IMG/VR virus record: IMGVR_UViG_3300031952_000006 | Length of the DNA: 64,000 bases | Reading direction: 5' to 3' (one strand) | Origin: a virus | Taxonomy: Duplodnaviria; Heunggongvirae; Uroviricota; Caudoviricetes | Part shown: positions 1 through 64,000 of the stretch, piece after piece | Layout of the letters: each line of letters begins with the position of its first letter | Position numbering within the stretch: the stretch's first letter is position 1 | Translations under genes and position numbers: made by a program | The notes under the pieces: model-generated | What the model saw: the letters and a program-made list of their open reading frames with translations, nothing else | Database searches by the model: none | Told to the model about the DNA's origin: nothing

Positions 1-249
1 GAAGCAATGATGTGTGGACTTGTTACAGTAAGCTACAAATCCCATGATGTTGGTATGTTTATACGTAACGGAATTAATGGTTTTTATTCTGAAGACCCTA
101 AAGAATTGGCTGAATTTATAATATTTCTTTCAGAGGATAGCAGTGCGTTCAAAAAAATTGCTAAAGAAAGTTATAAAACGGCAATAGACATATTCAATAA
201 CGACCGATACTTGCATGATTGGCAAGAAACAATTTTCAGAATTATCTGA
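1..249 (+). CDS. 3' fragment of a glycosyltransferase (GT-B/GT4-like C-terminal half); gene begins upstream of the window
   Basis: Reading frame is open from nt 1. The C-terminal pattern resembles retaining GT-B glycosyltransferases. It sits at the head of the sugar-modification cluster. Confidence 0.4.
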   Translation, partial: EAMMCGLVTVSYKSHDVGMFIRNGINGFYSEDPKELAEFIIFLSEDSSAFKKIAKESYKTAIDIFNNDRYLHDWQETIFRII

Positions 250-282
250 TAAAAATAGATATTGGATAAGAAGGAGATAAAA

Positions 283-1005
283 GTGTCACACAACAATTCT
301 GAACACTATTCTAAAAAAAGCATAGATGCTTTGTCTGGAGCAAAATTTGATTTCTATGTAAAAACATTATATAATACATACAAATCAATAGCAGGAGCTA
401 TGCAAAAAAAGAATCCGACAGCGATAGGAGATGATACATATGTACTAGCAACCAATTCTGAAGAAATGCTTTATATTGCGCGTTATATTTATCAAACACA
501 TCAATTGGCTGTTCCTGGAGATATCATGGAGTGCGGTTGCTTCCAAGGATATTCTTCATGCTGCCTAAGTTGGGCTGTATCTTATTTTTCTAAGAAACTT
601 GTCATAGCTGATTCTTTTGAAGGACTACCTGATGTAGGTCATAAGGTATATAAGCCGCATGAATATAAGGGTGATTTTGATATTGTTAAGAATAATATAA
701 ATACATACGGAGTTCTGCAAAACGTTGAATTTATAAAAGGCTGGTATGAAGACTCTCTCAAAGGGTTTTCTAAAAAATTATCCATACTATGGATGGATGT
801 GGATCTCAAAGAATCAACTATGGATGTATTAAATAATGTGTATGCTTGCCTTGATGAAAGAGGTGTTATATTATCGCATGAGTATAAAGATAATTTAGAA
901 ACATCAGAAGTATACGAAGCTATCCAAAAATTCTTTTTTGATAAAAAGATAAAAATAAAAATAGAGAAACTGCATAACCATTTAGGTGTTATCTATACAG
1001 TGTAG
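283..1005 (+). CDS. TylF/MycF-family SAM-dependent sugar O-methyltransferase
   Basis: VPGDIMECGCFQGYSS and ILWMDVDLKEST match the macrocin-O-methyltransferase family signature. The ORF-track start at 262 is TTG. The GTG at 283 has an AAGGAG SD about 7 nt upstream. Confidence 0.65.
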   Translation: MSHNNSEHYSKKSIDALSGAKFDFYVKTLYNTYKSIAGAMQKKNPTAIGDDTYVLATNSEEMLYIARYIYQTHQLAVPGDIMECGCFQGYSSCCLSWAVSYFSKKLVIADSFEGLPDVGHKVYKPHEYKGDFDIVKNNINTYGVLQNVEFIKGWYEDSLKGFSKKLSILWMDVDLKESTMDVLNNVYACLDERGVILSHEYKDNLETSEVYEAIQKFFFDKKIKIKIEKLHNHLGVIYTV

Positions 1006-1043
1006 TCACCTCAAAATAAAAATCCAATTGGAGGGCATGATTA

Positions 1044-1802
1044 ATGGCAAACGAAAGGTCCTTGGTATTTAAAAATAGAGAACATGGTAGATACTGGTGG
1101 TTTAAGGCAGAGGGAGCAACATATGTTCCTCCAGTGTACTCATTCTTATCTGACGCTGAATGGAAAGTTATGGATGAATGGTATACAGAAACTGATGAAA
1201 AGAATCTTGCGGCAGAATGTAATGTATCTCTTATGTGTGTTCTTCAGGGATTTATTATGGGAAGTATAGTAAAACGTGTGGTGCAGTTTGGAACATCTCA
1301 GGGATACTCTGCGTTGTTAATAGGATTTATGCTACGAAAAATGGGATTAAAAAATTCTTTTGTTACTGTGGACAACAATAAACAAGCAAATGAATTTACG
1401 AATAGATATGTAGAAAAAGCCGGGTTAGCGGAATATATAAAAGTTGTAACAGCAGATTCTGCTGATCCTCGTTTACTAGAATATTGTAAACACCATATGA
1501 ACGGAAATCCTCAAATTATTGTAATCGATTCGTCGCATCAATATAAACATACGTTGCAGGAGCTTGAACTATGGTATCCCTATTTGTCAGCAAATGGTCT
1601 TATTTTTCTGCATGATACCAGTAAAAAAGCTATTGATTATGATTCTACACAAGCAGGGGGTGTGCAGAAAGCTCTTAACGAATGGTCTGAAAAAAATAAT
1701 ATAAATTATATAAATATAAATAAGCTAGCAGAAGTTCATACTAAAGCTTCTGAGTTGACATATCTCGATGGATGTGGATTGGGAATAATTCAAAAAATTT
1801 AA
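1044..1802 (+). CDS. class I SAM-dependent methyltransferase (CmcI/Methyltransf_24-like)
   Basis: GGAGGG SD. Glycine-rich VVQFGTSQGYSALLIG, acidic VDNNK after beta2, IVIDSSHQY...FLHDT. Confidence 0.5.
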   Translation: MANERSLVFKNREHGRYWWFKAEGATYVPPVYSFLSDAEWKVMDEWYTETDEKNLAAECNVSLMCVLQGFIMGSIVKRVVQFGTSQGYSALLIGFMLRKMGLKNSFVTVDNNKQANEFTNRYVEKAGLAEYIKVVTADSADPRLLEYCKHHMNGNPQIIVIDSSHQYKHTLQELELWYPYLSANGLIFLHDTSKKAIDYDSTQAGGVQKALNEWSEKNNINYININKLAEVHTKASELTYLDGCGLGIIQKI

Positions 1803-1815
1803 GGAGATTTCTTTT

Positions 1816-2514
1816 ATGATCAACAATATAACTTTAGCTACTCCTTATTACAATGCGGCAGATGTACTTCCATTACAATTGGAATATTGGAATGCATACA
1901 CTGACAATATAAAAAAGAATCTTAAGATTGTTCTTGTGGATGATTGTTCTAATGATGCACAAAAACTCTCAAACGTATTCAAAAAAATACCTGATTTGGA
2001 TATAGAAATATATGAAGTTCTTGAAGACATACCATGGAATGATGGCGGTGCTGGAAATTTAAGTGTATTTGTAACTAAAACAGACTGGGTTTTAAGAACA
2101 GATATAGACTACCTCGTACCAACTGATACTATGGAATACATTTTAAATACTGAATTTGATCCCACAAAATATTATACGTTTGATGCTATGTATCATCACA
2201 ATAAGCAAAAAATAGGTATTCATCCAAGTACACTTCTTATAACTAAAAAATTATTTATTGATTCGGGGGCGTACGATGAAGATTTTACGGGAAATCATGG
2301 ATATACTGACAATTTCCTCAGATTAAGATTAGATAACATAGCAAAAAATAACCATCTGAATAATGTTTATATCGAAGGAATATTGAATGGGTCAACTCAC
2401 AAATTAATACGAAATGATACAATTAATTACGATCTTCTTATAAAAAAAATAAATAATGGATTACCTATACCGACATCCCATTTAAGATTCAAATGGAAAA
2501 AGGTAGATTTATGA
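1816..2514 (+). CDS. family-2 glycosyltransferase
   Basis: N-terminal TPYYNA...LKIVLVDDCSND (GT2 DXD region). AAGGAGA SD. Confidence 0.7.
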   Translation: MINNITLATPYYNAADVLPLQLEYWNAYTDNIKKNLKIVLVDDCSNDAQKLSNVFKKIPDLDIEIYEVLEDIPWNDGGAGNLSVFVTKTDWVLRTDIDYLVPTDTMEYILNTEFDPTKYYTFDAMYHHNKQKIGIHPSTLLITKKLFIDSGAYDEDFTGNHGYTDNFLRLRLDNIAKNNHLNNVYIEGILNGSTHKLIRNDTINYDLLIKKINNGLPIPTSHLRFKWKKVDL

Positions 2515-3038
2515 AACTTCATATAGCTTGCGGAGAAAGATATTATACAGGGTGGGTTAATATAGATATTGGTCAATACAAAGTCGATTTGCACCATGAT
2601 GTAACAAAACCATTTCCTTTTGAAAAGGATAGCGTCGATGTTGCGTACTGTGAACACTTTATCGAACACCTTACCGTTGAAGAATGTAAAAATATGTTGA
2701 ATAACTGCTATGCTGTTTTGAAGCACGGAGGTGTTTTTAGAATAGCAACATTTGATTTGGATGAAGTTATCCAAAAGTATGTTACTGATTGGAAGGATCA
2801 GTGCTGGATTCCAAGCCACGCATTTATAAAGAATAAAGCTGAAATGCTCAATATAGCTTTTACTTGGTGGGGGCATCACTGGCTTTACAATGAAGAAGAA
2901 CTTATTCGTCGTATAAATGATTCAAATTTTAAAAGCAACATTCGAAAAGCTACATTGGGAATGAGCGAAAATAAAGATTTATGTAATGTGGAAACACGAT
3001 TGAATTCAACACTAATAATAGAAGCAATAAAAAATTAA
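2511..3038 (+). CDS. SAM-dependent methyltransferase (Methyltransf_11/23-like)
   Basis: LHIACGERYYTGWVNID (motif-I-like) and VDVAYCEHFIEHL. The ORF-track start 2493 overlaps the upstream gene. ATG 2511 overlaps its stop (ATGA coupling). Confidence 0.5.
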   Translation: MKLHIACGERYYTGWVNIDIGQYKVDLHHDVTKPFPFEKDSVDVAYCEHFIEHLTVEECKNMLNNCYAVLKHGGVFRIATFDLDEVIQKYVTDWKDQCWIPSHAFIKNKAEMLNIAFTWWGHHWLYNEEELIRRINDSNFKSNIRKATLGMSENKDLCNVETRLNSTLIIEAIKN

Positions 3039-3042
3039 AAAT

Positions 3043-3672
3043 ATGTCCAATAAAATATATGTATACGGTTGTGGCGGATTTGGTCAAGAAGTCACTGCAC
3101 TTGCTGAAAGAGTTGGATATACTGTAGTTGCATTTATCGATGATGCATACAAATTTAAAACATACGAAGGAAAACCTGTTTTAGATATAAATTCAATAAA
3201 AAATACGAGTAATATAACCATTGGTATAGGAAATCCAAAAGTAAGATTTAATTTATATAGCAAATTGACAAATCTTGGATTTGAACACTTTCCAAATCTC
3301 ATAGATCAAACAGCCGTTATTATGAAAAATTCAATTGTTGAAATGGGCTCTATTGTGTGCGCTGGAGTAGTAATTACAACTAGTGTCTATATAGAAAAAT
3401 TTTCCATAGTTAACATAAATGCAACTATCGGCCACAGAACAGTTGTAGGATGTTTTAGCAATATAGCACCCTTAGCAGCATTAAGCGGCGATTGTCACAT
3501 AGGAAAACAATGTTTTTTAGGAACAGGATCAAGCATACGAGAAAAAATAAAAATAGGTAACAATATTATAGTAGGAGCTGGTTCTGTGGTAGTAAATAAC
3601 CTTATATATGATAACTCCATATATGTTGGTAATCCAGCTAGATTTAAAAAAAAATTAGGAGCAACAAAATGA
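3043..3672 (+). CDS. NeuD/PglD-family sugar N/O-acyltransferase (left-handed beta-helix)
   Basis: N-terminal Rossmann-like KIYVYGCGGFGQEV plus C-terminal hexapeptide repeats (IGHRTVVG, IAPLAALSG, IGKQCFLGTGSSI, IGNNIIVGAGSVV). Confidence 0.75.
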   Translation: MSNKIYVYGCGGFGQEVTALAERVGYTVVAFIDDAYKFKTYEGKPVLDINSIKNTSNITIGIGNPKVRFNLYSKLTNLGFEHFPNLIDQTAVIMKNSIVEMGSIVCAGVVITTSVYIEKFSIVNINATIGHRTVVGCFSNIAPLAALSGDCHIGKQCFLGTGSSIREKIKIGNNIIVGAGSVVVNNLIYDNSIYVGNPARFKKKLGATK

Positions 3673-4742
3673 TACCTTTTTACAAACCAAGTATAGATAT
3701 AGATATGGTTGAAGAACGCGTAGTAGACGCTCTTAGAACAGGTCAAGTTACCAATTGGGGACTTTATACAAAAGATCTTGAGTCAGAAATAGGAGAATAT
3801 CTTGGAAAGCCTGTTGTGCTTACTGCGTGCGGAACCCACGCACTAACTTTTGGATTGCTTGCCCTTGCTCATTATGGCTTGATTCCAAAGAATGCAAGGG
3901 TGCTTGTACCATCATTTACATTTTATGCGAGTGTCCATGCAATCATCTGGGCAAATATGATTCCAGTATTCTGTGACATACATCAAGATACATATACTAT
4001 GGATATTGACTCAGCTGTTGGACAGTTTGATGCTGTAATGCCTGTCAATGTTTTTGGTGTTCACTATGATATTGATTATATTAAGAAAAAAACTAATAAA
4101 CCAATAATAGGTGATAATAGTCATGGATTCGGAGGCTCTTTTTCTAGTAAGAGAAATGGAACATTAGAAGATGTATCTTGCTTTAGCTCAAGTATTACAA
4201 AACCGATGCAAACAATTGAAGGCGGTATTCTTGCTGCCAATGCTAATATAGTTGAATTTGTACGAGATTTTAGAAACTGGGGGAGTCCCCACGGTCAGTA
4301 TGATTGTAAGTACGCCGGGCAGTGGTCAAAGATAACAGAAATAAACGCAATAGTTGGTTTGAGTAGTATGATGCATCTGTCAACCTCAGTTGATAGAAAA
4401 AATGAAATTGCCGATATGTATAAAGAGAAATTAAACTCATATGTTGAATTTCAAGTAATCCCTGAAAATATAAAAACAACATACAAAGATTTTTCTATTT
4501 TGTTCACAGAAAATTCAATACGGGATAAAGTGAGTAGTATTCTTGATGAAAATAAAATAGGAAATAAAAAATATTTTTATCCTCCCGTACATAAAATGCA
4601 GTGCTTTGGCAATACCTACTTATCTGAAAAACTTCCTATTACAAATAATATCTCAGACAGAATACTTTGTTTACCAATGTATGATTCTATTACCGAAGAA
4701 GACATTGATCATATTTGCAAAACAATTATCTCTGCGCTCTAA
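3669..4742 (+). CDS. DegT/DnrJ/EryC1/StrS-family PLP-dependent sugar aminotransferase
   Basis: IPFYKPSI...ALRTGQVTNWG...LTACGTHAL, and SFSSSITKPMQTIEGG (Schiff-base Lys context). Start overlaps the previous stop. Confidence 0.8.
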   Translation: MIPFYKPSIDIDMVEERVVDALRTGQVTNWGLYTKDLESEIGEYLGKPVVLTACGTHALTFGLLALAHYGLIPKNARVLVPSFTFYASVHAIIWANMIPVFCDIHQDTYTMDIDSAVGQFDAVMPVNVFGVHYDIDYIKKKTNKPIIGDNSHGFGGSFSSKRNGTLEDVSCFSSSITKPMQTIEGGILAANANIVEFVRDFRNWGSPHGQYDCKYAGQWSKITEINAIVGLSSMMHLSTSVDRKNEIADMYKEKLNSYVEFQVIPENIKTTYKDFSILFTENSIRDKVSSILDENKIGNKKYFYPPVHKMQCFGNTYLSEKLPITNNISDRILCLPMYDSITEEDIDHICKTIISAL

Positions 4743-4766
4743 TAAATTATATACGAGTAAAAATAT

Positions 4767-6521
4767 ATGTGTGGAATAGCAGGAATATTATACAAAAAGT
4801 CTGGAATGCTTAATACGCAGCAAGTATTGACTCAGTTTCAGAAAGTACTAAAACACCGTGGGCCAGATGATGAAGGAATTCATATTGATTCAACCTTTGG
4901 TTGCGCCCATGTACGTTTATCTATTGTTGATATTTCTGGCGGAAAGCAACCAATGTACACAGATGACTCCAAAAAAATAGGTATTGTGTACAATGGAGAA
5001 ATATATAATTATAAAGAATTAAGAGATACTCTTATACAAAAAGGATGTCGGTTCAAAACTACTTCTGATACCGAAGTAGTTTTACGGTTATACGAAACTT
5101 TTGGAAAAGATTCATTTGAAATGCTTAATGGCATGTTCGCTTTTTGTATTTGGGATAATCATGCTGATGCTATATATCTTGTAAGAGATCATATGGGGAT
5201 AAAACCACTCTATATATATGAAGATAATAATGTACTTATATTTTCTTCAGAAATTAAAGCTATTCTCAGCGTTCCAAACATTGATCTTTCTCTAGATGTT
5301 TATGGATTTCAAGATTACTTAATGTTTCGGTATATGCATGCTCCCTGTACGTTGTTTAAGAACATCTATCGTTTGACTGCGGGAACTTATATAGAATTCA
5401 AAGATATGCGTGCAGCAGCTCATGTATATTGGGATGTAGTATACAATCCTGATGAAACAACAACTATAGAGAATTTCAAAGAAGAAATACTATATACACT
5501 TGATACAATTATACAATCTCAACTTATGGGTGAAGTTCCTATTGGAATGCTTCTGAGCGGCGGTGTAGATTCAAGTATTATATCATACTTCATTCATAAA
5601 AACAATTCCAACCTCAAAACTTTTAATATTGGGTACCCTGAAGTAAATGAATTTGAATTTTCCCGTGAAGTTGCTAACCAACTCAGATTAGATCATATTG
5701 AAGTCGTAACAACACCTGATTCGTTCGTTAAGGATTTCCACAAAATAGCTATGAATCTTGATGAGCCTCTAGCTGATCCCGCGAGCTTTCCCTTATTTGT
5801 TTTGTGTGAAGAATTAAAAAAACATGTTACTGTTGTTCTATCTGGTGAAGGGGGAGACGAACTATTTGCAGGATATCCACAATATGGTAGAACCATGAAA
5901 ACCCAGGGAGAGGACAAATGGAAATTTGCATTATTCTTATCAAATAGCCATTACTATCTTAATTCTCATAAATTTATGCTAGATACGTCTCATGTAATGC
6001 AAGCACAAGAAAAATATAAAGAATACTTTGATAGAAACGGTGTGTTGAATGGAATGATGGCCTACGATCTTAAAACGTGGGTTCCTGAAGATTTGATGAT
6101 GAAGACTGATAAAATTATGATGGCGCATTCCCTAGAAGGCAGATTTCCTTTTCTAGATAAACGAATAATAGAGTTAGCTCATAGAATACCTGAAAAGTAC
6201 AAATTTAATGGTGTAACAACAAAATGGATTTTAAAAGAAGCCATTAAAGGAAAAATTCCAGAAAAGATAATTAATCGTCCAAAAATGGGATTTACTGTGC
6301 CAGTTGCAACAATGCTTGAACGAATGAAGCCGATAATATTAGAAACGTACTATGTGGCTAAATCAACTGAGCTAAGAAATGTTTTGAATATAGAAGAACT
6401 GCTTAATAATGCAGTAAGATACTATTCAAAGGATGCAACTATTTCTTCAACAAATGTGTGGACTCATTTTATATTGTTATACTGGTTCACGCGAGTATTT
6501 CCTGAATTTAAGAGGTTATAA
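4767..6521 (+). CDS. asparagine-synthetase-like glutamine amidotransferase (PseA/WbpS-type sugar amidotransferase candidate)
   Basis: MCGIAGI gives an N-terminal nucleophile Cys2. PP-loop LLSGGVDSS. 584 aa. Confidence 0.8.
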   Translation: MCGIAGILYKKSGMLNTQQVLTQFQKVLKHRGPDDEGIHIDSTFGCAHVRLSIVDISGGKQPMYTDDSKKIGIVYNGEIYNYKELRDTLIQKGCRFKTTSDTEVVLRLYETFGKDSFEMLNGMFAFCIWDNHADAIYLVRDHMGIKPLYIYEDNNVLIFSSEIKAILSVPNIDLSLDVYGFQDYLMFRYMHAPCTLFKNIYRLTAGTYIEFKDMRAAAHVYWDVVYNPDETTTIENFKEEILYTLDTIIQSQLMGEVPIGMLLSGGVDSSIISYFIHKNNSNLKTFNIGYPEVNEFEFSREVANQLRLDHIEVVTTPDSFVKDFHKIAMNLDEPLADPASFPLFVLCEELKKHVTVVLSGEGGDELFAGYPQYGRTMKTQGEDKWKFALFLSNSHYYLNSHKFMLDTSHVMQAQEKYKEYFDRNGVLNGMMAYDLKTWVPEDLMMKTDKIMMAHSLEGRFPFLDKRIIELAHRIPEKYKFNGVTTKWILKEAIKGKIPEKIINRPKMGFTVPVATMLERMKPIILETYYVAKSTELRNVLNIEELLNNAVRYYSKDATISSTNVWTHFILLYWFTRVFPEFKRL

Positions 6522-7258
6522 TGAATACACAAAATATATTATTTACCGGAGGATCTGGACTTCTTGGTAAAGAAATGAAAAAAGTAATACCAGATGCACT
6601 ATTTCCATCCTCAAAAGATTTTGATGTCACTGATGTTGACGGAATGAATACTACACTTGCAGTAATAAATCAAGTTGGAGACCCTATAAAAACAATGGTT
6701 CATGCAGCAGCATTCGTATCCCCTCCAAAAATTGAACAAGATCCTATGAAAGCATTAGCAGTTAATATTATTGGAACATCTAATATTGTTACGGTATGCC
6801 AGCAGTACAATATTCGCCTTGTTTATATATCTACTGATTATGTTTTTAGCGGGGAAAAGGGAAACTATGGTGAAGAAGATCCCATATATCCAGTAAATAA
6901 ATATGCTTGGAGTAAGCTTGGTGGGGAGTGTGCAGTTAGATTATATGATAAGCACGTCATAATCAGACTTTCTTTTGGACCTACTGAATTTCCCTATGAA
7001 GGAGCGTTCGTTGATCAATTGACTTCTCGAGAGCCTGTAAATGAAATAGCTCAGAAAATAGCAAAAATAGCAAAAAGCGATTTTCTCGGAATAATGCATA
7101 TTGGTTCTAAAGGAAGAACCGTGTATGATTATGCGAAATATGTCAGTCCAGAAAAACCAATAAAAGAAATATCTATAAAAGATATGAAAACAAAAGTTCC
7201 AAGAGATACTTCTCTCAATACCAATAAATTTGATACATTCATAGCAGGAGGTTGGTAA
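6521..7258 (+). CDS. RmlD-like NAD(P)-dependent sugar reductase (short form)
   Basis: ILFTGGSGLLG and YISTDYVFSG. Start overlaps the previous stop (TAATG). Confidence 0.6.
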   Translation: MNTQNILFTGGSGLLGKEMKKVIPDALFPSSKDFDVTDVDGMNTTLAVINQVGDPIKTMVHAAAFVSPPKIEQDPMKALAVNIIGTSNIVTVCQQYNIRLVYISTDYVFSGEKGNYGEEDPIYPVNKYAWSKLGGECAVRLYDKHVIIRLSFGPTEFPYEGAFVDQLTSREPVNEIAQKIAKIAKSDFLGIMHIGSKGRTVYDYAKYVSPEKPIKEISIKDMKTKVPRDTSLNTNKFDTFIAGGW

Positions 7259-7437
7259 TGATTGACGATTACTACTGTGAACATTGTAAAAAGATATTTG
7301 AATACAAAAAACCCTATGGTGAGGAAAAATTTCCAAATCACCCACAGTGTCCTGTGTGTAATACAAGAAAAACACGCAGAAAAATATCATTCAACGCTAT
7401 TATTCCAGATGATTTTAAATCTGTAAATAGTAGATAA
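7252..7437 (+). CDS. small zinc-ribbon protein
   Basis: CEHCKK...CPVCN. AGGAGG SD. Confidence 0.35.
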   Translation: MVMIDDYYCEHCKKIFEYKKPYGEEKFPNHPQCPVCNTRKTRRKISFNAIIPDDFKSVNSR

Positions 7438-7458
7438 AAACAAAACAAGGAGTATTTT

Positions 7459-8442
7459 ATGAAACTCATGGTTTTTGGCGGCGCAGGATACGTTGGAAGT
7501 GCCTTGGTTCCTGTATTATTGGATCACGGGTATGATGTAACTGTTATTGATCTACTGTGGTTTGGAAATCGCCTTCCAAAAGAAGTCAATGTTATCCAAA
7601 AAGATTTATTTTCTTGTACCGAGAAAGACTTAGAAGGATTTGATCAATGCATTTTCCTCGGAGGTTTATCAAATGATCCGATGAGTGAATTTGACCCAGT
7701 TAGAAGTTTTATTTACAATGCCTCGCTTCCGTCATATCTCGCATACATATCCCGACAAGCAGGAGTTAAGAGATTTATTTATGCATCGTCTTGTTCCGTG
7801 TACGGCTATACGGTTGATAAATTGTTCGATGAGACATCGAAAATTTCCTGCTTTTATCCGTATGGAATCGGAAAGCTTCAAGGAGAGAAAGGAGTCATGC
7901 ATCTTCAGGAGGATGACTTTTCAGTAATTTGCCTCAGAAAAGGAACCGTCTCAGGTTACAGCCCCCGACTTCGCTTAGATCTCATCGTAAATACCATGGT
8001 TCTCAATGCACTTACCAAAGGAGTGGTTACAATTAGTAATCCAGCTATCTGGAGGCCAGTTTTGTCGATGCAAGACTGTGTCTCAGCCTATCTCAGGAGC
8101 ATCCAAGCAAACTATTCCGTTTCTGGAGTTTTTAACATCGCTTTTGATAATTTTACTGTGGGGGAAGTTGGCTACACTGTAAAAGATGTTATTGAAAAGA
8201 GATATCCAGACAGACACATAAAACTTGATGTTAAGAATGTTCAAGATGTAAGAAATTACAAAGTAACCATCGAAAAAGCACGAACAACTCTGGGGTTTCA
8301 TCCAAGATACTCTGTTGCTGACATTGTTACTGAGTTGCTAGACAAGTGGGATACAATTCTTCCGCTAATCGACAAAGACGAATCCTATAACATTCGTATA
8401 TGCAAGAAACTTTTCTCTGATAAAGAAATTCGGATAGCGTAG
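7459..8442 (+). CDS. NAD-dependent sugar epimerase/dehydratase (extended SDR)
   Basis: VFGGAGYVGS, YASSCSVYG, YGIGK (YxxxK). AAGGAG SD. Confidence 0.75.
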   Translation: MKLMVFGGAGYVGSALVPVLLDHGYDVTVIDLLWFGNRLPKEVNVIQKDLFSCTEKDLEGFDQCIFLGGLSNDPMSEFDPVRSFIYNASLPSYLAYISRQAGVKRFIYASSCSVYGYTVDKLFDETSKISCFYPYGIGKLQGEKGVMHLQEDDFSVICLRKGTVSGYSPRLRLDLIVNTMVLNALTKGVVTISNPAIWRPVLSMQDCVSAYLRSIQANYSVSGVFNIAFDNFTVGEVGYTVKDVIEKRYPDRHIKLDVKNVQDVRNYKVTIEKARTTLGFHPRYSVADIVTELLDKWDTILPLIDKDESYNIRICKKLFSDKEIRIA

Positions 8443-8452
8443 GTATATTGAA

Positions 8453-9442
8453 ATGCTCACTAAAACAGTAAGTAACCCTGAAATTGCAGAGCGTCTGAAG
8501 AAAGATCCCTTTATCACTCTGTGGAAAAATAATTATGCAGAAAATCAAGCAAAGGGATACTTGTCTACCGAGAAGTCCCGTCCGCTACTGTTTATAAAAA
8601 ATACCAGACCGTATGCAAATTTACCAGTAGTCATTGTTGCTGCTGGACCTTCCTTGGATAAGAACATTCATCTCTTAAAAGAATATCAAAATAATTGCAT
8701 CATTCTTTGTGCGGATGTCATCCTCTTTAAATTACTACAGAACGAGATCAAACCGGATTTCGTTGTTAATATTGATCCGCATGAGTCTCTCAAAAAATTC
8801 TGGAATAATATTGATACTACAGAATTCACTCTGGCCTGTCCGACAACAACCAACCCTCGAACACTGGAAGCATGGAAAGGGCATGTCTATTTTTTCAATC
8901 AATCTGATCTTGATAAATCTCCAAAAGGAGAGGCGCTTAAGAAACTTATAAAACCAACAGAAGGGTGGGGTGTCCTTTCCAACAAATTCTTTGTTGGTGC
9001 GACAATGTTTCAGTTTTCTACCTATCTCAGTCCATCAGCTGTAATCTTAATTGGGCACGATTTTTGCTACACCGACGATAAGGCCTTCTGTGATGGTTTC
9101 CTTGATATAAAAATTCATCATGACGAGCATCCCATTGGATCAGAAGAACATAGATATATGATCGAAAAACTTAAAGCAGAAGAGATACATAGAGATGTCT
9201 CAATTAATCTTTCACCAACGGAGACCGTATGGACTTCTCAAACGCTACATCTTTATAAGAACACATTAGTAGGATTAATCAATACAGCTAAGTTGAAAGT
9301 TATTAATGCAACTGAAGGCGGAATTCTGACAGAAATAGAAAAAATGTCATTTAAAGATAGCCTCGAAAAATTCTGTCAAAATCCTATTACTAAGTTCGAT
9401 ACGTTCTCTATGCAAAAAAGAAAACACAAAAAGAGACGATAA
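8453..9442 (+). CDS. MptE/DUF115-like protein (core shared with Maf-type motility-accessory-factor glycan transferases)
   Basis: NLPVVIVAAGPSLDKN...CIILCADV pattern of the 6-hydroxymethylpterin-diphosphokinase-MptE-like/Maf core. Last gene of the sugar cluster. Confidence 0.5.
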   Translation: MLTKTVSNPEIAERLKKDPFITLWKNNYAENQAKGYLSTEKSRPLLFIKNTRPYANLPVVIVAAGPSLDKNIHLLKEYQNNCIILCADVILFKLLQNEIKPDFVVNIDPHESLKKFWNNIDTTEFTLACPTTTNPRTLEAWKGHVYFFNQSDLDKSPKGEALKKLIKPTEGWGVLSNKFFVGATMFQFSTYLSPSAVILIGHDFCYTDDKAFCDGFLDIKIHHDEHPIGSEEHRYMIEKLKAEEIHRDVSINLSPTETVWTSQTLHLYKNTLVGLINTAKLKVINATEGGILTEIEKMSFKDSLEKFCQNPITKFDTFSMQKRKHKKRR

Positions 9443-9536
9443 TCAACCTTAAAAATAGCACCTATCAAGTTATTTTTGATGTTAGCGACCTACCAAGTGT
9501 TCTTTAATCTGAAATTATTGCTATGAGAAAATATTA

Positions 9537-11735
9537 ATGATAGACCCCATAACCAATTTTGTAATAGCTTCTACAACACTTGAAGACAACTTAACCAAGT
9601 TTACGTTCAGTTTTACTAAACCTACGGGTGACATCGGTGGCTATTATTTATTCATGAGCTCTACAGGTGTCGCCTATATTAGCGTAAAAACTCGTATAGA
9701 TGCGTCACAACCACAAATAGATGAAGATCGAACGTATGATATCGATGGTGTATCGTATTTTGAATATACTACCGAATCTGATTATCATGACGGAAAAATG
9801 CTGTATTTTAAAATGCAAGCTCTCTCTGCTGCTCGAGAATTATCGGTTTTTTCTTCAGTTGAAATAGGATATTCTTATCCATCACAACCATTAAATCTTT
9901 TTGTACAATATAATGGAATTGATGCTACTCTTACATGGGATGAGATTGATTTTACAAACAATAAAAATTCAACATTCACTAATTACAATATTTATCGAGA
10001 TCTTGCTATACCATTAAATGGTACAACATTTGATTCTACTACAAATATCCTATCAAATACTCAATTTACTACAGGCAGTCTCATTTGGGTAATAGATATA
10101 TTTAAGAAATCCCAGTGGTTTGGCGCAGTTGTAGAAGAAGGAGTGTTTGATCTTACATCAACAGGACTTATTGGATACAGTGATACTTCATCTACATATA
10201 CACCAAATATAGATAACCTGAAAATATATATCGATTATAAAAACCCTGCTTTTATTGGAACATCTTCTACAGGACTTTATACGGATACAGCATTTATATT
10301 TGATCGATATTATATTTATTCAATTCGTTCAGCAGGATTGGGGGTGCGCCTTAGCTTTAGTACTCCTTATATGTGTTATGCAATTGACACTACAAATGCG
10401 TATCCATATTTAAGATCGATTGAGAACTCATCGACAGAAATTTTAAATGATCCTTATTGGAAAACATTAAAAGCTGTTCTTATCGATAAGAATTTTTATG
10501 ATAAAACACCGTTTGCTATTCCTTATTCTAAGGATACCACTTACAATCTAAAAGGTTATTTAGGCGTAAGTGAATGCAAATTTGATGTATTTGTTAATGA
10601 TATATACAGTTTTACTACATCAACTGGAGTTTACGGAGAATTTGAGATAAATTATATTTTTCCTAAAGGAAATATTTCAATGGTATTTCAAGCACGGGAT
10701 AAATATAATATAAAATTTTCTCGTAAAAGCGCTCCATATAGCATCAGAACCCTGAATTTGTATACATGGTATGCTGCAGTACTCGGCAGTCAGTATAAAC
10801 AAATTGATATTGAAGCGACAGCGATTAAATCAGATGTTTCTATAGAAACATGTCGCTATTCATATTTTGAAGACAGATTTTCTCCCTTTGTAGGATTGTA
10901 TAAAGAAGGAGATGAAGCTGAAGCTAAATTTACCAGTCTTGCTTCAACAAATTTCAAAGCATTTGAATATGCATCATATGATAAGTCTCTCCAAATGATG
11001 TTTGATTCATTCCAGGAAAACCTACTTGAACTTGATCATTATGAAATTCATTATAATATGAATTTATATGACACACAGAAAACAGCGTATACTTTCACAG
11101 CAACTTCTACTGGACTTGGAAGAGGTGACTATTGGTATGGTATAGCAGCATGTACACGCGATGGAGAAGAAACATCAGTAATTACCCTACGAGTGGATAG
11201 ACGATGGTGGCCAGAACCTTATATGAATGAAAACGTAATTATGTGGGATTATGTGTATGGAGCTGAATTTTATAAAATATATAGAGGAACCACCGAAGCA
11301 GACCTTTATTTTCTAACATCAACTGGAATGAATGTTGCTGTTGATATTAATGGAGAAACTCCCAATCCTGAAATTACACCAGTTCCATATAATTTTACAG
11401 ATATGTTGGAACCCGTTAACGTTAAACTGTATGATAAATACGGAGTAAATAATTTGTTCCTGAGACTTAAAAAAACATCGTCATTGATTATTCTTTTGTT
11501 TGGAGCAGGAAATAATGTTATTGCTGAGTTTGACTTGCAAAGAATTTTGTATCTTCTGAAAAAATTCATCCCACCTGAACTAAAATATTCGATAGTTTTT
11601 TCAAATGATACGAAGGTTATCTTATATCCAGATGGAATTGAAATCAATCTGGTCGAACCTGATCCAATATACGCTTATTATGATTTATCGTATTATTATA
11701 ACCCAAGTCTGGAAGTTGTTGAGGTCTACTCGTGA
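9537..11735 (+). CDS. large virion structural protein, tail-fibre/receptor-binding-like (732 aa)
   Basis: S/T/N/Y-rich beta-type composition with six [ST]STG motifs. First of six co-oriented giant ORFs. Confidence 0.5.
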   Translation: MIDPITNFVIASTTLEDNLTKFTFSFTKPTGDIGGYYLFMSSTGVAYISVKTRIDASQPQIDEDRTYDIDGVSYFEYTTESDYHDGKMLYFKMQALSAARELSVFSSVEIGYSYPSQPLNLFVQYNGIDATLTWDEIDFTNNKNSTFTNYNIYRDLAIPLNGTTFDSTTNILSNTQFTTGSLIWVIDIFKKSQWFGAVVEEGVFDLTSTGLIGYSDTSSTYTPNIDNLKIYIDYKNPAFIGTSSTGLYTDTAFIFDRYYIYSIRSAGLGVRLSFSTPYMCYAIDTTNAYPYLRSIENSSTEILNDPYWKTLKAVLIDKNFYDKTPFAIPYSKDTTYNLKGYLGVSECKFDVFVNDIYSFTTSTGVYGEFEINYIFPKGNISMVFQARDKYNIKFSRKSAPYSIRTLNLYTWYAAVLGSQYKQIDIEATAIKSDVSIETCRYSYFEDRFSPFVGLYKEGDEAEAKFTSLASTNFKAFEYASYDKSLQMMFDSFQENLLELDHYEIHYNMNLYDTQKTAYTFTATSTGLGRGDYWYGIAACTRDGEETSVITLRVDRRWWPEPYMNENVIMWDYVYGAEFYKIYRGTTEADLYFLTSTGMNVAVDINGETPNPEITPVPYNFTDMLEPVNVKLYDKYGVNNLFLRLKKTSSLIILLFGAGNNVIAEFDLQRILYLLKKFIPPELKYSIVFSNDTKVILYPDGIEINLVEPDPIYAYYDLSYYYNPSLEVVEVYS

Positions 11736-13906
11736 GAAAAAGACAGTTTGGTACTAAACGGTTAATATACGCAAGTGACCATAACACTGCTCAAACCTAT
11801 GGCGAGCTAAATACTCGTGAAGTAGCAGTGGATGGTGGGATTAAAGGTATTATTTATGGCGGGGTACTTATACCAAATACCGAAATTGAATATACAATAA
11901 TCCTTGAAGAAACTGTAGCAAGAACACTTGCTGGTGAAAGAATAGTAGTACCTTCCTCATCTAACCCTGTTGTAAATATTTTTATAAAACCATCTATCGA
12001 TCCAGGATTCGGAAACGAAGTTTGGGTAACAGCCTATATTGAATATACATATCAATTAGGAGAATTGGATATAGATGGCGACAACATACCCTATTACAAA
12101 GATTACCAAAATGGTTTTCAGATCGGAACTGTGCAAGGCGTAATTGCTCCGATAGGCACTGCAATAAAACCAAACATACCTTATGGAGCTGTTCTTCTTT
12201 GTGATATCCTGTACAACGCAAATCTCTATCTTACTGGAGCGATTCAGCAATCTGATATAAATACAGCTCGGCAAGATAGATTTGATAGCCAATCTTTTGT
12301 CAATCTTCTTGTAACAGGTACTGCCGATATATATGGTGTCATTATTGCACGAAGCGGTATCGATATGATCGGTACTAACTTCTTTAATGTGTCTGATCCT
12401 GTAATAGGAAGCGATGTTGGCGATAGAGATTATAATGATGTTCGCTACATTCTAAAGTCCGGTGATACGATGACAGGTACGCTCAATGTGCCAGATCTTA
12501 ATGTCAGCGCCAGCATGACTATTCAAAATCTTACTGCCAATGGCAATCTTCTTGTTGGGGGAAGCAGCGTATTCAGTGACAATGTTAATATTGCTGGAAA
12601 TTTGGCTGTTAACTCCGGTGGAGTATCCATTGGCCAGGATTTACGTGTCATCGGATCAATTGAGGGAAAAAGCGTTATTATACCGTGGCAAACAGCAGTA
12701 GATTACACTATTGGAGAAGTAGTTGTTTTTGAAGAAGGAATTTATAAATGCAAGGTAGATCATACCTCAACTGATTTCCTACTTCAAATTGTAAATTGGG
12801 AATCAATTGGTGGGGGCGGCGGAACAACGCACCGAGTGACTATAATAGATCATGGATTTGTTGTTGGAGATGTTTTAAGATATGATAGCCATGCTGATCC
12901 CAATGGATACACCAAAGCTAAAGCTGATAATCCTCACACACTGGGTCAATTTGTTGTTATTCGCATTCTTGATGCGGATAATTTTATAATATCGAGTGGC
13001 GGTTACTTTGAAGATACCAGCGCCACTCTTAATCTCATACCAAATACATGGTACTACTTATCTGATTCAACAGTTGGATTACTTACAGTAACAGAACCTC
13101 CGATATCAAATCCAATATTGTATGCTGTAGCAGCGCATGAAGCATATGTTTTTATATTCAGACCGGCAGTTGGTGCGATGCTTGCTGTTGATGAATATAT
13201 TGCAGAAACAGGACAAACAAAATTTGAATTATCTGTATTACCCATTCACCAGGATTATGTAACTGTTTCTATTGATGGATATGTCCAAAGCAAAAGTATA
13301 TATACATTTTTCTCTTCAACTGGAATAGTTGCCGGAATTCAATTTAACACACCCCTATCTGGTGGAGAAGAAATTAGATTTCAAATAGTCAGCAATGTTT
13401 TTTCTGAAGCTGGCGCAAATCTCGTAACTGATACTATTACTGCAACAACTGATGGTCAATTTACTGTTACAATGTCACGAGTACCTATCTCCAAAGAATA
13501 TATATTGGTATCAATTGATGGTGTTTTTCAACACAAAAGCGCGTTTGATTTCACTGACACGGTATTAACATTTGCAGATCCTCTTCTTACTGGAAACGAA
13601 GTTCAAATTATACATGTAGTTGGTATGAATATAGCTCTCGATCCTGCAGTAGTAAATTCTTTTGTTATCAATTCGTCAACGGGACAAGTCAGTATGAAAA
13701 ATCTTTCTGTTTCTAACGATGCTGGCGCGGGATTAGCAAATATAACAACATTTACTAATGCAAAAGACAATATATTGAGCACGGGTACAGGTTCTATAAA
13801 ATTGAAAGGTACGGGGACAACACAAGATAGTGCTGGTTGGCTTAAGGTATATATCGGAACTACTGCTTGCTATCTCCCCTATTTTACTAATATAACAGGC
13901 GTGTAG
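11732..13906 (+). CDS. tail-fibre-like protein (724 aa)
   Basis: Overlaps upstream ORF by 4 nt. Gly/Asn/Ser-rich shaft-like repeats (NVSASMTIQNLTANGNLLVGGSSVFSDNVNIAGNLAVNSGGVSIG). Confidence 0.5.
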   Translation: MRKRQFGTKRLIYASDHNTAQTYGELNTREVAVDGGIKGIIYGGVLIPNTEIEYTIILEETVARTLAGERIVVPSSSNPVVNIFIKPSIDPGFGNEVWVTAYIEYTYQLGELDIDGDNIPYYKDYQNGFQIGTVQGVIAPIGTAIKPNIPYGAVLLCDILYNANLYLTGAIQQSDINTARQDRFDSQSFVNLLVTGTADIYGVIIARSGIDMIGTNFFNVSDPVIGSDVGDRDYNDVRYILKSGDTMTGTLNVPDLNVSASMTIQNLTANGNLLVGGSSVFSDNVNIAGNLAVNSGGVSIGQDLRVIGSIEGKSVIIPWQTAVDYTIGEVVVFEEGIYKCKVDHTSTDFLLQIVNWESIGGGGGTTHRVTIIDHGFVVGDVLRYDSHADPNGYTKAKADNPHTLGQFVVIRILDADNFIISSGGYFEDTSATLNLIPNTWYYLSDSTVGLLTVTEPPISNPILYAVAAHEAYVFIFRPAVGAMLAVDEYIAETGQTKFELSVLPIHQDYVTVSIDGYVQSKSIYTFFSSTGIVAGIQFNTPLSGGEEIRFQIVSNVFSEAGANLVTDTITATTDGQFTVTMSRVPISKEYILVSIDGVFQHKSAFDFTDTVLTFADPLLTGNEVQIIHVVGMNIALDPAVVNSFVINSSTGQVSMKNLSVSNDAGAGLANITTFTNAKDNILSTGTGSIKLKGTGTTQDSAGWLKVYIGTTACYLPYFTNITGV

Positions 13907-13913
13907 GGCAACC

Positions 13914-16900
13914 ATGGACAAAATAGTATTCGATGCCAAAATACAAAATCTCTATAGTCCTGATTATGAGTATCTTCAGAATACTATAGATACTGAAATA
14001 AAGAAATCATTCAGACAGAATATTCAAAATCCTTTTGTCAGTGCTATCATTAAAGGATTTAATCTTCAAGCAAGTCTGACTGATCCTTCAAAAATTTTAG
14101 TATATCATGAAACCGGATACGGTGGTGTTATTACATCTACCGGTGAGCTTATTGAATCATCAAATAATATCGATCTTGTCGCACCTGCGGATAGTACACC
14201 TGGTGTAGTAAATTATGCATATATTCGGATATATTCTGTCTATGGTACATTTAATAAAAAGAATGAGGTAGTAGAAGAAGGTGTTCAGAAAAATATAGAT
14301 TTATATAACTATACAAAAACGTATGATCGTCTTATTACAAAATGGGAAATTAAAGTTTATACACAGAGCCAGTATCTTGCTTTAACTGACGCTGAAAAAG
14401 CTGAATTGCTTGGTCTTGGTTCTTTTGTTGCAAACGGAACGAATCCTATCACAGAAATAAGTACCGCTGGTCGTGTTTATACTCGCTCATTCATACAACA
14501 AAATTCTATAAAAACTGGAATGATTTCAAGCACGGGTTTTGTTATTACGCAACATAATGTTTCCACCTCAGAACAGACTGACGATCATTACGCAGGAACT
14601 CCCGTTTATCTCCAAGATGATGTTAATGAATTACGTACTCTTGTTCGTGAAATAAAAGGAACAGCAAATTACGATGATTTCATAGATAACTCGCTTCTTA
14701 CATCTGACTCATCGGCCAATAGATTGCATGGTAACGGTGTTCTCGCAGATGAATGGGATGAGCTTGAAGTAATTCCAAACAGTACTGGGCTTGCTGTTGT
14801 TGTTAAAGCTGGTAAAGCAATCGTTCGTGGTGGTGTATCTCACGTTCTTGAAAATGAAACAAAGCTTCTTATTCTTGAACCACAGGTTAACTATCAAGTT
14901 GGCGATTGGGCAACAAGAACGGGTGAAGAACATATTGTTGGGCACAAACCAACATCATTCTCTCTTGCTTATCAGAATGTTGGTAATCTCAAAATAACTG
15001 ACATCTATAATGAACCCTATCCAGAAGGTTTTGACGAAGGCATTGACTATATAGTTGATTATGAAAATGGTATTGTATATATTCCATTAATAGGAAGCAG
15101 GATAGCTGAAGAGAGAGTCAAGTGTTACTATCAATGGGGATATACTCGATACGACCTTGTTGAAATAGGTACAGGAAGTGATGTTAAATTAAAAACGGGT
15201 GTTGCCGGACCAAATGCGCAACCAGAAGCACCGGACACAAATTATCTTTTATTATATCAATTGAAAGTAGATCCTTTTGATAGAACAATACCGCTTGATC
15301 ATATAATTGATACAAGAGTATTTTCTCAATATATAAGAAATCTTTATGAAATAAATTCAACAGCAGAAAGTAAATATAATTTTACTATAAACAAGGCAAC
15401 ATTTCTTACATCATCAGGAGAATACGATAGTTTACATGCGCAATGGAGTATAACAACATACCGTGATGAAGATGTAGCAATTACCTCTACTGGCGGTACT
15501 AGAATATTGACAGCCGTTAGTTGTCTTCCTAACGATGAAGTTTGGCTTATTGTTGATAAAACTCCCTGGACGAATGCTATTACAGTAGAGCTTAATCCTG
15601 TTGCTGGATATCAGGAAGTAGGGCTTGAGGTAGCATCAACTGATACGTCTGGTTTGTATGAATACTCCGACTATTATTTTAAATTAAATGGAACAGAGTA
15701 TAAAACGACAACTTCCAATAGTGTTACCTATGAAGCAGTAGCTGCATTAATGCAAAGTGTTCTTTCCGGGTATCAGTACAATGTAAACTTTATAGTAAAT
15801 GATATTCGAGTTTCTGATAGCTATTACATAGGTACCGATTCCACAATTAATTTAAACCACTGTGCTACAAATTCTGGGGACTTGTTTCATAGTCTTACCG
15901 GATTTACTGCATTTGAACTTCCCTTTAGCAATTACCAAAAACTTGGTTTAACAACCTCAACAGGCGCTGCTTCTGGATTGGAAGCAAACACAACATATTA
16001 TTTTAAAGTTAATTCTGTAGAATATAGAATTCAAACTGCTACAAGTTTAACAATTAATGGCATAACAATATTAATAAATTTAGCAATAGCTGATGCTGGA
16101 TTTAGTGCAGTGGTAGACACAGATGATATTAAAATTTCATCTGAAACAGGAGCAGTCGCTCTTGATTTTTCAAATGGAGATTTATTTACCCATCTTACAG
16201 GTTTTTCTGATTTTGAACCTTCTGTTGATGGAGTCCTCGCAGTAGACACGTACCATGACATTGATCTTTCGTATAAAGACCATGTAGAAAAATTTCCAAT
16301 ACTTATTGAAGATAAACTTTCTGAAGGATTTCATAATATTAGATTAACTGTTAATTCCGTTAATGAAACTTTTACATTCTATAGTTTTTTAAGCGGTCGT
16401 TGCGATATTCTATATGATAAAGGTTTTCTTTATAGTGCAGATGAGACAGAACCGTATAAAGTTACGAACTACCGTGGTGTTCACTCAAAATTTTATGTAG
16501 ATCCAACAAACACAAGAAAAGCTCTTATCTACCTCGATAATAAAGAAATTTGCAGTTCTACTGGATTCTATCAAAACTATTGGGATGTTGAACAAGCATA
16601 TCCAGTAAGTAGAGTAGATAATCAAAATATTGTAACGGGCGGTACGCTGGCAATAACTGATTATATATTACCTACTGTTGACAATACAATGACATATACA
16701 GTAGGTAGTACAACAGTTACATGTAACTCTACAAGCATAATCAGCCTCCAAAATTATGACAGACTTTTTGCAACAACATGTGTTCCTTTGGGAGCATATG
16801 TGACTGGAATTACAGATTTAACTCATTTTGAAATGTCAGCCCCCGCAATTGAAAGTGGATCTAACATAGTAACAACAATAGAACACTTCACCAATACAGT

Positions 16901-17978
16901 TATGATTTTCTTTACACCTGCAACAACGTTACTAGCAGCAGAAAATCATCAAAGAGCCGGTGTGTATTTAACCTATTTAGGGACAGGTGGTGAAGGATAT
17001 CCTTGGGATCAGCTAAGCATTCGCATTCACGATGCCCATAATAATCAAGTTGGAGATATTGCATATAAGAATTATTCTAGTACTATCGTAGGATGGAATT
17101 ATTTTGAGATACCTGCTGCACTAATCGCAGGAAATCAATATCACTACCACGTATTAGTTCATGGAAGAGATGGAAGCAATCCCACAATACGAACTGCAAC
17201 TGGAAATACTACAAGCAGATGCTATGTTGAAATGTATAAACCATATACTGGTATGTACAAAGATTCTGATGTTATTAACATTATAAATTCAGCTGGATCA
17301 TCTATTGTTGCTATTCGAGCATCAACAGAAGATTCAGAGAATTTTCGGCATGATCAAAGTATTCTCGATATCATGGGTGTTGATTTCTCTGACAACACTA
17401 TTTGGGCTAACTGGTCGTATGAAACATATATAGGTATCGATGTAAAAACAGGTCGTGTTAAATTTCCTACTGGGTATGACGCAAATAATTATTGGGTAGA
17501 GTTCAATGCAAAACAACGAACTTCTGATTTTGATGCAAAAACAATAATGCGACATGGCGAGACAGAAACTGTTGAAGATACCTTTAGAAGACTCACACAC
17601 GAAGCATATACAATAACAATGAGGAGTGATGGAACACTGAGTGAAGGCGCACTTGTAAGAATCCATCCGAGTACGGGACTTGCTTCGTCAATAACAGACT
17701 ATAGTCAATGGCAGTCCTTCATCGGAATTTGTCATAGGATTCCTACTGTAAATAAATTGGGATATTCAAATCCTGTTGAAATTGCCGTAAGAGGAATTAC
17801 CGTTCTGGCTATTAGTGGTTCTCCTATTAGTGGTTCTCCTATTGTTGGGGATGAAATATACATAACAGCAGGCGGGTTAGCTGACAATGCAACAACAATT
17901 AGCATTGGTCTTGGAAAGAGAGTTGGTGTCATAATGCAAATTATTGACACAACGCACGTAAGACTATTCATCACGTAG
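13914..17978 (+). CDS. giant tail-fibre/receptor-binding-like protein (1354 aa)
   Basis: Recurrent [ST]STG motifs. SGSPISGSPI tandem near the C-terminus. Confidence 0.5.
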   Translation: MDKIVFDAKIQNLYSPDYEYLQNTIDTEIKKSFRQNIQNPFVSAIIKGFNLQASLTDPSKILVYHETGYGGVITSTGELIESSNNIDLVAPADSTPGVVNYAYIRIYSVYGTFNKKNEVVEEGVQKNIDLYNYTKTYDRLITKWEIKVYTQSQYLALTDAEKAELLGLGSFVANGTNPITEISTAGRVYTRSFIQQNSIKTGMISSTGFVITQHNVSTSEQTDDHYAGTPVYLQDDVNELRTLVREIKGTANYDDFIDNSLLTSDSSANRLHGNGVLADEWDELEVIPNSTGLAVVVKAGKAIVRGGVSHVLENETKLLILEPQVNYQVGDWATRTGEEHIVGHKPTSFSLAYQNVGNLKITDIYNEPYPEGFDEGIDYIVDYENGIVYIPLIGSRIAEERVKCYYQWGYTRYDLVEIGTGSDVKLKTGVAGPNAQPEAPDTNYLLLYQLKVDPFDRTIPLDHIIDTRVFSQYIRNLYEINSTAESKYNFTINKATFLTSSGEYDSLHAQWSITTYRDEDVAITSTGGTRILTAVSCLPNDEVWLIVDKTPWTNAITVELNPVAGYQEVGLEVASTDTSGLYEYSDYYFKLNGTEYKTTTSNSVTYEAVAALMQSVLSGYQYNVNFIVNDIRVSDSYYIGTDSTINLNHCATNSGDLFHSLTGFTAFELPFSNYQKLGLTTSTGAASGLEANTTYYFKVNSVEYRIQTATSLTINGITILINLAIADAGFSAVVDTDDIKISSETGAVALDFSNGDLFTHLTGFSDFEPSVDGVLAVDTYHDIDLSYKDHVEKFPILIEDKLSEGFHNIRLTVNSVNETFTFYSFLSGRCDILYDKGFLYSADETEPYKVTNYRGVHSKFYVDPTNTRKALIYLDNKEICSSTGFYQNYWDVEQAYPVSRVDNQNIVTGGTLAITDYILPTVDNTMTYTVGSTTVTCNSTSIISLQNYDRLFATTCVPLGAYVTGITDLTHFEMSAPAIESGSNIVTTIEHFTNTVMIFFTPATTLLAAENHQRAGVYLTYLGTGGEGYPWDQLSIRIHDAHNNQVGDIAYKNYSSTIVGWNYFEIPAALIAGNQYHYHVLVHGRDGSNPTIRTATGNTTSRCYVEMYKPYTGMYKDSDVINIINSAGSSIVAIRASTEDSENFRHDQSILDIMGVDFSDNTIWANWSYETYIGIDVKTGRVKFPTGYDANNYWVEFNAKQRTSDFDAKTIMRHGETETVEDTFRRLTHEAYTITMRSDGTLSEGALVRIHPSTGLASSITDYSQWQSFIGICHRIPTVNKLGYSNPVEIAVRGITVLAISGSPISGSPIVGDEIYITAGGLADNATTISIGLGKRVGVIMQIIDTTHVRLFIT

Positions 17979-17990
17979 AGGTTTCTGTTT

Positions 17991-20900
17991 ATGGGAATTA
18001 CAAAAGCAACTAAAAATGTAATAAATTATAGAGAAATAGTTGATATTACTATGAAGGATGCTGATATAGTTGGTATAAATCAACGCGCCGATGCAGCAGA
18101 CAGAAAAAACCTCGAGCAAGAAATACGTTTAAATTATCTTGAAGGAAGACAAAATTCTTCTTCTACTATTATGTCAGAATTGTATCTTGATGAATCTAAA
18201 ACCGATTTAACATACCTCAATGATGAAAAACCCGCTGAAATAATGGATGATAATGATTGGAATAACAATTGGAAAGAAACGCAACTACCTAGCCCTGTAT
18301 ATAAAAACGGATACATGCGCCCTCGACAAATTCCATACATGCTTGAAAACATGGATGAATACAATTTACTTGATATTTTAAATGGTGACATGGGAGGCAT
18401 GTCGAGGTATGATTCACAAAATGATTGTTATTGGATAATATCTAATCAAGGTGGTTCTAATACACAAGGTGAGATAACTCAAATAAGCCCGAAATTAAAA
18501 GATGGAAAAATAGAAGTTTTACGAAGATGGATGTTACCCGCACACGCACTAAAAACATGGTCAGGAATAGACTTTTATTATTTAGATAGTGTTACTACAT
18601 ATGTAATTGCTGTGGCACAAGGAACAGCAACAACAACATCTATACTACATGGTTGGGCATATAAGCATTATCTAGCAGGATATCCGCAATATTCGTATGT
18701 TATGGGTACGTCTAACGCTCAAAATGGAGATACACTTGCTCCATATCTTTTATATCTTACGGGTACTATGGCAATAGGCTCTCCAACAATAGCAACTGCC
18801 AATACAGCAAGTCTTAGAGTAGGAATGTGGATATCCGGCACAGGAATAACCTCTTGGCAACAGATAACTGCAATAAACAGTGCTACTTTTTTTACCATAA
18901 GCGCTCCATGTATTTCTCCTGCAGGTATTCAAGCTCTTGGATACTTTGATAATAATGGTGCCTTATACATATCTAATTCTTCTCCTGACATTGGATATTA
19001 CAATGATGTGGTTGAGTATGATACTACTTCATATGCGGTTTTAACATGTAATGGCACATCGGCTGTAAATCTTATAAGAAGAGATAAAAATAATTGGTCG
19101 ATTATAAGTGCAATACTAGGTTTTGAAAAATTTGTTGGAGGTTCTACTTCTGTACAAAGATCAATAACGAAGTCAGGAAATAATATTTATATACGTGTGA
19201 ATGATGCGGTTAATGATAAAAGATTTATTTATAAGTTTAATATAACTACAGATATTATATCGGGTGTAGCTGTAACCTGCTCTGGAAGATATGAACTTTC
19301 AAGAAATATAGATGATAGGTATGCTTCAGCAACTAATGCAGCTCCAGGTGGTATTGGTGTATCCAAAGAAGGAGATATCCTTGAAGTAACATCAACCCTG
19401 AATAATGGAAGATTTATATCACGCCGAGCTGTAAAAAATGCATTGATAGCGGAAAATCAAGTTACGGGTGTAACAAAACCATTAGGTGCCTTGGGGCCTG
19501 CCCAACCATACGGACCATCTGCATGCATGGTTGACACTGATGGTAATTATTGGACGGGTGACTATTATGTTTGGGGTGGGTATGTACCAAATAATACAGC
19601 AGGGCTGTATAGATATAAAAAATCTACCGGCGCAGTAACATCAGTGACCTTCACAAATGTAGGTGGGGGAGTAAATGCTATAATTGATGCATGCCACGAT
19701 GGTACGAGCGTATATATAGTTTTTTATTACGGTACCGGCGCAATTTACAGAATTGCAAAAGGTCCTCTTTCAACTTTGCTAGCAGGTATACTACCCAGTT
19801 CAATAGCTATAGGTTCTGGCGGGTGGTCATATCTTACATTCCCATCAGCAGCAAATACTGCACCTATATACGGATTAGCCTATGATTCTGATGCAGGTGT
19901 TCTTTTAGCGACATTATCAACAAATTATATTGCAACTATACCAACAGACGGTTCATCTTTTAATACAACTTCATATAAGTTACCTGCACCTACTAATAAT
20001 TGGTGGGGATGTGCTTATAAAAACGGAAATATCTATGTAAATGAAATGACGTTTGCAGCAACCCCATGTCGAGTCTCAGTTTTTGTTAAATCAAAAATGA
20101 CATCTACTACATGGTTTAGATCACATATTTATCAAGATCCACAAGATTCATTTGCTTCAAATTATTCTAATCAAGGAAGATACGGTATTGACTTTGATGG
20201 AAATGATTTAATAAGCATAAGCTATACAGCCAAGGTATTTACAAAGCATGCGACTCTCGTTGATCCTGATGTAATGCAATTGCATACATTTATTGATGGA
20301 AATAACATACTACCGACAAGCACAGTATGCTCTGCAACTCCCATAGTAGAAAGATACTTTGAACCAAATGAATTTTCTGATCCACGAGATGTCCCCGATA
20401 AAAATTATATGGTTTTGGGCTATGGTAAAGTATCCACAACCTACGGTGGATTCTCAGAACTGCATCTTGATGAATACTTATCTGACAAAAGCATTACCGG
20501 AAAAGATAGGTACGATGTAAGTAAAATAAGAACCAGACATTATTTGGGAGTAGCAACAAGCCCAAATAATATTGTAGGGTATTATACAGGATGGAACGGA
20601 GGTGTTCCTTCCACGACTTCTGTGTTTGTAGATAGAGACATGATTTTTGCAAGTATATGGAATCCAGGTGGTACGTCTGACTCAGGCCCAACTGTGTATA
20701 TGATTGATTTACTAAAAAGTAAAGCATTTTGCTTTGGTTCAGCATTTAATGTATCATACGGAAGAGCAAGTTACTGGGGAGCTCGATATAATGGAAACCT
20801 ATCCCAACGAAATGATAACCTTGGCTATAATATGAGCTCATCCCCTGAATTAGCTTTGAACACTAATGGAATTGCATATCATTATATATCATATGTGCAT

Positions 20901-29795: not shown

Positions 29796-29834
29796 GGCTG
29801 CCGAAAATAATAGAAACACACCAAGGAGATCACA

Positions 29835-30299
29835 ATGAAACTACTGAGCAACATTATTGAAAAACCTTTTATGTCTCTTATTGAGCACCGCCCCTGGGGA
29901 CATTATGGGTTATATTCGGATAATGAACACTGCACTACAAAAATATTGTACATAGCAAAAGAAGAATCTCTAAGTCTACAATATCATTTTCGTAGAGATC
30001 AATTATACGTTCTACTCGATGATGATTTCACTATAGATTACAGCAGTAGTGAAGTCCCCGAAGAACTTATAAACTTATCAATAGAAGACTGGCGCGTAAA
30101 AGGATTTGAAAAATTTCTTGAAGATCATATGATATCAACTCCCGGTTCTGAAGGGGATATGTTTGGTTTTAAACGTAAGATTTTACACAGAGCCGCATAC
30201 CACGGTAATAGAAAATACGGTCGTATTCTCGATGTTGCCTTTGGAGAAAATGACGAGTTAGACATTGTACGCATAAAAGATAAATATGGAAGAGTATAA
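29835..30299 (+). CDS. hypothetical protein (154 aa)
   Basis: AAGGAGA SD. Confidence 0.4.
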   Translation: MKLLSNIIEKPFMSLIEHRPWGHYGLYSDNEHCTTKILYIAKEESLSLQYHFRRDQLYVLLDDDFTIDYSSSEVPEELINLSIEDWRVKGFEKFLEDHMISTPGSEGDMFGFKRKILHRAAYHGNRKYGRILDVAFGENDELDIVRIKDKYGRV

Positions 30300-30532
30300 A
30301 GTAAGGCACCACTCAGTGGAGCAAACGCATACAGAATTATAAAGGAATCAAATTAAAAAGTAATGATAAGTTACTATAAATTTTTAATTATTTTTTTATA
30401 ATTGACAACGGTTTAGGGCATTCATACATTGTGTCAAAATCTATTCCTCAACCCCCTTAAAAATAATAACGCCATTATTATTTCTCTTTTGAGGAATAGA
30501 TTTTTAAAATATTATAAAATCCTATAAAACAG

Positions 30533-30561
30533 TTGACAATTTAATTATTCTGATGTATATT
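30533..30561 (+). promoter_or_regulatory. sigma70-like promoter (TTGACA-17-TATATT)
   Basis: -35 at 30533-30538, 17-nt spacer, -10 at 30556-30561. No ORF start for ~210 nt downstream. Confidence 0.35.
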
Positions 30562-30567
30562 TGAATC

Positions 30568-30666
30568 TGAAGCGAGAGGCTCCATTCTTCCTACACAGCT
30601 GTACCATAAGTTACCTCCATAACCTAAGAACCAGCCGCCCATGCAAGAATCGAGCCTCTTTTTTAT
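30568..30666 (+). ncRNA. candidate small RNA (~100 nt, GC-elevated, terminator-capped)
   Basis: Lies between the promoter above and a T6 run. Long-range stem AGAGGCTC (30575-82) / GAGCCTCT (30653-60) followed by TTTTTT. No convincing + strand ORF. Confidence 0.3.
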
Positions 30667-30777
30667 TCCCACCAAAGTCTCCAAAAAGCTGAAATATTGC
30701 ATGAATCTGTTCTCAAAAATACCTATATCTATAGTAAATAGACCGATACTATTTAAAAATACATATGGAGGATTGCT

Positions 30778-31062
30778 ATGACAAAATCCCAACCAAAAAT
30801 ACTATACTTTGCTCGAGATATGGATTTTCATGCAAGCAAAGCATGTGAATCGCACGATGACGCTGTTGCGTACATAGGTAGACAAAGCGGAAAAGGGTAT
30901 GTTGAAGTTTTCGAACTCGAGGGAGATTACTATTATTTTAAAACTGCAGAATGGATTGGTCCGGCGGATAGACACTCAGTCAGAGGATCTGTTTTTGGAG
31001 CTGAAGCGACAGAAGGAATTCACAAGAATTTTATTCCATTCATACTTGGTTACACTAATTAA
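30778..31062 (+). CDS. hypothetical protein (94 aa)
   Basis: GGAGGATTGCTATG SD. Confidence 0.4.
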   Translation: MTKSQPKILYFARDMDFHASKACESHDDAVAYIGRQSGKGYVEVFELEGDYYYFKTAEWIGPADRHSVRGSVFGAEATEGIHKNFIPFILGYTN

Positions 31063-31313
31063 TGTGATTAGTGCTCATAGTACCCCCGAGTTCATTCAAG
31101 GATAGTGTAGTTACTTACACTATCCAATTTTTTAATTTAACCAATAATAATCCTTCATTTTTAAAAATAAATATGTATTTTTATGAATAACCAGGATGAT
31201 AAAGATGGAAAATAAAAATTTATTCTATATTGAAGATTATACATTAATAGATATGATGGAGGATAGGTACTACAAAACACAATGAGCATAATCAAATCTT
31301 GGGGGGTACGATT

Positions 31314-31553
31314 ATGGAAATACGGCAGGGCTGGTATAAGCATTATCAAGGTAACTACTTCAAAGTAATTAACATTATGCAATATGTTGATTCGAACTAT
31401 TACTCAGAAGAAATAGTATATGAAGACAAATTGGGAATACGATGGACGCAGCCTCTTGAAACATTTTTTGGAACGGTTAATGTAGGTAAGAAAACAATTC
31501 CAAAAGTAACATACGTAGGGGGGAGGTTGCCAAAAGTAACCGTTGCTGAATAG
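31314..31553 (+). CDS. DUF1653-like small protein
   Basis: GWYKHYQGNYFKV...IVYEDKLGIRWTQPLETF resembles the DUF1653 core. The ATG at 31314 is preferred over 31299. Confidence 0.35.
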   Translation: MEIRQGWYKHYQGNYFKVINIMQYVDSNYYSEEIVYEDKLGIRWTQPLETFFGTVNVGKKTIPKVTYVGGRLPKVTVAE

Positions 31554-31565
31554 GGGAGGACTGCT

Positions 31566-31820
31566 ATGAAAAACCAGTATACTAACTGTGATGAATGTTT
31601 TTACTTATTTTTAGACGAAGTTCAAATAAATAATGAAACAGAGACAGCCTATCGCTGTGGCAAACCTGTCGGAACTGAGTCAACCAAAAGACTTGCTGTT
31701 GGTGGAATTGATCATGATATTATAATAATACTTAAAAAATCAGCAAGAAGTGTAGAAAAAGATGACGATACTATTGTAGCACCTGATTGGTGTGAAGGAT
31801 TCAAACCAGATTCAGATTAA
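31566..31820 (+). CDS. hypothetical Cys-containing protein (84 aa)
   Basis: GGGAGG SD. Confidence 0.35.
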   Translation: MKNQYTNCDECFYLFLDEVQINNETETAYRCGKPVGTESTKRLAVGGIDHDIIIILKKSARSVEKDDDTIVAPDWCEGFKPDSD

Positions 31821-31840
31821 TACTTACTGGAAGAGATAAC

Positions 31841-32083
31841 ATGAATATAAATAATGATCCTTTTGAATTTCTTGATTCTGAAGAAATCAGTGCTGCTAGG
31901 GTAGAAAAGCAAGAAAACATCACGCATACAACAATTTGTCCAGATTGCACACATATTATGGTACGTAAAGTATTCGATGGTGTTGTAGATACTGTAACAC
32001 TTATAGAATGCCCATATTCAGCTACAGTAAATATTCAAGAATTTCCAGTATTGGAATGCTCTTATTTTAAGAAAGAGCCATAG
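31841..32083 (+). CDS. hypothetical protein (80 aa)
   Basis: ORF with GGAAGAG upstream. Confidence 0.35.
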   Translation: MNINNDPFEFLDSEEISAARVEKQENITHTTICPDCTHIMVRKVFDGVVDTVTLIECPYSATVNIQEFPVLECSYFKKEP

Positions 32084-32107
32084 CAAAATTTTCTGTGGGG
32101 GAGAACT

Positions 32108-32356
32108 ATGATGAAATATGTATTACGCAGTACTCTTGTTCTTGGAATCTATTTAATTATAAGCTTACTTGCCACCATACTTTTTTCTGGATATACTGAA
32201 ACAGATATATTAATTGGAACGATACTGTGTGCTCTCTCAAACATAAGTGTAACAATGTTTTTAGACTATAAAAAAAAGGCAACACAGGGTAAAGTTGAAA
32301 GAATAAATAAAAATATACACAATGGCGTTTGGAGAAAAACAATTATAAATCTTTAA
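32108..32356 (+). CDS. small membrane protein (82 aa)
   Basis: GGGGGAG SD. Two predicted TM helices. Confidence 0.4.
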   Translation: MMKYVLRSTLVLGIYLIISLLATILFSGYTETDILIGTILCALSNISVTMFLDYKKKATQGKVERINKNIHNGVWRKTIINL

Positions 32357-32386
32357 ACGCGCACTCTCTTAAAAAAGGGGATTTTT

Positions 32387-33223
32387 ATGAAAAAGATATT
32401 TATTACTGTATTTATTTTTATAAGTGTTCTGTGCTACTCAAATACGAATGATGGAACAGCTATCATAGTATCTTATAATACAAAAAGACTAGGCCATGGA
32501 AATAAAAATTATATGGGCATGGCAGCAACTATTGCTAAAAGTGATGTTGTTGGGCTAGTTGAAGTTATGAATCGAGCCGGTCTCGATGAATTAATATATG
32601 CTTTAGTACAAACTACCAATGTACCTTGGGGATCTTTCATATCAGAACGAGCTGCTGGTTCAGATAGATATAAAGAATACTTTGCGTTTGTTTGGAAAAA
32701 AAGTAGAGTATCTCTTGTAAGATCTCTCGGATTTTATAAAGAACTTCAAGAATCTGATTTTGCTCGGGAGCCTTATGGAGTAGAACTTAAAATAGATAAC
32801 TATATATTTACTTATGTACTTTGTCATATTATATGGGGCACAGATGAGCAACGTCGCATTAATGAAATAAAACTTCTTCCAAAAGTATATACGTATTTTC
32901 AAACTATGAATGGAAATAATGACGATGTATACATAGCTGGCGATTTTAACATGGAGCCAAATAAGCCGGTATGGTCTTTTGTTACTAAATCAACAGATAA
33001 TATGCGTAGTCTTATTTCATACACACACAAAACAACAGTAGGTATGTCTGGACTCGTTTCAAGCTATGATAATATATTTATTTCTAAATATAGTGAATAC
33101 GAATTTATAATGGCAGGAGTTCTTAATATTCCTAGTAGTGTACCAAGAGCCAGCTATAGAGAAGATATATCAGATCATCTTCCCGTATATATTATAATAA
33201 ATACTTTACCAAAAATACAATAG
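32387..33223 (+). CDS. secreted endonuclease/exonuclease/phosphatase (EEP, DNase-I-like) family protein
   Basis: N-terminal signal peptide MKKIFITVFIFISVLCYS. C-terminal SDHLPV catalytic motif. AAGGGGA SD. Confidence 0.65.
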   Translation: MKKIFITVFIFISVLCYSNTNDGTAIIVSYNTKRLGHGNKNYMGMAATIAKSDVVGLVEVMNRAGLDELIYALVQTTNVPWGSFISERAAGSDRYKEYFAFVWKKSRVSLVRSLGFYKELQESDFAREPYGVELKIDNYIFTYVLCHIIWGTDEQRRINEIKLLPKVYTYFQTMNGNNDDVYIAGDFNMEPNKPVWSFVTKSTDNMRSLISYTHKTTVGMSGLVSSYDNIFISKYSEYEFIMAGVLNIPSSVPRASYREDISDHLPVYIIINTLPKIQ

Positions 33224-33226
33224 GAT

Positions 33227-33748
33227 ATGATGGAAGTACAAGACGCAATACTAAAAAGGAAATCAGTTAGAAGATTTGTTTCAAATAAGAGCATAGATGA
33301 TTCTGTAATAAAAAATATACTTGAGTTAGGAATACGTGCTCCTTCCGCTGGAAATCAGCAACCTTGGAAAATATTTGTTATCAGAAACCCCAAAACGAAA
33401 AGAAAACTTTCTGAAATAGCCTTCGGACAAGATTTCATAGCAGGGGCTCCAGTAGTATTAATGATATGTATTGATAAAAGAAAAGCAGCCGCTCGTTATA
33501 GCATGCGGGGTGTAGTATTATATAGTATTCAAGACACCGCAGCACTTATTGAAAATATTCTCTTAGCAGTTACTGATAAAAAGCTTGGTGCTTGCTGGAT
33601 AGGAGCATTTAATGAAGAACAGTGTTCTAAAGCATTAACACTATCTGATGACATGTGGCCAGTTGCTATAATACCTATAGGATATGAATCAGGTGGTTCT
33701 CCTAGAACTGATAGAAAATCTCTAGAAGAAATAGTCATATGGGATTAA
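33227..33748 (+). CDS. nitroreductase-family flavoprotein (173 aa)
   Basis: SVRRF...RAPSAGNQQPW matches the nitroreductase N-terminal signature. Confidence 0.65.
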   Translation: MMEVQDAILKRKSVRRFVSNKSIDDSVIKNILELGIRAPSAGNQQPWKIFVIRNPKTKRKLSEIAFGQDFIAGAPVVLMICIDKRKAAARYSMRGVVLYSIQDTAALIENILLAVTDKKLGACWIGAFNEEQCSKALTLSDDMWPVAIIPIGYESGGSPRTDRKSLEEIVIWD

Positions 33749-33768
33749 CTCATATAAAAGGAGATAGC

Positions 33769-34152
33769 ATGGGAAAACGAAAGTCTGATGATATTCTTGA
33801 TAAACTATACCCATTTATTGTTGATATACAAGCGTCGCTTGATAGATACGTATTGTATATGGTAACTATGTCTCTTCTTAAAATATCGATTGGTGATAAA
33901 AATACAATTAATGCTATCTTAGATAAATGGCTGACTGATTTTTTTAATGCAAATATAGATACAGTACAAGCAAAAGTTTCTGAGGCATTTGGGCCAGACG
34001 AACACGATGATGTAGCAGCACCCTTGCATTTAATTGCATTACAGTCAGTTACTAATGTTGCAAAAAAAACATTAATGGATTTACTCGAAGCTATTGAAAG
34101 TTTTTCTGCAAACGACTCTAAATATCAAAGTGCAACACGAATTAATCATTAA
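33769..34152 (+). CDS. hypothetical protein
   Basis: AAGGAGA SD before ATG 33769 (the ORF-track start 33739 overlaps the upstream gene). Confidence 0.35.
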   Translation: MGKRKSDDILDKLYPFIVDIQASLDRYVLYMVTMSLLKISIGDKNTINAILDKWLTDFFNANIDTVQAKVSEAFGPDEHDDVAAPLHLIALQSVTNVAKKTLMDLLEAIESFSANDSKYQSATRINH

Positions 34153-34390
34153 TTTTGTTTCTTTTTCGTATGATTTCTATCTTTTCGAGACGTGATAATC
34201 CTGTATGTATAAATAGTGCAAAAGACACAACAAACATAAAAATACCGAAAGACATTCCAGCAATCAATAAGAAAACAATATCTTTTATTGTAATATCTGA
34301 GCCATCAAGATACTCTGCATATATGTATAGAATAGTTCCAATAATACCGATAGCACACCACGCAATACCAACTTTGTAAAAAACTGTCAT
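34142..34390 (-). CDS. small membrane protein (82 aa), 3' gene of a minus-strand island
   Basis: Two TM helices. Co-oriented with five further minus-strand ORFs up to 36166. Confidence 0.4.
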   Translation of the reverse strand: MTVFYKVGIAWCAIGIIGTILYIYAEYLDGSDITIKDIVFLLIAGMSFGIFMFVVSFALFIHTGLSRLEKIEIIRKRNKIND

Positions 34391-34794
34391 TCTTCTTCAG
34401 TACACTCGATTTCGCTATCTGAATCATCTTCAATTTCATCTACAACAGCAGGACTGGCAAATGTATATGTAACAGACGTTTCTACAATAAAAAAGTACCC
34501 ACATTCAGGGCAGTCAACATCGTGATCTCCCTCTTCATAAATATCAAAATCTAAGAATATCTGAGCCTCAAATGTAGTATTGCATTTAGGACAACGAATA
34601 TATTTATCGTGGCGAACGGTCTCTTTTGAATCTTGAACAGCTACACAAGAATTACAAATTGTTTGGCATCCAGTTTTATTAAAAACCAAATAACGACCAC
34701 ACTTACAGCAGATTTCTCCAGCTTTTACTTGGGCTTCTCTATATGCTCCCCAATCGGTACCGTCATTTTTTGCAAAATTTTTAATATTAACCAT
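34387..34794 (-). CDS. multi-zinc-ribbon protein (135 aa)
   Basis: Four CxxC pairs (CCKCGRY, CNSC, CPKC, CPECG). Overlaps the downstream gene by 4 nt. Confidence 0.45.
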   Translation of the reverse strand: MVNIKNFAKNDGTDWGAYREAQVKAGEICCKCGRYLVFNKTGCQTICNSCVAVQDSKETVRHDKYIRCPKCNTTFEAQIFLDFDIYEEGDHDVDCPECGYFFIVETSVTYTFASPAVVDEIEDDSDSEIECTEEE

Positions 34795-34808
34795 ACATAA
34801 TTTCCCTA

Positions 34809-35174
34809 TTATTTTTTTGGAATATTTTTCACACTATCTGAATTAGCTAGAGGGATGAATTGTCCAAATTGCGTTTTGACAACACGCTTATATCCATTTT
34901 TTTCCATCATAGATATAAGTGCATGCTCACCAGGCATTTCTTTTTTAAATTGTGCGAGAGTTATTTCAACTCCACAATAAGTAACACCACTATGATTCTT
35001 TTTTATACCATATTTAATATCATCATCATTACCGGTTTCTTCTCTTTCAAAAAAACGATATCCATAAGATCCTTTAGGCAGCTTAATAGATTCTTTTCTA
35101 GTTTGTACTTCTTTCTCAGAAATAGCAGATACGACATTACCAGGAAAGAGAAATTCAACATATAATTTTAGCAT
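34809..35174 (-). CDS. hypothetical protein (121 aa)
   Basis: ORF in minus-strand operon. Confidence 0.4.
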   Translation of the reverse strand: MLKLYVEFLFPGNVVSAISEKEVQTRKESIKLPKGSYGYRFFEREETGNDDDIKYGIKKNHSGVTYCGVEITLAQFKKEMPGEHALISMMEKNGYKRVVKTQFGQFIPLANSDSVKNIPKK

Positions 35175-35183
35175 AACACACCG

Positions 35184-35378
35184 TCAATTAGCATCAAAGT
35201 AGTTTTTTTTAAGCTTCGATCCAGATAAATTTATTTGGTGCACTCCATCAAAAATTACATAAGGTGTCTTTAATTCTATTAAATCACACAACATATAGAT
35301 ACCTTTGCAGTAATCGCCATTATCAGAATGCAACTCATGAATAGCTCGCAATATTATTTCTTTCTCTGAGTCTAGCAT
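35184..35378 (-). CDS. hypothetical protein (64 aa)
   Basis: ORF in minus-strand operon. Confidence 0.3.
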   Translation of the reverse strand: MLDSEKEIILRAIHELHSDNGDYCKGIYMLCDLIELKTPYVIFDGVHQINLSGSKLKKNYFDAN

Positions 35379-35415
35379 TAACTATGTCTCAACACTCCTA
35401 AAAAATCAATTCTTT

Positions 35416-35835
35416 TTACAAAAGATGTACCATTAGTTCTTCTCGAGGAACATGTAGTAGAGCTTCCTTTTTATTCAGTAAACCTACTAATTCAAAAAAT
35501 TTTAAACCGATATCTGATTGTATTTTTTTCATTTCTACGCAGCACACGGGTGCTGCAGAAGATCTTTTAAAATAAGCTCGCATAATAGAACACACAGGAC
35601 AATAATAAAATAATGTGTTTGCTATATATTTATCCCACAGAGCATCCAATATTCCAACAACAACTTGATTTGTACAATAAAACTCTTTACCACACTTTGA
35701 TTGTACAAGAGGATCTAATACAATATCTTCTCCCATAAATGCATGTGAGTATGATTCAGGCGATTGTAAAAAAGATATACGAAACAAATTGCTTCGTTTC
35801 ATGAGATACATCATTGTTGGGGATACCACAAGCAA
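35416..35835 (-). CDS. hypothetical Cys-rich protein (139 aa)
   Basis: ORF in minus-strand operon. Confidence 0.4.
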   Translation of the reverse strand: MLVVSPTMMYLMKRSNLFRISFLQSPESYSHAFMGEDIVLDPLVQSKCGKEFYCTNQVVVGILDALWDKYIANTLFYYCPVCSIMRAYFKRSSAAPVCCVEMKKIQSDIGLKFFELVGLLNKKEALLHVPREELMVHLL

Positions 35836-35845
35836 ACTAATTCCT

Positions 35846-36166
35846 TTATGCTAAAACTTGTTTTCCTCTATCATACTCATTCAATGCATATTCAATACAT
35901 AATGCAATAACTTGACTCTCTGTTCTTTTATGTGTTTCTGCTAATTTCTCTACACGCATTTTTATATCTTTTGGCAATCGAGCCGATATCTGCTCCTTCT
36001 GTTCTCTTTTTTCCTTCGACCAGCGTTGGCCTTTTAATCCGGGCATACATTCTCCTATACAAGTCAATTCTAGTATAGTATAAATATTACTATTGATTTT
36101 TTTGTAAACAAAAAAATTAAAATAATGCGCATCAATTCTATTTTTTATTTGACAATCATCTGACAT
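35846..36166 (-). CDS. putative transcriptional regulator with C-terminal RHH-like segment (106 aa); first gene of the minus-strand operon
   Basis: ISARLPKDIKMRVEKLAETHKRTESQVIALCIEYAL resembles the Arc/CopG strand-helix-helix. Faces the palindromic operator. Confidence 0.35.
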   Translation of the reverse strand: MSDDCQIKNRIDAHYFNFFVYKKINSNIYTILELTCIGECMPGLKGQRWSKEKREQKEQISARLPKDIKMRVEKLAETHKRTESQVIALCIEYALNEYDRGKQVLA

Positions 36167-36173
36167 AATATTA

Positions 36174-36197
36174 TGTCTTTATTTAATAATAAAGACA
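36174..36197. promoter_or_regulatory. palindromic operator-like site in a divergent intergenic region
   Basis: TGTCTTTATT-TAAT-AATAAAGACA, with perfect 10-bp arms. Lies between minus-strand gene 35846..36166 and plus-strand gene 36201. TTGACA at 36149-36154. Confidence 0.4.
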
Positions 36198-36200
36198 CCT

Positions 36201-36677
36201 ATGAAAATTTTTATAATATCTACAGGAATATTACTACTCTTTTTGTTAATTGGAGACTGCATCTCTTTTTACATTAACAAAAGAAAAAAATGGATCGCAC
36301 AAGCACTTAGCATATTTTCCCGATTAGTTTTCTTTACCGTACTTATAAGAAAATTAATGAGTAATGAAGAATTAAAATATGATTTTGAAGATTTGTACAA
36401 AAATACATTACGACCAAATACATGGATGATGCCTAGATTTTGGATTTGGAAAATTGAAAAATGTATTGAGAATGTTACGTATTTTAACTATATCGCCGAA
36501 ACAGCACGACTGTATTCAACAGAATTTGAATTATACTGGACTCTATTTATTAGACAAAACAATTCTCTTACTTTGAATAATATAAAAAAATATAAAGATA
36601 TATTAAAAAATACCGGATTAACGCATACAATGAAATCAAAAAATGAAACCCCACTTGGAGAGAAAACAATACATTAA
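36201..36677 (+). CDS. membrane protein (158 aa)
   Basis: N-terminal TM helix. Confidence 0.4.
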   Translation: MKIFIISTGILLLFLLIGDCISFYINKRKKWIAQALSIFSRLVFFTVLIRKLMSNEELKYDFEDLYKNTLRPNTWMMPRFWIWKIEKCIENVTYFNYIAETARLYSTEFELYWTLFIRQNNSLTLNNIKKYKDILKNTGLTHTMKSKNETPLGEKTIH

Positions 36678-36750
36678 TTTGTAAAGCACTAGGCGGACTG
36701 CACGCAGGCGGTATTAAAATAGTGTGTCCTCATTATATTAAGGAGAAAAA

Positions 36751-37032
36751 ATGACTGGATGGTACCATTTTAAACGAAGTATCTATACGATAATTATTAT
36801 AATAATTCCTACAGCTATATATAATAATTTTTCCGCATATGGTTTATCACTTATTCCAATTCCAATATGTATAGTATCGTTCTTTATAAATATAACTATG
36901 TGGATAGATGATACAAAGAAATGGAATAAAGGTGTATGTAAGATTTGTAGTTCACCCTGGTTAGCTGCTGAAGGAAATGTGTATGACGAAACAGAATATC
37001 ATTGCAAATGTGGCAGAACATTTTGGTGTTAA
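36751..37032 (+). CDS. small membrane-anchored zinc-ribbon protein (paralogue of 38950..39192)
   Basis: AAGGAGAAAAAATG SD. Two TM helices then WNKGVCKICSSPW...CKCGRTFW. Confidence 0.45.
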   Translation: MTGWYHFKRSIYTIIIIIIPTAIYNNFSAYGLSLIPIPICIVSFFINITMWIDDTKKWNKGVCKICSSPWLAAEGNVYDETEYHCKCGRTFWC

Positions 37033-37048
37033 GAGAGGATTTAATGCT

Positions 37049-37375
37049 ATGGAAAATTTATCTGATAAATATTTACTCATGATAGAACCAGATTTGAAAG
37101 GAAAGGCATCACTGCTCCCCCTATTAGATGATATAACCAGAAAAACAATATATTTATATAGCTTAACAAAGCCATCTGAAGATAGCTATAGAGGGTTTCA
37201 TGCCACGCAAGACGGTCAAATATCTGATAACAAAGATCATATTCTTCCTAATGGTATAATAACCCACAGTCTGTGTGTCCATTATATTAAATATTATAGA
37301 CCTTATGTACCACAATCGGAAATAGACAAAATAAATAGATTATATACGGAATTAAATAGAAATGAAAGAGAGTGA
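37049..37375 (+). CDS. hypothetical protein
   Basis: The ORF-track start 36977 overlaps the upstream gene. ATG 37049 (MENLS...) is preferred. Confidence 0.35.
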   Translation: MENLSDKYLLMIEPDLKGKASLLPLLDDITRKTIYLYSLTKPSEDSYRGFHATQDGQISDNKDHILPNGIITHSLCVHYIKYYRPYVPQSEIDKINRLYTELNRNERE

Positions 37376-37625
37376 GGTTCGTGATATTATCTGCGAACTG
37401 CATCCCGATGAAGATTTTTTGTTTGCTGACGGATTTGATGCAGCTGTCATAGGTCTTTGTACAAAAACATATCGAGTTGTGTATTCTAAATCGAAGTGTA
37501 TAGAAATATTATCTAAAGATATGGATTATGAAGATGCTAGTGAACACTTTGATTTCAATGTTGATGGTTCCTATATGGGAGAGAAAACACCTATATTTGT
37601 TGATGATACATTATTTCAAAACTAG
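37362..37625 (+). CDS. hypothetical protein (87 aa)
   Basis: ORF, overlapping start. Confidence 0.35.
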   Translation: MKESEVRDIICELHPDEDFLFADGFDAAVIGLCTKTYRVVYSKSKCIEILSKDMDYEDASEHFDFNVDGSYMGEKTPIFVDDTLFQN

Positions 37626-37634
37626 GTAATACGC

Positions 37635-38036
37635 ATGAGTAAAAAAGTAAAGCACATGGATATCACAGAATTCAGAGAGAAGGGTTATCTTCAAGAAGTA
37701 AATAGAAGATTCTTTCATCCCATAGGGCTTGCTTTAGAAATAAGTATCTTTAAATGGTATGAAGGATTCCTATATCATATTGTTTCAGCATTTAAGATGT
37801 TAATACCAGGAACTCGCAAAGAAGAAATTACAGGTGTGTGGGATTATCGAGAAGATCCTGAAGGAATGTATTTTGATTTTGCGCATATGCACGATTCTTG
37901 TAATCCAGATAGAATAACACAGGCATTACTAAAACAAATGCATGTAGAAGCCGAAATCTTTAGTAGAAGAGAAATAAGAGAAAAAATGTTTGGTAATTAT
38001 ATAGAGCCAATTCCTGCAGGAGATCCTAGAAAATGA
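37635..38036 (+). CDS. hypothetical protein (133 aa)
   Basis: ORF. Confidence 0.4.
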   Translation: MSKKVKHMDITEFREKGYLQEVNRRFFHPIGLALEISIFKWYEGFLYHIVSAFKMLIPGTRKEEITGVWDYREDPEGMYFDFAHMHDSCNPDRITQALLKQMHVEAEIFSRREIREKMFGNYIEPIPAGDPRK

Positions 38037-38281
38037 CTGAAACACATTATTATAATCAAATAATAATTCATCTTGAGAACATTATACACAGACAGCGTAA
38101 TGTTATAACTTATTACAATCAAGGTCCTATAACAAGACTTTGGAGATGTCATGTAAACGACTTTAGTGTAGAAGTTGAATTATCTCTGGCTGCAGAGGAA
38201 AGAGCTCTGATAAAGCAACTTGAAAGTTTGAGACTAGAATTAATTGATTATTCAGTTGCCTATACTGAGGTAAAAAAATAA
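38033..38281 (+). CDS. hypothetical protein (82 aa)
   Basis: ATGA-coupled to the upstream gene. Confidence 0.35.
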   Translation: MTETHYYNQIIIHLENIIHRQRNVITYYNQGPITRLWRCHVNDFSVEVELSLAAEERALIKQLESLRLELIDYSVAYTEVKK

Positions 38282-38565
38282 TGAGATATCCCGGAATAGA
38301 TACAGTACATCCATGTCCTTTTGATAATGCTGTATCTTGTAATATGAAGATGTGTGAGTATTGCTTTGGAGGAATGTTACCTGGAGACTATATAGATATA
38401 GAAGAATTCTCTGTGGTAACGACACCAGCAGGAACAGGAGCAATATTGTGTAATCATACTGGATATTATCACACTGTGGCCTTTTTATGTTTTAAGAAAA
38501 GATTTCTTGCATGCGAAATTTGTGGAAAGTTAATTCCTCAAACAAAATGGAGGCTCAGTTTATGA
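38281..38565 (+). CDS. Cys-rich hypothetical protein (94 aa)
   Basis: Multiple CxxC. Confidence 0.35.
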   Translation: MRYPGIDTVHPCPFDNAVSCNMKMCEYCFGGMLPGDYIDIEEFSVVTTPAGTGAILCNHTGYYHTVAFLCFKKRFLACEICGKLIPQTKWRLSL

Positions 38566-38972
38566 AAGTAAAACATCAAATGGTTCATAAATTTACGGGG
38601 GAGCCTAATAAAAATGGAGATGTCTACGCACCTGGCTGCAAAGTGCAGGGATTAGATCAGACAATAGTGGTAACACATAATTTCAATGAAGATGTGCAAG
38701 TAGGCACAGCAAACAATATCACATTAGAAAAGGGAGTACTCTTTGCAGATATAACATTCACTGATACGAATAAAATATTAAAAAACTCTTATGTGACCCC
38801 TGCTTTTGAAATAATTGATCCCCCCTACGATCCAAAAGAAGATTTTGATGAGCAATTAAAGAAACCCATCAAAGAAGTAAGAATATTCTCACTAGGCTGT
38901 ACAATAAAACCAACAATCAAAGATTTAGATAAATTACCGAAGGAAGTATATGCACCTAAACCTCTCGAATGA
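38562..38972 (+). CDS. hypothetical protein
   Basis: ATG 38562 overlaps the upstream stop (ATGA). The ORF-track start 38511 lies inside the upstream gene. Confidence 0.4.
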   Translation: MKVKHQMVHKFTGEPNKNGDVYAPGCKVQGLDQTIVVTHNFNEDVQVGTANNITLEKGVLFADITFTDTNKILKNSYVTPAFEIIDPPYDPKEDFDEQLKKPIKEVRIFSLGCTIKPTIKDLDKLPKEVYAPKPLE

Positions 38973-39192
38973 AAATATGCTCTATGTAGTTGGAGCAATG
39001 ATACTTGTATTTCTATTTTTTAGTGTGGCTTGCTACATAGTTGATAGAATGAACTGGAATAAGGGGAAATGTCTCTGTGGGGAACCCTGGTATAATTTTG
39101 ACACAGATAGTCAAGGCGGTCGCGGATACTCGTGCAGAAAATGCGGAAAAACTATATGGATAAGCTATCCAGTAGATAAGAGGAAACAATGA
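38950..39192 (+). CDS. small membrane-anchored zinc-ribbon protein (paralogue of 36751..37032)
   Basis: TM helix then WNKGKCLCGEPW...CRKCGKTIW. Confidence 0.45.
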   Translation: MHLNLSNENMLYVVGAMILVFLFFSVACYIVDRMNWNKGKCLCGEPWYNFDTDSQGGRGYSCRKCGKTIWISYPVDKRKQ

Positions 39193-39449
39193 GAAGAGAA
39201 GACTGCATTATTCATTGTATCGGTCCCCATTGTGAAGGATGCTTAACATATAAAAAGGAAGAAACTCCTAAAAAAGAGGTTACCATGAAGTACAAAGAAA
39301 TTTCCTATCGATTAGTTAAAAATCTTGGTAACTACTCAACAGAAACAATTGAATTACTGGCAACAGTTGAGAATGATCAAGACATAGATGAAGTATTCAA
39401 AGAAGTAAAAGCAAAAGTTCAACAGTTGCTTGGGCAAATACCAAAATAA
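39189..39449 (+). CDS. hypothetical Cys-containing protein (86 aa)
   Basis: ORF, ATGA-coupled. Confidence 0.4.
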   Translation: MRREDCIIHCIGPHCEGCLTYKKEETPKKEVTMKYKEISYRLVKNLGNYSTETIELLATVENDQDIDEVFKEVKAKVQQLLGQIPK

Positions 39450-39524
39450 ATTATAGAATTTCTAGAAAAATGATTGACTTTTATTATATTTGTTATTATT
39501 GTTATAACATAACGAGACAATATT

Positions 39525-39685
39525 ATGAAAATGATAACAAGACATGATCTAAATCAAAGCTGCCTGTTCCCCTCAACAAAAGAGGGAAACCCAGCAGTAT
39601 ATTGGGAATTTGACATCTTCCGATGATGGAATACATAGTCTATGGAACCAGAAAAACGGAAGATGTCAAAATCTTCCGTTTTTTT
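39525..39685 (+). promoter_or_regulatory. attenuator-like leader: 33-codon uORF plus mutually exclusive antiterminator/terminator hairpins
   Basis: uORF 39525-39626 ends inside GACATCTTCCG (39612-22). That arm can pair with CGGAAGATGTC (39657-67). The same segment also forms the hairpin CGGAAGAT / ATCTTCCG (39657-64 / 39671-78) followed by T7. Confidence 0.35.
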
Positions 39686-39849
39686 ATGCATGGATGATCA
39701 AAATTTTATAATAGATATTCGTGATAGCATACTAACTCTTATATTTGTAGAAAAGCAAAATAATATAAAAATAAGAGATTTTATAAAAAATGCCCAAGTA
39801 GCTCAAATGGATAGAGCAATAGTTTTGTAAACTATAGGTTGTTAGATCA

Positions 39850-40020
39850 TACCTGACCTTGGGCTAAGAAGAAACAGCTTATTGTGCCTAGGGCACCCTC
39901 CATAAAACGGATGAATGTCTATCCATGCCGGACCGCACTATGAATAGACACCCATGAAACACTCACGTTTGAGGAGACACTGAGGCGATTTGGATTGGTC
40001 ATCCTTCTGCCCAAGAAAAT
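39850..40020 (+). ncRNA. ORF-free GC-elevated segment with long-range pairing; candidate structured RNA
   Basis: CTTGGGC(TA)AGAAG at ~39857-71 pairs with CTTCTGCCCAAG at ~40003-14, enclosing ~130 nt that contain the local hairpin GTGCC-TAG-GGCAC. There is no ORF on either strand in an otherwise gene-dense genome. Confidence 0.25.
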
Positions 40021-40103
40021 ATCAGTTAAGGGTGCTGCTGTTTTCTATTTTTAAAGATGTGTATTACTAAAAAAGATTCTATTTTATACTATCAGGAGTT
40101 CAC

Positions 40104-40454
40104 ATGAAAATTAATATCTGTATATTATTAATACTGGTTACCAGTATTTCTTGTTCATCCTTAGCTAAGCTGACAGTAACACCATCAGGAGCAACTATTG
40201 GTGAGAATCAATCGAAATCTTTTGTAGCCGAAGGTTTTGATAAAAAAGGAAAAAAAGTTAAGATAAATCCGGCATGGTCGGTCGATACTGGAGGAGAGGA
40301 CATAGGAACTTTAACACAGCAATCGAACACAGAAGCTACGTTTAGATCAAAAGACTTTGGGGTTGCTGTAATAACTGTTGAGGAAAAAAAGATAAAGGCA
40401 TCTGCAAAGCTTTTCATTGCAAAAAAGAAAGTACCTCACATGCCCCAGAAGTGA
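40104..40454 (+). CDS. Big_2-like (bacterial Ig-like) lipoprotein (116 aa)
   Basis: Signal peptide with lipobox-like LVTSISCSS, then a single Ig-like domain pattern (KLTVTPSGATIGENQSKSFVAEGFDKKGKKV...WSVDTGG). Confidence 0.5.
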   Translation: MKINICILLILVTSISCSSLAKLTVTPSGATIGENQSKSFVAEGFDKKGKKVKINPAWSVDTGGEDIGTLTQQSNTEATFRSKDFGVAVITVEEKKIKASAKLFIAKKKVPHMPQK

Positions 40455-40567
40455 GTATTTTATATAGGTATGAATTAGCCTTTAAATCGTTTACAGGAAT
40501 TACGCTATCAACTGCCTGGTTTAAATAAAGAGTAGATTTAAAAGATCCGGTGCTGTCGGATCTCTAT

Positions 40568-40645
40568 CGCGGGATAGACCAAATGGCTAGGTCGGGTGGC
40601 TCATAACCACTGTCATTTTTGGAGGTTCAAATCCTTCTCCCGCTA
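40568..40645 (+). tRNA. tRNA, anticodon CAU (Met or Ile2)
   Basis: Acceptor CGCGGGA / TCCCGCT (C1·U72 mismatch). D stem GACC/GGTC. Anticodon stem GGTGG/CCACT with loop CTCATAA. T arm GGAGG-TTCAAAT-CCTTC. Unusually long 9-nt variable loop. Confidence 0.5.
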
Positions 40646-40770
40646 ATAATGAAGTAGCAAGAGCGATAAGGGTTCTGCTACCTAATACTAGTTAAAGCTC
40701 CTTGAGTGTATTTCCTAGGTTTGCCTGGGCGTTAAACTCAAAAACGTAGTACGCTACTTTATTATAAAAC

Positions 40771-40910
40771 GCCGGAGTAGCCCAATGGTTGAGGCACTTT
40801 TATTTTGAAAAAGCTAAAAACTTTACAGTTGGCATTACTCGAATGATTCGTCATTCCATCTATGGTAACTTACAAGCAAACAAATCTGAGTTCGAATCTC
40901 GGCTCCGGCA
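40771..40910 (+). tRNA. tRNA-Lys(UUU)-like gene carrying a 72-nt structured insert at the variable-loop position
   Basis: Perfect 7-bp acceptor GCCGGAG / CTCCGGC. D arm. Anticodon arm CTTTT-ATTTTGA-AAAAG (U33, TTT, G37). T arm CTGAG-TTCGAAT-CTCGG. Insert 40814-40885 contains GAATGA-TTCG-TCATTC. Confidence 0.5.
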
Positions 40911-40935
40911 CTTTTTTAGATCAGTAAGGACTAAT

Positions 40936-41097
40936 GAAATATACGAAAAAGCAGCATCGTTGGACTAAAGAAGAAATAGAAGAACTCGAATCTTTAATTA
41001 TTACAAAAACTAATCCAGAGCTAGCTAACTATTTCGAGGTATTTCAAAAAGTTCGTAAGAGAGAAATAGATAAGATTAAGAAGGAAAAAAAGTAATG
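40936..41097 (+). CDS. Myb/SANT-like small protein (53 aa), paralogue of the N-terminal domain of the HNH gene at 44470
   Basis: KKQHRWTKEEIEELESLIITKTNPELANYF vs KKHHWTAEEIEKLKNLSHTKSNPEIAAYF. Confidence 0.35.
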
Positions 41098-41418
41098 TGG
41101 TATGTCAACCAAGCAGGAGAATCCTTTAAATTCAGGAATGTTCTTACAAAAAGAATATTTCAAACAGCAGCATATAGTAATTTTATAAATATTAACATAT
41201 TAGACAGCGATTCAACTATAATAAATATTAACAAAGAAAGAACTCTTGGAGTACCTATAGAGACACTGGCAACAAAGGAAGATGCAGATTTATTTGTTAT
41301 ATACATAACAATATGCTTTGCTCGAAAACGATCGATTTGCTCTTATGAGGCTTACGAAACATTTAGAAAAGAATATGAACACAAAGTTAATGGAGTAAAA
41401 ATAAAAAAATACGGATAA
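41095..41418 (+). CDS. hypothetical protein (107 aa)
   Basis: ORF. Confidence 0.4.
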   Translation: MWYVNQAGESFKFRNVLTKRIFQTAAYSNFININILDSDSTIININKERTLGVPIETLATKEDADLFVIYITICFARKRSICSYEAYETFRKEYEHKVNGVKIKKYG

Positions 41419-41427
41419 AGGAGAAAA

Positions 41428-41706
41428 ATGAAAAAGCTTGGTATGCATGAAGGTCCTGTACGAAAGGGCGGTATTAGTAACAATAATTCATCCAATAAAC
41501 CAGATATCGCACCAGCGGGCCAGGGTTTAACTATACCAAATGCGATAGCACAAATTGATAAAGATAAACCACTGCAAGTACTAGCACAAATAGATAATGC
41601 TATAGTAGCTCTATATGCAGGCGATAAAGGAAGTTCTATTTCAGCTCTTAAGAAAGCAAAAAATATTCTTAAAAATTTTTGTAACGATGGGGGACATTTT
41701 TGGTAG
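41428..41706 (+). CDS. hypothetical protein (92 aa)
   Basis: AAGGAGAAAAATG SD. Confidence 0.4.
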   Translation: MKKLGMHEGPVRKGGISNNNSSNKPDIAPAGQGLTIPNAIAQIDKDKPLQVLAQIDNAIVALYAGDKGSSISALKKAKNILKNFCNDGGHFW

Positions 41707-41773
41707 CTGTAACTCAGTGGTAGAGTCCTTGACTGTGGATCAAGTTACGTAAGTTCAATTCTCACCAGTTACC
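41702..41773 (+). tRNA. tRNA-His (GUG) with encoded G-1
   Basis: G-1 (41702) opposite C73. Acceptor GTAGCTG / CAGTTAC. D arm ACTC-AGTGGTA-GAGT. Anticodon arm CTTGA-CTGTGGA-TCAAG. Confidence 0.65.
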
Positions 41774-41808
41774 CAGTTTTTTAAAATTAAATGAAAGGAG
41801 ATACATGA

Positions 41809-42000
41809 ATGGATCTTAAAGAACTTAAAACAGACGCAACAAAAAAATTAAAGGAGATTGAGAAGAGTAAAAAAGCGCTTGATGCATTTCTTCTCAAAGT
41901 TGAAGAGATTAGAACTGCTCCAAAAGATAAGAAAGAGAAACTCACTGAAAAACTTGAAGCGTGGCTTGGTAAAGCAGGTATCGCTGAAATACTATCATAA
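41809..42000 (+). CDS. small coiled-coil protein (63 aa)
   Basis: AAGGAGATACATGAATG SD. Confidence 0.35.
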   Translation: MDLKELKTDATKKLKEIEKSKKALDAFLLKVEEIRTAPKDKKEKLTEKLEAWLGKAGIAEILS

Positions 42001-42026
42001 TAAAAATTCGCCATCCTTGTAGAGAG

Positions 42027-42401
42027 ATGGCGAATTATTCTATTTTTGTGGAGAATTTTATGTTAAAATATATGTTGTATGCACAAGCAGGCGAAGGTTG
42101 TGATTATACCATAGCCTGTGGAAAAGAAGTATACATGTTATCTTCTTCGTCCATAGAAGAAGCCAAAAAGGAGACAGAGAAATTCATAAAGGAAAATTTT
42201 AGTTCGGACGAACACAGATTGAAAAAAGCTATTATTTATGAAGTAACCAAAAAAGTGATACTCGATATTGAAAGTATATATAAAGTAATAACTGCTAAAA
42301 TTATAGAAAAGTCTCTGGATGAGATCGTTGAAAAAGAAAGAATGGAGTATGAACGCCTAAAAAGAAAATTTGAAAAACAATACAATACTGGGGCATGTTA
42401 A
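42027..42401 (+). CDS. hypothetical protein (124 aa)
   Basis: ORF. Confidence 0.4.
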   Translation: MANYSIFVENFMLKYMLYAQAGEGCDYTIACGKEVYMLSSSSIEEAKKETEKFIKENFSSDEHRLKKAIIYEVTKKVILDIESIYKVITAKIIEKSLDEIVEKERMEYERLKRKFEKQYNTGAC

Positions 42402-42679
42402 TAATGGCAACACAGGAAAAGATCGATCTCGTGTGTAACAATTTTGCAAAATTTTTAAAAGAAAAGAATAAACGCTATGGAGATTCCGCAATAGCTCCTA
42501 TGCGAATTTTTTCTAAAAGTGAGGCAGGAAATCAGATATGCAATAGGCTTGATGACAAACTTAGCCGCATAAAGAATAGTACTGAATTGAAGAAGAATGA
42601 TTGTTCAGATATTTTGGGATACATGGTTCTTCTTATGATTGAAAAAGATTGGACAGAATTTGATGATTTATTGGATTAG
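42395..42679 (+). CDS. hypothetical protein (94 aa)
   Basis: ORF. Confidence 0.35.
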   Translation: MLIMATQEKIDLVCNNFAKFLKEKNKRYGDSAIAPMRIFSKSEAGNQICNRLDDKLSRIKNSTELKKNDCSDILGYMVLLMIEKDWTEFDDLLD

Positions 42680-42866
42680 TATAGTATGGCAATTAAGTTA
42701 TTATCAGACTGCAGGAAATGTAGTTTTTACAAAGAATTGGCCTATGGCAGCCTAGTTATATGTTCTCAATTGAAAGATATTGGTGCTCTCATAATCTCCC
42801 AACCCAGTCACGATAATCCTGGATTTTCGAATGGAACTATGATTGTTCTTTGCAGGAAGGATTGAT

Positions 42867-43139
42867 ATGCAAAAATGTCCTATTTGTGGAACTTCTCTTA
42901 TTGGAAGGGATTATTATGAAGAAATGCATCTAAGTGAGGCTTACTGGAGATGTTCTCACGATCATTATTGGTATGAATTTTCATACGGAACAACTATTGT
43001 TACTATAGGAACAAAGGTATTATCAGAATATTACAGTGATTCAGATAAGAAAAAAACAGAATTCAGACGTGATTGCGAAAAAGCAGTTTTTCAGTATCAG
43101 CAAAGATATAAATCTGACTTAGTCGCATTACTTGTATGA
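42867..43139 (+). CDS. zinc-ribbon protein
   Basis: MQKCPICG...CSHDH. GGAAGGATTGATATG SD favours ATG 42867. Confidence 0.4.
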   Translation: MQKCPICGTSLIGRDYYEEMHLSEAYWRCSHDHYWYEFSYGTTIVTIGTKVLSEYYSDSDKKKTEFRRDCEKAVFQYQQRYKSDLVALLV

Positions 43140-43149
43140 GAAGTATATA

Positions 43150-43329
43150 TGGAAAAAGATGAACTTAAGGTGATAGGTAATTTAATAGACGTTTCATACT
43201 TTTTACTTAGCGTTCTTACAAACCAACTCAAGGCTCAGCATGGTTCCAATATAACTATAATTGGTTTGGATGAAGCTCATAAAAATATTGATGATGCGCG
43301 AGAATGGTATTTTAAAAAGGATATTTAAA
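43150..43329 (+). CDS. hypothetical protein (59 aa, below ORF-track cutoff)
   Basis: ORF MEKDELKVIGNLIDVSYFLL.... Confidence 0.3.
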
Positions 43330-43527
43330 ATGAATGAATTTGTACAATATATACGAGAAGGAATATTTATGTTTTGCGGATCAGTAGTTGTAGCAGCAGT
43401 GCTGTCAGGATTCTACACGATATTTTTTAAAAAAATACCTATGCTTTTTAAAAAGAATCAAAAATCTCCTATAGAAAAAACGGATATTCAGGATTTGGAT
43501 GGAGATATATATGCAACAGAGGATTAA
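43330..43527 (+). CDS. small membrane protein
   Basis: MNEFVQYIREGIFMFCGSVVVAAVLSGFYTIFF with one TM helix. The ORF-track start 43261 overlaps the upstream ORF. Confidence 0.35.
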   Translation: MNEFVQYIREGIFMFCGSVVVAAVLSGFYTIFFKKIPMLFKKNQKSPIEKTDIQDLDGDIYATED

Positions 43528-43690
43528 TTATTTTATAGCAAACAAAGACGTTCCTATAGGAAATATTGAGTATGTAACAAAAGATATGAATGCTCAATTA
43601 GAAAAATTGAATTTATCCCTTGATAAGATAATTTCTATTATCGAAAGAGATAGTTACTTTATCGTATTTTACAAGGATTACACAGAATGA
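43499..43690 (+). CDS. hypothetical protein (63 aa)
   Basis: ORF. Confidence 0.3.
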   Translation: MEIYMQQRINYFIANKDVPIGNIEYVTKDMNAQLEKLNLSLDKIISIIERDSYFIVFYKDYTE

Positions 43691-43920
43691 TACGAATAAC
43701 TGTAGAGTTAATTCCTTTTGGAATAAAAGGTCTTAAAAGAAATATTGGTGAGATAGTTATTATAAATAGCATTGATCATCCAAAACGTCCCGAATATGGA
43801 AACTATGAAGTTACGATAAAAGATATAGGAAAAGATATTATAAAGGAACTGACGATAACAAACCATAAAAGAAAAGAGGGAGTCTGGGTATTACTTAAAA
43901 AAATTTTAGAGAATATCTGA
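43687..43920 (+). CDS. hypothetical protein (77 aa)
   Basis: ORF, ATGA-coupled. Confidence 0.35.
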   Translation: MIRITVELIPFGIKGLKRNIGEIVIINSIDHPKRPEYGNYEVTIKDIGKDIIKELTITNHKRKEGVWVLLKKILENI

Positions 43921-43986
43921 AAATAATCTTGACAGTTCTGAGACATAGTATATATGACATACATATTAAATAAATTATAATTATTA

Positions 43987-44163
43987 TGGATAATATGAAA
44001 GAACAAGGACAAGATCAAGTTACCTTCTCTATAGGTTGCCCTTCAAAAGATAAAAGAGATTCGCTGCGAAAATTGATACGGAAAATAGCAGCAAATGAGG
44101 ATGTTAAGAATTTTGATATAATCTATAAAGCCATTGCGCTTTATAGTAAACAAATTAAATGAA
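43987..44163 (+). CDS. small hypothetical protein (58 aa), possibly RHH-like
   Basis: ORF downstream of TTGACA (43929-34) + TATATG promoter-like element. QVTFSIGCPSKDKRDSLRKLIRK. Confidence 0.3.
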
Positions 44164-44200
44164 AATTATTCAGTGACACGCCACCTGCGTCATGCTTACA

Positions 44201-44276
44201 AGCAAAATAGCTCAGTTGGTAGAGCAGAAGTCTCATACACTTTAGGTCGTCAGTTCAATTCTGACATTTGCATCCA
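44201..44276 (+). tRNA. tRNA, anticodon CAU (Met or Ile2), CCA encoded
   Basis: D arm GCTC-AGTTGGTA-GAGC. Anticodon arm GAAGT-CTCATAC-ACTTT. T arm GTCAG-TTCAATT-CTGAC. Acceptor pairs at 2-6 only (A1·A72 and A7·A66 mismatches). CCA at 44274-76. Confidence 0.55.
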
Positions 44277-44319
44277 AAATAGCATATGCTACTCGCGTGT
44301 CTTTGAATGGTTTATATAT

Positions 44320-44456
44320 GGGGAAGTAGCTCAGTAGTAGAGCAACTTACGGCAAAATAAGTGTTAAAACTTTTTAATTACTGTTACTCACGCAGTTCGC
44401 TGCGTCACATTCAGTAATTTACAAGCAATGCAGTGGTGCAACTCCACTCTTCCCCA
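44320..44456 (+). ncRNA. non-canonical tRNA-like gene with ~70-nt structured insert (homologous to the insert in 40771..40910)
   Basis: Perfect acceptor GGGGAAG / CTTCCCC. Canonical D arm GCTC-AGTAGTA-GAGC. Stem ACTTA/TAAGT with an 8-nt loop CGGCAAAA (no U33). T stem AGTGG/CCACT with atypical loop TGCAACT. Insert 44363-44430 has AATTACTG...ACGCAG-TTCG-CTGCGT...CAGTAATT. Confidence 0.4.
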
Positions 44457-44469
44457 AAATACATAACAT

Positions 44470-44994
44470 ATGTATAGTATGAAAAAACATCACTGGACAG
44501 CAGAAGAAATAGAAAAGTTAAAAAACCTTTCTCATACAAAATCCAACCCAGAGATAGCTGCATACTTTGGTATTACACCAAAAGCAGCTGAAAGAGCAAT
44601 GGCTAGGTATGGTATAAAAAGAGATAAGAAATTAATAAGTAAAATATTAAGTAATACTGGTAAAAAGAATCATGAGAAATATAATTATTTTGGAGAGAAT
44701 AATCCATTTTGGAAAGGGGGCATAAGCAAAAATAAGTACCATTATAAAAAATTGCAAATGCAGTGATATCCAGAAAGAGTAAAAGCGCGTAGGCTTGTTT
44801 ATATTGAAATAAAAGCAGGTAGATTAAAAAGAGGAAAGTGTGAGATTTGTAAAAAACTAAATGCCGAAGCGCACCATAATGATTACTCAAAACCATTAGA
44901 AATAAGGTGGTTCTGTAAAAAACACCATAGAGAGTATCATAATACTTTATGTATTTTAATTCTTTTCTCTTTCATACTTATTTCAATGAAATAA
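44470..44994 (+). pseudogene. HNH homing endonuclease (Myb-like N-domain + HNH C-domain) interrupted by a single in-frame TGA at 44764-66
   Basis: Same frame before and after the stop: ...KKLQMQ * YPERVKARRLVYIEIKAGRLKRGKCEICKKLNAEAHHNDYSKPLEIRWFCKKHHREYH (HNH motif). Sits inside the tRNA cluster. Confidence 0.5.
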
Positions 44995-45032
44995 TTATCA
45001 AAGAATAAAGGATTCCATCAGAGAATAGTTAC

Positions 45033-45104
45033 AAGCTTATTGTGCAATTGGTAGCACACCAGTTTTTAGGACCGGCAGTGGGAGTTCAAGTCTCTCTAAG
45101 TTTA
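45033..45104 (+). tRNA. tRNA with anticodon UUA (ochre/amber-suppressor-like), embedded in a stem-flanked unit 45010-45135
   Basis: Acceptor AAGCTTA / TAAGTTT. D arm GTGC-AATTGGTA-GCAC. Anticodon stem CCAGT/ACCGG (one A·C mismatch) with loop TTTTAGG (U33, TTA, G37). T arm GGGAG-TTCAAGT-CTCTC. 5' flank GGATTC...GAGAATAG pairs with 3' flank CTATTATC...GAATCC, then T6. Confidence 0.45.
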
Positions 45105-45144
45105 CACATACTATTATCAACTCGAATCCTTTTTTCAGTCATAA

Positions 45145-45447
45145 ATGGAGGTTCTTATGACACGCAGACAAAATGAAATAGCTCCTGTAGTAATCACACC
45201 ACTTAATGTAAGCGACGACATTCGCAACAAAATCTTTGTTACGATTGATGGCCGCGACTGGCAAAAAGATCTGTCAGAGCTTGGTCTCACCTTTGACTCT
45301 TCAGAGCGTGATATAATGTCACGTCTTACTCCGCTAATCCAGGAAGAGTTTAACCAAGACATCAGCGATACGTATAAGATTCGCAAGGCAATCAATAGTC
45401 AAAATATCTATGTTATTCCGAACAGTACTGCAGGAATTGTCCTGTAG
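45145..45447 (+). CDS. hypothetical protein (100 aa)
   Basis: AATGGAGG SD. Lies between the two stem-flanked RNA units. Confidence 0.45.
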   Translation: MEVLMTRRQNEIAPVVITPLNVSDDIRNKIFVTIDGRDWQKDLSELGLTFDSSERDIMSRLTPLIQEEFNQDISDTYKIRKAINSQNIYVIPNSTAGIVL

Positions 45448-45617
45448 CTGTTTATAAGCAGCGCCTCCATCAGAGTAGAGCTACAAGCAAATTTTCCAAG
45501 TTCGAATCTTGGAATCGCCGCAGGGCGATTTGGCCGATTGGATAAGGCAAAAGACTTGAAATCTTTGATATAGCACAAACGCTCTACTCAACTCGAGGCA
45601 CTGCTTATACACAGCTA
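45445..45617 (+). ncRNA. Y-RNA-like element: long bipartite closing stem plus circularly permuted tRNA-like module, immediately upstream of Ro60 gene
   Basis: The 21-nt arms 45445-65 and 45597-617 are complementary with 2 mismatches. A second helix AGAGTAGAGC / GCTCTACTC follows. The enclosed hairpins run in the order T-arm (CCAAG-TTCGAAT-CTTGG), acceptor-like (AATCGCC-GCAG-GGCGATT), D-like (GCC-GATTGGATAA-GGC), anticodon-like (AAAGA-CTTGAAA-TCTTT). Ends 14 nt before the Ro60 start codon. Confidence 0.5.
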
Positions 45618-45631
45618 TAAGGAGAATTATT

Positions 45632-47233
45632 ATGCAAGAACCAACACTATCCTATCTCTCTAATGAAGATCGTCTGAAAGCCTACAATGCCATCGTTGGA
45701 GGGTGCGAACACGTATACTCAAAAGGAAAACTACAGCATGAGAAACTTGCTGGAGTACTTAGCATATTCATTCAGCTTGCAGAGCATGATCCATACTTTC
45801 TTGCTCACTTTGCTTCATATGCTGTTAAGAACCTTGAAAGTAAAGACTTGAAGGTCATAGCTGCATTTGCAAACTCACTGTCTGATGCAGATGGTACTCC
45901 CTTCATCACCGGAAAGGATGCTCAAGGAAAACCTATCTATAGTCCGACATACAAGAAACCAAATCTTCGGTTGGTGTCACAAGCTGCTGTTCAGGAGTTC
46001 GATCCTAAGCTGGTGAATCGTATTATCGAAATTGCCAACTTAAAGCAATCGATCGGAACCAGAAGAGAGGCAACACACTTTGCCAATTCTTTAAAAACCG
46101 CTATCAAGAAATGGGTACGCTTTCGTGAACAAAATCCGAAGGCTCTTGAAGGTATGAAGAAATCAGGTTTCGCACCAACCTTCAAAAACATTTACCGGAT
46201 GATGCACATGAAACCAAGCCAGGAAGCTGCAGAGATTCTCGGTTGGAGACAGGGCAGCACAAAGAAAGGAAACGTTGAGAAGATTGAAAAAAGAAATCTC
46301 ATAGATTTCAAAGGGCTTACTGACATTCAAATTGCTCAGAAAATTCGTGATGAGAAGATCCCAGTCTTAGGCGCTATGGGAGCTCTACCTTCTAAGATAT
46401 CTCCCGTCATTGCTGCAGCTGTCCTTGAGCAAGCATCAGGAAACCAAGCAGTCATTCTCAGAAATCTGTTTGATAGTCAGGGTCTGCTTAAAGATAAAGA
46501 AGTAATGAGGGTCTTCACTGAAAAGATTCAGACTGCCAAAACAGCACTGGATAGGGTTGAAAAACTCAACACCGAAGTCGATGAAGAAGTTCAAAAAGTT
46601 CTGAAGACAGCTAAAGCTGATAAGCGTAAAAAGGATGTCGGAAATGTTGGACGTGCCTATATCCATATTGACATCAGCGGCAGCATGACCGGTGCTATCG
46701 AATTCGCCAAGAACAATGGTGCAATCATTGCTGAGTGTATTGAGAATCCTGCAGAGAACTTCTTCTGGGGAGCATTCAATACCAATGGATATTCTTTGTC
46801 TAAACCGGCATCATTTGAAAAAGATGCATTCATGGCTTCTCTGTATGGTCTCAATGCTGGTGGCGGAACAAACTGCCTTGCTTGCTACAGCGATGCTCGA
46901 AAGAACAACTGTGATATTGATATCTACATCACCGACCAAGAGCATATGGGAGAGCCTATTGACCAGCTCATTCTTAAATATGATGCGCAGGGATTCTCCC
47001 GGCCAAAAGCTGTCGTCGTTGTTGACTTTTCGAATGGAAGAAGCAATGGATCTTTTAAAGATCATCTTGAAAGAGTAGGGATTCCTGTTTCTGTTATAAA
47101 ACCGCAAGCACTGACAGAAAGTGCGCTGGTCTCTCAGGCAATTAAGACTGCTTTGAAGGGAGCTACTGCAGTTATTGATGAAATCATGAATACCCCGTTA
47201 CTCAAACTTCCAGCATACTGGGAAGCAGTGTAA
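45632..47233 (+). CDS. rsr: Ro60/Rsr orthologue (TROVE-like helical N-terminal region + C-terminal vWA domain)
   Basis: 533 aa. N-terminal ~340 aa helical repeats. C-terminal vWA with MIDAS DISGSM...T...ITDQE. Co-located with the Y-RNA-like element. AAGGAGA SD. Confidence 0.6.
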   Translation: MQEPTLSYLSNEDRLKAYNAIVGGCEHVYSKGKLQHEKLAGVLSIFIQLAEHDPYFLAHFASYAVKNLESKDLKVIAAFANSLSDADGTPFITGKDAQGKPIYSPTYKKPNLRLVSQAAVQEFDPKLVNRIIEIANLKQSIGTRREATHFANSLKTAIKKWVRFREQNPKALEGMKKSGFAPTFKNIYRMMHMKPSQEAAEILGWRQGSTKKGNVEKIEKRNLIDFKGLTDIQIAQKIRDEKIPVLGAMGALPSKISPVIAAAVLEQASGNQAVILRNLFDSQGLLKDKEVMRVFTEKIQTAKTALDRVEKLNTEVDEEVQKVLKTAKADKRKKDVGNVGRAYIHIDISGSMTGAIEFAKNNGAIIAECIENPAENFFWGAFNTNGYSLSKPASFEKDAFMASLYGLNAGGGTNCLACYSDARKNNCDIDIYITDQEHMGEPIDQLILKYDAQGFSRPKAVVVVDFSNGRSNGSFKDHLERVGIPVSVIKPQALTESALVSQAIKTALKGATAVIDEIMNTPLLKLPAYWEAV

Positions 47234-47234
47234 T

Positions 47235-47432
47235 ATGATTCGTGTAGGCGATATCTTACGAGGCTTTTGTTTTGGTTACTTTGGCAGAGATTCATTCGAT
47301 GATAAAATCGTAGAAGCGATGGGACCAGACTGGATCGTAGCCAGAGAAATAAACACAGGCATTGTAAGACTCGCTATACGAAATCATTCAGAGAGCTGGG
47401 AAAGTATTGAAAAGTCAATGAAAGGAGAATAA
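47235..47432 (+). CDS. hypothetical protein (65 aa)
   Basis: ORF immediately after the Ro60 stop. Confidence 0.35.
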   Translation: MIRVGDILRGFCFGYFGRDSFDDKIVEAMGPDWIVAREINTGIVRLAIRNHSESWESIEKSMKGE

Positions 47433-47433
47433 T

Positions 47434-47682
47434 ATGAAATTTGAAATTCAGCTTTTTAAATATCTTGGTATTGCTGTAGTCGGAGCAGCCTACTTCGGTG
47501 TCGGCATACCACTGCTTATCTCAGCAAATAATGATTTCCTGGCCTCTGCCGGAATAATTCTGATGTTATTGGGTATTGCTGGAATGATACTCTTCGTACG
47601 AAGAGAGGTTTTATTATATATGGATAAAAAAGGAGATGAAAAAGATGGATCAAAACATGAAACAAATGGTGGTACTCATTAG
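47434..47682 (+). CDS. small two-TM membrane protein (possible partner of the SPFH protein)
   Basis: AAAGGAGAATAATATG SD. Two TM helices. Confidence 0.4.
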   Translation: MKFEIQLFKYLGIAVVGAAYFGVGIPLLISANNDFLASAGIILMLLGIAGMILFVRREVLLYMDKKGDEKDGSKHETNGGTH

Positions 47683-48517
47683 TATTACTATTGTCGTTGC
47701 CATTGGAGGAATTTACGGCTGTTCTAGCTGTAAGAAAGTTCCTGCCGGTTATGTTGGCGTTAAGGTGTATTTGCTTGGTGGATCTAAAGGTGTTGATTCT
47801 GAAAAGCTCGGTGTTGGTCGGCACTTTATCGGAATGAATGAAGAATTGTATTTGTTTCCTACATTCAAGCAAAACTATGTATGGACCAAGTCAACCGACG
47901 AAGGAAGAGCACAAGACGAAAGTATAACTTTTCAAACTAAAGAAGGTCTTGAGATTGGAGCTGATGTCGGAATAACCTATTCAGTTGACCCTACAAAAGT
48001 TGATATTGTGTTTCAAAAATATCGCAAGGGTATTGAAGAAATTACCGACATATTTCTACGAAATAGAGTTCGGGATACATTCAACCTTGTTGCATCTCAA
48101 TATGATGTTGAATCTGCCTATGGTGAAGGAAAATCAAAAATGATTGAAGAAGTAAACACAACTCTCAAGGGAGAGCTTGAAAAAGAAGGTATCCTCATAG
48201 AGCGTGTTTATCTTATTGGTAAATTTCGATTACCTGAAGCAGTTACGACTGCCCTCAATGCTAAAATAGAAGCAACACAGAAGGCTCAACAATCTGAAAA
48301 TGAACTTCGTCAGGCAGAAGCAGAGGCAAAGAAAACTGTTGCATCTGCACGAGCGGAAGCAGAGGCAATTCGATTGAAACAACAATCACTTACGCCCCTT
48401 TTAGTTAAAATGCGATGGATTGAAGCGTGGGAGAAAGGTGGATCGAAGATGCCAATGGTTGTTGGCGGTAGTGGTAGTATTTTGAACATTCAGGATGTTT
48501 TAAAAGCTGGAGAATAA
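47636..48517 (+). CDS. SPFH/band-7 (stomatin/prohibitin-like) protein
   Basis: N-terminal TM helix, SPFH core, and a C-terminal coiled coil rich in A/E/Q (KAQQSENELRQAEAEAKKTVASARAEAEAIR). The true start may be a downstream Met (about 47657-47666). Confidence 0.6.
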   Translation: MKKMDQNMKQMVVLISITIVVAIGGIYGCSSCKKVPAGYVGVKVYLLGGSKGVDSEKLGVGRHFIGMNEELYLFPTFKQNYVWTKSTDEGRAQDESITFQTKEGLEIGADVGITYSVDPTKVDIVFQKYRKGIEEITDIFLRNRVRDTFNLVASQYDVESAYGEGKSKMIEEVNTTLKGELEKEGILIERVYLIGKFRLPEAVTTALNAKIEATQKAQQSENELRQAEAEAKKTVASARAEAEAIRLKQQSLTPLLVKMRWIEAWEKGGSKMPMVVGGSGSILNIQDVLKAGE

Positions 48518-48572
48518 GGAGTAGATAAGATACCCTTGTTTATTTAAGGGTATCTTACAACATTACAATAAA

Positions 48573-48758
48573 ATGAAAATTACAAATGATTGCATGGCCT
48601 GCGGTTCTTGTGAAGAACTTTGCCCCAATGAAGCGATACACCCTAAAAATTCAGGTAACAACTACAGCAGAATGGATATTGATGAAAAAAAATGTAGCAA
48701 CTGCGGAACGTGCTTAGAACAAGCCAGTTGTCCTGGGGATGCTATCACAGAGGATTAA
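48573..48758 (+). CDS. 2x[4Fe-4S] ferredoxin-like protein (61 aa)
   Basis: CMACGSCEELCP and CSNCGTCLEQASCP. Confidence 0.6.
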   Translation: MKITNDCMACGSCEELCPNEAIHPKNSGNNYSRMDIDEKKCSNCGTCLEQASCPGDAITED

Positions 48759-49074
48759 CATGAAAGATGATATAGAATTCACAGCCTGGATAGAATATTT
48801 TCCTAACTGTGCTGTACATGATGACGGTGTATTTAAAGAAGTGCATAAGTTTAAAAATATTGAAGAAGTTAAACAATACGCACTTAAGAGTATAAATGAA
48901 TTTCATATAATCGAACTTCGCTCTCTTAAATCAAAAGATAATTATACTATTGAATATGTACCCGATAGCCATATGTATGTTGGAATAATATTAAGAAAAA
49001 ATAATGAAATAATAGCCAGAGCAATCGAAGACGAAGATATAAATCTTGTATGGAGAAGCATCGATGATAACTAA
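48739..49074 (+). CDS. hypothetical protein (111 aa)
   Basis: ORF. Confidence 0.4.
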   Translation: MLSQRINMKDDIEFTAWIEYFPNCAVHDDGVFKEVHKFKNIEEVKQYALKSINEFHIIELRSLKSKDNYTIEYVPDSHMYVGIILRKNNEIIARAIEDEDINLVWRSIDDN

Positions 49075-49267
49075 TCAAAAACTTATAGAGAAGATAGCAA
49101 AATTTCAAGGCAATTCACGCATGCATTCATTAACGTGTGGAACGTGTAGTGAAGAACTCATCGGAAAGGAAGTTGATGGAGTAGTTATACTTGCTTGTGA
49201 GAAGTGTGACTACACACAAAAATTGCATGATAACCTAATAAAAGTAATCTGTCATTTTGCGGAGTAA
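49046..49267 (+). CDS. zinc-ribbon protein (73 aa)
   Basis: CGTCSEEL...CEKCDY. Confidence 0.4.
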   Translation: MYGEASMITNQKLIEKIAKFQGNSRMHSLTCGTCSEELIGKEVDGVVILACEKCDYTQKLHDNLIKVICHFAE

Positions 49268-49279
49268 TTAAATAATTAG

Positions 49280-49864
49280 TTGGGGGATATTATGACAAAA
49301 AGCATTAAAGAAAAGAAAGGTGTACCTGCTGCATCAAAACAACAGGAATCTCTCATTGACCATCTTACAGAGGTTCTCTATGAGAAAACCAATACCTGGG
49401 GAAACAAATACGGACTTTATAAAAAGGATTCACGGGAATCAGAAAGTACTAAATACTCAAAGAAAGCACTGCTGCTTGCGAAAGCAATTGATGGGCACGG
49501 CTGGGGAGGACATGATTCTTATCTTAGGGAAGCATTTGAAATTGCCATTGATGAAAAATTACCACCTTCAAAAAAAAAGAAATCAGTCGCTATAACGTAT
49601 GAATTAGGTGTTGTTGTAGTACCACTAAGTGATCCCAACGAGCACAACTACGCTATCGGGGAGTCTCTTCTAATTGTAAAATCTGATGGCAGAGGCGCTA
49701 ATGCAAGTTCTGAATCTGTAGGCAGGACCCTGCCAAATAATTCTTTAACAGCAATACGTCCTGCAACAAAAAATGAAATACAACAGTTGCTTGAAGATAT
49801 GCTACAACACAAAGGAAAAAGCTTTAATACCGTCATAGCATCATTCTTTTTAGAAAGTCTTTAG
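49280..49864 (+). CDS. hypothetical protein (194 aa)
   Basis: GGGGGATATTATG SD. Confidence 0.4.
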   Translation: MGDIMTKSIKEKKGVPAASKQQESLIDHLTEVLYEKTNTWGNKYGLYKKDSRESESTKYSKKALLLAKAIDGHGWGGHDSYLREAFEIAIDEKLPPSKKKKSVAITYELGVVVVPLSDPNEHNYAIGESLLIVKSDGRGANASSESVGRTLPNNSLTAIRPATKNEIQQLLEDMLQHKGKSFNTVIASFFLESL

Positions 49865-49875
49865 AGAGGTAATAC

Positions 49876-50904
49876 ATGACTTATTTGACAAGTACAACGG
49901 GGACACTTACTGGAATAAGTTCATTCAATGATGCTACTGCAACGGGAAATTGGATTACTTATGACAATACAACAACAATAAATATAACTTCTGCTACAAA
50001 TATTTATTACAATCCTACTCAGTACAATCAATACATAACTAATGGTGGAACAGCAATCAATTTTGGCATTGTTCAAGACAAGAAAGTTATTCATCCTCAA
50101 TTATATTTTAAATTTGTTAAATCCGAGATGACCAAGCTTGAACAAAAAGAAATGACAGAACGCCTCTTCAAACTACAAACCTTGGTAAAGCAAGCTGAAG
50201 ACCTTGGGCAGAAAGCGCTATATGAAGACTTCGCTCGTAAGATTGCAATTACAGTTCGTGAACAGGAAATAAATGTCTGTGGAATTGAATACATCGTTAG
50301 CAAAGGCTCTGTGGATAAATATAAAGACAAAGTAAAAGATGTTGATATAAAGTTCAGCAAGCTTGAGGAATATTCTCGACCAATACCGACCAATGTTAAG
50401 AAACGCTTGGACAAGTTTAAGAAGCTCATGATGTTTGATAATTACATGGTGCTGTACCTTGATTATAAAGAGAAAATTGATATAGATAACAAAAAGAAAG
50501 CTGTTGCTGAACCGAAGACCAATAAACAAAAGATAAAGGAAAAAGATCCGATTCTGTTTGGAACTCTTGATTATGAACCAGATAAGCTCTACTTCATTGC
50601 CGACTGGATTGATGAATACTGTGATCTTACTCTTGATAAATTCGTACAAACGATTAAAAAGAATGATCCTGAGTACGAACTCGATGGCATTGACGAACTC
50701 GATGAAGAATATATTCAGAGAATGGTTAAAGAATCAAGAGAACGATTTGTTAGGTTGAAAGAAACTGATCCTGGAACGTATAAGAAACTCATGGTAGATG
50801 AAGATATGTCGTATCTTAAAAAACTTGAGAAAAAAGAATCGCAGGAACAAAAGAAAACATTAAGGGAAATAATATCACAAAGATTAAAAAAAGGTGATAA
50901 ATGA
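49876..50904 (+). CDS. hypothetical protein with T/N-rich N-terminus and K/E-rich coiled-coil C-terminus (342 aa)
   Basis: AGAGAGG SD. Confidence 0.4.
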   Translation: MTYLTSTTGTLTGISSFNDATATGNWITYDNTTTINITSATNIYYNPTQYNQYITNGGTAINFGIVQDKKVIHPQLYFKFVKSEMTKLEQKEMTERLFKLQTLVKQAEDLGQKALYEDFARKIAITVREQEINVCGIEYIVSKGSVDKYKDKVKDVDIKFSKLEEYSRPIPTNVKKRLDKFKKLMMFDNYMVLYLDYKEKIDIDNKKKAVAEPKTNKQKIKEKDPILFGTLDYEPDKLYFIADWIDEYCDLTLDKFVQTIKKNDPEYELDGIDELDEEYIQRMVKESRERFVRLKETDPGTYKKLMVDEDMSYLKKLEKKESQEQKKTLREIISQRLKKGDK

Positions 50905-51488
50905 ATATTGTAAGATTTGAAAATTTAAACCTTCTCAGTATTGGAAATACAGTACAAATTTCTGGTATGATTTGGTCAGGTGAAGGAATAAATTACCTAT
51001 GCTACCTCCCCGATGAGTTTAATCCAGAATATGATACTGTGCTTATGCCACTGACACTGGAAGAATGGAACGAACTGGTTCGCCAGTCTGATATCATGGA
51101 AACAGAAATCCTTGCAAAGGATACTGACGGAAATCTTGTAAAAACTATCCTGAGAAAATCTACCAGACAGATCGATCAAACTATTCAATGGAAAGTATTT
51201 CACAGAGATAATTACACATGTCGCTATTGTGGAAAAACGGGTATACCTCTCAGCGTAGATCATGTTGTTCTATGGGAAGAAGGTGGTCCATCTACCGAAG
51301 AAAATCTTATTACTGCATGTAAAAAATGCAATAAAACTAGGGGTAGTCAACAATATCCTAATTGGTTGATAAGTGAATATTATTTTAAAGTATCAAGAAA
51401 CATCAATGAGGAAACTCGTAAAAAGAATGCTGCGATTATTCAAACTCTGTATTCAATTCCAATAAGGATACATATGAAATCAAGATAA
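50901..51488 (+). CDS. HNH endonuclease
   Basis: HRDNYTCRYCGKTGIPLSVDHVVLWEEGGPSTEENLITACKKCNKTRG. ATGA-coupled. Confidence 0.7.
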   Translation: MNIVRFENLNLLSIGNTVQISGMIWSGEGINYLCYLPDEFNPEYDTVLMPLTLEEWNELVRQSDIMETEILAKDTDGNLVKTILRKSTRQIDQTIQWKVFHRDNYTCRYCGKTGIPLSVDHVVLWEEGGPSTEENLITACKKCNKTRGSQQYPNWLISEYYFKVSRNINEETRKKNAAIIQTLYSIPIRIHMKSR

Positions 51489-51499
51489 GAGGAAAAACA

Positions 51500-51706
51500 A
51501 TGGGCGATTCAAATAAACCATGCCCAGTGTGTAAAGGTAAAGATGTGCTAATCGAAACCTACACCATAGAAAAATTCAAGTATTGTCGAATAGTATGTGT
51601 CAACTCCTGCCGAAAGGGAAATTGGTGCAAAAGCGCTGCTCGGGCATTAAAAGCCTGGGATGATAGAAAATGGTCAAAAACAGATGAACCGGGGTTACAT
51701 ACATGA
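51500..51706 (+). CDS. Cys-rich small protein (68 aa)
   Basis: CPVCKGK...CVNSCRKGNWC. Confidence 0.35.
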   Translation: MGDSNKPCPVCKGKDVLIETYTIEKFKYCRIVCVNSCRKGNWCKSAARALKAWDDRKWSKTDEPGLHT

Positions 51707-52539
51707 TTGATTTTGAAAAATTTACAATGGTTCAAACATTTATTGCACCCGTACTGAATCACAAGTGCCAATGCAATCGAAAGAAGTATACTGTTGAATC
51801 TGAGGATGGGTGGTATCGCATTACGGCTAAGGGGAACTTTATAGTGGAACGCATTCCTATTTCTGCTGAAATGGAAAGTTTTCCTGCCAAGAATATTATA
51901 AAGGGGTATACCTACGGCAATCAAATAGTATTTCAAAACTTTGATGTTGCCAAACGAAAAGCTGGAACTGATATGATGGCTCCTTTGGAGTTTAATCAAT
52001 CTGCAACATTTTCTTCAATAGAAGCAATCATTTGGGAAGATAAGCATATCTATTACTATCGTCCCAACTATGCAGATGTGGCAATCTATGAGGTTAAATC
52101 TCACTTTGACTCTGAAGAAGATATTCATACTGCTAAAGGTGTATCTCCTGAACTGAGAACACTATATCTCTTTCATGACATAGAACGCCAGCAGCTGCAA
52201 GAACTACAAAAAGCCATTCAACGAAAAGAAGAACAAAAGCAACGTGAAAAAGAACTGGAACAATTCAAACAAACCCTCCAGGGAAGATTGATTACAACAT
52301 TTAATCGCGCAGGGGCTCAAGTATTAAGTTACTCAGTATTACGAGATACTATTACTGTTGATTGGAAGCTTCTGGGATCAAACCAAGAGTTTAATTCAAT
52401 AATAGAACTTGAGACATTCAAAGTTCGAGAAGCTGGTTATTGCCTCAGCGGACATGATAAAGAACATACTGCACAGTCTATGGTAATGCTCGCTCAGGAT
52501 TACGAAGAGAGAGGATTAATCTACAAGACTCGGTATTAA
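51703..52539 (+). CDS. hypothetical protein (278 aa)
   Basis: ORF, ATGA-coupled. Confidence 0.4.
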   Translation: MIDFEKFTMVQTFIAPVLNHKCQCNRKKYTVESEDGWYRITAKGNFIVERIPISAEMESFPAKNIIKGYTYGNQIVFQNFDVAKRKAGTDMMAPLEFNQSATFSSIEAIIWEDKHIYYYRPNYADVAIYEVKSHFDSEEDIHTAKGVSPELRTLYLFHDIERQQLQELQKAIQRKEEQKQREKELEQFKQTLQGRLITTFNRAGAQVLSYSVLRDTITVDWKLLGSNQEFNSIIELETFKVREAGYCLSGHDKEHTAQSMVMLAQDYEERGLIYKTRY

Positions 52540-52565
52540 AATCTATTAAAAAGCATTAAAAAAGG

Positions 52566-52594
52566 TTGACTAACATTGCTATGCAACGTATATT
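52566..52594 (+). promoter_or_regulatory. sigma70-like promoter (TTGACT-17-TATATT)
   Basis: -35 at 52566-71, -10 at 52589-94. Positioned ~20 nt before the RHH gene. Confidence 0.4.
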
Positions 52595-52614
52595 GTATAT
52601 AAAAGAGGTATTGT

Positions 52615-52773
52615 ATGGAGAAAACAGAGCAAATAGGCGTACGCATTTCAAAGGAGATGAAAGATCAGCTTAAAAAATTAGCTGATTTGGAAAATAGAAC
52701 ACTTTCTGGCTACATAGAAACCATTCTTAAAAACACAGTACTTGAAAACACGAAAAAGAAAAAAATGAAATAA
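52615..52773 (+). CDS. ribbon-helix-helix (CopG/Arc-like) regulator (52 aa; below ORF-track cutoff)
   Basis: AGAGG SD. IGVRISKEMKDQLKKLADLENRTLSGYIETIL. Confidence 0.45.
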   Translation: MEKTEQIGVRISKEMKDQLKKLADLENRTLSGYIETILKNTVLENTKKKKMK

Positions 52774-52780
52774 TAAAATA

Positions 52781-53908
52781 ATGTCAGAATATTATAACAA
52801 AATACATTTTGAAACATATGAAGAATCATCAAAGATGATACATGCATACGTGCAACTTCCTATGATACCCTTCTACGAAATTATCGATACTCTCAATGAA
52901 CAATTAAAGAGTAAGTATACAGCATTTCCGTATGACAGTGCATGCAGCGCTTATGCAGAACATGTATTTGATAAACTCAAAAAGCATACAAGTGCTGCTA
53001 AAGGTGGTATTAATGAACTACGTTCCCGTTTTTGGGATATCTATATGCCTTATATGTTTTACAAATCAGGTAAGAAAGTATTCAGACCAACAAAAGAATT
53101 GGTACACATGCTGGTTGATACCGAATTAAAGAATCTTGATGCTTTTTTTGTGCAATCACCATTCAAATGCATTTTCATTGCAATACCATCCGAAGTAAAA
53201 CTAATGAATCCGTTCAATCTACCAATTGATGGATTATACATAGCAGTATTTAACAAAGATGAGATACACTTCGATGGATTCTCTGAAGAATTTCAAAAGT
53301 ATGAAAAATATAAAAATAGTAAAAATGTTGTTATCTGTGCCGTCAGTGATATTGTACTACCTTTAGATGATCCTCGAGAGACAATGTATTATTGGAACAT
53401 AGCATTACGTGACGGTGATTTATTTGAACAAATAGATGTCATACTTGAAAGGTATGATAAAGAATATCAAAAGAAAGAATATGATTACTGCAACAAAGCC
53501 TATGATAGAACATTTCTAGAAAACATTTTATCGTTTTCAATTAATACGCTACTATATATCAACTCAAAAGACCCAAAAGAATTTGGGATCACTCCTATTA
53601 AAAAGGCAAACGTACAAAATTTAAAAAACAAAGCAAAAATACGAAAAGCCCAAAAGAAAACTCAAATACCGTATTATACCATAGGTCAAAACATTACTAT
53701 TGATCACTCATATAAGAATGTCATAAAAATGTATGAACCTGAGTTATCTCATCAGAGAAAGCTTTCAGGTAAATGGATTGTTCGGGGTCACTGGCGTAGT
53801 CAAGCCCACGGAAAAGAATTCAAAGAAAGAAAGATTATCTGGATTCAGCCATATGCCAAAGGGGAGGAGTTTGCAGAAATTATTGAGAAAGAATACGTAG
53901 TAAAATAA
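52781..53908 (+). CDS. hypothetical protein (375 aa)
   Basis: ORF. Confidence 0.4.
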   Translation: MSEYYNKIHFETYEESSKMIHAYVQLPMIPFYEIIDTLNEQLKSKYTAFPYDSACSAYAEHVFDKLKKHTSAAKGGINELRSRFWDIYMPYMFYKSGKKVFRPTKELVHMLVDTELKNLDAFFVQSPFKCIFIAIPSEVKLMNPFNLPIDGLYIAVFNKDEIHFDGFSEEFQKYEKYKNSKNVVICAVSDIVLPLDDPRETMYYWNIALRDGDLFEQIDVILERYDKEYQKKEYDYCNKAYDRTFLENILSFSINTLLYINSKDPKEFGITPIKKANVQNLKNKAKIRKAQKKTQIPYYTIGQNITIDHSYKNVIKMYEPELSHQRKLSGKWIVRGHWRSQAHGKEFKERKIIWIQPYAKGEEFAEIIEKEYVVK

Positions 53909-53923
53909 AAGGACATAAATAAA

Positions 53924-55531
53924 ATGAAACAAACTGAAGCCATTGAAATTATAATGGGAGGGCATAATGTTTTTCTTACCGGCGCTGCCGGATCAGGAAA
54001 AACATGGGTATTGAACAAATGCATTGAAAAATTAACAGAAAGCGGCAAGGATGTCGCAGTAACAGCCACAACTGGCATAGCTGCAACACACATAGATGGA
54101 TCTACAATACATTCCTGGTCAAGAATAATGATTCGTGATGAATCAGATTTAGCTGATGATGATGTCATAGAACACATTGTTGAAAACGATAAGACTGCTC
54201 GTAAGAATATACGAGCATGTGATGTTCTCATAATAGATGAAATATCTATGCTACACGCATACCAACTTGATGCTATCGATAAAATCTGCAAAGGAATTCG
54301 AAGATCAACCAAACCTTTTGGAGGAATTCAAATTATCTTATCTGGTGATTTCTTTCAACTTCCTCCCGTTGTTAAAAATGGAAAGAAAAAATGTTACGCA
54401 TTTGAATCACAGACATGGACAAGAAGCAACATAAAAGTTTGCTGTCTTGAAGAACAATATAGACAATTAGACAAGGAATTCATCTCAATTCTAAATGAAA
54501 TAAGAGAAAATTCGGTTAGTCCGACATCAAAAAAACTACTCGATAGCCGATACCTTGCAAAATTAGAAAATGAAAGTACACCGTTAAAATTATACCCACT
54601 AAATCAAGATGTAGATTTAATAAACTCAAGTGAGCTTGCAAAAATAAATAAACCAGCGAATACATACATAATGAACTCCTTTGGTGATCCAAATATCGTT
54701 GAATCCTTAAAAAAAGGATGCATTGCCAAAGAAGAACTTTCATTAAAAATAGGAACTCCTGTTATTTTTATAAAAAATAACAGGAAGGAAGGCTATATAA
54801 ATGGAACACAGGGAGTCGTTATCGGATTTACAGAGCCAGATCTTGATACTGAAGATTTCGATGAAGATACCGATGAAGAATCTAATGATGAAGAATACCC
54901 AATAGTAAAAACGATTGATGGTAAAATAATTACAGCATCTCCTGAATCCTGGAAAAGAATGAGACATGAAAAAACAGAAGTTCTTGATGAGTACGGAAAT
55001 AAGATAATTAAAGTACGTGAAGTTACTATAGCATCAGTCACTCAAATTCCTTTAATACTTGGTTGGTCAATAACTACGCACAAAGTACAAGGAATGTCGT
55101 TGGATTGTGTCGAAATGGATTTATCACGAGTATTTGAAGAAGGTATGGGATATGTTGCACTATCTCGAGTACGAACATTAGCTGGCATACGTCTTTTAGG
55201 AATGAATCAAATAGCACTGCGAGTTAATCCTAAGATTATTGAAATAGATAATATTTTCAGGAGTGACTCATATAAAAACAAAATTGAATTATGCTCAAAA
55301 GTTATTCTTTCTGAAAATTCAGATGAGAATTACGATAAAGAAGACGCTGATCTCGATGATATTTTTAAATCTTTTTGTGATTATGTTACAAAACAAACTG
55401 GAGAAGGGGCATCAAGAAGAACCATGGAAGCACTGGAAATTCTTTTTAATAGAATTGTTTCAGATCTTGATACTATTGTACTTGAGGCTACTTCACTGCA
55501 TAAAATTAGTAAAAATACCAAAGTGTCATGA
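53924..55531 (+). CDS. PIF1/RecD-like SF1 DNA helicase
   Basis: Walker A TGAAGSGKT. Walker B LIIDEISM. QLPPV. C-terminal SITTHKVQGMSLD. Confidence 0.75.
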   Translation: MKQTEAIEIIMGGHNVFLTGAAGSGKTWVLNKCIEKLTESGKDVAVTATTGIAATHIDGSTIHSWSRIMIRDESDLADDDVIEHIVENDKTARKNIRACDVLIIDEISMLHAYQLDAIDKICKGIRRSTKPFGGIQIILSGDFFQLPPVVKNGKKKCYAFESQTWTRSNIKVCCLEEQYRQLDKEFISILNEIRENSVSPTSKKLLDSRYLAKLENESTPLKLYPLNQDVDLINSSELAKINKPANTYIMNSFGDPNIVESLKKGCIAKEELSLKIGTPVIFIKNNRKEGYINGTQGVVIGFTEPDLDTEDFDEDTDEESNDEEYPIVKTIDGKIITASPESWKRMRHEKTEVLDEYGNKIIKVREVTIASVTQIPLILGWSITTHKVQGMSLDCVEMDLSRVFEEGMGYVALSRVRTLAGIRLLGMNQIALRVNPKIIEIDNIFRSDSYKNKIELCSKVILSENSDENYDKEDADLDDIFKSFCDYVTKQTGEGASRRTMEALEILFNRIVSDLDTIVLEATSLHKISKNTKVS

Positions 55532-55540
55532 GGTGCATGT

Positions 55541-56110
55541 ATGGCAAAAACAATGTATACTGAAGAAGATATTCTCAAATCGAAAACTCCTATGGAATAT
55601 ATTGATCGATGTCTTAAAAGTAAAGTTTCCTGGGGAGAAAAATCAGCACTAGCGATACATTGGCAAAGAAAAACCGGACACACCAATAATGATATAAAAT
55701 ATGCACGTAACCGTCATCCTTATTGGAAAGCACGGAAGCTTGAAGGTAATACAGAAAGAAATCGAAAAAGAATGGCCGTACATAAGTATATGGCTAAACC
55801 CAAACATGTGTGGTCAGATAGTCGAATAAAGAAATTTCTTAAACTCAATCAAAAAATAAATGAAAAGTTCATCCATAGGGATTGGGAAATAGCTCAACTT
55901 ATGGAAACAACGATTGCAGGTGTTCAAGCATGGAGAAGAAAATACAGTCTTATCATGAAATTATTTAACAAGATGCATACCCGACCGGCAAAACGTGCGG
56001 AATACTTAATTCCTCTAATGCGCTCTAGTGAAACGGCTCTTAGAGCAGAACTGCAGGATAAGAATCCTACAATAAGTAATTTATTGATAAGCCAGAGAAC
56101 ACGGAAATGA
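55541..56110 (+). CDS. hypothetical basic protein (189 aa)
   Basis: ORF. Confidence 0.4.
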   Translation: MAKTMYTEEDILKSKTPMEYIDRCLKSKVSWGEKSALAIHWQRKTGHTNNDIKYARNRHPYWKARKLEGNTERNRKRMAVHKYMAKPKHVWSDSRIKKFLKLNQKINEKFIHRDWEIAQLMETTIAGVQAWRRKYSLIMKLFNKMHTRPAKRAEYLIPLMRSSETALRAELQDKNPTISNLLISQRTRK

Positions 56111-56412
56111 GCCAATCAAGCTGGTTGAACAACATAGCAGTTGGATATCAGTCCGGTTTTAGCTGCACGACAGGTTCTCAGAATATAGCTATAGGAACAG
56201 GCGCATTCATGAGTTATTCAGTTTTATGGTGTCCTACTTGTAATAAAACATACATCCGTCACCTTATGAATACATATACTACTTCATATGTTTGTAAATG
56301 CAATAGTCAATTGATGAAACTGGATATTAACCACAAAATAGTAGAAAAGTTTTTAGAAGAGAATGAGACAGAATATTTATCAAAAGAAGATCTTGTAGAA
56401 ATATTAGTATGA
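56107..56412 (+). CDS. zinc-ribbon protein (101 aa), tandem paralogue of the next gene
   Basis: WCPTCNK...CKCNS and C-terminal LSKEDLVEILV. Confidence 0.4.
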   Translation: MSQSSWLNNIAVGYQSGFSCTTGSQNIAIGTGAFMSYSVLWCPTCNKTYIRHLMNTYTTSYVCKCNSQLMKLDINHKIVEKFLEENETEYLSKEDLVEILV

Positions 56413-56687
56413 GCCATGAGTTTGACATCCATATTAAAGGTATGCGGATACCTGTAGTAAGACAATCCATGAATAATGCTCCAAGATTTTTTTGGTGTCA
56501 AACATGCGGTGCGGTGCACGATGATTTCGATACAGGAAACTTTGTAAAGTATGTTCTATGCTTTTGCGGTAACAGCAAATGTATAGAAATATTACATAAA
56601 GAAGATATACAAAAGATATTAGAGTATATGCTACAAAATAAAAAAGAACGTATTACCAAAGGAGACTTAACGGAAATACTAATATAA
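56409..56687 (+). CDS. zinc-ribbon protein (92 aa), tandem paralogue
   Basis: WCQTCGA...CFCGNSKC and C-terminal ITKGDLTEILI. Confidence 0.4.
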   Translation: MSHEFDIHIKGMRIPVVRQSMNNAPRFFWCQTCGAVHDDFDTGNFVKYVLCFCGNSKCIEILHKEDIQKILEYMLQNKKERITKGDLTEILI

Positions 56688-56751
56688 TAATTGACAACAT
56701 TCTTCAGTAATGTACGATAAACATATAATCTATGCTTGAAGGAGTTGCAGT

Positions 56752-57438
56752 ATGAATCTCATTCATAAATTAAACGAATACATACATAAGAAAGAGGAAG
56801 AAGCGTGGATTCCAAAAACGCATAAAGAATTAGATGCGCTAGCATATAAATTTTTTAAATTTCACGGAGAAGGTCTATATAATATCTGCTTTGAATCAAT
56901 AGACACTGATTTCGTATCAACGATGATATCCCTCATATCAGGCAAATATTCTCATGGATTTACTGTCTACTATTGTGAGAATATAAGAGCTAAATTAATG
57001 GATGATGAATGGCATCGATTAAAACTTAAATATTATACTTACTATGGTAATACAGAAGATAGTGATACCAAACTAGGAAAAATAAAAATTCTTGTTTTAG
57101 CAGGTGCTGATAGCAATGGAATGAATTATTTTGATTACAGTGCCTACCAAAAAAGAAAACAAGTTATCATGAAACCTCTCCTTACAGCAGCACAGGCAAG
57201 TTCGATACTACATTCATATCTTACTATTGATACAATGAATGCACCGTATGACTACATGGGATTAGTATTTTGGTGGTTTAATAGACTCTTCGACGATGAA
57301 CGTGCCTGGTACTGCAGTGAAATAATGTATGATACGTTTAAACAGGCCGGTATTCTTATAGCAGAAAAAGCTAATCCAGCACCAACTCAAATAGTTAATT
57401 ACGGTGATAAAATGCATACGATTATAAAAAAAGATTAA
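56752..57438 (+). CDS. putative permuted papain-fold (NlpC/P60 superfamily, YiiX/PPPDE-like) hydrolase
   Basis: His (KYSHGFTVYY) precedes Cys (WYCSEIMYDTFKQAGI), the permuted order. AAGGAG SD. Confidence 0.35.
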   Translation: MNLIHKLNEYIHKKEEEAWIPKTHKELDALAYKFFKFHGEGLYNICFESIDTDFVSTMISLISGKYSHGFTVYYCENIRAKLMDDEWHRLKLKYYTYYGNTEDSDTKLGKIKILVLAGADSNGMNYFDYSAYQKRKQVIMKPLLTAAQASSILHSYLTIDTMNAPYDYMGLVFWWFNRLFDDERAWYCSEIMYDTFKQAGILIAEKANPAPTQIVNYGDKMHTIIKKD

Positions 57439-57766
57439 TAATCCTGGCAGAGGAGGAGCACTGTTCTACCAGAATTATATACCAGTCGTTACAGTAATTT
57501 CTATATCTAATATTGTATGGTTAAATATTATTCTTCCGCCTATGTATCTTTTATTATCATCGAGTATTCTTCATAGCACTCGTCTTACTTCAGCTTCGAT
57601 AAGAATGCTATTATCGTTTATAATAAAATCTTTCTCTATGTATTTTATCTGGCTCAGTTCATTTATATTGTTTAAGCAGTATTTTTCATAATAATCCAAC
57701 TCCTACGTATATGTGTATAATATATAAAAAAATAAAAATAATTTAATTATTTTTAAGTAAGATTAC

Positions 57767-57808
57767 ATCTATTATCGGATTTTTAAAAATAAAAATCCGA
57801 TAATAGAT
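57767..57808. repeat. perfect 18-bp-arm palindrome inside a 390-bp AT-rich non-coding region
   Basis: ATCTATTATCGGATTTTT - AAAAAT - AAAAATCCGATAATAGAT. No ORF of 60 aa or more on either strand across 57439-57831. Confidence 0.5.
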
Positions 57809-57831
57809 TAAAGGACATATTGAGGTAATAT

Positions 57832-58149
57832 ATGAATACAATAAATATGTATCGATGCAGAGCAAACAAAAACCACATTTTTAAAAAGGAATCAATCAAA
57901 GAGGTTGGCATCTGTCCCAAATGTCATAACTTTGCTGATCGACTGCTCGGCCAAGAACAACATGAAGATACTATGCATCATAATGATTTATTAGAAGATT
58001 CTATTATTACTGCTGCAATATCAGTAATTGCTGACGATGTTATGGATCATAGTAGCACCGACAGCACATCTGATAATTCATCAAGTTCAGATGATTTTTC
58101 AGGGGGCGGTGGGGATTTTGGTGGTGGCGGCTCTAGCGGCGAGTGGTAA
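57832..58149 (+). CDS. zinc-ribbon protein with acidic/Ser-rich and Gly-rich tail (105 aa)
   Basis: CRANKNH...CPKCHNF...DFSGGGGDFGGGGSSGEW. GAGG SD. Confidence 0.4.
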   Translation: MNTINMYRCRANKNHIFKKESIKEVGICPKCHNFADRLLGQEQHEDTMHHNDLLEDSIITAAISVIADDVMDHSSTDSTSDNSSSSDDFSGGGGDFGGGGSSGEW

Positions 58150-58258
58150 TTCCTGATTGCACGATGGACTATCGGAAAAAAGATTGGAGATGCCATTAAT
58201 TATTTCAAACGAAAAGGTGCGGAAATAAAAAAATTTTCGTAAATAGAGGTATCTACGT

Positions 58259-58564
58259 ATGATGAGACTTAGAATAGAAACAGCAAATTTTTCAAATCAA
58301 AAAGAAACACATTCCTGTGAGATTGTTGATAATTCGTATGGGCCTGCTTCAACTGTTGAGGAGTATCTTATGATTTTTATGCGAGCTATGCTGGGAATGT
58401 CATTTTTAGAAGAACAAGTAAGCAAAGCAATTATAGAAATGGCCGAAGAATTAAAAATTGAAATGAAAACAAGAAAATTAGATCGTGCAAGCATTGTTGG
58501 TATTTTTGAAGAGGAACCCCCACAAATAAAAGACGAGACGACGAGACGCAGTCGTAAAAAATAG
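58259..58564 (+). CDS. hypothetical protein (101 aa)
   Basis: AGAGG SD. Confidence 0.4.
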   Translation: MMRLRIETANFSNQKETHSCEIVDNSYGPASTVEEYLMIFMRAMLGMSFLEEQVSKAIIEMAEELKIEMKTRKLDRASIVGIFEEEPPQIKDETTRRSRKK

Positions 58565-58623
58565 ATTGTCAACGTATACGCTCTGGAAACAATCGACTCT
58601 TACATTCTTAATGGAGGAAGTCG

Positions 58624-58902
58624 ATGGAGATAGATTTACGAGCATTGTTCTGGAAAGAAACGGGACATACGTCAAATACAGATAATTTATGCGAATGCGG
58701 CATATTCAGATTGCAAGATCAAGAATATATAGAATGGCTTGAAAAGCATCTTGAAGAGCACATGCAAGATGATATTACAGAAATACCTGAAACACAAGCT
58801 CGACGTATGGCCTGGAAAATATGTGACGCACTTGGATTAGAAAAAGCAACAACAGTTAATGTTGTAATAGATGTTTGGAAAGAATTCAAATATGTAAAAT
58901 AG
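58624..58902 (+). CDS. hypothetical protein (92 aa)
   Basis: GGAGGAAG SD. Confidence 0.4.
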   Translation: MEIDLRALFWKETGHTSNTDNLCECGIFRLQDQEYIEWLEKHLEEHMQDDITEIPETQARRMAWKICDALGLEKATTVNVVIDVWKEFKYVK

Positions 58903-58927
58903 GAAAGTATTTAAAATTTTAAATAAT

Positions 58928-59122
58928 ATGAGAGGCAATATGAAGAAACAAGTTTCGAAAGGTGCAAAGAAACCAGCAGCAGAAAAAAAGGCAGTAAAAG
59001 CTCCCGCAAAGAAACAAACCAAAAAAATTGAGGTTAAGAAATCAGCTGCAAAAAAACCTGTTGTTGCAAAGAAGCCGGTAACTGCTAAAGCTAAAGTTCA
59101 GCCAATCGCGCCAGTTCTTTAA
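58928..59122 (+). CDS. histone-H1-like Lys/Ala/Pro-rich basic protein (64 aa)
   Basis: KKPAAEKKAVKAPAKKQTKKIEVKKSAAKKPVVAKKPVTAKAK low-complexity basic repeats. Confidence 0.45.
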   Translation: MRGNMKKQVSKGAKKPAAEKKAVKAPAKKQTKKIEVKKSAAKKPVVAKKPVTAKAKVQPIAPVL

Positions 59123-59130
59123 TTAGTGAA

Positions 59131-59170
59131 ATACCCATGATAATCGTACGATCATCATGGGTATTTTTTA
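59131..59170 (+). terminator. intrinsic terminator
   Basis: ATACCCATGAT / ATCATGGGTAT 11-bp stem (59131-41 / 59154-64) followed by TTTTTT. Confidence 0.6.
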
Positions 59171-59445
59171 TATTATCTTTTATACAAAAACATCTGCTCG
59201 GGGGGGCACTGTTATTGGTGCTTGTGGGTGAGCAGATATCTCTGTTATAAAATACTTCTGAGTACACTTGAAAAATAGAATGTTACTAATAATATACATA
59301 CAAATTACAAAATAATCGATAAAAATTAATATACTTGCAAAAAACTTCAACTAGATTTATTAAAATACTAAAAATAAGACTTAAAAATAAAGGAAATCTT
59401 CTTACTTTTCATATATCAAGTATAATAAAAATATTAAGGCTTTCT

Positions 59446-60138
59446 ATGCAATTTATACACATACACACTCTGGATCATTTAATAAGAACAGCTAACAGCA
59501 AAGATCTCTCTGAAAGAGATTTAGCGAATTTAATGGACGCTGTTCTTGCTAATAAAGAAATAACCTCAGCCTTTGTGGATAGCTGGAAAAATTACTATAC
59601 ATCCGGCCCTTTTCACAAAGTTATGTATAAAGACATGACTGAATCTGAATTACAAAATAAAATAATTGAAGTAGTAATGAACGAGTTTAAAGCAGCCAAA
59701 GAAGAAATGGGTGCTACCTTCGATGAGCAAATCCATTATCTCATGGATCGTGCATTAGATCCGTTAGATCCATCTAGATTTATTTATATAGGAATATTAA
59801 AAGAATTAGGAGCAGAAGTTTCTGAAACAAATAAGATTAAAGTTCCCCCTGAGTGGTCAGAAGCAATTAAAAAAATTGATAACCTAAATAAACTATTTGA
59901 ATGGGCATACGAACAAGAATACGGAATACCTTTCGTTCGTTCATATGATATGACTCAAGAAGATGTGAATACTATAAAGAATACTATACTCAATAAATAT
60001 AAAAATCTTATTGGAGAACCAATACCTTTAGAAGAAGAAAGAGAAGCTATTCCTCTTAGAAGTCCATCAGACAAATTAAAAGCTATGGGGAAGAAAGATG
60101 TTACTGATCCAGAATACACAGTGCATCCCGATGAATAA
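59446..60138 (+). CDS. hypothetical protein
   Basis: ATG 59446 (MQFIHIH...) is preferred. The ORF-track start 59335 lies in an AT-rich promoter region. Confidence 0.4.
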   Translation: MQFIHIHTLDHLIRTANSKDLSERDLANLMDAVLANKEITSAFVDSWKNYYTSGPFHKVMYKDMTESELQNKIIEVVMNEFKAAKEEMGATFDEQIHYLMDRALDPLDPSRFIYIGILKELGAEVSETNKIKVPPEWSEAIKKIDNLNKLFEWAYEQEYGIPFVRSYDMTQEDVNTIKNTILNKYKNLIGEPIPLEEEREAIPLRSPSDKLKAMGKKDVTDPEYTVHPDE

Positions 60139-60258
60139 AATAAAAGGATCTGATTGAAAATTTGTTCTTATTTGTTTACTTTTTTAGTATAAAAATAGTA
60201 AATAAAGTGTTTGGAGATGTTGTACCCGTTTGGGGGGCGATTAAACGATCCTTATTTG

Positions 60259-60285
60259 ATACCGGAAGAAATTCCGGTATTTTTT
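60259..60285 (+). terminator. intrinsic terminator
   Basis: ATACCGGAA-GAAA-TTCCGGTAT followed by TTTTT. Confidence 0.6.
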
Positions 60286-60495
60286 GTCATAAAATAATAT
60301 AAAAAGCATTTGACGGATTTAAAGAGACATAGTAAATATCCTATGTATAATAAATTATGGAGGTACTGTGGTAGCATGAAAAAGGTCTTATGTAACATCT
60401 GTATTGATATAGTTGCATATTTAATTTTTGCACTTACTGCCAGTTGTGCCTTTTCTCTACTAGGGTGGATTGTATTTTAAAAAAGGAGAATATAT

Positions 60496-60849
60496 ATGAC
60501 AGATGAACAAAAAGTAAACGAACAGGAAGTAGGAGCTTTTGTTAGTTCCCTCAAACGAAACAACAAGCAAATAAGAGATGATCGAGCTGCAACTATTGCT
60601 GAAGATACTCAACTTGTTTATAAAAGAAAGATTGAAGATCTTGAAATGAGCATAAAGAAAATGGCGAGAGAGCAGGAAAACATGCTCGATCTTTCACCAA
60701 CGAATGCTCAAAGCCTTATTCTTGCAAGTGATTTTAAATCTCAAGAATATGCTGACAAGGATGTTGAACTCGGTGTTAAAATACGCAATGCTGAGATTAC
60801 TCTCGAAATCGCTAAGAAAAGATATACTTACTTATTCGGAGGCCAATAA
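60496..60849 (+). CDS. coiled-coil protein (117 aa)
   Basis: AAAGGAGAATATATATG SD. Preceded by TTGACG (60310) / TGTATAAT (60344-51) promoter-like elements. Confidence 0.4.
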   Translation: MTDEQKVNEQEVGAFVSSLKRNNKQIRDDRAATIAEDTQLVYKRKIEDLEMSIKKMAREQENMLDLSPTNAQSLILASDFKSQEYADKDVELGVKIRNAEITLEIAKKRYTYLFGGQ

Positions 60850-61742
60850 TGGGTGGAGGATCGTATTCAGTATCTAACGCAACTGCAAGTGTTGAAGCAA
60901 GCTATACGACTATGGATGTAAAAACTGGTCGTAGGATGTTTAGATCAAAGGAAGAAATATTCACACAGAAATCTATCAACAATGCAATGAATCCTTATGG
61001 AATCGTCGTTCGAGAATCCCGAGATTCTAAGGAACATCCAAATTCCTTAGCTATCGTTATCGCTCTGGATGTTACCGGATCAATGGGATCGGTTCCTCAT
61101 CACCTCATTACTACAGGTCTTCCTACTCTTATGGGAGAGATTCTTGAGAAGGGAATCAAAGATCCCCAGGTTCTCTTTATGGGAATAGGAGACCATGAGT
61201 GCGATCAATCACCCCTGCAGGTAGCTCAGTTTGAGTCCAGCGACGACCTTCTGGATAAATGGCTCAAGGATGTCTATCTCGAAGGTGGTGGTGGGGCAAA
61301 CTATGGGGAATCATATCATCTCGCGTGGTACTTGGCTGGATATCATACGGCTATTGACTGTTTCGAAAAAAGAGGTGAGAAAGGATTTCTCTTTACCATA
61401 GGAGATGAACCAGTTCTTAAAAAAATATCAAAAAGCAAAGTAAAGGATATTATGGGTGATGGTCAGTATGAAGATTTTACGCACGATGCCCTTTTAAAAA
61501 AAGCTATGGAGAAGTACAATGTGTACCATCTTCATATTAAAGAAACCGCAGCTGGAAGTCGAAAAGAAGTTATCGATGGATGGAAACAAATTCTTCACGA
61601 TAATCTCATTGTCGTTGAGAATCATAGTGAATTGGCAACAACCATTGCTGACATTATAATCAAAAACGCTGCTACAAAACCAGAACAGAAAGTTGATGTT
61701 AAAATAGATATTAAGATTGAGAAACCTGAAATAATTCTATGA
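60849..61742 (+). CDS. von Willebrand factor A (vWA) domain protein
   Basis: MIDAS VIALDVTGSMGS. 297 aa. Overlaps the downstream PurA-like gene by 4 nt. Confidence 0.55.
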   Translation: MGGGSYSVSNATASVEASYTTMDVKTGRRMFRSKEEIFTQKSINNAMNPYGIVVRESRDSKEHPNSLAIVIALDVTGSMGSVPHHLITTGLPTLMGEILEKGIKDPQVLFMGIGDHECDQSPLQVAQFESSDDLLDKWLKDVYLEGGGGANYGESYHLAWYLAGYHTAIDCFEKRGEKGFLFTIGDEPVLKKISKSKVKDIMGDGQYEDFTHDALLKKAMEKYNVYHLHIKETAAGSRKEVIDGWKQILHDNLIVVENHSELATTIADIIIKNAATKPEQKVDVKIDIKIEKPEIIL

Positions 61743-62905
61743 AAAAGAAGAAACTGTTGGCTGTAATCGGCTTGTTATATGGCGACGAAGGAAAGGGACT
61801 CACAGTCGATTACCTTTGCTCACAAAATCCTAACTCGCTTGTCATTCGTTACTCAGGCGGCCCTCAGGCAGGGCATACCGTGTGCTATAATGGCATGCGG
61901 CATGTCTTTGCTAGTTTTGGATCAGGAACATTTAGAAAAGCTCCAACGTACATTTCTAAATATTGTGTTATTGATCCTATCGCTATTTTAAATGAATACA
62001 CTATATTATTAAAGAAAGATCTTTCGCCTGTTCTTTACATTGATATACGCTGTCCGGTAATAACCCCTTATGATTCTTTTCATAGTGGGACAGATAAGCA
62101 GTTTAAAGAGAACGGAACCTGCGGGGTTGGCATTGGTTCTACGTATCAGCGAGAACAGGATTTTTATTCTTTAACATTTCTCGATTTGTTTTACCCGTCT
62201 GTGTTGAAAATAAAACTTGAGAACATTAGAAAATATTACAAAGGTAGAAAAGATTTTGATTTAACACTGTTTTTAAAAGGATGTTCTTTTCTTACAGATA
62301 CGTTGAATTCTGCCTACTTCATTAAAAGAGCATACGGAATACCAAATATAAAATGTTCTACGTATATATTCGAAGGATCACAGGGGCTTCTTCTGGATCA
62401 AAACATAGGATTCTTCCCGCATGTTACACGAGGAAATACGGGGAGCAAGAATATTATAGAATTGTGTGGAACAGAGGATATTGAATTCTACCTTGTTACG
62501 AGAGCATATCAAACTCGTCATGGAAATGGTCCGATGACAAATGAAAACATATCTCATAATATACAAATCAATCCAGATGAGACAAATAGAAACCATCCTC
62601 ATCAAGGTGTTTTTAGAAGATCACTTTTAGATCTCAACTTGATTCATTATGGGATAAGTAAAGATTCTGTTATCTGTCATGCAAAGAAAAAAACTCTGGT
62701 TATTACATGCTTGGATCATATTAAAAATTCAAAGGTGTTATTTGAAGATATGTATAGATTTGTAGCCGCAGATTCTGTTTGTCGAAGTTATAATGAAAAT
62801 GAATTTATTGGAAAGATATCTAAAATACTGGATATACCTGACGTTCTCGCAAGTTCATCAGATGAGTCTAAAAATATGAAGAAACTACATTTTAAGGGAG
62901 ATTGA
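61739..62905 (+). CDS. adenylosuccinate-synthetase-family enzyme (PurA-like, PurZ candidate), 388 aa
   Basis: P-loop GDEGKG, GGPQAGHT, FEGSQGLLLDQNIGFFPHVTRGNT, YQTRHGNGP. These motifs align with E. coli PurA GDEGKGK / GGHNAGHT / [24 protein letters not shown] / YSTRVGAGP. About 40 aa shorter than cellular PurA. Confidence 0.7.
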   Translation: MKKKKLLAVIGLLYGDEGKGLTVDYLCSQNPNSLVIRYSGGPQAGHTVCYNGMRHVFASFGSGTFRKAPTYISKYCVIDPIAILNEYTILLKKDLSPVLYIDIRCPVITPYDSFHSGTDKQFKENGTCGVGIGSTYQREQDFYSLTFLDLFYPSVLKIKLENIRKYYKGRKDFDLTLFLKGCSFLTDTLNSAYFIKRAYGIPNIKCSTYIFEGSQGLLLDQNIGFFPHVTRGNTGSKNIIELCGTEDIEFYLVTRAYQTRHGNGPMTNENISHNIQINPDETNRNHPHQGVFRRSLLDLNLIHYGISKDSVICHAKKKTLVITCLDHIKNSKVLFEDMYRFVAADSVCRSYNENEFIGKISKILDIPDVLASSSDESKNMKKLHFKGD

Positions 62906-62906
62906 T

Positions 62907-63350
62907 ATGGGAATGGTAGATCATGCAAAAGAGGAACTAAAATATTTGAGAGGGTCTGATACATCTCACGATGACATGCAAGACCTTATCGAAAAAAACA
63001 TTATTGAAATAATAGAAGTTTTCGCAGCGCAAGGGCACAGTGGCGGTTCGGCTGGTTATTGCATACCTATTATACATGCTTTGCTGAAGCAAGAAAACAT
63101 TACACCTTTAACTGGGGAAGATCATGAATGGCAAGAAGTTTCACCGGGAGTATTTCAAAATAAACGTATGAGTTCTATCTTTAAAGATAAGAACAGATTT
63201 GATGGTCAAGCATATTGGATAGATGGTAAAATCTTTTCAGATGATGGTGGAAAAACTTGGGTCACAAATAGTGATAGTTTTGTTCCTATTACATTCCCTG
63301 TTTTAGAGCTAGTTTCAGAAAGAATAATAAGAAAACAAGAAGGAGAATAA
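62907..63350 (+). CDS. hypothetical protein (147 aa)
   Basis: ORF. Confidence 0.4.
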   Translation: MGMVDHAKEELKYLRGSDTSHDDMQDLIEKNIIEIIEVFAAQGHSGGSAGYCIPIIHALLKQENITPLTGEDHEWQEVSPGVFQNKRMSSIFKDKNRFDGQAYWIDGKIFSDDGGKTWVTNSDSFVPITFPVLELVSERIIRKQEGE

Positions 63351-63352
63351 TC

Positions 63353-63571
63353 ATGAAAACGTATATCGGAACTAAAATTGTTAAAGCAGAACCAATGACA
63401 GAAGTTGATTTTTTTGTGAATATTAAAAAGCAAGAAATAGTCAGCGATAAAGACAATCGTCACGGCTATTTAGTTATCTATGAAGACGGATATCAAAGCT
63501 GGTCACCAAAAGAAACATTCGAGCGAGCATATCGAGAAGTTACTGATGAAGAAAAGAAGATGATCGGATAA
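63353..63571 (+). CDS. hypothetical protein (72 aa)
   Basis: ORF. Confidence 0.35.
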   Translation: MKTYIGTKIVKAEPMTEVDFFVNIKKQEIVSDKDNRHGYLVIYEDGYQSWSPKETFERAYREVTDEEKKMIG

Positions 63572-63648
63572 TTCTTATGTACTACATTACAGTAGAATTG
63601 GAATTAGATGTAACCAATTGGTGTAAAATAAATCAATAGAGGTAGAAC

Positions 63649-63969
63649 ATGATCTTATTTGATAAAGATGAGTATGGTTACAAACTTGTTGATAATGATT
63701 ATAATAAAATTATAATGCGTATCAAGGAACCCTGTATTTGTTTTTCTTATTCAACATCACTTGGTGGTTGTCTACACAAGTTTGGTGATTATGATTTGGT
63801 TAAAGACTGGTATGATACTGCTCGAAAAAAATATATTGATGCTGAATATCCTAATGAAGCAGAAGAACTAAAATTATTGTATGGTAGTATACCAGTAGAA
63901 GAACTAAATAAATGTATAGAGATATCTGGATATATTGGAAAGTTGTATGAAAAATCAAGTCATATGTAA
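63649..63969 (+). CDS. hypothetical protein (106 aa)
   Basis: GAGG SD. Confidence 0.4.
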   Translation: MILFDKDEYGYKLVDNDYNKIIMRIKEPCICFSYSTSLGGCLHKFGDYDLVKDWYDTARKKYIDAEYPNEAEELKLLYGSIPVEELNKCIEISGYIGKLYEKSSHM

Positions 63970-64000
63970 TAAATTAAATACGAAACATTGTCTTAGAGTA

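Follow-up and report, generated by a model that had tools for sequence, protein, structure and literature searches.

The window analysed here is a stretch of 64,000 nucleotides from a large uncultured phage. Its first 9442 nucleotides carry 12 open reading frames, all on one strand and with no real breaks between them. Families were assigned by comparison to Pfam, NCBIfam and the PDB, and PHROGs were also searched. From left to right, the genes are:

1–249, + strand: 3' end of a GT2+GT1 fusion glycosyltransferase (weak GT1 C-terminal matches, E 1e-4)
262–1005, + strand: TylF-type SAM-dependent sugar O-methyltransferase (PF05711 TylF, E 9e-21)
1044–1802, + strand: Methyltransf_24/CmcI-rhamnosyl-O-methyltransferase-like protein (PF13578, E 8e-18; PF04989, E 2e-13)
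1816–2514, + strand: small GT2-family glycosyltransferase (PF10111, 30.9 bits, cut-off 27.3; PF00535, 23.6 bits, cut-off 23.3)
2493–3038, + strand: class I SAM methyltransferase, 181 aa (Methyltransf_11, E 2e-7; Methyltransf_25, E 2e-6)
3043–3672, + strand: VioB/PglD-type left-handed beta-helix N-acetyltransferase for 4-amino sugars (TIGR03570, NeuD/PglB/VioB)
3669–4742, + strand: DegT/DnrJ/EryC1 PLP-dependent sugar aminotransferase (PF01041, E 1e-65)
4767–6521, + strand: full-length glutamine-dependent AsnB-type amidotransferase (TIGR01536, 487.7 bits, above cut-off)
6521–7258, + strand: RmlD-like SDR 4-ketoreductase, 245 aa (PF04321, E 5e-33; PDB RmlD 3sc6, E 8e-18)
7252–7437, + strand: four-cysteine zinc-ribbon protein, 59–61 aa (CEHC...CPVC motifs, weak Zn_ribbon matches)
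7459–8442, + strand: extended SDR sugar-nucleotide epimerase/oxidoreductase (PF01370, E 3e-25; best PDB match 6vo6, E 2e-21)
8453–9442, + strand: DUF115/MptE-like protein of 329 aa, here called mini-Maf (PF01973, E 1e-36)

The gaps between these genes run from −22 to +38 bp, and 94 bp precede the next gene, at 9537. The region has uniform GC content, fewer promoter-like sites than shuffled sequence, and a number of terminator-like sites that chance can account for. The initial annotation, made from the letters of the window, had described 12 contiguous genes here. That description is borne out, and the families it named agree with the Pfam, NCBIfam and PDB matches. The annotation also expected the cluster to continue upstream, and a contig (L001) identical to the window lineage at 11784 of 11802 bases (99.85%) confirms this. 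There the cluster extends about 5 kb farther, with the GT2+GT1 fusion, an RmlC-like epimerase and a double GT2. The full-length fusion is 658 aa (L001 7230–9206; its Pfam families were seen in L001 and L003), so although the GT1 match at 1–249 is weak, the fragment is the end of that protein. Immediately upstream of the additional sugar genes are a 450-aa protein and Baseplate_J (phrog_6, E 2e-28). The order in this lineage is Baseplate_J, the 450-aa protein, the sugar cassette, mini-Maf, a protein with multiple FN3 domains, and then giant proteins. The whole sugar-gene island, about 16 kb, lies between baseplate and tail-fibre genes; the phage belongs to an uncultured lineage of large, probably jumbo, myoviruses.

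Several of the cassette genes deserve comment. The TylF-type gene has an alternative ATG at 283, chosen in two gene calls, and a homologue of 82% identity in the related lineage L005. The product of 1044–1802 matches the rhamnosyl O-methyltransferase family NF045824 (E 5e-9, far under its cut-off) and is not shared by any of the relatives compared. The small GT2 is barely over the Pfam threshold, and DxD motifs are found in it. The acetyltransferase scores 183.6 bits to TIGR03570 against a cut-off of 160.8, and its best PDB match is VioB 7txp (E 8e-34), followed by PglB, PglD and PerB. The top NCBIfam matches of the DegT protein are DesI and PseC, all far under the equivalog cut-offs. The AsnB protein has both GATase_7 and Asn_synthase domains (phrog_16728, E 2e-142). 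Alignment of the RmlD-like SDR to RmlD is limited to the N-terminal ~150–180 residues; it has the motifs GGSGLLG, STDYVF and YAWSK, and the gene is also kept in L005 and L009. The zinc-ribbon gene, absent from the initial gene list, has the same place between the SDR genes of L005 and L009, at 52–66% identity. The second SDR is not a 4,6-dehydratase; it has GGAGYVG and S...YGIGK motifs and no TDE dehydratase motif.

The initial annotation likened this set to the genes around flagellin O-glycosylation with modified nonulosonic or amino sugars, and the AsnB protein to PseA. The nonulosonic flavour is not supported. The enzymes best match RmlC, RmlD and VioB, which belong to dTDP-6-deoxyhexose chemistry, and the PseA analogy is loose. 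A NeuB-type synthase or CMP-transferase, which the annotation proposed to look for upstream, is found nowhere in the 74 kb seen, including 10 kb upstream and 54 kb downstream. From the enzyme matches, the chemistry looks like that of dTDP-6-deoxyhexoses, with rhamnose-type and 4-acetamido-viosamine-type sugars that are O-methylated. Neither a nucleotidyltransferase nor a 4,6-dehydratase was found in the cassette of this lineage.

Mini-Maf aligns to positions 227–481 of the 640 in the PseD model NF050051 (E 5e-23), the central Maf/PseD domain, and by this alignment it corresponds to the central catalytic domain of the Maf/PseD flagellin glycosyltransferases. Maf is its top match both by sequence and by predicted fold: Maf 5mu5 is matched at E 2e-6 with the single sequence and 2e-10 with a profile, and the AF2 model (pLDDT 92) matches 5mu5 at E 3e-9, with TMq 0.54 over 277 columns. 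Sialyltransferases are likewise among the fold matches. Since PF01973 includes MptE, mini-Maf could instead be an MptE-type pterin pyrophosphokinase or other nucleotide-binding enzyme, and the cluster a generic sugar-metabolism island of no relevance to the virion. The HPPK of M. jannaschii is indeed second-best (E 2e-5 by profile and by fold), but its fold match reaches only TMq 0.37 over ~206 columns and its sequence match covers only the N-terminal Rossmann part. Maf is clearly better, and the neighbours are all sugar enzymes, none of folate or pterin metabolism; we regard the pterin assignment as very improbable.

The Maf islands of Campylobacter, Helicobacter, Aeromonas, Shewanella, Clostridium and Magnetospirillum share with the phage cluster the PF01973 catalytic core, variable sugar-biosynthesis genes nearby, methyltransferases and DegT/PglD-type enzymes. 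Like the system we propose below, they act in the cytoplasm on a self-assembling filament protein without a lipid carrier. The phage cluster differs in having no flagellin and no Pse/Leg/Neu synthase or CMP-transferase, and in adjoining tail genes. Maf has ~600 aa and mini-Maf about half that; the N-terminal domain and the C-terminal TPR/acceptor domain, which bind flagellin, are missing from mini-Maf, which has no GlfM partner either. The characterised Maf enzymes all use CMP-activated ulosonic acids (PMC7874193; bioRxiv 10.1101/2023.12.03.569772). With no synthase or CMP-transferase in the 74 kb, the donor would have to be host-derived or something different. Close relatives of mini-Maf were found in none of cultured phages, PHROGs, IMG/VR or GTDB genomes; cellular homologues in GTDB genomes are at most 30% identical, and one short cellular DUF115 homologue adjoins the hook genes flgD and flgE.

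We examined seven related lineages (L005/6, L007/8, L009/10, L012, L013, L014 and L016), six of which entered a BLASTP comparison of gene content. The initial annotation had noted the placement beside tail genes, and the evidence for it is stronger than could be known from the window: the cassette lies inside the tail module in all seven. The full order from Baseplate_J to the giant proteins recurs in L012 (a 253-kb contig), and the junction of mini-Maf with the FN3 protein in L005/6, L007/8, L009/10, L013 and L014. All seven carry a mini-Maf of 320–350 aa and a multi-FN3 protein of 705–853 aa, adjacent in six of them; in L016 the two are three genes apart. Identities in the six BLASTP relatives are 47–75% for mini-Maf and 42–74% for the FN3 protein. 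Mini-Maf is the only cassette gene kept in all relatives, and the sugar-gene content otherwise differs widely. The RmlC-like, CmcI methyltransferase, class I methyltransferase and VioB-like genes have no counterpart in the six BLASTP relatives, and DegT has a single 23%-identity match, in L009. The relatives instead carry NTP_transferase, HAD, GNAT, GT1, GT9, radical-SAM/SPASM and TPP enzymes. The acceptor specificity of Maf requires an extra domain or partner (bioRxiv 10.1101/2023.12.03.569772), which fits a dedicated partner encoded next to mini-Maf.

That partner heads a block of six frames downstream of the island:

9537–11735, + strand: 732-aa multi-FN3 tail-type structural protein, the conserved partner of mini-Maf and candidate acceptor
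11732–13906, + strand: 724-aa putative tail-fibre protein (phrog_21488, E 1e-9; weak CBM_5_12 and DUF4183 matches)
13914–17978, + strand: 1354-aa giant putative fibre protein, with partial homologues after the FN3 protein in all relatives
17991–21854, + strand: 1287-aa giant putative fibre protein, variable, with only patchy similarity in relatives
21877–24306, + strand: 809-aa protein with two internally duplicated LamG/ConA-like modules (weak Laminin_G_3 match)
24321–25088, + strand: 255-aa protein closing the co-directional block (S+T 18.8%)

These had been described as six giant S/T-rich virion proteins abutting the cluster. The six frames are there, but the S/T richness is weak: S+T is 16.4–18.8%, against 8.3–14.0% in the enzymes, with a maximum of 33–38% in 40-aa windows and no S/T-rich tracts. 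This modest bias is typical of beta-rich fibres. We infer their virion or fibre identity from where they lie, after Baseplate_J, from the FN3 fold and from weak hints of LamG, CBM5_12 and Phage_fiber_2; none of the tail-fibre HMMs reaches threshold on any of the six. The 724-aa protein has only lineage-specific homologues and contains the motif KSGDTMTGTL, which we take to be typical of tail fibres. No family, PDB or phage match was found for the 1354-aa protein, and no family match for the 1287-aa and 255-aa proteins. The duplication in the 809-aa protein is visible in its sequence; its L009 homologue is 30% identical, and it is a candidate receptor-binding protein.

Variable sugar genes beside a constant mini-Maf and tail protein suggest self-made, variable glycans on the tail proteins of these phages. 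Decoration of its own fibres by the phage had been suggested at the outset, with a host surface glycan as the less likely target, and two observations favour the idea: mini-Maf is paired with the FN3 protein, the putative acceptor, across the relatives, and export machinery is absent. The cluster genes encode soluble enzymes only, with no transmembrane segments in any of the proteins, and family searches of the window and upstream contig found no priming phosphoglycosyltransferase, Wzx flippase, Wzy polymerase or ABC families. Late in infection, NDP-4-keto-6-deoxyhexose would be drawn from the pool made by host RmlA/RmlB, or phage genes beyond the region seen would supply it. The RmlC-like epimerase and RmlD-like reductase would convert it to a rhamnose-type 6-deoxy-L-hexose, and DegT and the VioB-like acetyltransferase to a 4-acetamido-4,6-dideoxyhexose, with three methyltransferases and the AsnB amidotransferase decorating the sugars. 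Six glycosyltransferase domains (GT2-GT2, GT2-GT1, GT2 and mini-Maf) may then build, still in the cytoplasm and before or during assembly, an oligo- or polysaccharide attached directly to the tail proteins. Mini-Maf would be the invariant step, most likely adding the protein-linked first sugar, by analogy to Maf on flagellin; in Aeromonas, Maf adds the linking sugar and other (Fgi) transferases extend a heterogeneous glycan (PMC7874193). The swappable cassette would provide the variable outer glycan. We give this reading, cytoplasmic glycosylation of tail proteins with mini-Maf as the constant step and the cassette setting the glycan type, a probability of about one half.

A different possible target of the enzymes is the host's own Und-PP-linked intermediates of O-antigen, capsule, teichoic acid or S-layer glycan, with flippase and ligase supplied by the host. 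The surface of the infected cell would then change, for example to block superinfection or keep progeny from adsorbing to debris. Most O-antigen glycosyltransferases are soluble or peripheral, and the peripheral ones commonly lack transmembrane helices, so the lack of such helices here is compatible with this action. O-antigen and capsule loci also present conserved flanks around replaceable content and the same set of genes (RmlC/RmlD-like, VioB-like, DegT, AsnB/WbpS-like, GT2 and methyltransferases). In the phage, however, the flanks are baseplate and tail genes, and no Wzx, Wzy or Wzz, ABC or other transporter, ligase or initiating phosphoglycosyltransferase is encoded. Host-surface modification is the conventional reading of the large sugar islands of cyanomyoviruses P-SSM2, S-SCSM1 and S-SCSM2R, which similarly hold many glycosyltransferases, NDP-sugar epimerases and RmlC in putative roles; PMC12801897 describes no link of these to tail genes and lists no Maf-like gene. 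The island here is in the late tail operon of every relative, not an early or accessory island, and its sole invariant enzyme is from a protein-glycosylating family and co-inherited with a tail protein. Temperate features were not seen, and GTDB genomes hold no prophage copies. On balance, we think action on the host surface unlikely.

Another possible substrate of mini-Maf is a host protein (flagellin, pilin or an S-layer protein, for instance), whose glycosylation would alter motility or receptor availability; the family of mini-Maf and the cellular homologue beside hook genes would allow this. Such a role would leave the need for a large variable sugar cassette unexplained, and mini-Maf, devoid of flagellin-binding domains or a GlfM-like partner, is syntenic strictly with phage tail genes; we judge this improbable. 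DNA hypermodification, with glycosylated modified bases countering restriction alongside a PurZ-type 2-aminoadenine pathway, draws on a PurZ-like gene at 61739–62905 (phrog_1211, E 1e-51). Some viruses encode glycosyltransferases that put diverse glycans on DNA (Pyle et al. 2024, cited in PMC12619734). Against it, no base hydroxymethylase was seen among the larger window frames scanned, and ~50 kb separate the cluster, in its tail operon, from the replication genes and nucleotide genes. Multi-domain GT2/GT1 proteins together with O-methylated 6-deoxy-amino sugars and a Maf-like enzyme are not known from DNA glycosyltransferase systems, and we hold this reading to be highly improbable.

The proposed glycosylation of the phage's own tail proteins has precedents. 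Mycobacteriophages of the Che8/Corndog/Myrna type modify their own capsid and tail-tube subunits, at the C-termini, with phage glycosyltransferases in the cytoplasm (Freeman et al. 2023, as cited in PMC12619734), the sole experimentally shown phage self-glycosylation that we found cited. Only about two putative glycosyltransferase genes are reported for Cluster F mycobacteriophages (PMC11256854); the cassette described here covers ~16 kb, has full sugar-tailoring pathways and a Maf-like enzyme, is placed at the baseplate–fibre junction and is swapped between relatives. In Mimivirus, viral genes make the L-Rha, GlcNAc and 2-O-methyl-Vio4NAc found on the fibrils (PMC8456856); the RmlC/RmlD-like, DegT, VioB-like and O-methyltransferase genes lead us to predict the same classes of sugar here. 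Mimivirus and the Megavirinae offer a case of host-independent viral synthesis of bacterial-type sugars on surface fibres. Megavirinae glycosylation clusters are also described as clade-specific in content (PMC10117803). These are eukaryotic giant viruses with unrelated fibre proteins, which are GMC oxidoreductases, UDP-based pathways and no Maf-like enzyme, and we claim no homology to the phage cluster. If glycosylation of its own tail proteins is indeed what the island does, these phages would have "glyco-types", set by a swappable cassette.

The 12 ORFs of the sugar cluster form a compact block on one strand of the window (1-9442), with intergenic distances of -22 to +38 bp and a GC content uniform with the remainder of the window. 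The gene families named in the initial annotation were borne out when Pfam and NCBIfam were run on the ORFs, and one further ORF, a small zinc ribbon not named there, was added.

Features of the sugar cluster (all on the same strand; Pfam/NCBIfam assignments)
window 1-9442: GT1 C-terminal fragment, opening the window
window 1-9442: TylF-type methyltransferase
window 1-9442: Methyltransf_24/CmcI-like methyltransferase
window 1-9442: small GT2, barely above threshold
window 1-9442: short class I methyltransferase
window 1-9442: NeuD/PglB/VioB-family acetyltransferase, exceeding the NCBIfam cut-off
window 1-9442: DegT aminotransferase (E 1e-65), its gene overlapping the acetyltransferase gene
window 1-9442: AsnB amidotransferase, full-length, exceeding the cut-off
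window 6521-7258: RmlD-like SDR, 245 aa
7252-7437 (+): four-cysteine zinc ribbon, 59-61 aa, between the two SDR genes
window 7459-8442: second SDR (SDR324), epimerase/oxidoreductase type
window 8453-9442 (+): DUF115/MptE-like protein (mini-Maf), matching the flagellin-modification protein PseD over the central PseD domain (E 5e-23)

The zinc-ribbon ORF is kept between both SDR genes in three lineages (window 7252-7437, L005 8819-8998 and L009 8829-9011; 52-66% identity), and its product may assist either the SDR pair or mini-Maf as an accessory factor.

The cluster was also found on four further contigs by exact-protein look-up. One contig (L001), 99.85% identical to the window, reaches ~9-10 kb further upstream. 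The expectation that the cluster continues in that direction proved right, the added genes being a double GT2, an RmlC-like cupin and the full GT2+GT1 fusion. The 5' to 3' order on L001 is two small proteins, Baseplate_J, a 450-aa protein, the 749-aa double GT2, the 207-aa cupin and the 658-aa fusion, of which the final 82 residues are encoded at the start of the window. Since L001 shows these upstream genes, the island amounts to ~16 kb and 15 genes. The Baseplate_J protein (L001 1424-2887) belongs to phrog_6, baseplate wedge (E 2e-28), and the island sits where a myovirus normally passes from baseplate wedge to tail fibre, with its glycosyltransferase genes embedded in the structural-gene (tail) operon. 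A promoter and terminator scan found fewer promoter-like sites than shuffling predicts and terminator-like sites in the range that it predicts, which gives no ground for claiming internal transcription units. With window 1-12000 as the query, megablast against INPHARED gave no match, and tblastn of AsnB against phages returned only short unannotated fragments, probably contaminants.

The placement beside tail genes, correctly called from the sequence at the outset, is reinforced by comparison of related loci. Mini-Maf has ~75 metagenomic relatives (37-89% identity, 290-365 aa), some on contigs as long as 253 kb, and seven independent related loci were read. In six of the seven (L005/6, L007/8, L009/10, L012, L013 and L014), the mini-Maf gene closes the sugar cassette; directly on its 3' side comes a homologue of the protein encoded next in the window (732 aa, 9537-11735 (+); here, the FN3 protein), and after that come giant proteins. 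At L016, the two genes are three genes apart. The upstream flank of L012 is as in the window lineage, with Baseplate_J at 51% and the 450-aa protein at 53% identity. Six of the seven loci were taken into an all-against-all BLASTP, with the results and cassette contents listed here.

Conservation among six relatives (BLASTP), and cassette contents of related loci
mini-Maf: 47-75% identity, 6/6 relatives
732-aa FN3 protein: 42-74% identity, 6/6 relatives
RmlC-like, CmcI methyltransferase, class I methyltransferase and VioB-like proteins: no counterpart, 0/6 relatives
DegT: 23% identity, L009 only
L007 and L014 cassettes: NTP_transferase with HAD, and methyltransferases
L009 cassette: GNAT and GT1s
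L012 cassette: GT2+GT9 and a deaminase-like gene
L013 cassette: radical-SAM/SPASM, TPP enzyme and DJ-1
L016 cassette: RmlA-like and RmlC-like genes

Judged by gene content, the locus is conserved and its sugar content swappable; it resembles an O-antigen locus but is flanked by phage tail genes. Two of the cassettes carry further genes of note. Upstream of methyltransferases, GT2s and mini-Maf, L013 1-5900 (JGI Ga0504912_0000025) encodes a radical-SAM/SPASM protein, a second radical-SAM protein, a DJ-1/PfpI protein and a TPP-dependent enzyme, a possible sign of branched-chain or other unusual sugar chemistry. An ORF faintly matching LAGLIDADG-type homing endonucleases lies inside the sugar cassette of L007/L008 (5605-6693) and may have a part in exchanging cassettes.

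Mini-Maf carries PF01973 (MAF_flag10/MptE-like) at 126.5 bits against a cut-off of 34.6, and its alignment to the PseD model covers just positions 227-481 of 640 (81.6 bits; cut-off 670). With 329 aa, it is roughly half as long as the three-domain Maf (~600 aa). The best PDB sequence match is Magnetospirillum Maf 5mu5 (E 2e-6 with the single sequence, 2e-10 with a profile), and the same structure is the best fold match to the AlphaFold model (pLDDT 92; E 3e-9, TMq 0.54). The next fold matches are the archaeal MptE pterin kinase/HPPK, over the N-terminal part only (E 2e-5), and then GT29 sialyltransferases. By sequence and model, mini-Maf has the PF01973 catalytic core and stands closer to Maf than to the MptE kinases. 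That it is itself an MptE pterin kinase was judged unlikely, 5mu5 being better both by profile and by fold (E 3e-9 vs 2e-5). More broadly, the DUF115 protein might act as something other than a transferase; the MptE fold match lies on that side and the better Maf matches on the other, and we consider such a role improbable. Its C-terminus (window 9410-9439) is a polybasic tail, KRKHKKRR, which a consensus built from 34 homologues conserves as KRKRxR.

The acceptor specificity of Maf comes with the full architecture, including an acceptor-binding C-terminal domain, or with a GlfM partner (bioRxiv 10.1101/2023.12.03.569772). No GlfM-like four-helix-bundle partner was recognised for mini-Maf. Because Maf normally needs the extra domain or GlfM and mini-Maf is truncated, it probably recognises its acceptor differently. 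The context differs as well. Neither flagellin nor CMP-nonulosonate genes were found beside mini-Maf, in the 10 kb upstream or among the larger ORFs of the other 54 kb, and the neighbours are phage tail genes. A short cellular homologue of 28% identity lies directly after flgD/flgE. The phage clade is at most 30% identical to proteins of the GTDB species genomes, has no PHROG, no INPHARED match by tblastn and no IMG/VR relative, and our literature search found no paper on DUF115/Maf in phages.

The model of the FN3 protein (pLDDT 84) has three N-terminal FN3 domains followed by more beta-sandwich and helical parts, and its matches in a fold search of BFVD are minor tail proteins and tip-attachment proteins. 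The protein has the look of a structural component of the tail rather than of an enzyme. Its 45 homologues are all lineage-specific, many of them on contigs with mini-Maf homologues. The description of the six downstream ORFs (732, 724, 1354, 1287, 809 and 255 aa) as S/T-rich holds to the extent of a moderate Ser+Thr excess (16.4-18.8% vs 8.3-14.0% in the enzymes), but none of them has mucin-like tracts. The 809-aa protein (window 21877-24306 (+)) is built of two internally duplicated modules, residues ~100-175 and 330-380 corresponding to ~465-540 and 740-790, each module ending in a LamG/ConA-like part. This duplication can be read straight from the sequence, and the protein has a weak Laminin_G_3 match. 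Searches with this set gave no matches: tblastn against INPHARED for the FN3 and the 724-, 1354- and 809-aa proteins, PHROGs for the FN3 protein, the 450-aa protein and the giant proteins, and PDB sequences at a significant level for the FN3, 724-aa and 1354-aa proteins.

The initial annotation had given the cluster a nonulosonic-acid flavour and proposed looking upstream for a NeuB-like synthase or CMP-transferase. There is none in the upstream stretch of L001, and this assignment is wrong. Pfam and NCBIfam found no NeuB/PseI/LegI-type synthase and no NeuA/PseF/LegF CMP-transferase in the cassette, the ~10 kb upstream or the larger ORFs in the other 54 kb of the window, out of a genome of ~250 kb, so the island is not a nonulosonate cluster; the enzymes match Rml and Vio types. 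A PseB/LegB-type 4,6-dehydratase is likewise missing; the scores of the SDRs against PseB/LegB (E 7e-7 to 8e-9) stay well under the cut-offs. The upstream cupin (L001 6606-7229) matches PF00908 and PDB RmlC 7pvi (E 6e-26), with ~20 more RmlC structures matched. The 245-aa SDR scores 110 bits against the RmlD model TIGR01214 (cut-off 224) and aligns to RmlD structures over its first 150-180 residues only, with the motifs STDYVF and YxxxK present. The acetyltransferase is above the cut-off of TIGR03570, and its best PDB match is VioB 7txp (E 8e-34), then PglB, PglD and PerB; all four are 4-amino-sugar N-acetyltransferases. The top-scoring models for DegT are DesI and PseC, far below their equivalog cut-offs, and a PDB search at E 1e-30, a too-strict threshold, gave no match. 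SDR324 has the S...YxxxK triad, and its best PDB match is 6vo6, which we take to be C. jejuni Cj1427, a GDP-heptose C4 oxidoreductase. It was considered as the missing 4,6-dehydratase and ruled out, since it has no dehydratase TDE motif and its top matches are of epimerase/oxidoreductase types.

With RmlC upstream, beside the RmlD-like, VioB-like and DegT evidence, the most economical reading is of two branches from an NDP-4-keto-6-deoxyhexose, one to a rhamnose-type 6-deoxy-L-hexose and one to a 4-acetamido-4,6-dideoxyhexose, both further O-methylated. The predicted role of AsnB is to put an amide or amidino group on a carboxylate. The Rml/Vio pathway appears to be represented in part: the RmlC-like gene and the VioB-like gene with its partner aminotransferase are present, and the RmlA nucleotidyltransferase and RmlB 4,6-dehydratase are absent from the window lineage's cassette and the scanned window ORFs. 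NTP_transferase genes occur in the cassettes of L007, L014 and L016. The predicted chemistry is of the O-antigen, S-layer or Mimivirus-fibril type and not of the nonulosonic-acid type. Mimivirus fibrils carry Rha, GlcNAc and 2-O-Me-Vio4NAc (PMC8456856), and the Rha and Vio4NAc classes are those predicted for the cassette too.

Some host hints come from the same region and the rest of the window. Among cultured viruses, Baseplate_J (L001 1424-2887) has distant relatives in Bacillus phage G, in many haloarchaeal myoviruses and in virus Rctr197k, which comes from a methane-oxidising enrichment. A MAG gives the label Methanofastidiosum to one mini-Maf homologue, but, as L016 shows, the contig in question is simply of the same phage type. 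The haloarchaeal matches and this label raised the possibility of an archaeal host. Bacteroidota rarely use Shine-Dalgarno motifs; such motifs precede about half of the genes, which argues against a Bacteroidota host and is otherwise uninformative. The only minus-strand gene island of the window (34387-36166 (-)) has four ORFs and a GC-skew reversed to -0.218. Five tRNA genes are clustered at window 39792-45105 (+), and one (45033-45105, anticodon UUA) is a predicted suppressor reading UAA. Despite this, TAA is the commonest stop (30/55 window ORFs), and translation of the ORFs with code 11 is normal. A PurZ-like protein suggests that the phage may replace adenine by 2-aminoadenine (Z-genome), and an HD_5 protein could be a candidate DatZ-like dATPase. 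Most other larger window ORFs scanned have no Pfam family.

Other window genes
window 27574-28164: ThiF-like protein
window 29121-29795: HD_5 protein
window 33227-33748: nitroreductase
window 47636-48517: SPFH/Band7 protein
window 50901-51488: HNH endonuclease
window 53924-55531: Dda-like helicase
window 61739-62905 (+): PurZ-like protein, 388 aa (phrog_1211, E 1e-51)
window 62907-63350 (+): 147-aa protein directly after the PurZ-like gene, matching the Tad3 type I Thoeris inhibitor (PF25185, E 7e-37)

We put the probability that the island serves virion glycosylation at about one half. The sole invariant enzyme, mini-Maf, belongs to a family whose members carry out cytoplasmic O-glycosylation of a filament protein, and it is co-inherited with a tail protein. 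An Aeromonas study describes Maf acting first and extending glycosyltransferases following (PMC7874193). Glycans would be assembled in the cytoplasm on tail proteins, with mini-Maf as the constant step, probably attaching the protein-linked sugar as Maf does in Aeromonas, and the cassette setting the variable glycan; as the acceptor, the FN3 protein encoded next to it is the obvious candidate. Against this, the established Maf donors are CMP-ulosonic acids, for which there is no pathway in the region examined, and the Ser+Thr excess of the downstream proteins is unremarkable. The enzymes might instead remodel a host glycan. No initiating phosphoglycosyltransferase, flippase, polymerase or ABC exporter family occurs in the cluster, and a crude Kyte-Doolittle scan (19-aa window) gave no hydrophobic segments in any cluster protein, so that the products look soluble; soluble glycosyltransferases could still work on host Und-PP-linked glycans, and we regard remodelling as unlikely. 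Action of the same transferases on host proteins or on DNA has, beside the tail-operon setting and the co-inheritance with a tail protein, a slight probability. A fuller version of virion glycosylation, which we hold tentatively, is that the phage lineage domesticated the Maf catalytic core as a tail-module gene whose product glycosylates the FN3-rich tail protein, and perhaps the giant fibres too, with whole sugar cassettes exchanged at one locus as in O-antigen loci, so that related phages would show different glycan "serotypes" on the host-recognition apparatus.

Compared with the Maf-flagellin system, mini-Maf has the catalytic core and neither the full three-domain architecture nor the flagellin context; on both counts, the island is not a member. 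Nor is it a Wzx/Wzy-type or ABC lipid-linked locus, as it has no priming, flipping, polymerising or exporting functions. By analogy, it may work like a flagellin glycosylation island or the self-glycosylation of mycobacteriophages or Mimivirus. We rate it as a putative phage virion self-glycosylation system, with the domesticated Maf core and the serotype-like swappable cassette at the baseplate-fibre junction as new elements. Experimentally shown glycosylation of phage-particle proteins is, as far as our search went, confined to a few mycobacteriophages, with few genes there.

If the island does serve virion glycosylation, large environmental myoviruses would join the phages with glycosylated virions, and Maf-type enzymes would have acceptors beyond flagellin. 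Glyco-engineering would also gain a tool in this compact Maf core, for which a candidate acceptor is defined. Serotype-like cassette swapping would act on the phage's own host-recognition organelle as a second, glycan-based layer of tail-fibre diversification, with a bearing on host range, protease or decoy resistance and the recognition of phage particles.

Follow-up and report, generated by a model that had tools for sequence, protein, structure and literature searches.

A tRNA-Lys-shaped phage gene carries a conserved RNA arm, putatively of Y RNA type, near a distant Ro60 homolog

The 64,000-nucleotide stretch of tailed-phage DNA analysed here (the window; IMG/VR record IMGVR_UViG_3300031952_000006, Caudoviricetes) contains a tRNA-Lys(UUU)-shaped gene that is interrupted between its anticodon and T arms, which raises the question of what the inserted segment is and what kind of RNA the gene produces. 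The canonical parts listed in an initial annotation of the locus are all present: a perfect 7-bp acceptor stem (GCCGGAG 40771-40777 and CTCCGGC 40903-40909, followed by A73 at 40910), a D arm (GCCC...AGGC), an anticodon arm (CTTTT-ATTTTGA-AAAAG, 40797-40813) with U33, G37 and the TTT anticodon at 40804-40806, and a T arm (CTGAG-TTCGAAT-CTCGG, 40886-40902). As that annotation also claimed, 72 nt separate the anticodon stem from the T stem, and they include a hairpin (GAATGA-TTCG-TCATTC at its tip, ~60-70 nt in all) that is followed by TTACAAGCAA. The covariance-model search proposed there as a check returned an Rfam tRNA match to exactly this gene (39.6 bits, gathering score 29; E=7e-5 over the whole window), with the surplus nucleotides falling in the variable region; the cloverleaf, comprising the 7-bp acceptor and the D, anticodon and T arms, is above the curated RF00005 threshold. 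Gene order is that of a normal tRNA, not permuted, and the acceptor ends are free. ARAGORN made no tRNA call on the gene as encoded, and called a 75-nt tRNA-Lys(ttt) in 45 of 54 variants from which the insert had been removed in silico.

The variable region exceeds the limits of both class I (4-5 nt) and class II (~21 nt) tRNAs, and the initial annotation was right to set aside both a class II variable arm and a canonical intron at position 37/38. Two other types of intron were considered and rejected: a group I intron (no Rfam match; the insert is 60-70 nt long and lies in the variable region, not at least 200 nt in the anticodon loop), and a bulge-helix-bulge (BHB) intron, for which inspection found no staggered 3-nt bulges.

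The insert alone folds better than 199 of 200 shuffled sequences (z=-2.8) and carries a structured element, here termed E, of which the window holds five copies (Table 1). The lower stem of E (X'/X) is 7-9 bp long and varies freely in sequence; it leads into an internal loop of ~5x5 nt, whose 5' strand reads an invariant ACU and then Y-G/A-A, and from there into an upper stem (H1). An invariant ACAAGC directly follows the lower stem on its 3' side. Pairing holds in 90% of cells across 19 copies of the insert type, compared with 60% in shuffles (0 of 500 reached the observed value) and 37-44% when partner strands were slid out of register, and all 15 pairs show double compensatory changes. RNAalifold independently predicts the same structure, and 12 cells are G-U, which points to the + strand RNA as the folded molecule. 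E is a real structured RNA, specific to this phage clade. Over 487 kb of Ro60-seeded loci, the element-family covariance model (CM R1) gave 37 + strand matches and none on the other strand (E<=0.1; 20 above 40 bits), and its maximum was 24.5 bits in a control of 678 kb of unrelated viral DNA; the insert of the tRNA-Lys-shaped gene scores 72.2 bits (E=1.6e-13), a value that is partly circular because this copy is a member of the training set. E is absent from RNA family databases, and degenerate-pattern scans of IMG/VR returned 75 + 8 loci, all of them chance matches in coding sequence that were reused solely as negative controls.

Table 1. Coordinates of E-bearing genes, their parts and the Ro60-like gene in the window.
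Feature	Position	Strand	Evidence or details
tRNA-Lys(UUU)-shaped gene, E between anticodon and T arms	40771-40910	+	Rfam RF00005, ARAGORN, sequence
E, capped (insert) form, in the same gene	40817-40880	+	CM R1, covariation (alignment A2), fold
A-rich 5' flank of this E	40817-40827		AAAACTTTACA; A40827 pairs with T40870 (outermost X pair)
Lower stem of this E	40828-40835; 40862-40869		X' GTTGGCAT; X ATGGTAAC
Loop strands of this E	40836-40840; 40857-40861		T-ACTC; CATCT
H1 of this E	40841-40846; 40851-40856		GAATGA/TCATTC, TTCG loop
3' motif of this E	40871-40877		TACAAGC
Complete tRNA-Met(CAU) (44201-44276) in E leader/trailer stem	44175-44301	+	H1 7 bp, X 5 bp
tRNA-Met(CAU) unit, leader	44175-44203		H1 GACACGC 44175-44181, CACCT, X 44187-44195, TACAAGC 44197-44203
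tRNA-Met(CAU) unit, trailer	to 44301		U73-CCA-AAATA, X' GCATATGC 44282-44289, ACTC 44291-44294, H1 GCGTGTC 44295-44301
Second tRNA-shaped gene with capped E insert, same design as 40771-40910	44320-44456	+	Rfam tRNA 40.6 bits
E parts of second gene	44377-44426		X' 44377-44383, ACTC 44386-44389, H1 ACGCAG/CTGCGT (TTCG loop), X 44412-44418, TACAAGC 44420-44426
Complete suppressor tRNA (anticodon UUA; 45033-45105) in E leader/trailer stem	45008-45131	+	H1 9 bp, X 6 bp
Suppressor unit, leader	45008-45036		AAGGATTC 45008-45015, CATCAGAG, X AATAGT 45024-45029, TACAAGC 45030-45036
Suppressor unit, trailer	45110-45131		X' ACTATT 45110-45115, ACTC 45120-45123, GAATCCTT 45124-45131
YrlA-like RNA, circularly permuted, sealed acceptor	45445-45617	+	Fold, ARAGORN, acceptor table, synteny
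Its tRNA-like module			T arm CCAAG-TTCGAAT-CTTGG; acceptor AATCGCC/GGCGATT, 7 bp, sealed by GCAG loop
Module, remainder			D arm; anticodon arm AAAGA-CTTGAAA-TCTTT
Its closing stem			~30-bp leader/trailer with E motifs: CCTC-CATCAG-X-TACAAGC ... X'-CAACTC-GAGG
Distant Ro60 homolog, 533 aa	45632-47233	+	TROVE ring and vWA domain (DxSxS); structure prediction, phmmer

In the second insert-type gene the anticodon loop is 8 nt long (CGGCAAAA) and the T loop, TGCAACT, is atypical; the E of this gene scores 65.9 bits with CM R1 and folds with z=-4.6, and once E is deleted ARAGORN gives a 4-base anticodon, 'gcaa'. Both insert-type genes are followed by small ORFs, paralogous to one another and weakly HNH / D5-like. 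The YrlA-like unit lies on the upstream side of the Ro60-like gene, with a gap of ~15 nt, and its fold is strongly stable (MFE -71.1 kcal/mol, compared with -38.9 in shuffles; z=-8.2). Here ARAGORN detects a tRNA only after the halves are rejoined; it misses 2 of 7 tRNA-model matches in the window, and every permuted unit. Syntenic copies of the YrlA-like unit occur 145-166 nt upstream of the Ro60 gene in contigs L086, L088, L091 and L097.

Comparison with related phages, as the initial annotation had suggested, yielded ~65 E copies across 25 contigs, all on one strand and in three topologies: a capped form within tRNAs of normal order (V loop or D loop), a leader/trailer stem enclosing circularly permuted tRNAs, and a leader/trailer stem enclosing complete tRNAs. 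Up to nine or more units occur per locus. The 21 permuted units in the window and relatives encode the 3' half upstream of the 5' half, and each contains a 7-bp acceptor (21/21); several encode N73-CCA, and ARAGORN detects a tRNA in them only with the halves rejoined. In these units the E stem would hold both pieces together. The complete canonical tRNAs enclosed by E include Met, suppressor, Ile and Arg, among others. Payload-less, stand-alone E hairpins were also found (L097 at 3436, L117 at 7291). The five window copies, the permuted and leader/trailer versions and the Ro60-like gene all lay beyond the view of the initial annotation. A literature search for permuted or arm-bearing phage tRNAs found none, and the DNA of the window's tRNA region had no match among deposited phages.

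A repeated palindromic unit with conserved ends and cassette-like payloads could also be a feature of the DNA itself, either a mobile or recombination element resembling integron attC that leaves pseudogenes behind, or a promoter or terminator; the weak HNH / D5-like similarity of the small ORFs would fit this explanation. We regard this as the least credible of the explanations considered. Every E copy lies on one strand, and the tolerated G-U cells would be C-A mismatches on the opposite strand. The tRNA halves are intact and covary (e.g., the T stem is GACG/CGTC in L093 and CTGG/CCAG in L094). Moreover, X pairs with X' across the payload in permuted units, which indicates structure at the RNA level and argues against a promoter or terminator. 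That version was rejected, since sigma-70-like promoter sites occur at shuffle level and terminator-like sites (9, compared with 4.3 +/- 2.4) do not fall on E arms.

The neighbouring protein-coding gene offers a candidate partner. Its product had no match in Pfam or PHROG, a single-sequence search of IMG/VR found no relatives, and phmmer against the PDB matched Ro60 (9nen_A, E=3.7e-4). An AF2 model (pLDDT 80) was compared with the PDB by Foldseek, and the best 12 matches were all Ro60/TROVE proteins over the full length (E=1e-9 to 3e-6), including the Ro60 of phage phiLo. The homology is shown by structure, because a profile of the protein family found no match among PDB sequences. Hence, the modelled product has a Ro60 fold, and it is the presumed protein partner of E. 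In 185,000 cellular genomes the family was absent save for one 9-kb MAG contig, and the hosts and viruses of the E-bearing clade appear to be bacterial in type.

E lies within 2.5 kb of the Ro60-like gene in 60 of 65 cases (median 998 nt; 29% of the available flank is that close), a count drawn from loci that were all seeded on the Ro60-like protein, so that E without Ro60 could not appear in it. In L098, E is found only on the six units adjoining the Ro60-like gene, and ~25 other tRNAs carry none. Known Y RNAs follow a similar rule, being encoded no more than 4 kb from Ro60 and on its strand (PMC4201824). The tRNA-Lys-shaped gene, on the same strand and 4.7 kb upstream of the Ro60-like gene, is just outside that distance. 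Against an association with Ro60, one distant Ro60-like gene, in phage Rctr197k, stands beside a 31-tRNA array that lacks E.

Self-cleaving ribozymes occur beside phage tRNAs, as the HDV-like 'theta' ribozymes illustrate, and E might belong to an undescribed class of small ribozymes that process the tRNA arrays by self-cleavage, with or without ligation. Its invariant nucleotides do cluster in unpaired positions (the ACU loop and the ACAAGC junction) while the helices around them covary freely. Known ribozymes were rejected for E on the lack of any Rfam match, which held for ribozyme families even at E<=1-10. The element has ~9 invariant positions in a simple two-helix fold with no sign of a tertiary core or pseudoknot, and self-cleavage would leave the tight linkage to the Ro60 gene unexplained. 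We therefore consider a ribozyme very improbable.

An arm shared by normal, permuted and sealed tRNA-like genes beside a viral Ro60 is likely to represent a new form of Y RNA. We thus favour the reading that E is a putative arm of Y RNA type which binds Ro60 and persists in the mature RNA, and that the tRNA-Lys-shaped gene is a non-permuted relative of YrlA (probability roughly 0.55). The reading draws on E itself (structure, conservation, covariation and three topologies), on its proximity to the Ro60-like gene and on the Ro60 fold modelled for the protein. The gene would yield a tRNA-shaped RNA of ~140 nt with E as a structured arm of ~60 nt in the variable loop; the phage's own Ro60 homolog would recognise the arm, which would stay in place, and the mature product would be a tRNA mimic joined to a Ro60-binding stem, akin to bacterial YrlA. 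Relatives would encode the same final shape, a tRNA body with E at the variable or D-loop position, in two ways: with a capped arm and free acceptor ends, as here, or as a permuted gene whose arm is open at the tip and whose acceptor is sealed by a loop or joined by a spacer. Such a spacer could be opened by RNase P and 3' trimming, as in M. smegmatis YrlA. By analogy with Y RNAs, the complex would serve as a tether or gate between Ro60 and exonucleases such as PNPase or factors that bind tRNA.

Ro60 ligands are reported to have two stems separated by an internal bulge, whose 5' strand holds a CGAA-type motif (PMC12135203); E read as a hairpin has this layout, which supports the Ro60-arm reading. 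On the 5' strand, window copy 1 reads ACU-CGAA-UG and copy 2 ACUCACG; the CGAA-like motif is not conserved in E, for which the consensus is ACU-Y-R-R with ACU alone invariant, and this counts against the reading. A resemblance between ACUUGA of E and CUUGAC on the 3' strand of metazoan Y RNAs was dropped, as the pairing register does not fit. The sealed-acceptor permuted unit next to the Ro60-like gene has the architecture of YrlA (10.1101/312249). In addition, E inserts were found on the V side (13 cases) and in the D loop or D arm (6 cases), and at no other tRNA position. Such confinement to the two length-variable regions of a tRNA is predicted by a retained arm.

The initial annotation offered three options for the insert, namely a new intervening element, a tRNA-derived regulatory RNA or a processing-intermediate design. 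The regulatory RNA is the one we favour, because the inserted module is conserved, shows covariation, is linked to the Ro60 homolog nearby and has the stem, internal-loop and stem layout of Y RNAs. The intervening element stays a live rival, and the main one, because E also brackets complete tRNAs, where its removal is required. In such a scheme, an endonuclease (host RNase III, RNase E or a phage enzyme) would recognise the two-helix stem and cut at the base of E, near the UACAA-GC boundary, and in the A-rich 5' flank. Complete tRNAs would be released directly, whereas a ligase, host RtcB for instance, would have to join the cut pieces of insert-type and permuted transcripts into ordinary ~75-nt tRNAs. 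Bacterial viruses would then have a counterpart of the archaeal BHB introns and permuted tRNA genes, and Ro60 might chaperone or time the step.

Several observations suit such removal. The contexts of E are those of archaeal BHB motifs (non-canonical tRNA sites, permuted tRNAs and complete RNAs), deletion of E restores a standard 75-nt tRNA-Lys(UUU), and H1, loop and X together would make up roughly two turns of helix, as long as an RNase III substrate. In the complete-tRNA units, the 5' end of the tRNA overlaps the invariant ACAAGC and the trailer reads N73-CCA-AAAU; E must be cut off there for the tRNA to function, and thus marks a processing site. However, the tRNA may begin with AAGC, AGC or GC, so that its 5' end lies at no fixed distance from ACAAGC; this variation points to RNase P, and not to cleavage guided by E, as the source of mature 5' ends. 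Inspection of the junction showed a symmetric internal loop and no bulge-helix-bulge, and splicing would not require inserts to be limited to V and D loops. The 'empty' E hairpins and sealed-acceptor units hold no releasable tRNA. Among ~45 window ORFs scanned (36 of the 40 that reach 150 aa, together with several small ones near the tRNA cluster; ~24 kb of the phage genome and the host lie outside the window), no gene for an RNA ligase, splicing endonuclease or RNase III was found. We know of no bacterial tRNA splicing pathway of a kind that would excise E. Overall, excision of E is possible, if on the unlikely side.

Whether the genes decode bears on a further alternative, in which arm-bearing and permuted genes alike are working tRNAs. 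Host RNase P, 3' trimming and CCA addition would turn them into E-clamped, aminoacylatable tRNAs of one or two pieces, and the role of the viral Ro60 would be to regulate how available they are or to shield them, e.g., from host anticodon nucleases or exonucleases. The anticodon loop of the tRNA-Lys-shaped gene is fully canonical, and this tRNA could be a decoder, which speaks against the Y-RNA-type reading. Among syntenic orthologs, however, the CU...AA loop frame persists as the 'anticodon' itself drifts (tga, tga, aca, ata, atg). An A34 outside ACG is present in 9 of the ~35 units of permuted or insert type, compared with 0 of 14 complete tRNAs. Together, these patterns suggest that many permuted or insert units do not decode, and we consider a general role as working tRNAs improbable.

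Conservation of Y RNAs and Ro60 reaches from bacteria to humans, in whom Ro60 is a major autoantigen in lupus and Sjögren's syndrome. The locus bears on the origin of bacterial Y RNAs and the reason for their tRNA mimicry, in that one phage clade shows the same arm, within ~2 kb of a viral Ro60 gene, around complete tRNAs, in the V or D loop of tRNAs, on permuted bodies (with spacer and encoded CCA) and on sealed-acceptor, YrlA-like bodies. The derivation of YrlA from tRNA transcripts and the action of Ro60 on real tRNAs thereby become directly testable. The locus matters for annotation too: standard tRNA finders miss the E-bearing genes, Pfam the Ro60 homolog and RNA family databases E. If the permuted genes give functional tRNAs, permuted or split tRNA genes would extend beyond archaea and algae; if the arm-bearing genes work as tRNAs, these would be the first such genes in viruses of bacteria, and the series from a tRNA in a Y stem, through a permuted form with a spacer, to a sealed acceptor would document the origin of YrlA-type Y RNAs from tRNAs.

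Among known systems, YrlA (RF02553; PMC4201824; 10.1101/312249) shares with these units a tRNA-like module joined to a terminal stem with a conserved internal-loop motif, as well as a position on the same strand beside a Ro60 gene in several copies per locus. A tRNA-like domain with T and D arms is present in both the tRNA-Lys-shaped gene and the YrlA-like unit; the latter and many relatives also have the permuted order of T arm, acceptor and D arm, and, as in M. smegmatis, RNase P could open the 7-bp acceptor, which would have a CCA end. The tRNA-Lys-shaped gene differs in being non-permuted with free acceptor ends (YrlA is permuted, with a closed acceptor-like stem-loop and a Ro60-binding stem built from its 5' and 3' ends, an arrangement seen here in the unit next to the Ro60-like gene) and in having a complete anticodon arm, its E arm leaving from the variable region, whereas YrlA lacks an anticodon loop and its Ro60 module leaves from the anticodon-stem position. 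The YrlA motif GNCGAAN0-1G does not hold for E (copy 1, CUCGAAUG, agrees at 7 of 8 positions). RF02553 scores were 0-32 bits, below the gathering score of 69, with permuted units of L098 and L110 at 27-32 bits; in the window the model matched neither 39500-45500 (E<=1) nor 45400-45660 (E<=10). Further differences are a Ro60 partner too divergent for Pfam and the number of units per locus, which reaches nine or more.

Hairpin Y RNAs (YrlB of S. Typhimurium and M. smegmatis, and Yrl1/Yrl2 of Thermus phage phiLo; PMC12135203) resemble capped E in their ~60-nt stem, internal loop and stem, in a (C/U)GAA-type motif on the 5' strand at the boundary of loop and helix, and in a location upstream of a phage Ro60 gene. 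E, a putative ligand only, differs in being grafted into a tRNA body or split around one, and its invariant nucleotides (ACU, ACAAGC) are not those of phiLo. The BHB motif of archaeal and algal non-canonical introns and permuted or split tRNA genes (PMC4090602) is likewise a single motif found inside tRNAs, around permuted genes (3' half upstream of 5' half) and around complete RNAs. However, E is sequence-specific and has no bulge(3)-helix(4)-bulge(3), its junction being CUU/AAG with a symmetric ~4x4 loop and the X helix; it breaks the tRNA at the V or D loop, not at 37/38, and EndA and RtcB were not found among the scanned window ORFs. Class II tRNAs (Leu, Ser, Tyr, Sec) have an additional helix between the anticodon and T arms, but theirs is ~13-21 nt and unconserved across isoacceptors, whereas E measures ~60 nt, comprises two helices along with invariant motifs, and is found in D loops and enclosing entire tRNAs as well. 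Bacteria already provide one case of a permuted tRNA-like gene whose product matures, with no ligation, into two paired pieces with a CCA end, namely the two-piece tmRNA of circularly permuted ssrA; beta_tmRNA matches the permuted E units weakly (21-23 bits, threshold 84), and these units differ from it in having neither an mRNA-like domain nor an SmpB context.

The gene at 40771-40910 was described in the initial annotation as tRNA-Lys(UUU)-like with a structured insertion, and the parts claimed for it can all be read from its sequence: a perfect 7-bp acceptor stem (GCCGGAG/CTCCGGC) with A73, a D arm, an anticodon arm (CTTTT-ATTTTGA-AAAAG; anticodon UUU, with U33 and G37), a T arm (CTGAG-TTCGAAT-CTCGG) and, separating the anticodon and T stems, an insert of ~72 nt that contains the hairpin GAATGA-TTCG-TCATTC and ends with TTACAAGCAA. 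The covariance-model check suggested there returned an Rfam tRNA match to exactly these positions (39.6 bits, above the gathering score), with the extra nucleotides assigned to the variable region. ARAGORN, which gave five ordinary tRNAs in the window, did not call this gene; when the conserved part of the insert (element E, defined below) was deleted in silico, a canonical tRNA-Lys(UUU) resulted. The insert-bearing, tRNA-shaped gene is confirmed and is no chance match. A second overlong tRNA was found at 44320-44456 (40.6 bits with the Rfam tRNA model). The two inserts have AAAACTTT, ACTC, a TTCG-capped hairpin and TTACAAGCAA in common, and compensatory changes distinguish both stems between them. 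The second gene has an 8-nt anticodon loop (CGGCAAAA; read by ARAGORN as the 4-base anticodon 'gcaa'), an atypical T loop (TGCAACT) and a D loop without GG, and is either a non-decoding mimic or possibly a frameshift-type tRNA. One small ORF lies within ~25 nt 3' of each insert-type gene (40934-41095 and 44470-44766). These ORFs are paralogs (47% identity, E = 3e-15) with a common motif, H-x-W-T-x-E-E-I-E; in PHROG, they weakly resemble D5-like regulators and HNH endonucleases. Arm-bearing tRNA and small ORF together look like a duplicated module.

No DNA-level relative of the window was found among deposited phages and first motif scans of IMG/VR gave chance matches only, so related loci were sought via the neighboring 533-aa protein, which has >300 metagenomic homologs (52 divergent loci were taken; 36%–95% identity). 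Around tRNA sequences in these loci, a block '...GTTCC-N-TACAAGC' and a partner 'ACTTGAA' recurred. In a clean alignment of 19 insert-type copies, ACT and ACAAGC are invariant and all between is variable. The structure inferred on this alignment, here termed E, comprises a lower stem (X'/X, 9 bp), a 5x5 internal loop with ACU, an upper stem (H1, 6 bp) and a 3' ACAAGC. Paired cells amount to 90% on this structure versus 60% when shuffled (0/500 reach 90%) and fall to 37%–44% with the 3' partners slid; double compensatory changes were present in 15/15 pairs, and RNAalifold independently gave the identical structure. A covariance model of E scored the two window insert copies at 72 and 66 bits (both are training sequences) and yielded 37 matches in 487 kb of related loci, all on the plus strand and some outside the training set, against a maximum of 24.5 bits in unrelated viral DNA (678 kb). 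E is a real, conserved and previously undescribed RNA module, no description of which was found in the literature searched.

Segmentation of three related loci (L098, L110 and L126) and a census revealed three forms of E: capped within a normal-order tRNA, as at 40771-40910, or as a leader/trailer stem round either a circularly permuted or a complete tRNA. From capped units, ARAGORN called tRNAs after in silico deletion of E, which is inserted on the variable-loop side (13 cases) or in the D loop or D arm (6 cases). Permuted units run in the order T arm, acceptor 3' strand, loop or spacer, acceptor 5' strand, D arm, anticodon arm; ARAGORN is blank on them as encoded and calls a tRNA once the halves are rejoined, and their 7-bp acceptor stem is complementary inside each unit, not across neighboring units. 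Leader and trailer pair over a mean of 9.7 consecutive bp in H1 (5.2 in non-partner controls) and 7.5 bp in X/X' (4.6 in controls) across 39 verified units. In the comparison with related phages, also proposed in the initial annotation, the tRNA body GCCGGAG...CTCCGGC was of insert type in the window, its L093/L094 orthologs likewise, and its L098 ortholog permuted, with an identical break position throughout. RNase P and 3' processing would give permuted units the RNA shape of the insert type: E would project as an arm from the variable position of a tRNA body, and the two would differ solely in whether the arm tip is open or capped.

The five copies of element E in the window.
Form of E	RNA enclosed	Position	tRNA itself
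Insert type		40817-40880	
Insert type		44366-44429	
Leader/trailer stem	tRNA-Met	44175-44301	
Leader/trailer stem	UUA suppressor tRNA	45008-45131	45033-45105
E copy with permuted module	tRNA-like, acceptor sealed	45445-45617	

In the sealed-acceptor unit, the 7-bp acceptor is closed by a GCAG loop and the closing stem is ~30 bp; its fold has an MFE of -71.1 versus -38.9 kcal/mol for shuffles (z = -8.2). The UUA anticodon of the suppressor tRNA would read UAA; the window ORFs nevertheless look intact in the standard bacterial code, and L098 also has a permuted UUA unit (7067). Weak Rfam beta_tmRNA matches on permuted units of L098 (6435-6495 and 7078-7137) arise because beta-tmRNA, circularly permuted and two-piece, has the order T arm, acceptor, 5' strand in common with them. 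E leader/trailer stems free of any payload (L097 3436-3477, L117 7291-7326 and L109 13153-13220) enclose 18–50 nt with nothing tRNA-like; as long hairpins that stand alone, they recall YrlB-type Y RNAs.

The 533-aa protein (ORF 45632-47233) had no Pfam or PHROG match; its sequence weakly matched human Ro60 (E = 3.7e-4), which was not reproduced with the family profile. The assignment was settled by an AlphaFold2 model (pLDDT 80), from which the ORF is predicted to encode a Ro60 homolog: each of the best 12 PDB matches, Thermus phage phiLo Ro60 among them, was a Ro60/TROVE structure with a full-length alignment (E = 1e-9 to 3e-6), and vWA domains came lower down the list. Members of the family are all but missing from 185,000 cellular species genomes. 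A relative with 25.6% identity lies directly 3' of a 31-tRNA array in the deposited phage Rctr197k, where E is absent from the locus. The sole annotation of this region (KX853510.1, Virus Rctr197k, 7671-9620) is a misc_feature ('similar to conserved hypothetical protein'), and it may therefore be disrupted or mis-annotated; sub-threshold Rfam YrlA matches occur in the array where adjacent tRNAs join. In L126 (Ga0209692_10000011), a Ro60-like gene and E-flanked tRNAs are on a 949,039-bp contig. We know of no phage genome as large as 949 kb, hence this contig could come from a phage of extreme size or from a cellular genome, or be misassembled.

Every E copy has the same strand as the Ro60-like gene. 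In loci that were themselves reached through Ro60-like protein homologs, 60 of 65 copies lie ≤2.5 kb from the gene (median 998 nt), a zone making up only 29% of the sampled flank. Within L098, E is restricted to six units adjoining the Ro60-like gene, and ~25 further tRNAs of the same array are without it. The sealed-acceptor permuted unit sits 145–166 nt 5' of the gene in the window, L086, L088, L091 and L097.

We consider E to be a putative Ro60-binding arm that is kept in the RNA (probability roughly 0.55). Retention is suggested by insert sites that occur only in those two loops of the tRNA fold whose length varies, by the existence of E hairpins without a tRNA payload, and because the E stem would hold both pieces of permuted units together. 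The units also depart from decoding tRNAs in ways that argue for retention: 'anticodons' of syntenic orthologs drift (tga, tga, aca, ata, atg) within a conserved CU...AA frame; among permuted or insert units, 9 of ~35 have A34 in an anticodon other than ACG, versus 0 of 14 complete tRNAs; and 44320-44456 has its 8-nt anticodon loop and atypical T loop. Excision of E, or a role in processing, is an unlikely though not negligible alternative. Ordinary tRNAs are also enclosed by E and must be freed from it, their 5' ends are overlapped by ACAAGC, several have N73-CCA-AAAU trailers, and deletion of E restores tRNA-Lys(UUU) at 40771-40910. However, a BHB motif is absent, and ACAAGC lies at varying distances from the first tRNA nucleotide, which speaks for RNase P and against a cut guided by E; the scanned window ORFs gave no ligase or splicing endonuclease, consistent with a retained arm. 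Only a small share of the probability falls to a ribozyme or DNA-level element, and the remainder is given to no particular reading.

Other genes in the window include an adenylosuccinate-synthetase homolog (61739-62905) matching a phage PurZ-type PHROG and an HD-domain protein (29121-29795), which together hint at a 2-aminoadenine (Z-base) genome. A run of sugar-modification genes (262-9442) encodes TylF/CmcI-type methyltransferases, a glycosyltransferase, a PglD-like acetyltransferase, a DegT aminotransferase, an asparagine-synthase-like amidotransferase, epimerases and an MptE-like protein; such phage cargo is unusual and suggests that glycans or nucleotide sugars are modified. The product of 52781-53908 is a possible anti-CRISPR, as precomputed Pfam annotation labels the identical ORF in L076 AcrVA2-like; adjoining it are a Lar-like restriction-alleviation protein and an HNH endonuclease.

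The graded series from tRNA to YrlA-like RNA should interest Y RNA, Ro60 and tRNA researchers, and E-bearing units make it conceivable that tRNAs of bacterial viruses can be permuted or two-piece. The YrlA RNAs of bacteria and phages have been described as tRNA mimics in circularly permuted order with a closed acceptor stem and without an anticodon loop, whose 5' end pairs with the 3' end in a Ro60-binding stem with a GNCGAAN0-1G motif, and whose genes lie on the same strand as Ro60 within ~4 kb (PMC4201824; 10.1101/312249). The YrlA of Mycobacterium smegmatis, whose acceptor stem measures 7 bp, is cleaved by RNase P and acquires CCA, and both halves remain bound to Rsr after the cut (PMC4201824; 10.1101/312249). 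The gene at 40771-40910 departs from YrlA in three defining features, being unpermuted, with an open acceptor and an anticodon loop. The phiLo Ro60 binds hairpins laid out as stem, CGAA bulge and stem (PMC12135203), a layout that E has when read as a hairpin (copy 1, ACU-CGAA-UG); the CGAA-type motif, however, is not conserved across E copies. The Rfam YrlA model had no match in the window and gave 27–32 bits on permuted relatives, compared with a gathering score of 69. Since layout and context agree, the motif is unconserved and the Rfam score is sub-threshold, E-bearing RNAs would, judged by their architecture and context, act in the manner of YrlA, outside the curated family, and probably represent tRNA-mimicking Y RNAs of a new topology from a clade of uncultured phages.

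What the first reader, a model, noticed from the sequence alone, without database searches (positions are those of the whole stretch)
44320..44456. Second insert-bearing tRNA-like gene with the same insert architecture but a non-canonical anticodon and T loop
This has a perfect acceptor GGGGAAG / CTTCCCC and a canonical D arm. The would-be anticodon arm has an 8-nt loop (CGGCAAAA, no U33), and the T loop is TGCAACT. The ~68-nt insert (44363-44430) is organised like the one at 40814-40885: (C/G)TTAAAACTT, a long stem with a TTACTC internal loop, a UUCG tetraloop hairpin (ACGCAG-TTCG-CTGCGT), then TTACAAGCAA before the T stem. Two independent copies of the same inserted module argue for a mobile or functional RNA element that targets the variable-loop position, rather than chance.
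Basis: seen in the sequence. Interest (0 to 1): 0.65.

Follow-up and report, generated by a model that had tools for sequence, protein, structure and literature searches.

The report
tRNA-shaped Y RNA for phage Ro60
This gene encodes a transfer-RNA-shaped non-coding RNA whose variable loop is replaced by a conserved hairpin built like the stem of a Y RNA that sits next to a phage Ro60-like protein gene 1.2 kb away, so it is most likely one of several RNA partners of that protein, not a decoding tRNA, ribozyme or mobile intron.

Summary
Window 44320-44456 is a tRNA cloverleaf (Rfam tRNA 40.6 bits). It has an 8-nt anticodon loop, a UGCAACU T loop and a 69-nt insert at the variable-loop position, and 40771-40910 is a sibling.

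The insert is a real, conserved structured module: helix P2, an internal loop (U/A)ACUY opposite C(C)AUN, helix P3, then an invariant UACAAGC. Almost every helix pair covaries.

The same module, uncapped, forms the 5'/3' stem of three more RNAs in the window. One is a YrlA-type Y RNA with a permuted tRNA-like core at 45440-45625. It lies directly upstream of ORF 45632-47233, which has a Ro60 (TROVE + vWA) fold.

In 114 related phage loci, module-bearing RNAs lie on the Ro60-like gene's strand: 48 of 48 model hits, 40 versus 0 capped and 79 versus 1 open pattern matches. The module sits in variable, anticodon or D loops, or flanks whole tRNA-like cores whose anticodons drift.

Best reading: a non-permuted, tRNA-embedded Y-RNA analogue that presents a Ro60-binding-type stem. 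Binding is inferred, not shown. The canonical Ro60 motif (GNCGAA) is absent and Rfam has no matching family. I found no support for self-cleavage or mobility. This is a new variant of a known kind.

The parts
44320..44456 (+). The finding: a tRNA-like ncRNA with an open acceptor stem, D arm, anticodon-like arm (8-nt loop), capped module in the variable-loop position, T arm (UGCAACU loop) and discriminator A
   Evidence: Rfam tRNA 40.6 bits. Fold z = -4.6. Orthologues in L003, L004 and L009.
44363..44431 (+). The inserted module. P1 is 44370-44372 with 44423-44425. P2 is 44376-44383 with 44412-44419. The internal loop is UUACUC (44384-44389) opposite CACAUU (44406-44411). P3 is 44390-44395 with 44400-44405, capped by UUCG (44396-44399). 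The invariant UACAAGC is at 44420-44426.
   Evidence: Covariance models R1 and R2 score it 93.3 and 79.2 bits. On the model-fitted alignment, 14 of 17 pairs have compensatory changes and 95% of cells are paired, against about 40% when partners are slid. An independent MAFFT + RNAalifold run gives 13 of 13 pairs covarying.
40771..40910 (+). Sibling tRNA-like ncRNA with the same capped module (40814-40882) in the variable-loop position. Its anticodon-like loop is AUUUUGA.
   Evidence: Rfam tRNA 39.6 bits. Ungapped 69-nt alignment with compensatory stem changes.
44170..44306 (+). Open form of the module. The leader and trailer pair (GACACGC/GCGUGUC, internal loop CACCU opposite UACUC, then P2, then UUACA) around a complete cloverleaf, which ARAGORN calls tRNA-Met CAU at 44201-44276.
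   Evidence: Consensus fold of 6 orthologues: 40 pairs, 16 with compensatory changes. Orthologues carry CAU, GAU, UAU or AAU anticodons.
45008..45130 (+). Open form of the module (GAUUC-CAUCA-GAGAAUAG-UUACAAGC ... CUAUUAUC-AACUC-GAAUC) around a cloverleaf, which ARAGORN calls 'tRNA-Stop' UUA at 45033-45105.
   Evidence: The orthologous cores carry ACG (L001, L002) or GCA (L005), or are not called at all (L003, L009).
45440..45625 (+). YrlA-type Y-RNA-like gene. A long 5'/3' stem carries the same internal loop (CAUCA opposite AACUC) and runs into CUACAAGCA. It encloses a permuted tRNA-like core: T arm CCAAG-UUCGAAU-CUUGG, a closed acceptor-like hairpin, a D arm GGCC-GAUUGGAUAA-GGC, and an anticodon-like arm.
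   Evidence: MFE -77.7 kcal/mol, z = -8.4. Conserved upstream of the gene in at least 11 loci, with 44 of 47 pairs covarying. Rfam gives only a sub-threshold partial tRNA hit of 28.2 bits.
45632..47233 (+). Ro60-like protein gene (TROVE-like ring plus vWA domain with a DxSxS MIDAS motif), the presumed protein partner
   Evidence: phmmer versus human RO60, E = 3.7e-4. AF2 model pLDDT 82. The top 12 Foldseek PDB hits are all Ro60/TROVE, E 2.6e-10 to 8e-7, including Thermus phage phiLo Ro60. Pfam vWA_Ro60 matches weakly in 10 of 24 homologues.
45145..45447 (+). Conserved small ORF (96-100 aa) directly upstream of the Y RNA and Ro60-like gene. It may be an accessory protein, but whether it belongs to the system is uncertain.
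   Evidence: tblastn finds it in 43 of 114 loci. The AF2 model (pLDDT 80) has a two-hairpin-plus-helix (beta-grasp-like) fold with no significant PDB match.

Best explanation
Window 44320-44456 encodes a stable non-coding RNA, not a decoding tRNA. It keeps a tRNA body (acceptor stem with open ends, D arm, T arm and elbow). From the variable-loop position it projects a 69-nt module: helix P2, a conserved internal loop ((U/A)ACUY opposite C(C)AUN), helix P3 and an invariant UACAAGC.

This module is the hairpin-capped version of the terminal stem of the Y-RNA-like gene that lies immediately upstream of the phage's Ro60-like gene. The RNA is therefore a circular permutation of a YrlA-type Y RNA, with the acceptor stem open and the Ro stem closed instead of the reverse.

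Proposed mechanism:
1. The RNA is transcribed with the neighbouring tRNA-like genes and trimmed at its tRNA-like ends by RNase P and 3' processing enzymes (inferred).
2. The module docks on the phage Ro60-like ring in the way Y RNA stems dock on Ro60 (inferred from context and architecture).
3. The tRNA-shaped body stabilises the RNA and/or recruits a tRNA-binding partner such as an exonuclease (inferred by analogy with the Ro60-Y RNA-PNPase complex).

The phage carries five such RNAs with different bodies. This suggests a set of alternative adaptors or gates for one Ro60-like protein.
For: Shown by computation:

1. Cloverleaf plus insert: Rfam tRNA 40.6 and 39.6 bits.
2. Module structure: 95% of cells paired, 14 of 17 pairs with compensatory changes, slid controls about 40%. 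An independent alignment gives 13 of 13 pairs covarying.
3. The same motifs, in the same strand order, are in the stem of the RNA at 45440-45625 (z = -8.4). That RNA has a T arm, closed acceptor-like hairpin and D arm in YrlA order, and is conserved with 44 of 47 covarying pairs.
4. The adjacent ORF has a Ro60 fold.
5. Association in 114 loci fetched through the protein, down to 25% protein identity:
   - All 48 model hits are on the gene's strand.
   - Structure-filtered pattern matches: capped form 40 versus 0, open form 79 versus 1.
   - 21 of 26 loci with at least 40% identity and at least 3 kb of flank on both sides have a motif RNA.
6. In big tRNA arrays (L008, L016, L036), the motif RNAs are the ones next to the Ro60-like gene. 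The roughly 13-35 ordinary tRNAs further upstream lack the motif.
7. In a database-wide IMG/VR scan, the only match with full P2 pairing (8 of 8) lies beside a Ro60-like gene on the same strand.
8. Decoding is not conserved:
   - Other family members have 8-nt loops or A34 anticodons.
   - One orthologous core reads UUA, ACG or GCA in different relatives.
9. The elbow is maintained: D-loop G18 to A and T-loop U55 to G change together.

Published precedent: bacterial and phage Y RNAs lie within 4 kb of Ro60 on the same strand and contain tRNA-like domains (PMC4201824). Phage phiLo Ro60 binds two upstream Y-like RNAs (PMC12135203).
Against: - No binding data exist. The link to the Ro60-like protein rests on co-location, co-orientation and architecture.
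- The canonical Ro60-contact motifs (GNCGAAN0-1G, GGUCCGA) are absent from all five window RNAs.
- The protein is so divergent that Pfam's TROVE model does not match it.
- Because the gene sits at the edge of tRNA arrays, part of the association could come from tRNA-array linkage.
- About 45% of loci with good flanks show no motif RNA by my strict criteria.
- The closest relative (L001) has lost the 44320 RNA to an HNH gene insertion, so this copy is dispensable there.
- The open forms flank cores that could still be real tRNAs, for example with NAU anticodons. A processing signal would also explain that.
Confidence: 0.65

Rival explanations
1. The module is a processing signal. A host or phage endonuclease recognises the conserved stem and internal loop. 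It cuts it out of tRNA precursors when it is internal (an intron-like element, with the halves re-ligated) and trims leader and trailer when it flanks a tRNA. This would be analogous to the archaeal bulge-helix-bulge motif, which also occurs both inside tRNAs at many positions and around permuted or split tRNAs.
For: - The same motif is found capped inside tRNA scaffolds at several positions and open around complete cloverleaves.
- Deleting the module in silico gives an ARAGORN-callable tRNA in 36 of 44 cases.
- In open forms the tRNA 5' end falls inside UACA|AGC.
Against: - Geometry: an 8-bp helix lies between a 5-6 x 5-6 nt internal loop and a 3 x 3 loop, which is not a 3-4-3 bulge-helix-bulge.
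- No common excision boundary restores a 7-nt anticodon loop in the anticodon-loop type (reading).
- Many scaffolds could not decode even after excision, because they have 8-nt loops, G33 or A34.
- Orthologous cores change anticodon freely.
- The permuted RNA at 45440-45625 has no tRNA product to release.
- Ordinary tRNAs in the same arrays lack the motif.
- No RNA ligase was recognised among the conserved neighbours.
Confidence: 0.15
2. The module binds some other factor instead of the Ro60-like protein. Candidates are the conserved 96-100-aa protein encoded at 45145-45447 or a host protein. The proximity to the Ro60-like gene would then only reflect a shared operon.
For: The small ORF is conserved beside the Y RNA and the Ro60-like gene in 43 loci, and its function is unknown.
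Against: At least 13 loci have module RNAs but no detectable homologue of the small ORF, whereas every locus has the Ro60-like gene by construction. The stem, internal loop, stem layout at the RNA termini is the classic Y RNA arrangement (PMC4201824, PMC12135203).
Confidence: 0.12
3. It is a working tRNA with an extra-long variable arm, comparable to class II tRNAs or allo-tRNAs. The long arm would serve as an identity element for a synthetase, and the 8-nt anticodon loop would read a 4-base codon or act as a frameshift suppressor.
For: The acceptor, D and T arms are intact. The L004 orthologue has a canonical Asn GUU loop. 8-nt loops recur in the family.
Against: - The anticodon loop drifts among close orthologues while the module is conserved.
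- The same module occurs where no anticodon arm exists.
- A 69-nt arm with conserved loop sequence is far outside known class II arms (my own knowledge).
- The closest relative lacks the gene.
Confidence: 0.05
4. It is a self-cleaving ribozyme or an autonomous mobile RNA element that inserts into tRNA variable loops.
For: There are two copies in one genome, and the insertion position varies among relatives.
Against: - No match to any Rfam ribozyme or intron family at E <= 10.
- The element encodes no enzyme.
- The neighbouring ORFs are unrelated HNH-type remnants that are absent in relatives.
- The conserved nucleotides are shared with non-inserted (open) forms.
Confidence: 0.03

Closest known systems
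YrlA-type bacterial and phage Y RNAs (Chen et al. 2014, PMC4201824)
   Same: Both are encoded within a few kb of a Ro60-family gene on the same strand. Both combine a protein-binding stem with a tRNA-like domain (T arm, D arm, acceptor-like stem). Often there are several per genome. The YUAY that opens the V region in YrlA may correspond to the UUAC of UUACAAGC here; that is a resemblance I did not test.
   Different: In YrlA the RNA ends lie in the Ro-binding stem and the acceptor-like stem is closed. In the finding the acceptor stem carries the ends and the stem module is capped. The GNCGAAN0-1G motif is absent. The stem emerges from the variable-loop position, and an anticodon-like arm is retained. 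No Rfam family matches.
Thermus phage phiLo Ro60 with Yrl1 and Yrl2 (PMC12135203)
   Same: A phage-encoded Ro60 with Y-like RNAs just upstream of the gene and a stem-bulge-stem layout. phiLo Ro60 is among the best structural matches to the window protein.
   Different: The phiLo RNAs were picked by a CGAA motif and have the canonical 5'/3' stem. No tRNA-embedded capped form has been described. The window protein shares only 13-15% identity with solved Ro60 structures.
Deinococcus radiodurans Yrn1 and the Ro60-Y RNA-PNPase complex
   Same: A two-module adaptor: one module binds Ro60 and the other, tRNA-like, engages a partner. Yrn1 also keeps an anticodon-like arm (PMC4201824).
   Different: No partner is known here, and the motif and topology differ.
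Class II tRNAs (Leu, Ser, Tyr, Sec) and allo-tRNAs with long variable arms
   Same: An extra helix projects from the variable-loop position of an otherwise normal cloverleaf.
   Different: Known arms are roughly 10-25 nt (my own knowledge) and serve synthetase identity. Here the arm is 69 nt with conserved internal-loop sequence and an unconstrained anticodon, and the same module occurs at other positions.
Archaeal bulge-helix-bulge introns and permuted or split tRNA genes
   Same: One RNA motif is found both inside tRNAs at several positions and as leader-trailer pairing around tRNA bodies. Circular permutation of tRNA-like genes is also shared.
   Different: There is no 3-4-3 bulge-helix-bulge geometry, the module sequence is conserved, there is no evidence of excision, and the context is a tailed-phage-like genome.

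Membership tests
Y RNA (YrlA-type) | Encoded near (within about 4 kb of) a Ro60 orthologue, on the same strand | tested here: met
   44320-44456 ends 1.2 kb upstream of the Ro60-fold ORF 45632-47233 on the same strand. The family-wide strand bias is 48 of 48 model hits.
Y RNA (YrlA-type) | The 5' and 3' ends pair to form the stem that carries the Ro60 binding site | tested here: not met
   In 44320-44456 the ends form a tRNA acceptor stem and the stem module is capped by UUCG. This feature is met by the neighbouring RNA 45440-45625.
Y RNA (YrlA-type) | Conserved Ro60-contact motif GNCGAAN0-1G (bacteria) or GGUCCGA (animals) in the 5' strand | tested here: not met
   A pattern search over all five window RNAs finds neither motif. 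A different conserved set (C(C)AUN, ACUY, UACAAGC) takes its place.
Y RNA (YrlA-type) | tRNA-like domain with T arm, D arm and acceptor-like stem | tested here: met
   Rfam tRNA 40.6 bits over the full cloverleaf.
Y RNA (YrlA-type) | Physically bound by the Ro60 protein | not testable with these tools
   This needs immunoprecipitation, gel-shift or a structure.
Ro60 / TROVE protein (for ORF 45632-47233) | HEAT-repeat ring (TROVE) followed by a vWA domain with a MIDAS motif | tested here: met
   Full-length Foldseek matches to Ro60 structures with TM about 0.5 and E down to 2.6e-10. DISGS is present in the sequence. vWA_Ro60 matches weakly in homologues. The Pfam TROVE model itself does not match.
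Canonical elongator tRNA | 7-nt anticodon loop with U33 and purine 37 | tested here: not met
   The loop is CGGCAAAA, 8 nt with G at position 33. ARAGORN does not call the gene. With the module deleted it reports a 4-base 'anticodon' gcaa.
Canonical elongator tRNA | T loop UUCRANY and a G18-G19 D loop | tested here: not met
   The T loop is UGCAACU and the D loop is AGUAGUA. Orthologues L009 and L004 have UUCGACU or UUCAAUU with AGUGGUA.
Canonical elongator tRNA | Anticodon conserved among orthologues | tested here: not met
   AUGUUAA (L004), CGGUUAA (L003, L009) and CGGCAAAA (window).
Self-cleaving ribozymes and group I/II introns | Match to a known catalytic core | tested here: not met
   cmscan of 4227 Rfam families at E <= 10 over both insert regions returns only tRNA plus chance-level hits.
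Archaeal-type tRNA intron | Bulge-helix-bulge (3-nt bulge, 4-bp helix, 3-nt bulge) at the exon-intron junctions | tested here: not met
   The junction region is P1 (3 bp), a 3 x 3 loop, then P2 (8 bp). No staggered 3-4-3 arrangement is present.

The most novel reading that the evidence does not exclude
The phage Ro60-like protein uses a portable RNA 'handle' that evolution has repeatedly grafted onto tRNA scaffolds. The handle appears capped inside variable, anticodon or D loops, open around whole tRNAs, or open around permuted tRNA-like cores. This gives a natural permutation series that links true tRNAs to Y RNAs. It would be direct evidence that Y RNAs arise from tRNAs. It would also imply that Ro60 can be loaded onto, or can gate the maturation of, specific tRNA-shaped RNAs during infection, for example as decoys or adaptors aimed at host tRNA-targeting defences or nucleases.
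Probability: 0.35. Interest if true: 0.85.

Novelty: new variant of a known kind. Interest (0 to 1): 0.68.

Why it matters
Y RNAs and Ro60 are conserved from bacteria to humans, and Ro60 is a major lupus and Sjogren autoantigen. Why bacterial Y RNAs look like tRNAs, and where they came from, is still unresolved.

This locus offers a family in which the same protein-binding-type stem is joined to tRNA bodies in every topology: unpermuted, permuted, internal and flanking. The partner is a very divergent phage Ro60 that domain models miss. If the binding is confirmed, several things follow:

- It defines a new Ro60 recognition motif.
- It adds several Y RNAs per phage genome.
- It gives a testable route from tRNA to Y RNA.
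- It warns annotators that 'intron-bearing', 'suppressor' or odd tRNAs next to Ro60-like genes in phage tRNA arrays are probably not decoding tRNAs.

Tried and rejected
- **BLAST of 40001-48000 against GenBank phages:** no match.
- **Single-sequence relative search in IMG/VR:** nothing. An alignment-based search was needed.
- **Strict DNA pattern in IMG/VR:** 0 hits.
- **Ribozyme or intron identity:** rejected. No Rfam match at E <= 10.
- **ORFs right after each tRNA-like gene (40934-41095, 44470-44766) as part of the element:** rejected. They resemble HNH or D5-like DNA-binding N-termini, and window 44457-44998, which contains the second ORF, is absent from L003 and L009.
- **Excision boundaries that would restore canonical tRNAs:** no consistent boundary for the anticodon-loop type.
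- **Promoter and terminator scan of 39500-47400:** promoter-like sites at background level, and no terminator-like site that defines the RNA gene ends.
- **Conserved neighbours (100-aa, 278-aa and others):** no Pfam, PHROG, NCBIfam or PDB assignment. The fold of the 100-aa protein has no significant PDB match.
- **Profile of the Ro60-like family against PDB sequences:** nothing, although the single sequence hit RO60 weakly.
- **Literature searches:** no description of tRNA-embedded or capped Y RNA modules.

Full report
**1. The observation**

- a perfect 7-bp acceptor stem, GGGGAAG with CTTCCCC, followed by discriminator A;
- a D arm, GCTC-AGTAGTA-GAGC;
- a 5-bp anticodon-like stem, ACTTA with TAAGT, closing an 8-nt loop CGGCAAAA;
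- a 69-nt insert at 44363-44431;
- a T arm, AGTGG-TGCAACT-CCACT.

Rfam's tRNA model accepts the whole 137 nt at 40.6 bits (gathering score 29), and the sibling 40771-40910 at 39.6 bits. ARAGORN calls neither. Folding alone reproduces the cloverleaf plus a long hairpin (z = -4.6).

The two inserts align without a gap over 69 nt. The single-stranded blocks AAAACUUU, UUACUC, UUCG and UUACAAGCAA are identical. All six apical-stem pairs and four lower-stem pairs differ by compensatory changes. The composite pattern occurs twice in the window and never in 100 shuffles.

**2. The module is a conserved structured RNA**

I built a covariance model from the two inserts (R1) and rebuilt it from 20 hits (R2). 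It finds the module in many related loci.

- On the model-fitted alignment, 95% of cells are paired and 14 of 17 pairs show changes on both sides. Sliding the partners by 1-3 columns drops pairing to 34-45%.
- An independent MAFFT + RNAalifold run on 18 sequences recovers the same two helices, with all 13 predicted pairs covarying.
- The conserved unpaired positions are (U/A)ACUY just before the apical helix P3, C(C)A just after it, and UACAAGC directly after the lower helix P2. The CU of ACUY and all of UACAAGC are invariant in the 18-sequence alignment.

**3. The context that explains it**

ORF 45632-47233 (533 aa) starts 1.2 kb downstream on the same strand. Pfam finds nothing in it. It does hit human RO60 by phmmer (E = 3.7e-4, collinear over the vWA region). 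Ten of 24 homologues weakly match Pfam vWA_Ro60.

An AlphaFold2 model built from 24 homologues (pLDDT 82) has Ro60/TROVE structures as its 12 best Foldseek PDB matches. These are full-length matches with TM about 0.5 and E from 2.6e-10 to 8e-7, and they include Thermus phage phiLo Ro60. It is a very divergent Ro60-family protein.

The window is phage-like. It carries PHROG families, a Dda-like helicase and HNH genes.

**4. A canonical-topology Y RNA carries the same motif**

The 186 nt between the preceding ORF and the Ro60-like gene (45440-45625) fold with MFE -77.7 kcal/mol and z = -8.4. A long stem formed by the two ends encloses, in this order:
- a T arm, CCAAG-UUCGAAU-CUUGG;
- a closed acceptor-like hairpin;
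- a D arm, GGCC-GAUUGGAUAA-GGC;
- an anticodon-like hairpin.

This is the permuted tRNA-like layout described for YrlA Y RNAs (PMC4201824). The RNA is conserved at the same place in at least 11 loci, and 44 of 47 predicted pairs covary. Rfam gives only a sub-threshold partial tRNA hit (28.2 bits).

Its stem reads GCCUC-[CAUCA]-GAGUAGAGC-UACAAGCA on the 5' strand and GCUCUACUC-[AACUC]-GAGGC on the 3' strand. The insert reads CUGCGU-[CACAUU]-CAGUAAUU-UACAAGCA and AAUUACUG-[UUACUC]-ACGCAG. The elements and their strand order are the same.

So the insert is the Y RNA's terminal stem closed by a tetraloop. In the Y RNA this stem emerges between the anticodon-like arm and the T arm, which is the variable-loop position. 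The finding is therefore a circular permutation of the Y RNA: acceptor stem open and stem module closed, instead of the reverse.

**5. More copies in the window**

I wrote a structure-aware pattern for the open form: a 5-bp P3, 3-7 nt, an 8-nt P2, then TACAAGC; then 60-230 nt; then the P2 partner, 0-2 nt, ACTY and the P3 partner.
- It finds 79 sites on the gene's strand and 1 on the other strand in the 1.67 Mb of Ro60-linked sequence.
- It finds 0 and 1 in 240 unrelated control loci.

In the window, the pattern marks the flanks of the ARAGORN 'tRNA-Stop UUA' (45008-45130), and reading the sequence shows the same open stem, with a bulged P2, around the 'tRNA-Met CAU' (44170-44306). Consensus folds of the orthologues confirm a leader-trailer stem with the motif around a complete cloverleaf in both cases.

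The window thus holds five motif RNAs between 40.8 and 45.6 kb. All five TACAAGC occurrences in that stretch belong to them.

**6. Association with the Ro60-like gene**

I fetched 114 loci through the protein: 60 from metagenomes and 54 from IMG/VR, at 25-95% identity.

- All 48 R2 hits at E <= 0.1 lie on the gene's strand.
- Capped-form pattern matches with a perfect 6-bp P3 number 40 versus 0 on the two strands.
- Among loci with at least 3 kb of flank on both sides, 21 of 26 with at least 40% identity and 12 of 34 more distant ones have a motif RNA. These are strict criteria, so the numbers are lower bounds.
- In loci with large tRNA arrays (L008, L016, L036), the roughly 13-35 ordinary tRNAs lack the motif. 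The motif RNAs are the ones adjacent to the Ro60-like gene. This argues against a generic tRNA-array signal.
- A database-wide IMG/VR scan with an open-form pattern gave 24 matches. Only one has full (8 of 8) P2 pairing, and it lies beside a Ro60-like gene on the same strand.
- At least 13 loci carry the module without a detectable homologue of the small conserved ORF. That points to the Ro60-like protein as the constant partner.

**7. Scaffolds and loss of decoding**

Every capped hit I inspected sits in a tRNA-like scaffold. Deleting the module in silico yields an ARAGORN tRNA spanning the junction in 36 of 44 cases. The junction falls in the variable loop, the anticodon region or the D loop/arm. 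Rfam's tRNA model also spans these RNAs (130-150 nt, 43-58 bits).

Anticodon loops are often unusable. They have 8 nt, G33 or C33, or A34 anticodons such as AAU, AUG and AUC.

For the finding itself:
- The L004 orthologue has a canonical Asn loop AUGUUAA. L003 and L009 have CGGUUAA, and the window has CGGCAAAA.
- The anticodon stem, the D and T arms and the module loops are conserved throughout.
- D-loop G18 to A and T-loop U55 to G change together, which suggests the tRNA elbow is maintained.

The core that ARAGORN calls a UUA suppressor reads ACG in L001 and L002 and GCA in L005. These bodies are selected for shape, not for decoding.

**8. Mechanism**

Shown by computation: the anatomy, the covariation, the homology of the module with the Y RNA stem, the Ro60 fold of the neighbouring protein, the co-orientation and co-occurrence, and the relaxed anticodon constraint.

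Inferred:
- The RNA is matured at its tRNA-like ends.
- The module binds the Ro60-like ring as Y RNA stems bind Ro60.
- The tRNA body stabilises the RNA and/or recruits a partner. This follows the adaptor model established for Deinococcus Ro60-Y RNA-PNPase and proposed for phiLo (PMC4201824, PMC12135203).
- Five RNAs with different bodies suggest alternative adaptors or gates.

The main rival is a processing or excision signal. It is disfavoured by the geometry, the lack of consistent excision boundaries, the non-decodable scaffolds and the permuted member, but only RNA end mapping can exclude it.

**9. Comparison with known families, and novelty**

The RNA works like a YrlA/Yrn1-type Y RNA, but it fails two defining features: the ends are not in the Ro-binding stem, and the GNCGAA/GGUCCGA motif is absent. 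It also fails three canonical tRNA features: a 7-nt anticodon loop with U33, a canonical T loop and D loop, and a conserved anticodon. No Rfam 15 family covers either the capped module or the open RNAs. Literature searches found no description of tRNA-embedded Y RNA modules.

I rate it a new variant of a known kind. Caveats:
- All evidence is computational.
- The loci were gathered through the protein, so unbiased linkage rests on strand asymmetry, position within the arrays and one database-wide hit.
- The closest relative has replaced this particular copy with an HNH gene.

Noticed in passing
window 45033-45105: ARAGORN calls a 'tRNA-Stop' with anticodon UUA, an apparent ochre suppressor. 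It sits inside an open Y-type stem. Its orthologues read ACG (L001, L002) or GCA (L005), or are not called. It is probably a tRNA-like Y RNA core and not evidence of stop-codon recoding. Its acceptor stem has a G3-U70 pair that is forced by the AAGC of the motif.
   Followed up: partly
window 40934-41095 and 44470-44766; L001 about 830-1360: Each capped tRNA-like gene is followed by a short ORF with a shared N-terminus (HRWTxEEIExL) resembling HNH or D5-like DNA-binding domains. Window 44457-44998, which contains the second ORF, is absent from L003 and L009. In L001 a different HNH-type ORF replaces the 44320 RNA altogether. This looks like homing-endonuclease traffic in the tRNA region.
   Followed up: partly
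window 45145-45447: A 96-100-aa ORF is conserved immediately upstream of the Y RNA and the Ro60-like gene in 43 loci. The AF2 model (pLDDT 80) shows two beta-hairpins and one helix (beta-grasp-like). It has no significant structural or family match.
   Followed up: partly
L003 6-221 and 2679-2906: Two HEARO RNAs (HNH endonuclease-associated RNA and ORF; Rfam 118 and 126 bits) occur in a close relative. One lies between the tRNA-like RNAs and the Ro60-like gene.
   Followed up: no
L036 3737-3998; L055 2463-2764: A relative with about 35 tRNA genes carries a hit to archaeal-type RNase P RNA (95 bits, gathering score 84) inside its tRNA array. Another relative carries a tmRNA gene (75 bits).
   Followed up: no
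window 61739-62905: This ORF matches PHROG 1211 (E = 1e-51), an adenylosuccinate-synthetase-like family of the kind used by phages that replace adenine with 2-aminoadenine. It may hint at modified DNA.
   Followed up: no
window 44334-44339 and 44437-44443, compared with L003, L009, L004: D-loop AGUAGUA with T-loop UGCAACU (window, L003) versus AGUGGUA with UUCGACU or UUCAAUU (L009, L004). This is an apparent covariation of the G18-U55 tertiary contact (to A18-G55).
   Followed up: partly
window 51703-52539 and 50901-51488: A 278-aa ORF of unknown function (no family or PDB match) and an HNH-domain ORF recur near the Ro60-like gene in 45 and 29 of the related loci.
   Followed up: partly
L022, minus strand, about 17.1 kb: This is the only open-form motif match on the strand opposite the Ro60-like gene. 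It looks like a genuine member (GGTTCC...GCTTACAAGCA ... ACTTGAACC).
   Followed up: no

What the first reader, a model, noticed from the sequence alone, without database searches (positions are those of the whole stretch)
45010..45135. Suppressor-like tRNA (anticodon UUA) housed in a second Y-RNA-style stem unit, 300 nt upstream of the Ro60 locus
A 72-nt cloverleaf at 45033-45104 has the anticodon loop TTTTAGG, so the anticodon is 5'-UUA-3', which would decode UAA (and UAG by wobble). The anticodon stem has one A·C mismatch. All genes in this window appear intact in the standard code, so a general ochre suppressor would have no evident recoding role here. The flanks share a leader (TCCATCAGAG.ATAG.TACAAGC) and trailer (TCAACTCGA) with the Y-RNA-like element. 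Those flanks are complementary (GGATTC...GAGAATAG / CTATTATC...GAATCC) and are followed by T6. The tRNA therefore sits in the same long-stem context as the Ro60-adjacent RNA. It may be a second Ro60 ligand rather than, or in addition to, a decoding tRNA.
Basis: partly seen in the sequence, partly recalled or inferred. Interest (0 to 1): 0.65.

Follow-up and report, generated by a model that had tools for sequence, protein, structure and literature searches.

The report
tRNA body in Ro60 docking stem
The "stop-codon tRNA" is real as a shape, but it is one of five RNAs in this phage (and about 60 in related phages) that join a tRNA-like body to one conserved stem next to a divergent Ro60 gene, so it is more likely a Y-RNA-type partner of Ro60 than a stop-codon suppressor.

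Summary
Window 45033-45104 is a canonical-core cloverleaf with UUA at the anticodon position. Its leader and trailer form the same two-helix, internal-loop stem as the RNA in front of the 533-aa gene.

That gene has a Ro60 fold (TROVE ring plus vWA), although Pfam misses it.

The stem is a conserved, portable handle: helix, loop C-N3-5 opposite N-ACU-Y, helix, then YUACAAGC. It occurs 90 times near homologous Ro60-like genes, always on their strand. Both helices covary heavily.

The handle joins tRNA bodies in three arrangements:
- Type I: on the acceptor ends, as in this element.
- Type II: as a giant variable arm.
- Type III: as a permuted YrlA-like RNA.

Suppression is not supported:
- TAA is the commonest stop codon here, and no recoding appears in about 83 kb.
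- The orthologous element in close relatives carries ACG or GCA loops with A33.
- Type I acceptor stems are usually degenerate (5-6 of 7 pairs), unlike plain tRNAs and type II elements.

This copy, however, keeps 7 of 7 pairs with G3:U70 and A73, so processing and charging are not excluded.

Best reading: a new topological variant of the Ro60-associated tRNA-like Y RNA. Ro60 binding is inferred, not shown.

The parts
45010..45015 (+). Handle, outer helix s1, 5' strand (GGAUUC). Pairs with 45124-45129.
   Evidence: Read and paired in the fold. This helix is paired in 59-63 of 63 distinct modules, with 3-5 pair types per position.
45016..45020 (+). Handle, 5' side of the internal loop (CAUCA).
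   Evidence: The first base is C in 62 of 63 modules, although the scan did not require it. The loop is identical in the Ro60-adjacent RNA at 45468-45472.
45021..45029 (+). Handle, inner helix s2, 5' strand (GAGAAUAGU). Pairs with 45110-45118, with one mismatch.
   Evidence: Every s2 pair shows compensatory changes across the type I elements.
45030..45036 (+). Junction motif UACAAGC. Its last four bases are positions 1-4 of the cloverleaf.
   Evidence: TACAAGC or CACAAGC closes the 5' strand in all modules. It occurs 143 times on the + strand against 32 times on the - strand of the related loci.
45033..45104 (+). tRNA-like cloverleaf: 71 nt plus discriminator A73. The acceptor stem has 7 of 7 pairs with G3:U70, and no CCA is encoded.
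   Evidence: ARAGORN, Rfam tRNA 52.6 bits, and my reading.
45064..45070 (+). Anticodon loop UUUUAGG, with UUA at 45066-45068.
   Evidence: The loop is replaced by CAACGAA, CAGCAAA or AAGCAAA in orthologous elements.
45110..45118 (+). Handle, inner helix s2, 3' strand (ACUAUUAUC).
45119..45123 (+). Handle, 3' side of the internal loop (AACUC). Together with the next bases it reads CUCGAA.
   Evidence: All modules have N-ACU-Y here, though the ACU was imposed by the scan. The sequence is CGAA-like, as in the published Y-RNA-like motif (PMC4201824, PMC12135203).
45124..45129 (+). Handle, outer helix s1, 3' strand (GAAUCC).
45130..45135 (+). U6 run directly after the closing helix. It is the probable transcript end, as in an intrinsic terminator.
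   Evidence: Read. The run is kept in the orthologues L001, L006 and L075-L080. Its function is inferred.
45145..45447 (+). Small conserved partner gene (96-100 aa) between this RNA and the next.
   Evidence: tblastn finds it directly upstream of the Ro60-like gene in about 35 loci. The AF2 model has pLDDT 80 and a beta-beta-alpha-beta-beta fold, with no significant PDB match.
45448..45615 (+). Type III handle RNA of the classical YrlA kind. Order: an extra outer helix, then the handle, T arm, closed 7-bp acceptor hairpin, D arm and an anticodon-like arm with loop CUUGAAA.
   Evidence: The fold gives -64.6 kcal/mol, z = -7.0. Rfam tRNA scores 28.2 bits at 45524-45584. Module scan.
45632..47233 (+). 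Ro60-fold protein (TROVE ring plus vWA domain with a MIDAS motif), 533 aa.
   Evidence: AF2 model with pLDDT 80.9. The top 12 Foldseek PDB hits are all Ro60/TROVE, E = 1.7e-9 to 7.6e-7 over the full length. A profile search of PDB sequences finds only RO60, E = 3.2e-5. D347, S349, S351, T413 and D435 are invariant.
44165..44300 (+). Type I handle RNA around a Met(CAU)-like tRNA body at 44201-44273. The acceptor stem has 5 of 7 pairs and the trailer reads U-CCA-AAA.
44320..44456 (+). Type II element: a tRNA body with a perfect acceptor stem (GGGGAAG/CUUCCCC) and the handle, closed by a loop, inserted in the variable region.
   Evidence: Rfam tRNA scores 40.6 bits with a 76-nt insert. Module scan.
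40771..40910 (+). Type II element: a tRNA body (acceptor GCCGGAG/CUCCGGC, loop AUUUUGA) with the handle as a giant variable arm.
   Evidence: Rfam tRNA scores 39.6 bits.

Best explanation
Window 45010-45135 is one gene for a chimeric RNA. It consists of a tRNA-shaped body whose 5' leader and 3' trailer pair into a conserved handle.

The handle runs: 6-bp helix; internal loop C-N3-5 opposite N-ACU-Y; 9-bp helix; YUACAAGC junction. A U run follows and probably ends the transcript.

The handle is the common element of a family of RNAs encoded beside a divergent phage Ro60 (TROVE plus vWA fold) and a roughly 100-aa partner protein.

Most likely the handle is the Y-RNA-type docking stem for that Ro60. 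If so, this RNA is a Y RNA paralogue with an unusual topology, type I: a non-permuted cloverleaf attached through its acceptor end. By analogy with YrlA, Ro60 would hold the stem while the tRNA-shaped module is presented to a tRNA-binding factor.

The UUA triplet is one state of a fast-changing anticodon-like loop. It is not a dedicated ochre suppressor.

Shown: the structure, membership of the family, covariation of the helices, linkage to the Ro60 fold, lack of anticodon conservation, and absence of recoding.

Inferred: Ro60 binding, the transcript ends, lack of aminoacylation, and the effector.
For: Family membership.
- The same handle occurs 5 times in the window.
- It occurs 90 times in sequences fetched through the Ro60-like protein, all on that gene's strand and none on the opposite strand.
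- 32 of 46 loci of at least 4 kb carry at least one copy.

The helices are real.
- 95% of helix cells are paired, against 33-43% when the partner strand is slid by 1-3 positions. Each position shows 3-6 pair types. The 95% is inflated, because modules were selected for pairing.
- RNAalifold, run independently on 16 type I elements, predicts both handle helices plus the D, anticodon and T arms. 27 of its 29 pairs show compensatory changes. It does not predict the acceptor stem.

The neighbouring protein is Ro60-like in fold.

Published YrlA and Yrl RNAs share several features:
- They lie within 4 kb of Ro60, on the same strand, several per locus.
- They pair their two ends into a stem.
- They carry a tRNA-like domain.
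- They have a YUAY junction and a CGAA motif.
Sources: PMC4201824, bioRxiv 10.1101/312249, PMC12135203.

Evidence against a decoding role.
- Orthologous elements carry ACG or GCA loops with A33, and their top acceptor pairs are broken.
- tRNA calls that start at the handle have acceptor stems of 5/7 (10 cases), 6/7 (8) and 7/7 (3). Plain tRNAs of the same loci have 7/7 in 110 of 122.
- Type II elements, whose acceptor end is free, have 7/7 in 12 of 14.
- A purine at position 33, or an odd loop length, occurs in 6 of 21 handle tRNAs and in 0 of 122 plain tRNAs.
- TAA ends 49 of 91 genes, and the standard code gives intact dense genes over the window plus 18.6 kb of flanks.
Against: - No binding data exist. 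Assigning the handle to Ro60 rests on genomic linkage and analogy.
- The published 5'-strand motif GNCGAAN0-1G is absent. The only CGAA-like sequence lies on the 3' strand.
- No Rfam family other than tRNA matches the region.
- This copy, unlike most type I elements, has a perfect 7-bp acceptor stem, U33, an intact tRNA core, and G3:U70 with A73.
- The copy is kept unchanged in 8 or more independent assemblies. It could therefore be cut out by RNase P and 3' processing, receive CCA, and be charged.
- Some type I relatives look like ordinary tRNAs, for example L030 Asp-GUC and Ile-UAU, and L019.
- 14 of 46 loci show no strict module. Short flanks or divergence of the motif may explain this.
Confidence: 0.6

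Rival explanations
1. It is a working ochre suppressor tRNA. The handle is only a precursor structure. RNase P and 3' nucleases release a 72-nt tRNA. The host CCA-adding enzyme completes it. AlaRS charges it through G3:U70 and A73. It then reads UAA, and UAG by wobble, during infection.
For: - The cloverleaf has a canonical core, U33, a 7-nt loop and a 7/7 acceptor stem.
- The AlaRS identity pair is present (read; the identity rule is established knowledge).
- The allele is identical in 8 further contigs from different samples.
- M. smegmatis YrlA is cut by RNase P and receives CCA (PMC4201824).
- Phages with the standard code can carry suppressor tRNAs (bioRxiv 10.1101/2021.08.26.457843).
- 'TAAtaa' tandem stops follow 7 of 49 TAA-ending genes. 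The signal is weak and was not calibrated.
Against: - TAA is the commonest stop, at 54% of genes. Known phage recoding uses TAG or TGA, with TAA kept as the stop (same preprint).
- No in-frame stops appear, and coding density does not rise under a TAA-sense code beyond what noise gives.
- The sister allele and the orthologues have other triplets, A33 and broken acceptor tops, so neither the anticodon nor chargeability is conserved.
- The class shows acceptor decay.
- The anticodon stem carries an A29.C41 mismatch.
Confidence: 0.2
2. The handle has nothing to do with Ro60. It is instead a processing or mobility signal of the phage tRNA cluster. Examples would be a site for a double-strand or structure-specific nuclease that releases tRNAs and excises the variable-arm inserts, or the footprint of a mobile cassette.
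For: - The handle flanks or interrupts tRNA bodies, as leader-trailer stems or introns do.
- Bodies appear swapped inside constant outer stems. L001 differs from the window in this way, and two alleles share one 5' half.
- Small paralogous ORFs with homing-endonuclease-like PHROG hits follow both type II elements.
- In 14 of 46 loci the Ro60-like gene has no strict module nearby.
Against: - Excising the hairpin from type II elements at the helix ends would leave a variable region of about 29 nt, not a normal tRNA (my reading).
- The window's type III element has a closed 7-bp acceptor hairpin capped by a tetraloop, so it could not mature into a tRNA without an added cut.
- No nuclease or ligase gene was found next to the cluster.
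- All modules found came from loci fetched through the Ro60-like protein. They always lie on its strand and usually within 4 kb.
- No ribozyme or intron family matches the region.
Confidence: 0.12
3. It is a decaying tRNA pseudogene, and its UUA triplet and flanking complementarity have no function.
For: - The anticodon stem has an A.C mismatch, and the anticodon is one that no standard tRNA carries.
- The loop is not conserved between alleles.
Against: - The tRNA core and both handle helices are maintained by compensatory change across the family.
- The element keeps its position, outer stem and U run in relatives.
- It is invariant in 8 further contigs from different samples.
Confidence: 0.05

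Closest known systems
YrlA (Y RNA-like A) of bacteria and mycobacteriophages (Chen et al. 2014, PMC4201824; Wang et al. 2018, bioRxiv 10.1101/312249)
   Same: - Encoded close to a Ro60 gene, on the same strand, with several RNAs per locus.
- The 5' and 3' ends pair into a long stem.
- Carries a tRNA-like domain with canonical T and D arms.
- A YUAY motif sits at the junction with the stem (here YUAC).
- A CGAA-like sequence lies in the stem region.
- The window's own RNA at 45448-45615 has the permuted order of T arm, closed acceptor hairpin, then D arm.
   Different: - In the flagged element the cloverleaf is not permuted.
- It has a complete anticodon arm.
- The stem is attached to the acceptor end, not at the anticodon stem.
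- The GNCGAAN0-1G motif of the 5' strand is missing.
- In the permuted and variable-arm relatives the stem leaves the body at the variable-arm position and a separate anticodon arm is present. Published YrlA lacks an anticodon loop.
- The partner protein is too divergent for Pfam TROVE.
[quoted passage not shown]
   Same: It is a Ro60-bound tRNA-like RNA with a 7-bp acceptor stem and a free CCA end, still tied to the Ro60 stem. This is the same topology as the type II elements here. It also matches the type III elements of distant relatives, which encode discriminator plus CCA inside the acceptor loop.
   Different: That RNA is two pieces produced by cleavage. Type II here is a single chain with the stem closed by a loop. 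The flagged type I element has the stem on the acceptor end instead.
Thermus phage phiLo Ro60 with Yrl1 and Yrl2 (PMC12135203; PDB 9KOP, 9L5Y)
   Same: It is a phage-encoded Ro60 with two Y-RNA-like genes just upstream. Those RNAs have a stem-bulge-stem design with a CGAA motif. The protein is among the best structural matches to the 533-aa protein.
   Different: About 13% sequence identity. No tRNA bodies with anticodon arms are described for Yrl1 or Yrl2. No small partner gene is described.
Vertebrate Y RNAs
   Same: - The terminal stem carries a conserved C on the 5' strand next to the helix.
- The Ro-contacting sequence is GGUCCGA (quoted in PMC4201824); here the 5' strand reads R-G-U-U-C-C-A.
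- The 3' end is a U run.
- From memory, the human Y1 3' strand reads ...CACUUGAC..., close to the N-ACUUGAAC found here. This was not checked with a tool.
   Different: - Vertebrate Y RNAs have no tRNA-like module.
- They are Pol III transcripts.
- The Rfam Y_RNA model does not match the window.
Phage suppressor tRNAs of stop-codon-recoded phages (Borges et al., bioRxiv 10.1101/2021.08.26.457843)
   Same: A phage gene with a cloverleaf and a stop-reading triplet, in a low-GC genome.
   Different: - Those phages recode TAG or TGA and keep TAA as the stop. Here TAA is the main stop and nothing is recoded.
- The triplet is not conserved between alleles.
- The gene is embedded in the Ro60 handle.
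Phage tRNAs with anticodon-loop changes that escape host anticodon nucleases (van den Berg et al. 2023, PMC10264068)
   Same: These are tRNA arrays in phages whose anticodon loops deviate from host-like loops. Several handle RNAs copy real loops (Arg-ACG, Cys-GCA, Asn-GUU) with a changed position 33.
   Different: Those are working tRNAs with changes outside position 33. Here the nearly universal U33 is replaced by a purine and the RNAs carry a Ro60-type stem. No link to nucleases was tested.

Membership tests
Functional (suppressor) tRNA | Cloverleaf with the conserved tertiary core, recognised by tRNA predictors | tested here: met
   ARAGORN tRNA-Stop(tta). Rfam tRNA 52.6 bits against a gathering score of 29. 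U8, A14, G18G19, A15:U48, G53:C61 and UUCAAGU read.
Functional (suppressor) tRNA | 7-nt anticodon loop with U33 and a purine at 37, and an intact anticodon stem | tested here: inconclusive
   The loop UUUUAGG has U33 and G37. The stem has an A29.C41 mismatch. Among plain tRNAs of these loci with A36, position 37 is A in 17 and G in 7, so G37 is not disqualifying.
Functional (suppressor) tRNA | 7-bp acceptor stem with discriminator, maintained by selection | tested here: inconclusive
   This copy has 7/7 pairs and A73. Its orthologues have 5/7 (L006, L009) or 6/7 (L001). The class of handle-attached tRNAs has 5-6/7 in 18 of 21, against 7/7 in 110 of 122 plain tRNAs.
Functional (suppressor) tRNA | Anticodon conserved in orthologous genes | tested here: not met
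   The same locus in relatives carries CAACGAA (L006, L007, L075-L080), CAGCAAA (L009) or AAGCAAA (L001).
Functional (suppressor) tRNA | Codons to decode: in-frame stops or a recoded stop in the genome | tested here: not met
   Standard-code ORFs of at least 100 aa cover 77% of the + strand. Stop usage is TAA 49, TGA 23 and TAG 19. All long read-through extensions are the next gene, with its own start. The 18.6 kb of flanks, which include a baseplate gene, are intact. About 7-20 kb of the genome was not seen.
Functional (suppressor) tRNA | 5' and 3' maturation, CCA addition and aminoacylation | not testable with these tools
   No CCA is encoded (A73 is followed by CAC). G3:U70 with A73 would predict charging by AlaRS, if the RNA is processed.
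Y RNA / YrlA-type Ro60-associated RNA | Encoded within a few kb of a Ro60 orthologue, on the same strand | tested here: met
   The element ends 497 nt upstream of the 533-aa ORF, on the same strand. The Ro60 fold of that ORF is shown. 90 of 90 modules lie on the gene's strand.
Y RNA / YrlA-type Ro60-associated RNA | [quoted passage not shown] | tested here: met
   Two covarying helices flank the loop C-N3-5 opposite N-ACU-Y.
Y RNA / YrlA-type Ro60-associated RNA | GNCGAAN0-1G motif near the 5' end (PMC4201824) | tested here: not met
   The 5' strand reads GGAUUCCAUCAGAG. The only CGAA is on the 3' strand (CUCGAAUCC), and many relatives have UGAA there.
Y RNA / YrlA-type Ro60-associated RNA | tRNA-like domain with the T arm 5' of the D arm and a closed acceptor hairpin (permuted) | tested here: not met
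   The flagged element has the normal tRNA order. The neighbouring RNA at 45448-45615 does meet this feature.
Y RNA / YrlA-type Ro60-associated RNA | Physical binding to Ro60 | not testable with these tools
   Linkage and analogy only.
Y RNA / YrlA-type Ro60-associated RNA | Match to a curated RNA family model | tested here: not met
   cmscan of 39000-46000 at E up to 10 lists only tRNA among plausible hits. No Y RNA family appears.
Ro60 / TROVE protein (for the 533-aa neighbour) | HEAT-repeat ring plus a C-terminal vWA domain with a MIDAS motif | tested here: met
   The top 12 Foldseek hits are Ro60/TROVE over about 560-597 aligned columns, with TM about 0.5. DxSxS, T and D are invariant.
Ro60 / TROVE protein (for the 533-aa neighbour) | Sequence match to Pfam TROVE | tested here: not met
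   No Pfam hit even at E up to 10. Only PDB RO60 matches, at E = 3.7e-4 for the single sequence and 3.2e-5 for the profile.

The most novel reading that the evidence does not exclude
A lineage of large tailed phages uses one portable Ro60 handle. The handle is grafted onto tRNA bodies in three circular permutations:
- on the acceptor end;
- as a giant variable arm of otherwise perfect tRNAs;
- as a permuted YrlA-like RNA, in some relatives with an encoded CCA.

If the handle does dock the divergent Ro60, these particles carry tRNAs or tRNA decoys with defined and rapidly exchanged anticodon loops. Those loops include stop-reading triplets (UUA here, UCA in L039) and U33-to-purine copies of the Arg, Cys and Asn loops.

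That would physically couple Ro60 to particular tRNA identities. One possible use is as decoys or sensors against host anticodon nucleases, given that the cassette lies in a region with anti-defence genes. It would also supply living intermediates for the proposed origin of Y RNAs from tRNAs.
Probability: 0.3. Interest if true: 0.8.

Novelty: new variant of a known kind. Interest (0 to 1): 0.62.

Why it matters
What the tRNA-like module of bacterial Y RNAs is for, and how Y RNAs arose, are open questions. Published YrlA RNAs lack an anticodon loop and a free acceptor end.

Here the same kind of Ro60-linked stem is found on complete tRNA bodies with identifiable anticodon loops, in three topologies within one gene cluster. 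That gives a natural series from tRNA to Y RNA. It also gives specific, testable ligands, each RNA naming a tRNA identity.

It defines a large phage-specific Ro60 family that domain databases miss, together with a conserved small partner protein.

For annotation, it shows that "suppressor tRNA" calls next to Ro60-like genes should not be read as evidence of stop-codon recoding.

Tried and rejected
- **Annotated phage search.** blastn of 44900-45700 against 50,697 phage records found no match.
- **Single-protein scan of viral contigs.** It found nothing. The alignment-based scan was needed and found 8 loci.
- **Exact motif search in early loci.** CATCAGAG...CAAGC had no hits, because only the loop C, the ACU and YACAAGC are conserved.
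- **Pattern scan of viral contigs.** TTCC-N-TACAAGC-N-ACTTGAA gave 120 stretches. Four passed the pairing filter, but on inspection they are coding-like chance matches. None encodes the Ro60-like or partner protein. The scan says nothing about whether the handle occurs without the gene.
- **Alternative codes.** A TAG-sense code joins two large ORFs (13914-17978 and 17991-21854). The second has its own start 12 nt downstream, as do all other long extensions. I rejected this as read-through.
- **Shifted anticodon register.** Reading the loop as UUUAGGA, a Leu-UAG-like loop, would require a stem that cannot pair, so I rejected it. UUUAGG does recur in L046_3754 and L013_2001.
- **G37 after A36 as an argument against function.** I dropped it, because 7 of 24 plain tRNAs with A36 have G37.
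- **Ribozyme, intron or bulge-helix-bulge reading of the handle.** No Rfam match, and the geometry is not bulge-helix-bulge.
- **RNA repair or processing genes nearby.** Pfam scans of 14 neighbouring ORFs found only Band_7 and HNH.
- **Donor of the UUA allele's 3' half.** None was found in the fetched data.
- **Fold of the small partner protein.** No significant PDB match.
Full report
**1. The observation**

- ARAGORN reports a tRNA with anticodon tta at 45033-45105.
- The Rfam tRNA model scores 52.6 bits at 45033-45104, with a single non-standard pair, A29.C41, in the anticodon stem.

Reading the bases gives the following.
- The acceptor stem is AAGCUUA/UAAGUUU, 7 of 7 pairs, with G3:U70.
- The discriminator is A73, and no CCA is encoded.
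- The tRNA core is complete: U8, A14, G18G19, A15:U48, G53:C61, and T loop UUCAAGU.
- The 7-nt loop UUUUAGG places UUA at 45066-45068.

The flanks are GGAUUC|CAUCA|GAGAAUAGU|UAC on the 5' side. On the 3' side they are CACAU|ACUAUUAUC|AACUC|GAAUCC followed by U6. These flanks pair in the minimum-free-energy fold.

The RNA in front of the 533-aa ORF has the same layout, with identical loops and compensated helices: GCCUC|CAUCA|GAGUAGAGC|UACAAGC ... GCUCUACUC|AACUC|GAGGC.

**2. The neighbouring protein has a Ro60 fold**

- Pfam finds nothing, even at E = 10.
- A sequence search of the PDB finds only human RO60, at E = 3.7e-4 for the single sequence and 3.2e-5 for a 37-sequence profile.
- An AlphaFold model has pLDDT 80.9. 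Its twelve best PDB matches are all Ro60/TROVE structures aligned over the full length, E = 1.7e-9 to 7.6e-7. They include the Ro60 of Thermus phage phiLo.
- The MIDAS residues are invariant in the family: D347, S349, S351, T413 and D435.

Distribution of the family:
- More than 300 members at E <= 0.001 in metagenomes.
- It occurs on IMG/VR viral contigs of up to 253 kb.
- It occurs in only one of 185,579 cellular species genomes.

The window belongs to a tailed phage. A Baseplate_J gene lies 7 kb upstream of the window start.

**3. The stem is a conserved, portable module**

Reading the relatives showed the same leader-trailer design around, or inside, most tRNA-like genes next to the Ro60-like gene.

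I wrote a scanner anchored on YACAAGC and ACUY that requires at least 8 of 9 and at least 5 of 6 pairs in the two helices.
- It finds 90 modules in the window plus the 66 loci fetched to that point. All lie on the strand of the Ro60-like gene and none on the other strand.
- In the non-redundant set, YACAAGC occurs 143 times on that strand and 32 times on the other.
- 77 of the 143 reach at least 13 of 15 pairs, against 0 of 32.

Among 63 distinct modules:
- The first base of the 5' loop is C in 62, although the scan did not require it.
- Each helix position shows 3-6 different standard pair types.
- 95% of cells pair, against 33-43% when the partner strand is slid. The 95% is inflated by the selection criterion; the strand asymmetry and the slid controls are not.

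RNAalifold on 16 elements of the flagged type independently predicts both handle helices and the D, anticodon and T arms. 27 of its 29 pairs show compensatory changes.

The window holds exactly five modules. No other YACAAGC site scores above 12 of 15.

**4. Three topologies**

- **Type I.** The handle is formed by the leader and trailer of a normally ordered cloverleaf. Examples are the flagged element and 44165-44300.
- **Type II.** The same handle is closed by a loop at its outer end and inserted between the anticodon stem and the T arm, making a giant variable arm. Examples are 40771-40910 and 44320-44456. Rfam aligns these as tRNAs with inserts of about 76 nt.
- **Type III.** The handle is followed by the T arm, an acceptor hairpin, the D arm and an anticodon-like arm. 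This is the permuted order of published YrlA. The example is 45448-45615. In distant relatives the acceptor hairpin has 7 bp followed by a discriminator, CCA, a spacer, and then the 5' strand (L017, L018, L030).

All three are circular permutations of one secondary structure.

**5. Comparison with the literature**

Chen et al. 2014 (PMC4201824) define YrlA RNAs by these features:
- They lie within 4 kb of Ro60 and on its strand.
- They have a terminal stem.
- They carry a GNCGAAN0-1G motif.
- They have a YUAY at the start of the variable region.
- They have T and D arms in permuted order.

The same paper shows that M. smegmatis YrlA is cut by RNase P and receives CCA.

Wang et al. 2018 (bioRxiv 10.1101/312249) stress that YrlA lacks an anticodon loop and a free CCA end, and discuss an origin from tRNAs.

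The phiLo study (PMC12135203) shows a phage Ro60 binding two upstream stem-bulge-stem RNAs that carry a CGAA motif.

The RNAs here share the linkage, the terminal stem, the YUAC junction and the tRNA-like arms. They differ in several ways:
- They keep a full anticodon arm.
- The stem attaches at the variable position (types II and III) or at the acceptor end (type I).
- The 5'-strand motif is absent.
- No Rfam model other than tRNA matches.

I found no description of types I or II in the papers searched.

**6. Is the flagged element a suppressor?**

Evidence against:
- **Stop usage.** TAA ends 49 of 91 genes, TGA 23 and TAG 19.
- **Code.** The standard code gives dense, unidirectional, intact genes. 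Every long extension beyond a stop is simply the next gene in the same frame with its own start.
- **Flanks.** A further 18.6 kb of flanks, including virion genes, is equally intact.
- **Precedent.** Known phage recoding affects TAG and TGA, while TAA remains the preferred stop (bioRxiv 10.1101/2021.08.26.457843).
- **Orthologues.** The element at the same position differs in relatives, although the outer helix, U run and downstream gene are the same:
  - L006, L007 and L075-L080 (Ro60-like protein 95% identical in L006 and L007): loop CAACGAA.
  - L009: loop CAGCAAA.
  - L001: a different body, with loop AAGCAAA.
  - All of these loops have A33, and the top acceptor pairs are broken.
- **Acceptor stems as a class**:

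| Set | 5/7 pairs | 6/7 pairs | 7/7 pairs |
|---|---|---|---|
| tRNA calls that begin at the handle (n = 21) | 10 | 8 | 3 |
| Plain tRNAs of the same loci (n = 122) | 3 | 9 | 110 |
| Type II elements with a recognised T arm (n = 14) | 1 | 1 | 12 |

The acceptor stem is therefore kept where its end is free, and decays where the handle sits on it. This argues that type I RNAs are not matured and charged.
- **Loop anomalies.** A purine at position 33, or an odd loop length, occurs in 6 of 21 handle tRNAs and in 0 of 122 plain tRNAs.

Evidence for:
- This particular copy has 7/7 pairs, U33, and the AlaRS identity set G3:U70 with A73.
- It is identical in 8 further assemblies from different samples.
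- Some type I relatives look like ordinary tRNAs.

I therefore put a working suppressor at about 0.2.

**7. Mechanism proposed**

The steps that are shown:
- The handle is a selected structure.
- It is shared by all five RNAs of the cluster.
- It is genomically tied to a Ro60-fold protein and to a conserved 96-100-aa partner. The partner lies directly upstream of the Ro60-like gene in about 35 loci.

The steps that are inferred:
- The Ro60-like protein docks on the handle, as Ro60 docks on the conserved stem of Y RNAs.
- The U run ends the transcript.
- The tRNA-shaped body is displayed to a tRNA-binding factor.

Three observations hint that the anticodon-like loop matters to that factor:
- The loops imitate specific tRNAs.
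- Two alleles share an identical 5' half but have different loops.
- The cluster lies in an accessory region containing genes with precomputed Pfam hits AcrVA2-like and Tad3.

A role against tRNA-targeting defences is conceivable (PMC10264068) but untested.

**8. Verdict**

The feature is real and non-random. Its best filing is as a new topological variant of the Ro60-associated, tRNA-like Y RNAs. It is partnered with a Ro60 family that is undetectable at the domain-database level.

The suppressor reading is unlikely but not excluded for this copy.

Noticed in passing
window 40771-40910 and 44320-44456: Two tRNA genes with perfect G-starting acceptor stems carry an insert of about 70-76 nt between the anticodon stem and the T arm. 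The insert is the same handle, closed by a loop (type II). ARAGORN misses both; Rfam aligns them as tRNA with a large insert. One has the loop AUUUUGA (UUU). The other has an 8-nt loop, CGGCAAAA.
   Followed up: yes
window 45145-45447: A 96-100-aa ORF lies between the flagged RNA and the next one. It is conserved directly upstream of the Ro60-like gene in about 35 loci. The AF2 model has pLDDT 80 and a beta-beta-alpha-beta-beta fold. The tail ...IPNS-x-AG is conserved. There is no Pfam hit and no significant PDB match. It is probably a subunit or cofactor of the Ro60 system.
   Followed up: partly
L006, L007 and L075-L080 compared with window and L067-L074: Two stable alleles of the flagged element circulate. 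The handle and the 5' half are near-identical: within the first 51 nt of the element they differ only at position 9 (U/A) and by one D-loop U. The 3' two-thirds differ: loop UUUUAGG against CAACGAA, and different T stems and acceptor 3' strands. No intermediates and no donor sequence were found.
   Followed up: partly
window 45033-45104 and L019 7157-7229: The two 7/7 handle-attached tRNA bodies that I inspected base by base carry anticodons UUA and CAG, and both have G3:U70 with A73, the AlaRS identity set. ARAGORN's third 7/7 call, L046 3654-3727 (Asp-GUC), starts G1 A2 C3, so it has no G3:U70. If processed, the first two would insert alanine at UAA and at CUG.
   Followed up: no
L039 about 3700-3800 (type II element): Another handle RNA has the loop UUUCAAU, that is, UCA at the anticodon position (opal-reading). 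Stop-reading triplets therefore recur in this RNA family.
   Followed up: no
L001 1678, L004 2917 and 3076, L006 1453, L009 1157, L029 8271, L030 1140, L039 3562: The anticodon-like loops copy real tRNA loops (Arg-ACG, Cys-GCA, Asn-GUU) but have A or G at position 33 in place of the near-universal U. This never occurs in the 122 plain tRNAs of the same loci.
   Followed up: partly
window 40934-41095 and 44470-44766: Paralogous small ORFs start right after each of the two type II elements. Their N-termini read M-K-(Y/K)-x-K-x-H-(R/H)-W-T-x-E-E-I-E-x-L. The longer one has weak PHROG hits to D5-like regulators and HNH endonucleases. This may be a mobile cassette of RNA plus ORF.
   Followed up: no
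window 44165-44300; also L001 1435-1559, L006 659-782, L014 3453-3576: Type I elements with Met(CAU)- or Ile(GAU)-like bodies have A1.A72 or A1.G72 mismatches. Their trailer reads U-CCA-AAA, so a discriminator plus CCA is encoded inside the handle trailer.
   Followed up: partly
window 39866-40050: The region after tRNA-Thr contains AGCTTATTGTGC, identical to positions 2-13 of the flagged cloverleaf, followed by a GUGCC/GGCAC hairpin. It may be a remnant of a related element, or another structured RNA.
   Followed up: no
window-wide stop codons: 7 of 49 TAA-terminated genes are followed at once by a second in-frame TAA, against 1 of 42 for genes ending in TGA or TAG. This was not calibrated against other AT-rich phages, so it is at most a weak hint of protection against read-through.
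   Followed up: partly
window 52781-53908 and 62907-63350; L202 4017-4217: Precomputed Pfam hits on identical proteins name AcrVA2-like and Tad3 domains, and Lar_restr_allev in a relative. The region downstream of the Ro60 cassette therefore looks like an anti-defence island.
   Followed up: no
L002 2311-3474: In a relative whose Ro60-like protein is 79% identical, an IS605 OrfB/TnpB (Cas12f-like) gene sits just upstream of the partner gene, where the window has its type I element. That locus has no tRNA calls.
   Followed up: no
L004 2680-2810: An RNA-like stretch starts GGGGGGCUGAU and ends ...GACCCCCUCCA. Inside it carries the UUACAAGC junction and a hairpin of the ACUU..AAUG type. It may be a further handle-bearing RNA with a different body.
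   Followed up: no
L011, L018, L033, L034, L039, L042, L046: The Ro60-like gene is regularly flanked by large arrays of 8-24 ordinary tRNA genes. The handle RNAs sit between the array and the gene.
   Followed up: partly
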